NCBI RefSeq assembly: GCF_001194135.2
Contig: NC_068990.1
Coordinates: 15,045,621-15,080,425 of the forward strand
Direction: 5' to 3'
DNA from: Octopus bimaculoides
Lineage: Eukaryota
Length of the DNA stretch: 34,805 nucleotides
The first letter of the stretch is position 1. Every line of letters starts with the position of its first letter. The position numbers and the translations under genes are program-made. The notes beneath the pieces are model-generated. The model was not told the DNA's origin and ran no database searches. It saw only the letters and a program-made list of their open reading frames with translations. Of the stretch, positions 1 to 34,805 are shown one piece after another.

Positions 1-232
1 GCACATAAAAGACACCATTTCGAGCGTGGCCGTTTTCGTGCGGGTGACACGTAAAAGCACCCACTACACTCTCTGAGTGGTTGGCGTTAGGAAGGGCATC
101 CAGCTGTAGAAACTCTGCCAAATCAGACTGGAGCCTGGTGTTGCCATCCGGTTTCACCAGTCCTCAGTCAAATCGTCCAACCCATGCTAGCATGGAAAGC
201 GGACGTTAAACGATGATGATGATGATGATGAT
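1..232 (+). mobile_element. High-copy retroposon 3' end with (GAT)n tail (called family S1 here)
   Basis: ...ccaacccatgctagcatggaaagcggacgttaaac(gat)n; related copies at ~4412, 10261, 10944, 16016, 16574, 32750, 34575. Confidence 0.8.
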
Positions 233-233
233 G

Positions 234-793
234 CGAGGTCTGGTCAAAAAGTATTGGAACTGTTGCTATGGTAAGGGAGCTGAAGTACACTGAGTGAAGC
301 TGCTTGGCACAGATTGACGTTGAACCCTGTTGCACATGCACACTAAGTTACAATGTTCTTGCTCATTTCTGTTGTTTATAGCAGTGCTTGGAAGTAAAAT
401 ATGTAGAGTGTGGTTGTTTCAAAAAGACATTCGGATTTCAGCTGTGCAAGATCTCCCAGATTGTGTCAAGGAAGACAAAAACTTTTTGAAAATGGTTATA
501 ACAGGTAACAATTCATGGGTCTATGGCCACGACCCTAAAAACAAGGCAAAAATCAAACCCCAATTTAAAGGAACGACATTTCAGGACACCAAGGAAAGCC
601 AAGAGAATGTGACAGGGTAGCTGCTCACTATCCCCCAAAAAAGGAGTTCCAGGTATACTTCCTTCCAATGGAAATGATGCTGGATAAAGTGACTTCAGAA
701 GGGAACTACTTCAAAGGAGATTAAATATTGAATTGATATGTTTGACAGTTTTCTTTTTATTTAGCAGTCCTGATATTTTTTGATCAGACCTCA
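234..793 (+). mobile_element. Internally deleted, degenerate mariner (Tc1/mariner) element
   Basis: Imperfect TIRs gaggtctggtcaaaaaagtat (235-) and atattttttgatcagacctc (-792). Residual transposase peptides KNFLKMVITGNNSWVYGHDP (resembles ITGDESWVYGYDP) and SEGNYFKGD* (resembles the mariner C-terminal G.YFEGD). Confidence 0.78.
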
Positions 794-2810
794 TTTGCCA
801 TAATAACTGAATGTTCTTAGTATTTTATAGAATCAAAATAAATTAGGAATATTAAATCACAGATAACCAAATTTAATATTGTCTTCCTGTAAAGTTTTGT
901 TCATGTGAGAATGTGGTGATAGAAATTATGAGATTTTGTTCTAAAATTTTATTATAGAAAATTTACGTTCACTATGAATATCAGAAGAAAACTGCCTTCT
1001 GGGCCTTTTTCTGCCAGACTGTGTTATCTTCCTCTTCATCTTTCTCCTCTGCCTTATTATCACTATCATCATCTTTCTCCTCTTCATTGTTTGAAAGGTG
1101 TTATATGTCTAAATGTTCCTGCTATACAAGTTTCCTATTTTAACAGAATGTGTTCATTATACTTCCTTTCTAATTTCATATATGCTGTAGCCTTAATTTT
1201 TTTCTGAATTTGGTTATGATACTTCTAGAATTAAATATTCTTTACCATTTATAATAGTTTATTTTCAAACTGATCTAAATGTTGCTCACGTGGAGGATTT
1301 AAACCAGGGAGATTCTCAAACATTTTCTTTTATTCTGTATGTATGTATATATGCATATAGAATATAGGTGGTTAGAATATTCCAGTGGAATGCATCTCTG
1401 AATTCTAACGGTTCAATAACTTATTTTGAATACCTAACTGTGAGCAAACTGGCAAATGTTTGGAGAGAGCCCTTATTAATTGCCAATATATATATATATA
1501 TATGTATGTATGAAGTTAAATCTATGTCTGGTCATAAAGTGACCAATAGTTTTGCAAGCTTTACAAATGGCTCATCAGATTCCAATGGTTGTGGGCGTAT
1601 ACCCTCTTTTCAAACTGGAGGTAAGAAAACTGTTACGGTCAGTTAATTTGTAAACAAAAGAATATTATAAAAGAATATTTAAACAGGACAGGTTATCACC
1701 CTTAGACTGGTTTGGTCAGCAAATCTTATGGACCAGCAGGACGAATGGGGAATGGGGAATCTCCACCTGCTAGGTTGGTTCTGGTCCACAAATATTCTAT
1801 ACAGTCCTAATTGATGAATGGGAAATCCCATGTTTGCAGCAGGTAGTACTTGAAATGTGGACAGAGGCTATATGTCTTGTGTCTTGAATTTAAGAGAATT
1901 TTGGGGTCAATTGAGTTCTTAAAGATTCTTGCCTGCTCTGCTATGCAAAGTTTACGCCATTTATATAGGACCCCAGATGTTCTATTATCCTCTGTTTAAT
2001 TTTGTATGGAGTTCCATCATCCTTAAGGTGCCACACTTGGCTAGCCAAGGGCATGATATAACATCTTTCCAGCACCCTAAAAGAGGACCTGTGGTTGTAC
2101 AGGCACCAATTAAAGGTAGTTCCAGCTGAGCCAATATATCTCTAAACCAGCATGCTGGCTGTTTCCTCTGTTGGCCCCGAGTGTGAAGTTGTTGTTGCCA
2201 CTGCTGTCATTGGAGCTGTCATCAGTGCTGTTATTACAGGAATGAGGTTCTGGCGATACTGTTGCTACTGTTGCAGTTGTCATCCTTGGCTGCAGTGTTG
2301 GTGTTGCTGCTGCTGTTGCCAATGGTATCATGGCTGTCACCAGGGCTATTAATTCTGAGCATGTGACCAGTAGTTCTACTGGTGCTGGTGAGATCACCAT
2401 CTCCAGTTGTAGTGCTGGTGCTGGTGCTGTGGTCATATTTGTCGACGCTGGTGTTTCTGCCATTTAATGGTTTGCTCCTGTTGCCGCCTTCACTGTTACC
2501 ATGGGATGTCGCTAATGTTGTTCAATGAACTGCTGCTGCTACTTTGGTTGTTAGAGCTAGATACCATCACAGTCTCATATATGAATCCCTCATAAATATA
2601 TAAAAGTTGATTAATATATTTACATACAAATCAACACTTAGGAGGAAAACACTTAATTTTGCATTATGAAATATAAGGCACATTCTGTATTGTCTCTGTA
2701 ATTAATTAAGAAATTAAAGTGTGTGTATGATTACTCACTTACATATAAGTCTCTGCAGTGCAAGTTGAAAGAATTTACCTGCAGTATTTGACTTTTATCT
2801 CTCCATACAG

Positions 2811-3061
2811 AGTCCTGGTGTGTGATGAATGATGGTTTAGCTGATGCTTCATTAATAAGAAGTTGGGACATTAAAACTTCAAGCAATCAAGAACATGTAA
2901 ATTCCATCAGACCTGGCGGAAAAGGCTGGAAACCTGATCTCAGTGACACTAAACGTACTGTAACAATTTTTGTTGGAGATGCTTTAAGATATGGTGCAAC
3001 AATAAGATTATCCCATGCGAAATATGTGGAGAAATTTGATGTGATACTCAGTGATGGACAG
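2811..3061 (+). CDS. Exon A1: N-terminal half of discoidin-like domain 1 (SWCVMNDG...ILSDGQ), phase 1->0
   Basis: catacag|ag tcc tgg ... gga cag|gtaaat; 251 nt; one of five near-identical copies. Confidence 0.92.
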
Positions 3062-6000
3062 GTAAATTATATCTTGATTTAGAATATTTTGTTATTTTTA
3101 CACAAATTATTTAGTTATCTTTAATACATTAATTAATTTATAAGAAATATCTAATGCTCTCAATTAATATCTTGTTGTTTCTACACAAGCAGATCTATTA
3201 TGGAAAGCATCCCAGCAATGATCATTACTTCTTTTTTTTTTTCCGAGCCTAGTATAGCTTGGAGTACATTAGTCAGTGTGGATTTGCATTTTTTTTTCTT
3301 GTAGACTTACAGAGTCATTGAAGTTGTTTTCTCTTTTATGCCAAACAAAATAAGCAGAAATGATCAACATTAAGATTTGATAAATAATTAGATTTTTAAT
3401 TCAAAATAACTTTTGACTAGAACTTCATCTCATTTTATCTCGGTAGTTAACAATTATTTAGAATCACTTAATTTTACAATTTTGTTTTCTCCTTTGTGTA
3501 ATACCCAGTGCTGGATTAACCCATTAAGCAAAATAAGCACATGCTTAGGACATCAATGATATGAGACACCACAGATATGAAAATGCTTTACGGCATGAAA
3601 GAAATCACTTTAAACTTGCTATTTGTGATGCCTTATCTCTACCAAGTATAGAAGCAGAAATTTTGCATAAAATTGATTTTAACGATATCATCAAACACTT
3701 TGCAATTAAAAAAAAACAAAGGAGAAAACTTTTCAAATATAAATAAAATGGAAGCATACAAACATAAACATTATTTTCCATCTTACTGTGAATTTTGTTT
3801 CATTTCCCAAAATAAAAATTCATTTTATGTTTTATTATTGCTTACATTTTGAATTATTTTTGTTTACATTTTAAAACATTTACATATACTTGAGGGCACC
3901 AAAACTTTTTAAGTGCTTAGGGTCTTTATCTGCCCTGGTAATACCTACCAGAATTGGAAATATCTCTTATATAATGTAAGTTGCAATGATTCAACGTAAG
4001 TATGCAAAATAGATCTGTAAATTGATGTATATTATTTTTACAGAATACCAAACGTTTACAAAACAATAGCCCTGATGCTATTATCAAGATACCTTTTGGT
4101 ACCACAGTCAACAGTGTAAAATTACAATTTCACTCTGTCAAACCAGAATGTCAGATAGCTGTGACAGTATCAATTCTTGGATGTTTTGAATCACGTAAGT
4201 TTGATAGCAATTTTCAGTACAGTATTATTATATAAAATCACATTTGTAATTGATATTATATCCTATATATTAACTGATCCTATTCATCAAAGTAATTAAA
4301 TCATAAGCTTTAATGTGCTTAAGGGATGTTTTAAATGAAATAAGTGTAATTTCACTTCTTTAGCAAACTTTATGCTACAGTATTCCTTTGTGCTGTTTAT
4401 AGCACATATACTCATCATCATAATCATCATCATCATCATCATCATTGCCATCATCGTCGTCATCATCATCATTTAACATCATTGTTCCATGCTGGCATGG
4501 GTTGGAAAGTTTGACAGGATCTGATGTATCCAAGGATTGTATCCAGCTCCACTATCGGCTTTAGCATGGTGCTTATGGCTGGATGCACTTCATTACACCA
4601 GTTACTTTACAACATGGACTGGTGCTTTTTTTGTGCCACCTGCATTTTCCAAGCTATGGGTGGTAAAATTCGTATAACTTGTTATTTAACTATTTCTATG
4701 CATAAAATTAAATTGTTCTTTAATATCTTCCCTGTAGAATCTACAACTGAAGCAGCAACAACAGCTACAGGTATGTAGATGCAAGTTTTCATAATTGCAT
4801 TAAAGATCTGTTGGTTTCTCATACAGAAGGCATACTTGGGTTATCTTTCCAATGTAGATATCTCTGTATTTGTGTGTATGTATGTGTATGTGTGCATCCA
4901 TGTGCATGCCTGTGTGCACATACATGTATGTTTAAAGTGTAGGATTTAAAAAAAAACATTATACTTTATATATTCTGGGACTAAAATAATTGAATATCTA
5001 ATAATTTCTTCATACAGAATCATGGTGTGTGATGAATGATGGTTTAGCTGATGCCTCATTGATAAGAAGTTGGGACATTAAGACTTCAAGCAATCAAGAA
5101 CATGTAAATTCCATCAGACCTGGTGGAAAAGGCTGGAAACCTGATGCCAGTGACACTAAACGTACTGTAACAATTTTTGTGGGAGATGCTTTAAGATATG
5201 GAGCAACAATGAGATTACCCCATGCGAAATATGTTGAGAAATTTGATGTGATACTCTCTGATGGCCAGGTAAATTGTATTTTGGTCTCAAATATTTAATT
5301 ATTTTTATACAATTTATTTTAATACATTAATTAATTTATGCTGTCATTTAGCCCCATGTTAGTTCTGCTCCAGCAGACTGGTACAGAAAGCATTCTGGTC
5401 ATAAGCATCACTTTGTTTTGTCTGATATAGAGTAATTTGGACTACATTAGCCAGTGTGAATTTTACTTTTGAACCAAGCAAAACGAGCCAGAACAGATCA
5501 ACAGTATGACTTGATAAATACTTTGGTATTTTATATTAATTTGATAAATGATTACTACATTTTTAATTAAGTTACAAAATATCTTCTAACATGAGCTTCA
5601 TCTTTCTTTATTCTCAGCTATTATCATTTGTTTCGAAACACATATTTAAAATATTTTTCCTTTGTGCAATATCTACCAAAATTATCTCAAAATGCCTCTT
5701 ACTTAGTTTCACATTAGTATATTGTTATATTTTAATGTAATTTTTTTTTTAAATAATCCTGTTACCTAAACTATCATTTCTTCCTACAGAATACCAAGCA
5801 TATACAAAACAACAAACCTGATGCTCTTATCAAGATACCTTTTGGTACCACTGTCAACAGTGTAAAATTACAATTTTACTCTGTTAAACCAGAATGCCAG
5901 ATAGTTGTAACAGTATCAATTCTTGGATGTTTTGAAGCACGTAAGTGTAACTGCACTTTATAAACTTTATAATCCAAGATTTCTTTTTGCTATTTACAAC

Positions 6001-9000
6001 ACATACTCTATATACGTTTTAATCATGCAGAAAAAAATTGACTAAGTGGTAAAATAACATACTGTATAACTATTTCTATGCATAAAATTAACGTATTCTT
6101 TTAATATCTTTTCTGCAGAACCAACAACTCAGGGAGCAACAGCTACAGGTATGAAATTTACTATTTCCTCTACTGTGATATCAGAACGGTCTTATGTTAT
6201 GTAGAGACAAAGTATTGCATAAAAGTATTAATTTCTGTCGTATGCAATAATAATTGAGTGCGATTGTTAATTACAGGGTTAAAAATGTGTTGAAAATTAT
6301 TCTTTTCTGTATGAGTTAAGCAATGTAGTTTTACTTTGAGACATTCAATCGTATGAGCAAATGTAATGTTACAGATAATAAGAGACTGAGTTATAAAAAT
6401 CTTAATATACAGGTGCAGGCATGGCTATGTGGTAAGAAGCATGCTTCTCAATTACACGCTTTTGGGTTCAGTATCAAAATCACAATCTTGTGGTCATGAG
6501 TGAAACACCCTAACCACTAAGCCATGCATGCTTGCAATGATGTGCATCTGTAAGTGTTTACATCTGTAAGCCTGAAAGAGTAGAAACCTTTTGTATTTTC
6601 ATGATAACTAATGTAGAAAACAAAATGTGTGTGTGTGTGTGTGTGTGTGTGTCAGTATTTATTTGTGTCTTGGTCTGTACAATGTGAGGTAAAAGTATTT
6701 ACTACCAGGATTTAGCATCCACTGATTGCATAAATAATGTTGTTTTCTTCCTCTCTTCACACAGAGTCCTGGTGTGTGATGAATGATGGTTTAGCTGATG
6801 CTTCATTGATAAGAAGTTGGGACATTAAGACTTCAAGCAATCAAGAACATGTAAATTCCATCAGACCAGGTGGAAAAGGCTGGAAACCTGATCTCAGTGA
6901 CACTAAACGTACTGTAACAATTTTTGTGGGAGATGCTTTAAGATATGGTGCAACAATAAGATTACCCCATGCAAAATATGTGGAGAAATTTGATGTGATA
7001 CTCTCTGATGGCCAGGTAAATTATAACAGATCCTGATTATAAACTTATTTCATTATTTTTACACCATACATTTACTTATTATTGATGAATGTAGACATAA
7101 GCATGGCTGTGTGGTTAAGAAAGTTGCTTCCCAACCTCATGGTTTTGAGTTCGGACCCACTGCCTAGGACCTTGAGCAACTCTCTTCTACTATAACTCCA
7201 AGCCAACCAAAACTTTTCAAGTGGATTTGATAGACAGAAACTGAGAGAAGCCTGTCATATATGAGTGTGTGTGTGTGTGTGTGTGTGTGTCTCCTTGTTT
7301 TGATATCAAGTAATAATTGTAAATGAATGTCACTGTATTACAAGCAATATCATTCATCTATATCTATAAAAGGCAGGAAGTGGTGCGTGTGTGTGTGTGT
7401 GTGTGTGTGTATGTGAATGTACTTCATGCATGTCCACAAATTAGCACGCATGTCGCTCCAATTTTAGGAGGACATTGGTCACAGCCATGGTTGTGCTTTT
7501 GTCAAATTATTTTTCCTGAGGCACCCCCGGATAGCAGTAAAAATAACTTTTTAACCATAACTTTTACCAATTTTCATGTTGGTGAAATCCGTAAGTTTGC
7601 TAACATGAGTTAAGTCCCCTGTCTTATAAATTAAGCAGTAACTTTCATAAATCAGGATATAATTTTTGAAGACTAATTCTGAGCCCAAAATGTATGTATA
7701 TATATATATATATATNNNNNNNNNNNNNNNNNNNNNNNNNNNNNNNNNNNNNAGTTTTAGGGAAAATAACTAAGTTTCAAGAACTCATCGATGAAAATCC
7801 ACTATCACATATAGAAAAATTAATAATTAAAAGCACAATAAATGAGTATAATATAAAGTAAAGTAAATATCATAAGATAAATATAATAAAAAGATTACAC
7901 GTGTTTCATAACTAATTTTCAAATAGAAAAGAAATTTAGATCGATTAAAATCAATTGAAATTATCGAAAATAAATTCTATTCAAAAATATAGCTACTCGT
8001 CAGATCGTAAGTAGAACAATAATTAGATATATATATCTCAACCAACAATAAGTACCAAATGAATTAATATGAAATACTTATTATATAAAGATAGAAAAAT
8101 TATTAAAAATATCATAATATCAAAATAATATTAGAATAATATTAGAATAATATTAGAATAATATTAGAACTTCGATCTGAATAGTGTTGATATACTTTCG
8201 ATTATCTTTGATTAATAATATTTGATTAATAATTAATCTTTATAGTTTATAATATCGTTAAAGATTTTTAATAATTAAAACTTTGTATATATATAAAGTT
8301 TAATCTTTTATTCTTAATAATTTTTTCTTTCCTATTTTTTTCATTTGTGGGACTGAACCTGGAACCATGTAGTTGGGAAGCAAACTTTTTATCACACAGC
8401 TATGCCTGCGATCTTTTTATATAATTTTTTTTAAAGTGGGCAATATTAAATAAGCTGTATTATTTTTACAGAATACAAAGAATATACGAAACAATAATCC
8501 TGATGCTATTATCAAAATACCTTTTGGTACCACTGTCAACAGTATAAAGTTACAATTTTACTCTGTTAAACCAGAATGCCAGATAGTTGTGACAGTATCA
8601 ATCCTTGGATGTTTTGAATCACGTAAGTTTGACTTGTACTTTTTAAACAAAGTTTTCAGTCTAGAATTCCTGTGTACTATTTATATTAATTTTAACCCAA
8701 GTTATATTTTCAATACATTTTAATCATATATAAGAAAAATATAAATTTATGCCATAAAATTAACAAAATACTATTTATATAATAATCTGCTTGTTAGTAC
8801 ACCCATTACACATTAGTTAGTTAAAAAGGTGGAGGTGAAGTAAAAGTGAGAGAAGGGGAAGAATGTGATTAGAGAAGAAAGAAGTGAAGAAGAAGTAAAG
8901 AAAGATGTATAATAAGGCCAAATGTGTCATGTGGTTAGTTGAAGGAAGAGATGAAGAGCAAGAGAAAAAGACAGTGAGAGAAAAGAAGGAGAGAAAGGTG

Positions 9001-10052
9001 TTAGTGACATGTTGTAGGGTAGGAGGGGAGAGAAAGGCAAAGAGAAAGAGATATGTTTAGGATACAATATTTAGGAGAAGGTGATGTTCTGGTGGTGAGT
9101 TTAAAGAAAGGCAGATAGAGAGATGAACAGGGGAGGCAGTTACATTAAGAGAGAGAGAGATGGTGGTTATGGTGGTGGTGGTGGTGGTGGTGGTGGTGTG
9201 TTTATAGCAAAGAATATTTTTTCATTGAACTAAATTTATAATATTATTCTTCTACTTGTTAGTTTAGTTTATACTTTTGTTTGTTAGAGAGGAGGAGGAG
9301 ATAGAGTAAGAGAGAGAGAGGAAGAGGGAATGTGAGAGTAAGTGAGAGAGCAGATAGCCAACAGATGCATTATGCTGTCACTCATGTGGTTAGTGGAAGT
9401 GAGAGGTGATGAGAAAGAGAGAAATGTTAAAGACATGAAGAGGGGAATGACATGGTTAAAAAGTTTGTTGAAGAGGTAGAGAGAAAGAGAGAAATATAAA
9501 GTGCTTAGCAGAGGGAAATTTTAAAATCATATTATGTATTATTGTGACTGGAAGTGAAATAACTTAGCAAAATGAAAATTAAAATGAAAATCATCCTTTC
9601 TTTCTTAAATAGCTTTCCTTAATCTTTTTCATTCTGTGGAATTTCCATGGGCCCCACTTGTATTATATAATTGTTTCAGTGCTAACAATTTAATTATTCT
9701 TTAATATCTTCTCTCTAGAGTCTACAACAATAGCTGCAACAACCACTACAGGTAAGTAGTCTACAATATATGTTATCCCTTGTCTTTATGGCAAGGGATG
9801 TCATAAAAGCTTAGATTCATGTTAGATGTAATAATAATATTCAGCATTTCGCCCGGTGTGCTAACATTTCTGCCAGCTCTCCGCCTTGATGGTGGTCAGT
9901 GATTTCTTGTTACTGCTACTTCTAGCAGGTCAAGCAATGTGATAGAGACTTCTTTGATGGCTTAGATTACTAAGATCATTCTGACTAATTGTATATGCAT
10001 TGATGAGTCTGTATAAGCTGTTATGTTTATTTTAGTTTTCCATTTTGTTTAT

Positions 10053-10083
<31 letters not shown>

Positions 10084-13000
10084 GTGTGTACATGCCTGTC
10101 TGTGTGAGGTAAAAGAACTACTTCTTATCACCATAGCTAATATGGAAAATAAAGGGCATGTGCTTATATGCTCTTTTGAGTGTGTATATATGTATATATG
10201 TTTGTGTATGTATGTGAGAGAATATTCACTAATGTACAAGTTTGTACAATATTTATTAATGTAGGTTGGCATTAAGAAGGGCATCCAGCTGTAGAAACTT
10301 TGCCAGATCAGATTGGAGCCTGGTGCAGCCATCCGGTTCGCCAGTCCTCAGTCAAGTCGTCCAACCCATGCCAGCATGGAACGCAGACGTTAAATGACGA
10401 CAACAATGATGATGATGATGATGATGATTGAATAAATAATGTTGTTTTTCCTCTCTTAATACAGGGTCCTGGTGTGTGATGAATGATGGTTTAGCTGATG
10501 CCTCATTGATAAGAAGTTGGGACATTAAGACTTCAAGCAATCAAGAACATGTAAATTCCATCAGACCTGGTGGAAAAGGATGGAAACCCGATGTCAGTGA
10601 CAAAAATCCTACTGTAACAATTTTTGTTGGAGATGCTTTAAGATATGGTGCAACACTAAGATTACCCCATGCGAAATATGTGGAGAAATTTGATGTGATA
10701 CTCTCTGATGGGCAGGTAAATTGTTTACTAATTTAAAATAATATCTATTATTTTAAATTAATTAACCATTTGTAATTGTTATATTGCTTATGTGATGAAA
10801 ATACGTTTAGCATAAATTAAAGTAATAACAGTTAGATTGCCTTATTTGTATATGACCTCTTCACACAATATATAGGGTGGGCCAGAGTTCATGACTAACT
10901 TATTAGTTATATTTCTTAATATGCTTATTTTATTGTCATTCAACATCATCATCATCATTGTTTAACATTTGTTTTCTATGCTAGCATGGGTTGGACTGTT
11001 TGACTGGAGACTGGTAAGCCAGGAGGCCTCACCAGGCTTCAATCTGATCTGGCAATGTTTCCTATTTCTTTACTGCCCACAAGGGGCTAAACACAGAGGG
11101 CACAAACAAGGACAGACAAAGGGATTAAGTCGATTACATCAATCCCAGCGCGTAACTAGTACTTAATTTATCGACCCCAAAAGGATGAAAGGCAAAGTCG
11201 ACCTCAGCGGAATTTGAACTCAGAACATAACGACAGACAAAATACCGCTAAGCACTTCGCCCGGTGTGCTAACGTTTCTGCCAGCTTGCTGCCTGATCTG
11301 GCAATGTTTCTACAGCTGGATGCCCTTCCTTATGCTAACCACTTTGAGAGTGTAGTGGGTGCATTTTACGTGCCACTGGCATGAGAGCCAGTCAGGCAGC
11401 ACAGGTACTGGCCACGTTCAGATGGTGTTTTTTATGTGCTACTGACACAGGAGCCAGTTGGGGCAGGGGATGGGGGTTGGGGTATGCTGGCATCAACCAG
11501 GTTCCGTTGGTGTTTTTTACGTGCCAATGACATGGGGAGCCAGTCAGGCAGCATGCATGAATGGTGCTTCTTGTGTTCCACCAGCATCAGAGCCAGTCAG
11601 GCAGCACTGGCATCGGCCATAACTACAATTTCCATTTGATTGTGATTTGATTTTTTATTTTGATTTTACTTGACTCAATATCAGTGATACTGATATTAAA
11701 TCAACAAGGAGCCCTTCTTTCTACAAGTGTCAATTTGATTGACTCATTCATTTTACTTCTCTGAAGTAAATCTAATTTTACAAATTACGTTAATGCTTAT
11801 AATTAAACTATTACATCATACAAAGTGTATAACATTATCCATTACAATTGTGGTTTTATATAGCAATACTTTATTGAAAATACAATTACACTAACGTGGG
11901 CTGGTTATGCAATGCTGGTATAGGCTACGGCTGTGATCTCACTTTACTTCCTGGGTCTTCTCAATCACAGCATATTTCCAGAGGTCTTGGTCTTTCATCA
12001 TTGCCTCTGTGAGGCCCAACGTTCGAAGATCATGCTTCACCACCTCATCCCATGTCTTCCTGGGTCTCCCTCTTCCAACGGTTCCTTCAACTGTTAGGGA
12101 ATGACACTTCTTCACACAGCTCTCCTCATCCATATGCAGTACATGACCATATCAGCGCAGCCATCTCGCTTGCACACCACATCTGATGCTTCTCATCTGA
12201 TGCTTCTTATGTCCAACATTTCTGTCAGGGTACTTACATTCTGTCATGTGTGCACACTGACATTACAATTATTGTATTATTTTATTTCTTAACATGTTTA
12301 TTTTACTGATATTGTATTGTTTAAATTTATTATTTTATCTTTTAATATCCGTATTAATAAATATTAATATATTAATAAATTTAACTAGCAAGTTTGTATA
12401 AACAAATGCTATATATTCTAAGCTAGTGATTACCTGACTTGTTATTCATATTCAGTATTCATCCCTTTATTCACTTATCACCAACATTTTGATAAATAAT
12501 TACCTTTTCATTACAGGTAATTAACCAGTGATTGATCTCTTGCTATGCACATTATTTTCATCTCTTGTGTATCAAATCTTCTTATGTCAGTTTTATCTTT
12601 CTCTTGTACCTGCAATAGTTACTGGGAAATGTCTATATATAATTGTACACTTGTATATTGGTATGTTTAACGTAAAGTTTTAAAAGAGGCAATATTAACT
12701 TTGTTATATCTCTTTAACAGAATTCCATGCACATGTCAAACAATAAACCTGATGCTATTATCAAGATACCTTTTGGTACCACAGTAAACAGTGTCAAATT
12801 ACGATTTCATTCTGTTAAACCAGAATGCCAGATAGCTGTGACAGTATCAATTCTTGGATGTTTTGAATCACGTAAGTGTTATTGTATTTTCAATAAAGTA
12901 TTGCTATATAAAACCACAATTGTAATGGATGATATTAATTACACTTTGTACGATGTAAATAGTTAAATTATAAGCATTAATGTAATTTGTAAAATTAGAT

Positions 13001-16000
13001 TTACTTCAGAGAAGTAAAAGGAATGAACCAATAAAATTGAGACTTGTAGAAAGGAAGGGTTCCTTGTTTGTTTAAAATCAGTTTCACTGATATCACAAAC
13101 GGTTAATGTTAGTCATTCTATATTTACTTGTGGCTATAGAAACCATATAAGAATATGACAAACAGAATATGTTTTTCTTGCCTTAAAAGCTATTCAAATT
13201 ATACTCTAACTGTTACTTGGAACCACAAGGAAATGGCTTAATCAGGAAAGTTTTGGTATATATTTAAAATTGTTAAATTTAAACATGCAACAATACACTA
13301 TATACAGTTGTTTCTATTAATTGAATTAAATTCTGTTTTTAATATCTTCACTTTAGAATCTACAACCGAAGCAGCAGCAATAGCTACAGGTATATATCTG
13401 AAAACTTTCCCCTTTGCAATGTAAATATGTTTGTTACTCATACAGGAGGTATATATGACTTACTTCTTTGAGTTCTATTATGTGAGGCATGCTCGTGTAT
13501 GAATACATGTGTAAAATATAAGATTAAAAAATGTATCTTTTATAACCTGGACTTAAATAAATGAAGAAATAATGTTGTTTTTTTCATTTCTCAAAACAGA
13601 ATCCTGGTGTGTGATGAATGATGGTTTAGCTGATGCCTCATTGATAAGAAGTTGGGACATTAAGACTTCAAGCAATCAAGAACATGTAAATTCCATCAGA
13701 CCAGGTGGAAAAGGCTGGAAACCTGATCTCAGTGACACTAAACGTACTGTAACAATTTTTGTTGGAGATGCTTTAAGATATGGAGCAACAATAAGATTAC
13801 CCCATGCAAAATATGTGGAGAAATTTGATGTGATACTCTCTGATGAACAGGTAAAAAACATGATCTTGTCTATCTACTTCTCTTATTAATTTATTTTTAT
13901 AGGATGTGGCAAAACAAACTCACATATTTTTCATTTGAAAACACACAGTGTGTACTGATTAAATTTATGATGGTAACTGAAGAAAGCAATAAAATATTAT
14001 CTCCATGAAGACACCACTACCGCCTGCCTAACTGCGCTGGTGCCACACCAATAGCTGTGTAAAATATGTGAAGTTTTTTTGATACACTCTATAATAAGAA
14101 ATGTTTAGTGCTGTTGCTGCTTTTCATCTCTATACCAATCTTCATTCAGCAGACTTAAGATGAAATGAAGACTCTTGTTTTAGGCATATTATTACTTGCA
14201 TTAGCCAAAGTGTAGCCAACCTTTTATAAAATGTTAGAATACAACTGGAAAGAATTTAGCTGTTATTTTTAAAAGGGTAGGAAATAGCATTTAATTCTAA
14301 ATGTATAAATAACACAAAGATATTGATGAATATTTAGGTTTTACATTAAAAATAATTTGCAACCAAAGCTTCTTCCCATTTTATTTTCATCATTTATCTC
14401 TTCTGCAAGAACACTTAATCTTCAGTACTTTTGATTCTGTAAATTCTTTCATAACTACCTGTAAATGGTTTCATATATACCTTTACATAAGTATATTGGT
14501 ATGTCTTATTGTAAATTTTTTAAAGTTGACAATGTTGGTATCTCTTTCTACAGAACACCAAACCTCTTCACAACAACAAACCCGATGCTATTATCAAGAT
14601 ACCTTTTGGTACCACAGTCAATAGTATAAAACTACGGTTTTACTCTGTTAAACCAGATTGCCAATTAGTTGTAACAGTATCAATTCTTGGATGTTTTGAA
14701 TTACGTAAGCATAAATGTACTTTTCAACCTTTTTAATATCAATCTGCTTGAGACCACTTTTAGTCTTATAAAACAAAATTCCATTTTAAAGTGATATACC
14801 CTCCAGCCTTCATCAGGTGTCTTGGAGAAATTTCAAACCTGGGTTTTCGTTCTTAAGGTATTTTTCAATGTTATTATTATTATTGTTGTTGTTGTTATTA
14901 TTCAGGTCACTGCCTGGAATCGAACTTGGAATCTTGGGGTTAGTAGCTACTAACCCCAAGATTTTGAGTTCGATTCCAGGCAGGGACCTGAATAATAATA
15001 ATATTAATAATAATAATAACAATAATAATAATAATATCGAAAAATACCTTAGGAATGAGAACCCAGGTTCGAAATTTCCCCGAGACACCTGATGAAGGCT
15101 GGAGGGTATATCAGCTGAAATGTTGTGTTAACAACAAACAAGATGAGGACAAATATCTGTCAAATGTAAATAATGTACATAATTCCTCATCTCTTAAACT
15201 GTAAAGTGTACCAAATAACCAATAATATCAAGCAGATGAAATAGCAATCTTATGCATGTATATGTGTGTATGTGTGTGTGTGCGTGTGTATGTGTGCGCG
15301 CGCGCGTACATACATACACGTAATCATATAAACATGTTGTTTCATTTTTGAAGAGCCATGCAAAATTGTTGATGGAATGTCTAGCTCTGAGTACATCCCA
15401 AGCAGCTCCATTAAGGTATCCAGCAACCCAAGATACGTCAATGCATTGAGACCCTTCAGAGATGGCTGGAAATCTGATGAGAGAGATCACAAGCGAACTA
15501 TTACTATCAATGTTGGAAATGCATTTGTGAAGGGTGGTCATATCAAGTTAAAAAAAAGTAAATTTGTTGCAAATTTCGATGTTATTTTTGATGGAAATCA
15601 CAGCATTAAGGTTAGTATTCTTTTATGACTTGAAATATTCTCTACATTTCAATCTTTTTTTTTTTATGACTGCAATAATATCTGCTTTATATGCTGGCAC
15701 CATGTAAAAAACACTCATACAAACTCATTGTAAAAAATACTCATGCTGGTGCCACATGAAAAGGCACTCATCCTGGTACCACATGAAAAACATTTGTGTC
15801 GGTGCCATGTACTCTGGCTTTAAGGGTATTGTGAAAGGCCTGGTTGGAGGCCCAACTTTCTGAGTTCTTTTACAGGACTTAGAAAAACTGAAGGACTACT
15901 GCAATAAGTGTGTGAATCTGAAAGGAAAATATGTTGAATAAAACCATAATGAACTGATCCTCCTGTATTTTCTTTTACCCAAAGCCAGGAACTTTTCAGC

Positions 16001-19000
16001 ACCCTCTCCTAAAAGTACTCATGCCAGTACCACATAAAAAGCACCCAGCACACTCTGTAAAATGGTTGGTGTTAAGGGCATCCAACCATACAAACTATAC
16101 CAAAACACACAACTGAAGCTTGGGCAGCTCTCTGGCTGGTGAGCTCCTGTCAAACCGCCCAACCCATGCCAGCATGGAAAACAGTCATTAAACATATATT
16201 TGACTTTGTAAAGTACAAGATAGGACAGTACATGGACTTGTGGTTTGGGTGTTTGTTTCATAATTGTAAGTTCCTAGTTTTAACACCCGAACTAGTTAGC
16301 ATGTGGAAAACATTTCACTTCATGTTGCACTCCTCCTCCCAACTGAAAACCATTGCCAGCAATATCAGGTAGAGGTGGGCGTTAACCCTGGGACAAACTA
16401 GAGTCCTATGCAGTGGGGAATATTATACTTTTGTACACCTATATACCATGAAAATCTGAATAAATACTTGCCTCATGATTCTGTAGGCTTGTGACAGACC
16501 TATTTACCCAACCTTTTTTTACTGTAAAGTAATAACAAAAATCTATGTTCAAAATTCTCCTCCTCCTCCTCCTCATCATCATCATCTAATGTCTGCCTTC
16601 CATGCTGGCATGGATGGGACAGTTTGACAGGAGTCAGCCAGGCTGGAGCCTGTACCAGACTTCTGTGTCTGTTTTGGCACAGTTTTTATGGCTGGATGCC
16701 CTTCCTAACACCAACCACTCAGCAGAGTGGACTGAGTGCTTTTTATGTGGCACCTGCTCAGGTGAGGTCAGTTTTGCCAAAAAATGTGTAATTAAATGGA
16801 ATATTTCATTATGCTCAATTTTGTTTAAATTAAATTTCATTTTCTTTAAAGGGAAATAAACCTGGACAAACTATTACAATACCACGTGGAACTAAATATG
16901 AAAAGGTTACTTTGAAATTCTATCCAACTGAAAACTGTAGTGTCATTGTGGCAATTTCTATCAAAGCTTGCTTCAAAGAAAAATGTAAGTAAAGAAAATT
17001 TCATCACTAGAAAATCTCTGTCAAAGGTATTGCCACATTGAAACCTTTAGCATTTAGACCAGTTATATCTGGCTCAGATACTCCATCTATTTTATGTTTA
17101 AACTGGTGAGATCTGGCCTCTCTCACAGCTTACCTTACAATGTTGTACAAAGAAGACGATGAAATCTGTTAAGATTTTTGACAAACAAAATTTTATTTTT
17201 TCTTTACACAAAAAAAAACAAACGTTGTTATGAGAAAACCAAAATATTGAAAGAGTTTTGGATTCTAATGTTCTTGGTGTAATTGTAGCAGCAGATAAAG
17301 TATTGTTAGTTACTTGCCAGCTACTGACTTCTAATACCCATTCATCCTCTAGCTGTTCATTGCCTTTGTATTGACAGCTGTTGTCCACCACCTCTGTTTG
17401 GCCATCTCCTACAGTGTCTGTCAATGTTCTCTCAGCAACATCTCAAAGCTCTCTTTCTAGTAGTCATGGCGTGTCGAATTTATACTGGTTGATAGGCTCA
17501 GAAGGAAGTGCTCCATGACTGGTCAGATTTTGTTGATCACATGGGCAATATTCTATTGAATCACAACATTAGGGAATTGCTGAATATTCCCACTACAATG
17601 TCACTCCAAATAATAAACAATCACATCATCAAGATCTGAAAGCTATGAGATAATGCATGAGATAATGCACGATTGATTTAGAACAATGAGAATAAATAAG
17701 CATTACACTTGACAGAGTAATCTGAATGCTACAGAATTAAGTGATTTTATTAGAATTGTCTAATTATGAACTGTTAAACAAGGAAAAAGATTTGATAAAG
17801 AGACATTCAAAGCCTATTTGATGTAGGATGGCATCAAAATTAAAATACATTTGTTTCTTTAGAAAAACATTATCAAATTTTTATTCTGTAACCAGAAGTG
17901 ATTTCAAAATTTTTATATTTAGTATAAGTATTATATTTACTTAGAATCTTTCAAGTTATTTTATTTCTGAAAATATTTTCATTACATTATTTACATAAAT
18001 TTAAAATAGGATTTGGTTCACAAGTTTGATCAAATTCACACAGAATTAAAATAAAATTTAGCATACAAATTAATATAACTTATTAGCAATAAATTTATAT
18101 TTCATTTCTTAAAAGCTAAAGGCCAGTATATAGAAGAACCTGTCACCGGAAGAGCACCAGATGTTATACCAAACGAACTAGTTTCCACTGGAGGTAATGT
18201 TTATATTGATATTTCTAAAAATATAATGGTGAAAGACATGTTTGGAGATATTTTATTCATAACTAATAATACAAAATTTGTACTTAATAAGTGAGCATTT
18301 GTTACTTTTTAAATTCTGTTTTATTCTCTGTTTTCCTAGAATTTCTTTACTACCACTTAAATCTAAAATCTAAAATGGAATACCCAATGGAAAAAATTTT
18401 TCAGTAATACGATAACTGTGGTGTATGCGTGCGAGTAGAAGTAATCGGCTTACCTTGGTTTTCCTTCCTTTGCACAAGTCTGTCCTGCGGTATCCGATCC
18501 TCACGGCTCGCCCGACCCAAAGAACACTAGAAATAGCAGCTGCTTCTCCCAACACCTAGACGATCGCTTGGCACGTCCTCTCCTGACAACAGGAGTACGA
18601 AATCCCGATCGAGGCTCCCTCTGCCCTTCTTCCTCTTTCGGTCAGCTCGCCGTTCTGGTCAGCTCCCCAGTTGCTGACGTCATACCACAATAACTACAGC
18701 TAAATATGTTCAAAAGAAGGTTTCTTTCAAGTTTTTTTTCCCCTCTTCAACCTTATCAGTGGCCCTCTGTAAAGAGGAAACATCATTTTACAGCATCAAA
18801 AAGAATTTGGCAAAATCAATAGATTTTGTCTACTGAACTTGCAAAAGTCCACACCCAGTTCACAACTCTAAAACAATGTTCGGCAATAACTGGTAAATAG
18901 TCTCTCACATGTACCACAAACTACAGATTCCTTACGCAGGCACCAAAAAAACAGATAAAACTGAAACATTTGCTCATGCAGCCATTCTCTCCTATGCTCA

Positions 19001-21469
19001 TTCTCTTATAATTCCTTTTACAAAATAAAAAAAACAGTCCCAAGATTCTTTTTCCAAGTGACTGTTATACACCACAATCCTGCTTCTAATCTTAAAGATT
19101 ATTCTATCCAACAATAATGCTAACAGAACTCACTGTTTGTATTTTTTCACAAGTCACGTGACCAATAAAATGAGTTCCTCTCTTTGTGCTTGTCATGAGG
19201 CTCAACCTGAGCTACCTTTCCTTGTTTTTCATTGCTTGCTTTATCGTTACACAAACTAATTATTCTTTATACATCTATGGTGTATCACCAAGTAGCTCTG
19301 TCCACTGATACATTATTCAGGAATTATACACAGATCACAACCCAACTCCTCCATTGTAATGTACAGCAAGCTCCGTGTGGTTTGACCCATACCTTCAGTC
19401 CAATTTAGAAAGATACAGGCTTCCACTTCATTAGAAGACACCGGCACAGTTTGTTGATACCTTCATTCATATTTAAACACTGCTCTTTGTGGTATTGACT
19501 CTGCTTTTCCTTTCCTGATCTGGGCAACATGTTATACCAGAAGACTACCTCAAGCAGCAAGCTGTGTCATTCTACATTACCATTTCTAATTGATCTATAT
19601 GCAGCTCTGAAATAACCTATCAAATACCAGTATTTCCTTCAGCACTTCCAATCTAAATGCTGGGATCTTGCTTATCTGTTCATTAACACTAGGTCTATCG
19701 GACCTCTTAACAAAAACATTTCATTCATCATTGTTATAACTGAGGCTCTTGTCTCTCTGATCTGATCTACTTTCATATGAGTACCTTTCCTGATCTGTGA
19801 CTGGTTATTGTTAGGTATACACCTTTTTTGGTAGTGCATAATATCAATTCTCATCCTTTTCTGGCTGCTTACAACCTAAACGTCTCCTTTGTTTGTACTG
19901 CATAGCTTTAACTGAAGAGACGCATAATGTGGATAAAACACTATGATGTTCTCTGTTGAGGAACAACAACAGCTATCAGATGTTCACAATCAGGTCTGCC
20001 AGAACATTTTATGAATGGAGGCATTATTGTCTGGGTTTTTGCTGTTTTGCACTCCATGAATTACTAAAATTAGGAAAAGTTGATACAAACACCAACTTTT
20101 GAACAGAAGATGTTGTGATATGTATAAACGTAGGAAGATGGTTTTTCTATCACAAATTTATATAGAACTTGAGAGTTTTAGCAGTTTGTGTCTGGAATGC
20201 AAACTCCTGAAACAGAAACCAGAGTTTCTAGTTGATACTTATGATTTTATCTTTGCTTTTCTTTAGCATAATGCTTTGATCTACCAACCATATGATTTAA
20301 ATTGTAAAATTTAATATTCATTAATAAATTTTATATGAATTTTAGAAGCTGAGAAACAAGTAGAACCTGCTCCTCTTTCTCGTTCAGGTAAGTTGATAAC
20401 TTTCAAATAAGCTTATTCAAAAAGCAAAGATAACCTAATCTTTTTGATATTATGTTATGAATCATCATGAAACAGCAGACTGCATTCTTTGAATTGTTTC
20501 GCTTCATTCTTCTTGGTTTGCAATCCCATAAAGAGTAATGTGACTTTATTCCCTGGTGAGTGGGTCAATAGAATAATTTCGTTTACTTATCTTAATTTGG
20601 AAATTTCTTATTCTTATTTGTCATATCAGTCAATGAATGTATAATGTTCTATGGTACTGTTCTGACTCTCTCCTCTTTCACTCCTCTATTTCTCCTCAGT
20701 CACACCCCTATGTCTCTCTTTTACTACTATTATCTGCTCTGTTCTTTGTCATCTCTCCTTCAGTCTTTCCCTTTTTAGATCTAAATTTTCCCCAGCAGCT
20801 ATTTTATCTATAAATTCTACCTTCTTTATTTAACATCACAAAACAGTGTTGTTTAATCCCTGATTATGCAGAACCCTTGTCAAGGCTATTCCTACCTCAG
20901 CCATTCTATTTTTTTTTTTTTATTAGGCATAATGTCTCTAAGACTGCTTTATCAAGTATGACCTTCTATTTTAAGATGTTAGGATTTGTGCTGAGATTTG
21001 GCAGCTATTTTTAGCAGGTCAAGCTATCTCANNNNNNNNNNNNNNNNNNNNNNNNNNNNNNNNNNNNNNNNNNNNNNNNNNNNNNNNNNNNNNNNNNNNN
21101 NNNNNNNNNNNNNNNNNNNNNNNNNNNNNNNNNNNNNNNNNNNNNNNNNNNNNNNNNNNNNNNNNNNNNNNNNNNNNNNNNNNNNNNNNNNGTGTGTGTG
21201 TGTGTGTGTGTGTGTGCATGTGTGTGTGTATCTGTGTGTCTGTGTTTGTCCCCCTATCATTGCTTGACAATCGATATTGGTATGTTTACGTCCCTGTAAT
21301 CTAGCAGTTCGGCAAAAGAGACCAACAAAATAAGTACTAGGCTTAAAAAGAATATTCTCTGGGCTCGAATTGTTCGACTAAAGGTGGTGCTCCAGCATGG
21401 CCACTGTCAAATGACTGAAACAAATAAAAAAAATATGAATTTCTTTGAAGACAAAATTTTTCATTGCAT

Positions 21470-21504
<35 letters not shown>

Positions 21505-23869
21505 TTTCAGTATGCACATTTGACAAATGTACATTCATGAGAGAATTTGGCTTCGACGGTCCACACATAGTTGGTTGGATTGAGAAAGACGGCATTGAGG
21601 GTATTACAAATGAAACTGAAGTGGTTTATATGGAGGAAAAACTAGAAGAGGGTGTTGTTATCAATGTTGCTTGTACTCAATGGTAAGACATATAACTCTT
21701 AGACAAGAAAGTGTTCTGAATAAGTTTGTGTATTTTGAATTGTCTAATGTTCCAGACAAAATAGTTTATATACAGCTTGTAGCTTTGTGTATAGCTTTGT
21801 GTAAAACTTTTAAATTCATTGGAATTAAATTTACATTAAATTTTACCATTATCAATAAAATAACTACCATGAAAATAATTCCTACTAAACTAGGCACAGG
21901 TGTGGCTAAGTGTAGTTTACCAATTTATGCCTTGTGTCTTTTTACAATTTTTAACTGCAGATCGGTAATAATAAAAGCTTTATTTTATTAATAATTTTTC
22001 AGTTTATGTAAAAATGGAAATATAACATGTGATCATAAGATATGTGAGGGTGAGTCTTTTTTTGTATTTGTTTTCTTTTATTTTTTCTTTAACCTTTAAC
22101 CATTTTGATACCAGTCCACCTGGGACCACCTCTGGTTCTATTATAAAAATGTTTTAAAGTGATCTGAGCTAAAATTTTTCATCAAAATTTCATGTCAATT
22201 TTTGTTCCAAATACTGGCTAAATAGTGGCAAAGTTACATTGATAAATTCTTCGTTATTTTCCCAATTAATTAACACAAAAGCAGTGTTCTTCCACGGTGT
22301 ATTTTCTTATACATTAACGTGCCACATCAAATAATCTATTCATAAATAAGTAAAAAAAAAACTCATAATATGTTGAAAAGTGTATTAATCTCCATCAACA
22401 GGAGGAATTTCAACGATGCTTCGTGGTCTGCTACCACAACAGCACCTTTATAGGATCCAGTTAGCTCAAGACATCATCAGGAGTAACCACATCCGGTTTC
22501 GGCCCCTACTCCTCTACCATTTTGACGTGGCGCCCCCCCCCCTTTTGGAGGTATCTTCAGCTCTGGTGTTGGGTGCATGTCTTCTTTCTTCTATTCCCTG
22601 GCCTCTTCGATGCAGCATCAACGAGTGTCAGCGTCCGACTGACTGTCTTGTCAAATTCCCCTTTTTATACCTACTGCTAGGCTCCAGCAGGCTGCCCCAG
22701 CAAGTTGTCACGGGACACTGTCTAAATTTCCCACTGCTAGGGTCCAGTAGGCAACCCCAGCAAGTTGTCACATGACACTGTCTAAACTTCCAATAATAAT
22801 TTGACAAAATGTATATTTATGTAGAACTTTACAACTGACTTTTTATTATCATCTGTAATTTAGATAAGTATAAATCTGTTGATTAAATTATGGTTTAATT
22901 GTTTGCATCGAGGCAGAAAAGCGACTCCATGAAGCACAGTACTTAATGTCTTCTATTGGGACTGGATTTATCTTTCATTGGCCTTGTTTGATAAAATACT
23001 ACAAATCAGAAACAATGGTAAAAACAAATCCCTTTCACTTGTTCAGAAATTGATGAAAATATTCCAGTGTGACAAATTGGATAACCCTTTCACATTCTGA
23101 TTACTCTGTCAAATTTAATACTGTTTTGAATTAATCATGTAATATCTCATAGCTTTGAGATTTCAATGCCAGTGTGGGATAAGTGTGAGAAGCTGGATCT
23201 GGCTAGTTTGAACATAAAACAGATGGAATATTAGGCCAGATATAAGGGAGCAAGCTTCAGAATTGTTAGCCCACTGATGAAATGCCACTAAGCATTTCAT
23301 CTGTCTTTACATTCGAGTTCAAATTCCACCAAGGTCGACTTTGCCTTTCATCCTTTTGGGGTCAATAAGATAAGCACCAGCTGAGCATAAGGGTTGATGG
23401 AATTTGCATTCTAAGTTCAAATTCATGAAGGTCATCTTTGTCTTTCATCCTTTTTGGGAACAATAAAATAAATACCAGCTAAGCACTGGGGTTGATACAA
23501 TTGACTTACATCCATTCCGACATTACTGGCCTTGAGCCAAAATTTGAAACCACTATTTAGGCCAGATATGGCCATTTTAAATGCTAAAGGGTTAATCTAT
23601 TTTCTCATCCTTTTGGTTAAATTAATTTATTTCCAGTAATTTTTAAAATGTTTCAGGATGTATGTATTCTGGATGGCAGGGTTGGAGTTCTTGCAGCAAA
23701 ACCTGTGATAATGGATTTAAAATTAGAACTAGGGGAAAACATGTTGGCAAAGGGAATGAACCATGTAATCTTCCATTATCTGAAATTCAAGATTGCAATA
23801 TAAAGATATGTCACGGTAATCAGCTTTTTAATTTTTAATTTAAACTAATTATTTCTTTATTTTGTTTTA

Positions 23870-23910
<41 letters not shown>

Positions 23911-25235
23911 CTTTTCTTTGCATTGTAAATTATTCTTTCAGAATGAAAAAGTGAATCGACCCCAGTACTTATTATTTATAAAGCCTGGGAGTTATTCTAC
24001 CTGTCTATTTTGCTAAATTATTAAGTTACAGGGATGTAAACACACCAACATTGGTTGTCAAGCATTGGTGGTGGCAGGGAACAAACACAGACACAAAGAC
24101 ACATACACATATATCTCTATATAGATATAGATATAAATAAGTAAATATATATACACAGATGTGTATGATTGTGTATAGAAGAATATATTACTCAAAGAAT
24201 TAAAAGATTGAAAAGATATAATTTGTGTTCAGTAATGAATTTATATAATGCAGAAAAGAAACAAACACGAGAAATATTATACATCATTTTATTTTACTTT
24301 TATCAAGCTGAAACCGTTTGGTCTTCTTGGAGTAGTTGGAGTCCCTGCATTATTTCTAAACAAGATGCAGTTGGTTCGTCTATACGTAAGCGTACATGCC
24401 ATCGAGGAATTGACGATGAATGTGCTGGAGAAGTTTTACAGACCATGCCCTGTCAATCAAAAGTCAAGACAACCAGTAAGTATATTTTTTTTTAATTGGT
24501 GACGATAGGAATAATATTCAGCTTTATTTAATCCTTTTAATACTTTGATGCCAGCCTGTCTGGGGCCACCCTTGGGCCTATGGTAAGAATATCTGTAAAT
24601 AAAGGATGTTAAAAAAAAAAGTAATGATGTTGATTATACATGTATGTATGGATGGATGGAGGGATGGAGGGAAAGAAAGGTAGTAATGCAGATAAGCACA
24701 GTCAGGCTTTACACACACACATGCACACACACACACACGCATACACAGGCACATATATATACACACATATATATACACATACACATATATTTACATAAGC
24801 TAATATATTTACATAGAGCATAAAAAAGACAGAACACTAAGAAGAAAATACATAATTTCTTAACTCAACAGCTGTTTATATAAATGTATTTTCGTTGATA
24901 TATATTTAAATATGTTAGTAAAATGTGTATTAACATATAAATATACATATTAACATATAAATGTATATATTTTATATTTTGAAATCAATAAAATCTTGTC
25001 ATTATTCTGAATAAATAATAGAGTTATAAGGAAATACATTTTTTGAATTGCAGAAGTTTGAGGAGTGAAAATGTTTGTCAAAGGGACAGACTGTAGCATG
25101 ATTCCATAGAGAGAGACAGATCTCTCTGTAGAGAGAGAATGATTGAAGAATTTGTCAAAGTAACTAACTGCACCCCCCCCCCTCCCCCACTAAAAATGGT
25201 AACTTTGTATCAAAATTTGAAATTATTATTTTTGT

Positions 25236-25279
<44 letters not shown>

Positions 25280-25871
25280 ATAGAAGTAAAAGTAGAGAGC
25301 TGGCAGAATCGTTAGCACACTGGGCAAAATGCATAGCAGTATTTCATCTGTCTTTATGTTCTGAGTTCAAATTCCACCGAGGTCAACTTTGCCCTTCATC
25401 TTTTCAGGCTTGATAAATTAAATACCACTTGTGTACTGGGGTCGATCTAATCGACTGGCCTCCTCCCACCAAATTTCAGACCTTGTGCCTATTATTATTC
25501 AGTAGTTTTATTTTTATAACATGCTTTCACTTCACTACCGAGCGCAGCTCTGTGCGCCTTGGGTATGTGCTGTGGTTTGCTGTGGTGCTCTTATGGTTAC
25601 TGTATTGAAAGTGTTTTGCATAGGATGTGTGCTGTGCCCAGTAGTGCANNNNNNNNNNNNNNNNNNNNNNNNNNNNNNNNNNNNNNNNNNNNNNNNNNNN
25701 NNNNNNNNNNNNNNNNNNNNNNNNNNNNNNNNNNNNNNNNNNNNNNNNNNNNNNNNNNNNNNNNNNNNNNNNNNNNNNNNNNNNNNNNNNNNNNNNNNNN
25801 NNNNNNNNNNNNNNNNNNNNNNNNNNNNNNNNNNNNNNNNNNNNNNNNNNNNNNNNNNNNNNNNNNNNNNN

Positions 25872-25911
<40 letters not shown>

Positions 25912-26221
25912 GTTTGACTTTTGATTTGTATTTGTACAAGTTGGCTCCAAGTCTCATCCAGAGACCTCAAGAGACAACAAGTTAGAAGTTCATGTAGGTG
26001 TTATGCCTAGAGTACCATATATTTCGATTTGTACATAGTGTTGTTCTAGAGAATGTTTAAGAAAACATAAGAAAATTATGAGTTTGTTTTAAAATTTGAG
26101 ATTACATTGACAGTATATTACGTAGGATATGGGTAGTTCCCATGAGCACTATCTTTTGAACTTCTGCTATTTTGGGGGTTTCCTGGTATCTGAGCTAGGT
26201 AGCAATCAGTCCCTTTTATTA

Positions 26222-26259
<38 letters not shown>

Positions 26260-26422
26260 GAATGAGAGAGCAGGGCATGCCATCAAAGTGACACTGAGGT
26301 AAAATATACGAAGCCCAGTATACCCATTATGATTACCCATCTGATAAGGGTACACCAGGCACATGCATCACAACCATATGTGCACAACATAGTGGTCTCA
26401 TATCAAGATAAACAAATTATTA

Positions 26423-26454
<32 letters not shown>

Positions 26455-29400
26455 TATTTATTTACATCTTGAAGCAATATCTGTTTCTTTTTGTTTCTAG
26501 AAACATGTACTGGCGGCAGTGTTTGGTCTGAATGTAGTAACCGCTGCCCAATAACATGTCTAGATGCTCGTCGAGAAGTCTGTGTTGAATCTGATGAATG
26601 TATTCCTGGTTGTCATTGTCCAGCTGGTCAAGTACAGTTATTAGGACAATGTGTTCCTATAGATAAATGTCCTTGTTATAACATTGAAGGAATATCTGTT
26701 TTAAAGAATCTCAAAGCATCCAAGACACATCCTTGTCGAGAATGGTAAATAAGTTTTCATTATTTTTCTCTTGTTATTTAAAACGAATCCCATTTATTTA
26801 ATTTCTTCTTTCTTAATTTAATTTTCATTTTCCATTCTACTGCAATTGTATTAATAGCTAGAAGGTTTTTTCCTTCTTTTCTTCTGTTTATTGTTTTATT
26901 TAATGAAAAGGCTTCTGATTTAAAATATCACATATTGCGCAGGAGTGGCTGTGTGGTAAGTAGCTTGCTTACGAACCGCATGGTTTCGGGTTCATTCCCA
27001 CTGTGTGGCACCTCGGGCCGACCAAAGCCTTGTGAGTGGATTTGGTAGACGGAAACTGAAAGAAGCCCGTCATATATATGTATATATATATATATATGTA
27101 CATGTGTGTATATGTTTGTGTGTCTGTGTTTGTCCCCCCAACATCGCATGACAACCGATGGTGGTATGTTTACTTCCCCCTTAACTTAGCAGTTCGGCAA
27201 AAGAGACCGATGGAATAAGTACTAGGCTTACAAAGAATAAGTCCTCGGGTCGATTTGCTCGACTAAAGGCGGTGCTCCAGAATGGCCGCAGTCAAATGAC
27301 TGAAACAAGTAAAAGAGTAAAAGAGTACTGGTGCATGTGTAAGTTGTTGTGTACATAATCAGATTGATTTTGATTCTGCAGTCTATGGAAAGTCGTTGGC
27401 ATTAGAACCATCAAGCTGTAGAAACCATACCATTATGTTTGTGTGTCACATAACCCTTAAGTACTTAAACTGACCAAATCCAGCCCAAATCCCCTGCTTG
27501 TTTTATGCTCAAACTGACAGATCTGGCCTGACAGATCTGTCAAGCTGACAGAATCATTAGCACAAGAACAAAATGCTGCTTAGCATTTTGCTCACCTTTA
27601 CTTTCTAAGTTCAAATGCCACCAGGGCTAACTTTGCCTTTTATCCTTTCAGTGATTGGAGTGTATGTCTCACAATCAAGAGGTAGTGAGTTCGATTCCCA
27701 GAATAGGCTGTGTTGTGTTCTTGAGCAAGTCACTTTATTTCACATTGCTCCAGTTCATTCATCTGTAGAAATGAGTTGCGACATCACTGATGCCAAGCTG
27801 TATTAGCCTTTGCTTTTCCCTCGGACAACATCAGTAGCATGGAGAGGGGATGCGTGGGTGACTGCTGGTCATTCGTAAATAACCTTGCCTGGTCTTATTT
27901 TTTATTGGGGAACTTTCTAGGTGCAATCCCATGGTCATACATGACCAAAAGTTGGGGGTCTTTACTTTTACTGGGATCAATGTAACTGACTTAGCCCCTC
28001 CCACAAAATTGCTGGCCTTGTGCCAAAATCTGAAACCAATATGTGCTAATTTGTCTTTCTTACTATTCTATTTGTCTATTAACAGCACATGCAGTAATAG
28101 TGGAAAGATTGTATGTCAGGAAAAATCAAACTGTAAGGATAATCTCTCTTATTGTTATGAATTAATTGAATCAATATGACAATAGCGCAAAAAACTGAAA
28201 TTGCACACGACTAAAGAAACTAAACTTACATTTCATTATAGGTTGTTTGTGGTCTCCTTGGACTTCATGGGGAGGTTGCAGTACTTCTTGTGGGATTGGT
28301 AAAAGATTCAGATATAAGTAAATATTATTTCTAACATTTTTTTTTAACAAATTGTCCACCTAACTATCTTCAAAATTTTATGTAATTTCTCATGTTTTCT
28401 CTTTGTCTCTCTCCCTCCTTCTCTCTCTCTCTCTCTCTCTTCATCTCTTGCTCTTTATCTCTCTCTCCCTCTCTTTCCCCTCTCTCTTTCTGTTTCCCTC
28501 CCTCTCCCTCTCTCTCCTTCCCTCTCTCTCTTATTTCTCTTTTGTGGGCTTTTTAAAGTTTTACATTTCTTCCATCTAATAGCTTCCATATTTTGTAAGC
28601 AGTGTGTCATGCAATTTGTTTAATTGTAGTCTGCAACTCATTGAAAAATTTTCATTCAAATCATTTAACTGAACCCGACCTGGTGTAGAGTGAGCGTCTC
28701 ATTGATGAGGTTGCAGATGGTGACAAAAGGGCTTCAACAAACATAACTGATTGATTGATCAAACAATTAGTCAAATAATTGATTAATTAATTGGTTAAAC
28801 AATTAACCAATTGACAAATAAAAGATGAAAAAATGAAATAGAACCAGTGTATGTGTTTATTTTTGGTATAATATCTCTCTCAAGATACAACAAAATTTAA
28901 CTAATTATTTGCCTAAATTTAATGGACTGAAAAATTTCTTATTAACACAAAGTCAGCACAGAAAATTCAAGCAAAAATAAGTGACTGTTTTGATAGAATT
29001 AACAATTCATTTATACTTCCATCTTTCTGACTCCAATGAAATATCAACAAGTAAAATAAATCTCTCGAAGTGACATATTGATTTATTTTGATTGCGTGAA
29101 GAGCTTAATTTTATAACAGAGTGCAGAAGATCAACTATTTTACAGAGTCATTACTAAACTTTAGACTTTGAATGTACCCAAAAGAAACTAAATCCTATAA
29201 AATATTTAGTCCAGCTCTCCACCATTTAGACCAGTGGTTTTCAACCATTTTGTTCCTATAGATCCTTTTGATTCCTATTTTACTTAGGTGGAGCTTCATA
29301 GCCGTTTGATATTTTTAAAATCCTATTATATTTTGATAATTAAATATGATTAGGAATTGTATTTAAAAAATTGTTAAGATATTTTATGCATTGAAGAAGT

Positions 29401-31056
29401 ATAACTAATTTATTGCCCATAAATTTTAATAAAAAAATCTTAAACGGACCACCAAGGTTCATATGGACCATGGTTGAGACTAACCATTATTCATAATGAT
29501 CCTAATATTATTCAGTAACTTAATCAGGGATCACATGTTTAGGGGTGGAGAATAAAGTTGTAGTTTAAAAGGAATGAATTGACTTCAATTGTTACCCAAT
29601 GCTGATACACAAAGTCCTTTCACTGAGAGCTTGTCTCTTGTTCTCTTGCACTTTATTCAATGTTGCCTATAATTTACTATGATATATAGATACCGTATTT
29701 CAACTAATGAAAATGAAATATTTGTGTAATTCAAACTATTTTGTATCCTTGCATAAATATAGTAAAAAAAAAAAATTACATCATATGTAAACAAACTTAA
29801 GTTTGTTTTTGAAGTGCTGAAATGTATTGTAGTACAAGTAGAAAGATATATTTTTTAACGCGTAAATACTGATAGAACAGTATACATGGGATAATATCCC
29901 TTACAGAGCAGAAAAAGCTGTCAGCAACCAGCCATGAGATTTTTCTGCTCTATAAGGGATATTATCCCATGTATACTGTTCTATCAGTATTTACGCGTTG
30001 AAAAATATATCTTTCTACTTGTAATAAAAAAAAATGGCTATTATCTCATAATTTCATAACAATTACAAGACATGTAAATTTTCATTAAAAAAATTTCTCC
30101 CAATGTCTTAAGTGTCAAAATTTTGGTAATATTTATTGTCTCTCATAGAAATATTTCAATAGATAATTTAACTGGCACTCTGTCAGTGAATGAGGCAAGG
30201 GTTCCAGTTGATCTGATCAACAGAACAGCCTACTTGTGATATTAACATGCAAGTAGCTGAGCTCTCCACCCATAATGTAGTTCTCAAGGAGACTCAGCAT
30301 GACACCGAGTGCACCAAGGCTGACCCTTTGAGTCACAGGTACAACTCATTTTTGCCACATGAGTGAACTAGAGTAACATGAAATAAAGCATCTTGATTGT
30401 ATTGCTAGGAATTGAACTCATAATTGTAAGATTGTGAGCTGAATATCCTAACCACTAAGCTATGCACCTTCACAATATCATCATCATCATCATTTTATTT
30501 TATTTTTATTTTTGTATATCAGAACTCTTTTAGGGGGATCATCTTCTACCTGTAAATCATATGAAGACGAATCAGATGCCTGTGAACTGAAAAAATGTCC
30601 TCCTGATTGTCAAATTGATGGCAAGTTTTATTACTACAATGAAAAAATTAGAGAAGACGATTGCCAAGTGTGGTAAGTCTCTGATCAAATATAATAATTT
30701 TAGTATAATAATTTTACAATAACATCAGAATTAAAATATCTGAACTTTAACACTTTAGCATTTAAACCAACCATATCCGGCCCAAATATTCTTCCTGTTT
30801 TATGTTCAAACTGGCCTGATCCAGCCTCTCACACCTACCCTATAATGTCATTCTGAAAATAAACAACCACATCATTGAAATTTTCAAGCTACAAGATAAC
30901 ACATGATTAATTCAAAGCAATGTCAAAGAATAAGAATTATATTTGACCAGACTAATCAGAAAGCTAAAAGGGATAAAATATGTTTACATCTTAGTTTTAT
31001 GAATGGAAATCATACATATACATATTTATACATATATATACCTGTGTGTGTATGTT

Positions 31057-31110
<54 letters not shown>

Positions 31111-31220
31111 ATATTTGCTCTTGTATAAGTCCCACTACTTTATACTTTATTTTAAATGAAAAACTGGGATGCGACTTATAAATAATTGCTGCTTTACACT
31201 TTAAACACAAGTAAATATGG

Positions 31221-31252
<32 letters not shown>

Positions 31253-33530
31253 TGTATGTCATTATTCAGTTTTGTTTCAAGATTTCTTGCCAGTAGAGAA
31301 AGAGCCGGTTTCTAACCTAGATCCAAGGCTCCTTCATTGGAATTTCAATATCAACAACAGGGTATTTTTGTATGTATGTATATGTGTAGATATGTATGCT
31401 TTGCTTTATGTATGTATTCTCATGCATATAGTTGCATGTTTAGACATTCTCATATATACTTAAATATAAACTTCTGGAAATTTTTCCAAATTTTTACAGC
31501 TCCAGTGATGGGTTGGATCTGTAGTCTTCCAACCAGCTTTCTCCTTTCTGGTTTTGAGAAGCCTAATTTCTTAAGATTGATATTTAGGTAGTGTGTTATG
31601 TATCCTAGTGCTCCAATAATTACAGGTATAAACCTGAACTTGTAATTTGGATAGGGATACTGCAGATTTCTCAATAGTTCAGCGTATGTATTCTCTTTAT
31701 CACTGATCTTCAACTTTATGTTAACATCCGCTGGGCAGCTGATTTCCACAACTGTACACAGCTTCTTTTCTCTATCCCAAAATCATTATATCAAATCTAT
31801 TGTGTTTACATTTTATTGAGGTTTTTACTGGGACATATGTATGTATGTTATTGCTTACTGAGGTTAGATTATATTTCAAGGTTTCAATACAACTGTTCTC
31901 TTCTATAACAGTTCCATTGTAAACAAAACTCTTCACTAATGCCAATTATTTAGGTTATTCTTTTAGATTAATAAATGATGGCTTGACTGTTCTTTTTTTT
32001 ATTATTTTTTTTGCTATTCATTCATATAAACATATAAAATCTAAATTAAAGAATTTAACTTACAAATATATTTCATCTAGTTACTGTAGAGAATCTGCAG
32101 AAAAATGTGAACCACTTCCATTCTCTAATGGTAAGTTTTGATTTTCCTCTTTTGTAATAAAATATTAAGTTTCACCACTACCACCATCAACTCCACCACT
32201 ACTACCATCACCATCACAACCACTGCTGCCATTACCACCACCACTATTACCCACCACCACTACCACCAGGTGCTGTTAGATCTAAAACTTTTGGAAATAT
32301 TATAATCAAACTAACTATGGTTACTTCTGATTTTATACTCCTTTACTCTCTTTTACTTGCTTCAGTTATTTGACTGCGGCCATGCTGGAGCACCGCCTTT
32401 AGTCGAGCAAATCAACCCTAGCACTTATTCGATCGGTCTCTTTTGCCGAACTGCTAAGTTACAGGGACGTAAACACACCAACATCGGTTGTCAAGTGATG
32501 TTGTGGGGACAAACACAGACACACAAACACACACACACACACACACATATATATACATATACATATATACGACGTGCTTCTTTCAGTTTCCATCTACCAA
32601 ATCCACTCACACGGCTTTAGTCGGCCCGAGATTATAGTAGAAGACACTTGCCCGAGTTGCCACCCAGAACCATGTGGTTGGTAAGCAAGCTACTTACCAC
32701 ACAGCCACTCCTGTGCCTATGTTAAGAAAATTTTAATATATATATATTTAGATTGGAGCCTGGTGTTGCCATCCGGTTTCACCAGTCCTCAGTCAAGTCG
32801 TCCAACCCATGCTAGCATGGAAAGCGGACGTTAAACGATGATGATGATGATGATATATATATATATATATATGAATTTATAATCATAATTATAATTAAGG
32901 GTAGCAGATAGTATCAGCATTGCTAGAAATAAGAGTTGAAAAATACTCAAATAAGCCACAATAAAAATTCAATAAGCTGACGAAATTGATTTTGTCAGCT
33001 TCTTAATGTCAACCACTTTGAGAGTGTAATGGATGCTTTTACATACCACTAGCACAGGTACCAGCTGTGTGACACCAGTATCTGCCACAATTACGATTTC
33101 ACTTGGCTTGATGAGTCTTCTTCTCAAGTACAGCATATTGCCAAAGGTCTTGGTTCGCAACACATATGATCCCTCTAATGGTTAGGAGCTATTTCAAGGA
33201 AGATTATAATTTCTTCATAATATTTGGCAGGATTAGAAATGTGAAATTGAAATTAAAAAATTATTAGAAAATCATGCATAGAATTCACATATTTAATTTT
33301 TTTGTTATTTAATATGAAGTTCTTAAAATTTTTTTTTTTTTGTGGAATCTTCTAATTTCTAGCAACTGCTGGTTGGAGTGACTGGACCGAATGGAGTGGA
33401 TGTACTCAAACATGTCAGGGTGGAATAAACTATCGGCTTCGTTATTGTAATAATCCTCTACCACGCTGTGGAGCAGCACCATGCAAGGGATTGCCCTTAG
33501 AACAGAAATCTTGTAATGAAAAGATAGCAT
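2811..33530 (+). CDS. Partial multi-exon gene (28 exons, ~1310 aa in window): SCO-spondin/mucin-like extracellular protein with 6 discoidin (F5/8C)-like domains followed by TSP1, TIL and VWC-like modules
   Basis: Exons joined manually. Every intron is GT..AG, phases match at all 27 junctions and the frame stays open. Domain motifs: C..(G)L/M..I..SS..GW.P/S..LGC (discoidin-like), WSxWSxCSxTC (TSP1), CxGGSVWSECSNRCPITC (TIL). 5' and 3' ends lie outside the window. Confidence 0.88.
3506..3937 (+). mobile_element. Non-autonomous hAT element with perfect 8-bp TSD (GTAATACC)
   Basis: TSD at 3498-3505 and 3938-3945; ends CAGTGCTGGATTAA... and ...TTATCTGCCCTG; residual peptide LPSIEAEILHKIDFNDIIKHFAIKKKQRRKLF resembles the hAT C-terminal dimerisation tail. 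Confidence 0.85.
4044..4194 (+). CDS. Exon B1: C-terminal half of discoidin-like domain 1 (NTKRLQNNSPDAIIKIPFG...ILGCFES), phase 0->1
   Basis: ttttacag|aat ... tca c|gtaagt; 151 nt. Confidence 0.92.
4412..4643 (-). mobile_element. Degenerate S1 retroposon copy
   Basis: (cat)n ... tttaacatc ... ccatgctggcatgggttgga ... ggctggatgc. Confidence 0.65.
4738..4770 (+). CDS. Micro-exon C1: Thr/Ala linker (QSTTEAATTAT), phase 1->1
   Basis: cctgtag|aa tct aca ... aca g|gtatgt; 33 nt. Confidence 0.82.
5018..5268 (+). CDS. Exon A2 (discoidin-like domain 2, N-half)
   Basis: catacag|aa tca tgg ... ggc cag|gtaaat; 251 nt. Confidence 0.92.
5790..5940 (+). CDS. Exon B2 (NTKHIQNNKPDAL...LGCFEA)
   Basis: cctacag|aat ... 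gca c|gtaagt; 151 nt. Confidence 0.92.
6119..6148 (+). CDS. Micro-exon C2 (QPTTQGATAT)
   Basis: ctgcag|aa cca ... aca g|gtatga; 30 nt. Confidence 0.8.
6765..7015 (+). CDS. Exon A3 (discoidin-like domain 3, N-half)
   Basis: cacacag|ag tcc ... ggc cag|gtaaat; 251 nt. Confidence 0.92.
7098..7365 (+). mobile_element. tRNA-headed SINE (family S2, with internal microsatellite), degenerate
   Basis: ggctgtgtggtt A-box-like and gagttcggaccc B-box-like head; gtggatttgatagacagaaactgagagaagcc core shared with the 26935 copy. Confidence 0.65.
7716..7752. other. Assembly gap (N run); others at 21032-21191, 25649-25871 and 33668-33903
   Basis: N characters, each next to a microsatellite. Confidence 0.95.
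8124..8167. repeat. Tandem 11-mer (AATAATATTAG)x4
   Basis: Four perfect copies. Confidence 0.9.
8472..8622 (+). CDS. Exon B3 (NTKNIRNNNPDA...LGCFES)
   Basis: ttttacag|aat ... tca c|gtaagt; 151 nt. Confidence 0.92.
8840..9500. repeat. Purine-rich (GA/GGT) low-complexity tract
   Basis: Long GA-rich run with (ggt)n at ~9160-9197. Confidence 0.7.
9719..9751 (+). CDS. Micro-exon C3 (QSTTIAATTTT)
   Basis: ctctctag|ag tct ... aca g|gtaagt; 33 nt. Confidence 0.82.
10261..10428 (+). mobile_element. S1 retroposon copy ending ~35 nt upstream of exon A4
   Basis: gaagggcatccagctgtagaaact...ccaacccatgccagcatgga...(gat)n. Confidence 0.8.
10465..10715 (+). CDS. Exon A4 (discoidin-like domain 4, N-half; variant loop DVSDKNPT)
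   Basis: aatacag|gg tcc ... ggg cag|gtaaat; 251 nt. Confidence 0.92.
10944..11640 (-). mobile_element. S1 retroposon copy interrupted by a nested SINE
   Basis: (cat)n tail at 10944; body resumes at 11293 (tttctacagctggatgcccttcc); internal agccagtcaggcagca repeats. Confidence 0.75.
11062..11292 (-). mobile_element. SINE (family S3, core ggtcgactttgcctttcatcc) with 18-bp TSD
   Basis: CTGATCTGGCAATGTTTC at 11044-11061 and 11293-11310. Confidence 0.85.
11893..12263 (-). mobile_element. RTE-clade LINE 3' fragment (pseudogenised ORF C-terminus)
   Basis: IRCGVQARWLR*YGHVLHMDEESCVKKC...GRGRPRKTWDEVVKHDL, matching the RTE LRWxGHV..GRPRKTW motif. Confidence 0.85.
12721..12871 (+). CDS. Exon B4 (NSMHMSNNKPDA...LGCFES)
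   Basis: tttaacag|aat ... tca c|gtaagt; 151 nt. Confidence 0.92.
13357..13389 (+). CDS. Micro-exon C4 (QSTTEAAAIAT)
   Basis: ctttag|aa tct ... aca g|gtatat; 33 nt. Confidence 0.8.
13600..13850 (+). CDS. Exon A5 (discoidin-like domain 5, N-half)
   Basis: aaaacag|aa tcc ... gaa cag|gtaaaa; 251 nt. Confidence 0.92.
14554..14704 (+). CDS. Exon B5 (NTKPLHNNKPDA...LGCFEL)
   Basis: ttctacag|aac ... tta c|gtaagc; 151 nt. Confidence 0.92.
14792..15198 (+). mobile_element. Penelope-like pLTR-type fragment with inverted (palindromic) duplication
   Basis: Near-perfect palindrome 14792-15113 centred on tagtag|ctacta (14946/14947); the right arm continues into a hammerhead motif and an AT-rich tail. 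Inverted partial pLTRs and minimal hammerheads are known features of Penelope-like elements. Confidence 0.6.
15084..15129 (+). ncRNA. Minimal type I hammerhead ribozyme motif (probably degenerate)
   Basis: Stem I gacac(15084-88)/gtgtt(15125-29); core CTGATGA 15089-95; stem II ggctg/cagct; GAAA 15117-20; then TGTT. Two G-U wobbles are consistent with CpG decay of ccGAAAcgtt. Confidence 0.6.
15354..15610 (+). CDS. Exon A6: divergent discoidin-like domain 6, N-half (QPCKIVDGMSSSEYIPSSSIKVSS...DGWKSD...GNHSIK)
   Basis: tttttgaag|ag cca tgc ... att aag|gttagt; 257 nt; same phases (1->0) and motif order as A1-A5. Confidence 0.88.
16016..16190 (+). mobile_element. Degenerate S1 copy (internal tandem motifs also at ~15690-15810)
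   Basis: aagggcatccaacc...ccaacccatgccagcatggaaaac. Confidence 0.6.
16574..16775 (-). mobile_element. Degenerate S1 copy
   Basis: (cat)n...ccttccatgctggcatgg...ggctggatgcccttcctaacaccaaccac. Confidence 0.65.
16852..16984 (+). CDS. Exon B6: divergent discoidin-like domain 6, C-half (GNKPGQTITIPRG...ENCSVIVAISIKACFKEK)
   Basis: ctttaaag|gga ... aaa t|gtaagt; 133 nt; phase 0->1. Confidence 0.85.
18116..18193 (+). CDS. Linker exon (SKGQYIEEPVTGRAPDVIPNELVSTG)
   Basis: ttcttaaaag|ct ... gga g|gtaatg; 78 nt, phase 1->1, open frame. Confidence 0.72.
18401..18698 (-). mobile_element. Possible solo LTR (GC/CpG-rich island starting TGTAGTTATT on - strand)
   Basis: Composition contrasts sharply with the flanks; TG start on the - strand; no TSD found. 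Confidence 0.25.
19255..19900 (-). pseudogene. Degenerate Gypsy-type LTR retrotransposon integrase relic
   Basis: Frameshifted peptides in integrase order: RIDIMHY; NEMFLLRGPIDLVLM; YFRAAYRSIRNGNVE*H; VVFWYNMLPRSG; SIPQRAVFKYE*R; IGLKVWVKPHG; NNVSVD. Confidence 0.75.
20346..20387 (+). CDS. Linker exon (EAEKQVEPAPLSRS)
   Basis: attttag|aa gct ... tca g|gtaagt; 42 nt, phase 1->1. Confidence 0.72.
21192..21430 (+). mobile_element. S2 SINE 3' half (5' part in N gap)
   Basis: tctgtgtttgtcccc...agcagttcggcaaaagagacc...ggtgctccagcatggcc...aaatgactgaaac. Confidence 0.75.
21511..21682 (+). CDS. Exon (VCTFDKCTFMREFGFDG...INVACTQC), acidic segment leading into a VWC-like motif
   Basis: (ttta)n tttcag|ta tgc ... 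caa tg|gtaaga; 172 nt, phase 1->2. Confidence 0.82.
22003..22049 (+). CDS. Exon (CLCKNGNITCDHKICE), VWC-like C-terminal half
   Basis: tttttcag|t tta tgt ... gag g|gtgagt; 47 nt, phase 2->1. Confidence 0.85.
22381..22806 (-). mobile_element. Possible solo LTR with a ~60-bp direct repeat
   Basis: TGT...ACA ends; flanks aaaag/aaatg (4 of 5 match); TATAAAA on the - strand; tandem ctactgctagg..ccccagcaagttgtcac..gacactgtctaaa x2 (~22670-22790). Confidence 0.35.
23085..23591. mobile_element. piggyBac-like MITE (CCCTTT...AAAGGG, ATAA/TTAA flanks) interrupted by a SINE
   Basis: ataa|ccctttcacatt ... aatgctaaaggg|ttaa; related fragments at ~17043, ~17640-17740, ~27455 and ~30750. Confidence 0.6.
23244..23556 (+). 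mobile_element. S3 SINE with internal core duplication and 13-bp TSD
   Basis: TTAGGCCAGATAT at 23231-23243 and 23557-23569; two copies of aaattc..aggtc..ctttg.ctttcatcctttt.ggg. Confidence 0.75.
23657..23815 (+). CDS. TSP1 exon (CMYSGWQGWSSCSKTCDNGFKIRTR...CNIKICH)
   Basis: tttcag|ga ... cac g|gtaatc; 159 nt; WxxWSxCSxTC and RxR motifs. Confidence 0.9.
23873..23907. repeat. (TA)n microsatellite, representative of many: (GT)n ~6626, ~7265, ~10054; (GTA)n ~25235; (ATT)n ~26218; (CA)n ~31065; (TTTA)n ~21470
   Basis: Direct reading. Confidence 0.9.
23945..24125 (-). mobile_element. Degenerate S2 SINE 3' part
   Basis: aagttacagggatgtaaacacaccaacattggttgtcaag...acaaacacagacac. Confidence 0.6.
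24308..24475 (+). CDS. TSP1-like exon (ETVWSSWSSWSPC...RKRTC...PCQSKVKTT)
   Basis: ttttatcaag|ct ... acc a|gtaagt; 168 nt. Confidence 0.88.
25295..25490 (+). mobile_element. S3 SINE
   Basis: gagctggcagaatcgttagc...gagttcaaattccaccgaggtcaactttgcc...ctgggggtcgatctaatcgac. Confidence 0.8.
25492..25648 (-). mobile_element. 3' end of an RLE-type (R4/NeSL-like) LINE with (TAA)n tail
   Basis: Reverse strand reads ALLGTAHILCKTLSIQ*, then a 3' UTR and aataataat. Confidence 0.6.
26501..26744 (+). CDS. TIL domain exon plus start of VWC-like (TILa) module (TCTGGSVWSECSNRCPITC...CPCY...PCREC)
   Basis: tttctag|aa aca tgt ... gaa tg|gtaaat; 244 nt; TIL-type Cys pattern. Confidence 0.9.
26935..27328 (+). 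mobile_element. Near full-length S2 SINE
   Basis: tRNA-like head (gtggctgtgtggtaag...gggttcattccc), central (TA/TG)n, tail (aaaagagt)n. Confidence 0.85.
27530..28045 (+). mobile_element. Composite SINE block: degenerate S3 interrupted by another tRNA-headed SINE (gttgtgttcttgagcaagtcacttt core)
   Basis: gagttcgattcc B-box at ~27687; S3-type tail gccccctcccacaaaattgctggccttgtgccaaaa resumes near 27990. Confidence 0.55.
28086..28132 (+). CDS. Exon (CTCSNSGKIVCQEKSN), VWC-like C-half
   Basis: attaacag|c aca tgc ... aac t|gtaagg; 47 nt, phase 2->1. Confidence 0.83.
28242..28317 (+). CDS. TSP1 N-half exon (CCLWSPWTSWGGCSTSCGIGKRFRYK)
   Basis: cattatag|gt tgt ... tat aa|gtaaat; 76 nt, phase 1->2. 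Confidence 0.88.
29232..29485. mobile_element. Degenerate hAT/Charlie-like MITE
   Basis: 5' CAGTGGTTTTCAACC and 3' GGTTGAGA..; left flank atttagac resembles the Charlie target site; 3' end decayed. Confidence 0.45.
29833..30023. mobile_element. Foldback MITE: 84-bp inverted arms (2 mismatches), 23-bp spacer, TA at both ends
   Basis: tacaagtagaaag...gagcagaaaaa / tttttctgctc...ctttctacttgta. Confidence 0.8.
30170..30475 (-). mobile_element. Degenerate tRNA-headed SINE
   Basis: Reverse head ggtgcatagcttagtggttagg...gagttcaattcc; related head at ~6485-6540. Confidence 0.6.
30523..30672 (+). CDS. TSP1 C-half plus VWC-like start (TLLGGSSSTCKSYEDESDACELKKCPPDCQIDG...DDCQVC)
   Basis: gtatatcag|a act ... 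gtg tg|gtaagt; 150 nt, phase 2->2. Confidence 0.87.
31222..31800 (-). mobile_element. RLE-type (R4/Dong/NeSL-like) LINE 3' fragment with (ATAC)n tail
   Basis: WDREKKLCTVVEISCPADVNIKLKISDKENTYAELLRNL...FIPVIIGALG, a restriction-like endonuclease C-terminal pattern. Confidence 0.8.
32081..32130 (+). CDS. Exon (CYCRESAEKCEPLPFSN)
   Basis: ttcatctag|t tac tgt ... aat g|gtaagt; 50 nt, phase 2->1. Confidence 0.83.
32345..32718 (-). mobile_element. Near full-length S2 SINE
   Basis: Reverse-complement match to 26935-27328. Confidence 0.85.
32750..32854 (+). mobile_element. Short young S1 3' fragment
   Basis: Near-identical to 127-232. Confidence 0.85.
33363..33530 (+). CDS. TSP1 exon (TAGWSDWTEWSGCTQTCQGGINYRLRYCNNPLPRCGAAPCKG...CNEKIA)
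   Basis: aatttctag|ca ... gca t|gtaagt; 168 nt, phase 1->1; CNNPxP motif typical of SCO-spondin-type TSP1 repeats. Confidence 0.9.
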
Positions 33531-33636
33531 GTAAGTATATTGTATGAATTGTCAATTGATATAAAGAATTGTTTCATATGAATAAGAATTAAATAAACGT
33601 ATCATCATTGTCATCACCATCATCACCATCACCATC

Positions 33637-33667
<31 letters not shown>

Positions 33668-34574
33668 NNNNNNNNNNNNNNNNNNNNNNNNNNNNNNNNN
33701 NNNNNNNNNNNNNNNNNNNNNNNNNNNNNNNNNNNNNNNNNNNNNNNNNNNNNNNNNNNNNNNNNNNNNNNNNNNNNNNNNNNNNNNNNNNNNNNNNNNN
33801 NNNNNNNNNNNNNNNNNNNNNNNNNNNNNNNNNNNNNNNNNNNNNNNNNNNNNNNNNNNNNNNNNNNNNNNNNNNNNNNNNNNNNNNNNNNNNNNNNNNN
33901 NNNCAAAACTGGTGCATAATAGGAAAATACTATAAATTAAGTTACCCTTGAAATATTAATACGGTCGGAATAAAACAAGTTTTACTTAACTCAGACAAAT
34001 GGTTTTTGAGATATTAGGGGTTTTCAGGTTATAAATACCCAAAACGGTGCATAATGGGAAGATATTCTGAAAGTAACTTAATTCTGAAAGAGAAGAAACT
34101 CTTACCTTTCGATTAGACACAGTGACTTGACAATAAAAAAATACGATTTGTTTCTTACAGTAAACGTTTCTATTTTTGATTTTGTTAAATACAATATTTT
34201 AATCATTTAGAAATATTTTTAAGTGAATGTGATTTCAAAAATGTAAGTTATTTGTACAGTAGGTATTTATATTTTAGCTTTCTTTAAACAGACAATACTT
34301 TAATGTTTTTTTTAAATTAATTTCAAGTGAATACCATTAAAAAATTTTATTTTGGCGTTTCTAAAAAATATTTCAAAGTGAAAATGACTTTAAAAATATG
34401 TCAGTAGATATAAATATTTTTACAATATATATGAGTGTATAAAATTTATACATGGAGAAACGATCAAATAAGAATGTTCTTTCGTGGCTTGGGAATTTGA
34501 TTGCCATTTTTAGCATGTAAGAAGACCTCATAGTGGTCTTCTCTCCATGTATAAATTAGATACACTCATATATA

Positions 34575-34805
34575 TCATCATCATCATCATCATCATCATC
34601 GTTTAACGTCCACTTTCCATGCTAGCATGGGTTGGACGATTTGACTGAGGACTGGTGAAACCGGATGGCAACACCAATCTAATTTGGCAGAGTTTCTACA
34701 GCTAGATGCCCTTCCTAACGCCAACCACTCAGAGAGTGTAGTGGGTGCTTTTACGTGTCACCCGCACGAAAACGGCCATGCTCGAAATGGTGTCTTTTAT
34801 GTACC
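34575..34805 (-). mobile_element. S1 copy, inverted relative to 1-232
   Basis: Reverse complement matches 1-232 apart from a few substitutions and one short deletion. Confidence 0.85.

Follow-up and report, generated by a model that had tools for sequence, protein, structure and literature searches.

Organization of the exon array

The window (the whole stretch of 34,805 nucleotides of Octopus bimaculoides DNA that was analyzed) carries on its + strand an array of repeated exons, in which exon A occurs five times at 251 nt, exon B five times at 151 nt and a micro-exon, C, four times at 33 or 30 nt, with one divergent A/B pair (A6, 257 nt; B6, 133 nt) located 3′ of the five core copies. The copy numbers of A, B and C and the lengths of A and B had been given in the initial annotation and were borne out to the base, as was its intron range of 178–2005 nt when the 15 array introns were measured, all of them GT..AG (15/15). 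The constant exon length and phase that it also proposed held for A, for B and for phase, but not for the length of C, since C2 alone is 30 nt. A repeat search returned a 300-nt unit five times (89–100% identity) and a 198-nt unit five times (81–100%). The array comprises the following features:

2811–3061, + strand: exon A1, 251 nt, the N-terminal two thirds of domain 1 (acag|..CAG|gtaaat; open with 2 leading nt)
4044–4194, + strand: exon B1, 151 nt, the C-terminal third of domain 1
4738–4770, + strand: micro-exon C1, 33 nt, linker STTEAATTAT, repeat family D7
5018–5268, + strand: exon A2, 251 nt
5790–5940, + strand: exon B2, 151 nt
6119–6148, + strand: micro-exon C2, 30 nt, PTTQGATAT
6765–7015, + strand: exon A3, 251 nt
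7716–7752: assembly gap, 37 N, in the intron between A3 and B3, left flank (TA)n
8472–8622, + strand: exon B3, 151 nt
9719–9751, + strand: micro-exon C3, 33 nt, STTIAATTTT
10465–10715, + strand: exon A4, 251 nt
12721–12871, + strand: exon B4, 151 nt
13357–13389, + strand: micro-exon C4, 33 nt, STTEAAAIAT
13600–13850, + strand: exon A5, 251 nt
14554–14704, + strand: exon B5, 151 nt
15354–15610, + strand: exon A6, 257 nt, divergent, ~43% amino acid identity to A1–A5 and 58% to its orthologue in another species
16852–16984, + strand: exon B6, 133 nt, divergent

Exon A opens with 2 leading nt and closes in phase 0, the phase in which B begins; B closes at +1, and C, with 2 leading nt, also closes at +1. 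The spliced frame of the array is open over 842 aa. Each A+B+C module measures 435 nt (432 nt in module 2), a multiple of three; the module borders are all in phase 1, and any A joins any later B in frame. Because only 2.8 kb of the window precede A1, the count of six domains is a minimum, and the gene extends past both window ends, its N- and C-terminal parts lying outside. The assembly gap is 700 nt downstream of A3 and 719 nt upstream of B3, and its flanks match dispersed repeats only. The frame of the array is independent of the gap, because the A3 to B3 junction (phase 0 to phase 0) is that of the four other modules; extra modules, for example an in-frame B-C-A unit, could be hidden there. 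Searches for a transcript, a spliced protein or an annotated gene product with the array found none, and no array peptide was present in the octopus skin-mucus proteome supplements.

Exons downstream of the array

Downstream of B6 the window contains further exons on the + strand:

21511–21682, + strand: Cys-rich exon, weakly VWC-like, the next exon of the gene, 70% amino acid conserved with L003
22003–22049, + strand: small Cys exon (CLCKNGNITCDHKICEG)
23657–23815, + strand: TSP1 repeat exon (PF00090, E 2e-11)
24308–24475, + strand: TSP1 repeat exon
26501–26744, + strand: TIL domain exon (PF01826, E 5.6e-10)
28084–28149, + strand: small Cys exon, approximate ends, conserved with L003
28241–28318, + strand: first half of a TSP1 repeat, approximate ends
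33362–33530, + strand: TSP1 repeat exon, approximate ends (PF00090, E 7.7e-10)

The first of these accepts phase 1 from B6 (T+TA = Leu), and the TSP1 and TIL exons are phase-compatible and conserved in order with the other species described below. The description of the product as SCO-spondin-like stands in so far as TSP1 repeats alternate with TIL, with Cys-rich units between them, as is characteristic of SCO-spondin; it does not extend to the SCO-spondin-defining vWD, LDLa, EMI and CTCK domains, which are absent from the window. When all six frames of the window were scanned for motifs, no LDLrA turned up after the discoidin region, and vWD, EMI and CTCK are not seen because those parts fall outside the window. 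The long PTS region flanked by vWD that marks gel-forming mucins was not found either, the linkers here being 10–11 residues long and vWD being absent from the window.

Chick SCO-spondin comprises 1 EMI, 3 vWD, 1 FA5/8C, 13 LDLrA, 12 TIL, 27 TSR, 7 vWC and 1 CTCK (PMC8487547). The octopus gene shares with vertebrate SCO-spondin a discoidin-type region followed by alternating TSP1 and TIL/Cys-rich units on phase-matched exons, but instead of a single discoidin domain it has six or more discoidin-like ones joined by Thr-rich linkers, and no LDLrA between these domains and the TSRs, where vertebrate SCO-spondin has LDLrA after its discoidin domain. Judged by its exons, the gene probably encodes a SCO-spondin-like or mucin-like secreted matrix glycoprotein, the likeness to SSPO being one of domain order, from which orthology does not follow.

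The A+B domain and its molluscan relatives

Exons A and B together encode one domain of ~130 aa, which is contiguous in proteins of other molluscs. Its cysteines C3 and C130, unchanged in every one of the six window copies, align in hhalign with the terminal cysteines of FA58C, which form a disulfide there and are predicted to do so here. The initial annotation had called the domain discoidin-like, and most lines of evidence agree with it. When a 23-sequence family alignment was compared by hhalign with six FA58C domains (all recognized as such by Pfam, at E 1e-22 to 1e-35), the whole domain matched at 95% probability and E 4.1e-8 over 127 aligned columns (3–130 against 2–157). The PDB profile search matched solely neuropilin b1/b2, at E from 0.003. 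AF2 models of two family members, P0026 (pLDDT 85.5) and P0016b (pLDDT 93.5), which are 23–27% identical to the window domain and stand in for exons that enter as alignment rows only, retrieved FVIII C2, neuropilin b1, CASPR2 and lactadherin C2 by Foldseek (TM 0.59–0.68, E down to 6.6e-6); CBM32, IFT25, APC10 and lectinolysin were also returned, all within the galactose-binding-like superfold. Pfam PF00754 (F5_F8_type_C), on the other hand, gave no match in the window's six domains, even with E<=10 allowed, and the distant family member P0023 gave a sub-threshold match to it (E 1.7e-4, 22.1 bits against a cut-off of 28.2).

FA58C domains are eight-stranded distorted jelly-roll beta-sandwiches that bind glycan, phospholipid or collagen by loops at one barrel end. 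The two modeled relatives have this beta-sandwich fold, and the window domain retains the pair of cysteines that links the two termini, along with a similar N-terminal signature (C-x3-[DL]G[ML]...I...I..SS...R...W). It differs from FA58C in being about 25 residues shorter (~130 versus ~155 aa), in having neither the TQG nor the GN.D motif, and in possessing an additional, odd cysteine, its third, close to the C terminus. On balance the profile and model comparisons support the A+B domain as a divergent F5/8-type-C (discoidin) beta-sandwich.

The same domain family occurs in XP_064614628 ("mucin-2-like", Liolophura sinensis), XP_052821907 (O. bimaculoides) and CAI9741633 (O. vulgaris), where the domains share 18–27% identity with that of the window and are interspersed with mucin-like stretches rich in Thr/Pro. 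The Liolophura protein has 7 domain copies in series between PTS linkers. In these relatives the PTS linkers run to tens to hundreds of residues, compared with 10–11 in the window, and their protein models contain no TSR or TIL.

The array in a second species and the divergence of its copies

A contig of a distant species, ctg122297l (ENA assembly ERZ21867824), carries at least five core A/B modules at the syntenic locus with ~67% amino acid identity to the window. Its exon A boundaries match those of the window (2 leading nt, CAG|gt donor), its exon B, counted by hand, measures 151 nt, and its Thr-rich micro-exons are 33 nt, with one of 27 nt. Towards the 3′ end, two more divergent modules are followed by the A6/B6 orthologue and then by TSR, TSR and TIL. 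The comparison indicates that the array, the linker exon C and the divergent last domain are all older than the split from this species.

Recounting gave exactly the differences recorded in the initial annotation (A1 versus A2, 16 nt and 3 aa; A3 versus A5, 6 nt), and the purifying selection that it had read from them is confirmed by a dN/dS of 0.14–0.32 among core copies, at an overall dS of 0.15–0.28. The two exons diverge unequally, with a mean dS of 0.14 in exon A against 0.36 in exon B, and modules 3 and 5, the closest pair in A, are among the most distant in B (dS 0.069 and 0.714, Fisher p 3e-5). Two exons of one domain with different histories point to conversion tracts of exon size, although selection on synonymous sites, rather than conversion, may account for part of the low exon A dS. 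The core copies cluster by species in the NJ tree, whereas A6 pairs with its orthologue; identity is 93–100% within species and 61–71% between species. The exon A copies are 93–99% identical in protein and the window domains 90–94%. In both species the high identity ends within ~10–35 nt of the exon edges, and the array introns align only in patches, at 72–82% identity. The copies differ mainly in a single loop encoded where exon B begins, at the A/B junction; its pN/pS is 0.43, which is not diversifying selection. Taken together, these patterns indicate an old array that was probably homogenized by exon-limited gene conversion, the near-identity of the copies being attributable to concerted evolution and not to youth of the array.

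Interpretation of the array

We consider it likely that the locus as a whole is the middle of a + strand matrix-glycoprotein gene bearing an old discoidin-like array under concerted evolution. The region would belong to a large gene whose product is a secreted matrix glycoprotein of SCO-spondin-like or mucin-like type, in which A and B would form a compact domain of ~130 aa closed by its N- and C-terminal cysteines, and the 33-nt exon C would supply an 11-residue Thr/Ala/Ser linker, probably O-glycosylated. As every module boundary is in phase 1, unequal exchange would add or remove whole beads in frame. The five core copies would be kept alike within a species by gene conversion or unequal crossing-over, a homogenization nearly confined to exons, strongest on exon A, and acting under purifying selection. 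From the fold, the array may serve as a multivalent, beads-on-a-string structure for putative binding of glycans, lipids or matrix partners in an extracellular gel, fibre or mucus.

The initial annotation had instead proposed that one A-B-C module was amplified in tandem recently and in this lineage only, the copies being alike since they are young. The species-specific clade formed by the five core copies, the low overall dS and the intron patches, whose identity is similar to exon dS, would fit such an event, but it is contradicted by an array of modules with the same exon sizes, A(251)-B(151)-C(33), on the syntenic contig of a distant species. Because that species shares the module, with its exon sizes and own micro-exon C, the array is old, and the discordant ages of A and B in modules 3 and 5 cannot come from a single duplication history; a recent expansion is therefore unlikely. 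Artefactual assembly, through falsely duplicated haplotypes or mis-joined reads or, conversely, through collapse of a larger array, has to be weighed because repeat arrays are prone to mis-assembly and one N gap lies inside this one, with three more downstream. The copies, however, differ by 2–7% in A and 8–18% in B, the lengths and repeat content of their introns vary, and the independent assembly of another species has the same tandem layout, making this the most improbable of the explanations, even if it is possible that further copies are collapsed into the gap.

The modules might also be alternative cassettes, skipped or mutually exclusive, so that isoforms vary in domain number or version and do not carry six constitutive beads. 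Module lengths divisible by three, phase-1 borders that let any A join a later B, and the concentration of differences in one loop of exon B would all permit this; yet the exon A copies are so similar in protein that alternative use would give little diversity, the loop is not under diversifying selection, and the Liolophura relative is modeled with its 7 domains in series, so we regard alternative use as quite unlikely. Very unlikely, in our judgment, is that the domain is another beta-sandwich, a CBM or other jelly-roll module whose resemblance to discoidin is convergent and whose name is a misnomer. The missing PF00754 match, the short length without TQG and GN.D, and the presence of CBM32, IFT25, APC10 and lectinolysin in the Foldseek list speak for it. 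Against it, the profile–profile match covers the domain from end to end and in register, both terminal cysteines included, the PDB sequence-profile matches are neuropilin discoidin domains only, and animal FA58C domains are the best structural matches.

Comparison with known arrays and implications

At the gene level the array recalls DMBT1/gp-340, a mucosal secretion protein in which many near-identical SRCR-SID binding-domain exons of one phase alternate with tiny Ser/Thr-rich linker exons. Arrays of that type are prone to copy-number change and homogenization. The fold is different (SRCR versus discoidin), and the window domain is split over two exons.

In terms of domain type, the nearest likeness is to echinoderm secretions. 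Sea-urchin Nectin has six tandem FA58C domains, 47–55% identical, and sea-star Sfp1 has four, both in adhesive/cohesive secretions, and a free surface cysteine of Nectin has been proposed to mediate dimerization (PMC10057474, PMC7037938). Tandem discoidin arrays were thus already known, which weakens the suggestion that this array type is possibly undescribed (PMC10057474, PMC7037938). What is shared is an invertebrate matrix or adhesive protein that is secreted and has about six discoidin domains in a row, with the odd cysteine of each window domain recalling the free cysteine of Nectin. The Nectin domains are of the canonical FA58C type and have diverged fairly far from one another, whereas those of the window are 90–94% identical and belong to a divergent subfamily; Thr-rich linker exons, present in the window, are not described for Nectin, and the octopus array sits inside a TSR/TIL protein.

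A broader proposal, which we put forward tentatively and hold to be possible and not probable, is that an unclassified, mollusc-wide compact discoidin subfamily (C-x3-DG[ML]...IP...I..SS...RPxxxGW, no Pfam match) supplies the globular beads in mucin-like and SCO-spondin-like proteins secreted by lophotrochozoans. Cephalopod arrays would then be kept uniform by single-exon gene conversion, and the one unpaired cysteine per bead might allow covalent cross-linking of a gel or fibre.

The array overturns no existing ideas. It illustrates clearly the growth and upkeep of a modular extracellular protein, through a three-exon, phase-1 module common to distant species and homogenized within each. It also reveals a discoidin subfamily that standard domain annotation misses and that is present in several molluscan proteins now labeled "mucin-like" or "uncharacterized", so binding arrays in cephalopod mucus, adhesives and matrix may be under-reported. 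Since multi-discoidin proteins are central to echinoderm adhesion, their cephalopod counterpart is a reasonable mucus or adhesive candidate.

Organization of the exon array

Repeat finding detected two units with five copies each, one of 300 nt (89-100% identical) and the other of 198 nt (81-100%), and alignments placed the start of the between-copy similarity ~14 nt 5′ of the ..ACAG acceptor and its end ~35 nt 3′ of the GTAA donor. The units contain exons A and B, which together encode one domain, and a micro-exon, C, encodes the linker to the next. The divergent last pair, A6 and B6, was located by tblastn and then read by eye.

Exons of the array (window coordinates, strand, feature)
2811-3061, +, exon A1, 251 nt
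4044-4194, +, exon B1, 151 nt
4738-4770, +, micro-exon C1
5018-5268, +, exon A2, 251 nt
5790-5940, +, exon B2, 151 nt
6119-6148, +, micro-exon C2, 30 nt
6765-7015, +, exon A3, 251 nt
8472-8622, +, exon B3, 151 nt
9719-9751, +, micro-exon C3
10465-10715, +, exon A4, 251 nt
12721-12871, +, exon B4, 151 nt
13357-13389, +, micro-exon C4
13600-13850, +, exon A5, 251 nt
14554-14704, +, exon B5, 151 nt
15354-15610, +, exon A6 (divergent)
16852-16984, +, exon B6 (divergent)

All 15 introns (178-2005 nt) are GT..AG, the modules are phase-1 symmetric and the spliced frame is open over 842 aa. Between A1 and A2 there are 16 nucleotide and 3 amino-acid differences, and between A3 and A5 6 nucleotide differences. 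The repeat structure proposed in the initial annotation was reproduced to the base in its exon A and B lengths, intron range and difference counts; the constant exon length that it described applies to A and B, but not to C, since C2 has 30 nt rather than 33. The encoded protein has six probable beta-sandwich beads in series, five of them 90-94% identical to domain 2. Four Thr/Ala/Ser linkers of 10 to 11 residues separate domains 1-5, and domain 6 adjoins domain 5 directly.

An inverted duplicate (11712-11898 and 12869-13058, 91-94% complementary) brackets exon B4; its right arm takes in the last 3 nt of B4, which indicates that sequence just downstream of B4 was copied in reverse into the A4-B4 intron. 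A palindrome of ~336 nt (14785-15120) in the B5-A6 intron, with arms 84-88% complementary and flanking ATT/AAT runs, is probably a MITE-like insertion. An intronic minus-strand ORF (11942-12151, ...GRGRPRKTWDEVVKHDL...) was read as a LINE tail, for which Pfam returned just a sub-threshold AT_hook, and a SINE-like family starting with (TCA)n has four copies (4451-4535, 10940-11024, 16564-16648 and 34581-34665). This transposon debris explains much of the difference in length between introns.

An N gap (7716-7752) lies inside the A3-B3 intron, 700 nt past A3 and 719 nt short of B3, and adjoins a (TA)n run. The reading frame is independent of this gap, because the A3-B3 junction is in phase 0 on both sides, like its counterparts in the remaining four modules. 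In the intron-homology comparison its flanks matched dispersed repeats only; an in-frame B-C-A unit hidden in the gap is possible.

Identity of the repeated domain

The A+B unit encodes 134 aa, of which Cys3, Cys119 and Cys130 are invariant. When the six spliced window domains were scanned against Pfam, no discoidin match (F5/8 type C, FA58C, PF00754) was obtained even at E≤10, just a stray sub-threshold PH_4, so the curated model does not support discoidin membership. A profile of the six copies matched the CASPR2 discoidin domain in register, weakly (E 0.34).

The exon-A profile, run exhaustively with HMMER against 1.84 billion representatives, yielded 26 proteins; one of these, P0020, proved to be a low-complexity false match (a bacterial repeat protein of 5259 aa) and was dropped. 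In several full-length relatives the A-like and B-like parts are contiguous, which independently supports the A-to-B splice. The relatives include a "mucin-2-like" protein of the chiton Liolophura (XP_064614628) with seven domains between Thr/Pro-rich stretches, an O. bimaculoides protein (XP_052821907) combining the domain with PTS repeats, an O. vulgaris protein of the same domain family (CAI9741633), and P0023, which matches PF00754 below threshold (E 1.7e-4).

The 23-sequence family alignment was set against six FA58C domains in hhalign, each of the six having been confirmed by Pfam (E 1e-22 to 1e-35). The match had 95% probability (E 4e-8, columns 3-130 against 2-157), and both terminal cysteines of the family aligned with those of FA58C. 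Against the PDB, the family profile matched neuropilin b1/b2 chains only (E from 0.003). Structures were modelled for two relatives, P0026 (pLDDT 85.5, pTM 0.79) and P0016b (pLDDT 93.5, pTM 0.87), with the window exons entered as alignment rows. Both models were beta-sandwiches, and their best PDB matches were factor VIII C2, neuropilin b1, the CASPR2 discoidin domain, lactadherin C2 and CBM32 (TM 0.59-0.68, E down to 6.6e-6). Profile comparison and modelling thus argue strongly that the family is of a compact, divergent discoidin type, and indirectly that the window's own copies are; the discoidin-like label of the initial annotation is supported at this level, but not by any Pfam match in the window domains.

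Cys119 (..KPEC.., e.g. 5895-5897 in B2) is a third, unpaired cysteine that all six window domains share with the core copies of a second species; the divergent modules of contig ctg115470l, described below, lack it. It could be a cross-linking site.

Arrays of tandem discoidin domains have precedents, with six FA58C domains in sea-urchin Nectin (47-55% identity) and four in sea-star Sfp1; discoidin domains are also a recurrent component of temporary adhesives, those of limpets among them (PMC10057474, PMC7037938). In contrast to Nectin and Sfp1, the window array is built from a compact subfamily that is invisible to Pfam and common to molluscan "mucin-like" proteins, divides each domain between two exons and places the linker on an exon of its own, is embedded in a protein with TSP1 repeats (TSR, PF00090) and TIL domains (PF01826), and is homogenised only within its exons. 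At the level of gene structure, the SRCR-SID array of DMBT1 comes closest.

Orthologous locus and age of the array

Exon-A ORFs ~67% identical to those of the window led to contig ctg122297l (376 kb, GC ~30%) of ENA assembly ERZ21867824, of which ~51 kb, minus one 1.8-kb stretch, was surveyed. The contig carries one B exon followed by four near-identical A/B modules, a module 64% identical to window A2, another at ~49%, an orthologue of A6/B6 (58% and 57%), and then, arranged as in the window, TSR, TSR, TIL and a small Cys exon. Its exon A has the same boundaries (2 leading nt, CAG/gt donor), its exon B is also 151 nt by hand count, and the micro-exons between B and the next A are Thr-rich and 33 nt long (one 27 nt), e.g. 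STTEMATTPT. Module, linker exon, array and divergent terminal domain are therefore all older than the divergence of the two species.

The domain family occurs on at least four contigs of ERZ21867824 (including ctg118745l, locus L007), the one assembly from which all ENA matches came. Three mutually divergent A/B modules lie on ctg61611l (L004) and five on ctg115470l (L005 and L006); they may be upstream portions of one and the same very long gene. On ctg115470l a called 1974-aa ORF (L005, 1-147) ends just upstream of the divergent modules.

In a neighbour-joining tree the window copies A1-A5 formed one clade and those of the other species another, while A6 paired with its own orthologue, the signature of concerted evolution. 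The recent, lineage-specific expansion proposed in the initial annotation is thus not upheld: the same module array and an A6/B6 orthologue are present on ctg122297l, and clustering by species reflects concerted evolution. Mean dS within the window was 0.14 for exon A and 0.36 for exon B, and between modules 3 and 5 it was 0.069 in A and 0.714 in B (Fisher p 3e-5), so that two exons of one module disagree on age. In both species identity above 90% extends no more than tens of bases beyond the exon edges, and only patches of the introns can be aligned (72-82%). The simplest reading of these sequence comparisons is repeated gene conversion in tracts the size of an exon, affecting exon A most, together with the purifying selection that had been proposed (dN/dS 0.14-0.32). 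Amino-acid differences among copies lie mostly at the start of exon B, adjoining the A/B junction. Diversifying selection in a variable loop there was considered and rejected, as the pN/pS of 0.43 indicates relaxed constraint rather than positive selection.

Since the window starts 2.8 kb before A1 and divergent modules of the other species lie ~6 kb apart, "five plus one" modules is a minimum. A search of these 2.8 kb for a preceding B, C or conserved exon gave just a weak 20-aa B-like match (2155-2214, + strand), which falls within low-complexity sequence and has no conserved counterpart in the other species. The surrounding region (2113-2521) is open in several plus- and minus-strand frames, consists of imperfect (TGCTGT)n-like repeats, has no Pfam match and is likewise not conserved. 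Its minus strand holds a 117-aa Thr/Ala/Ser/Pro-rich ORF resembling an inverted copy of the micro-exon C linker code.

Downstream gene context

Exon B6 ends in phase 1 with T, and splicing it straight to the TSP1 exon at 23657 was rejected because the junction would create a TGA stop. Comparison with the orthologous locus revealed two conserved exons between them, 21511-21682 and 22003-22049; with these included, the frame runs on unbroken.

Further downstream exons (window coordinates, feature)
23657-23815, TSP1
24308-24475, TSP1
26501-26744, TIL
~28084-28149, small Cys exon
28241-28318, half TSP1
near 30530-30670, Cys-rich exon
~33362-33530, TSP1

Three further assembly gaps, where exons could be missing, lie in this part: 21032-21191 (320 nt before the exon at 21511), 25649-25871 and 33668-33903 (~140 nt past the TSP1 exon ending near 33530).

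The alternation of TSR and TIL domains recalls SCO-spondin, whose chick form carries only one FA5/8C domain (PMC8487547). The window contains no LDLrA motif, and any vWD, EMI and CTCK ends of the gene would lie outside it. A word-indexed protein search with domains 5-6 gave no match, the family alignment recovered only four exon-A ORFs, and the downstream TSR/TIL exons had no match at E≤1e-10; an annotated product of the array gene was found by none of these searches. "SCO-spondin-like", as the protein was initially called, is consequently fair as a description, on the strength of the TSR/TIL alternation, but membership is not demonstrated.

Proposed function

SCO-spondin-like proteins occur in the skin mucus of O. 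vulgaris (PMC11431876, PMC10138644). Within the accessible parts of the supplements to these two studies, no peptides of the array or downstream exons appear, which is not evidence of absence as the species may differ; a link to mucus is therefore a possibility only. By analogy with other discoidin proteins, the beads would together bind glycans, lipids or matrix partners in a multivalent manner, spaced by linkers that may be O-glycosylated. The odd cysteine at position 119 could form intermolecular cross-links, and the protein may belong to a secreted gel or fibre.
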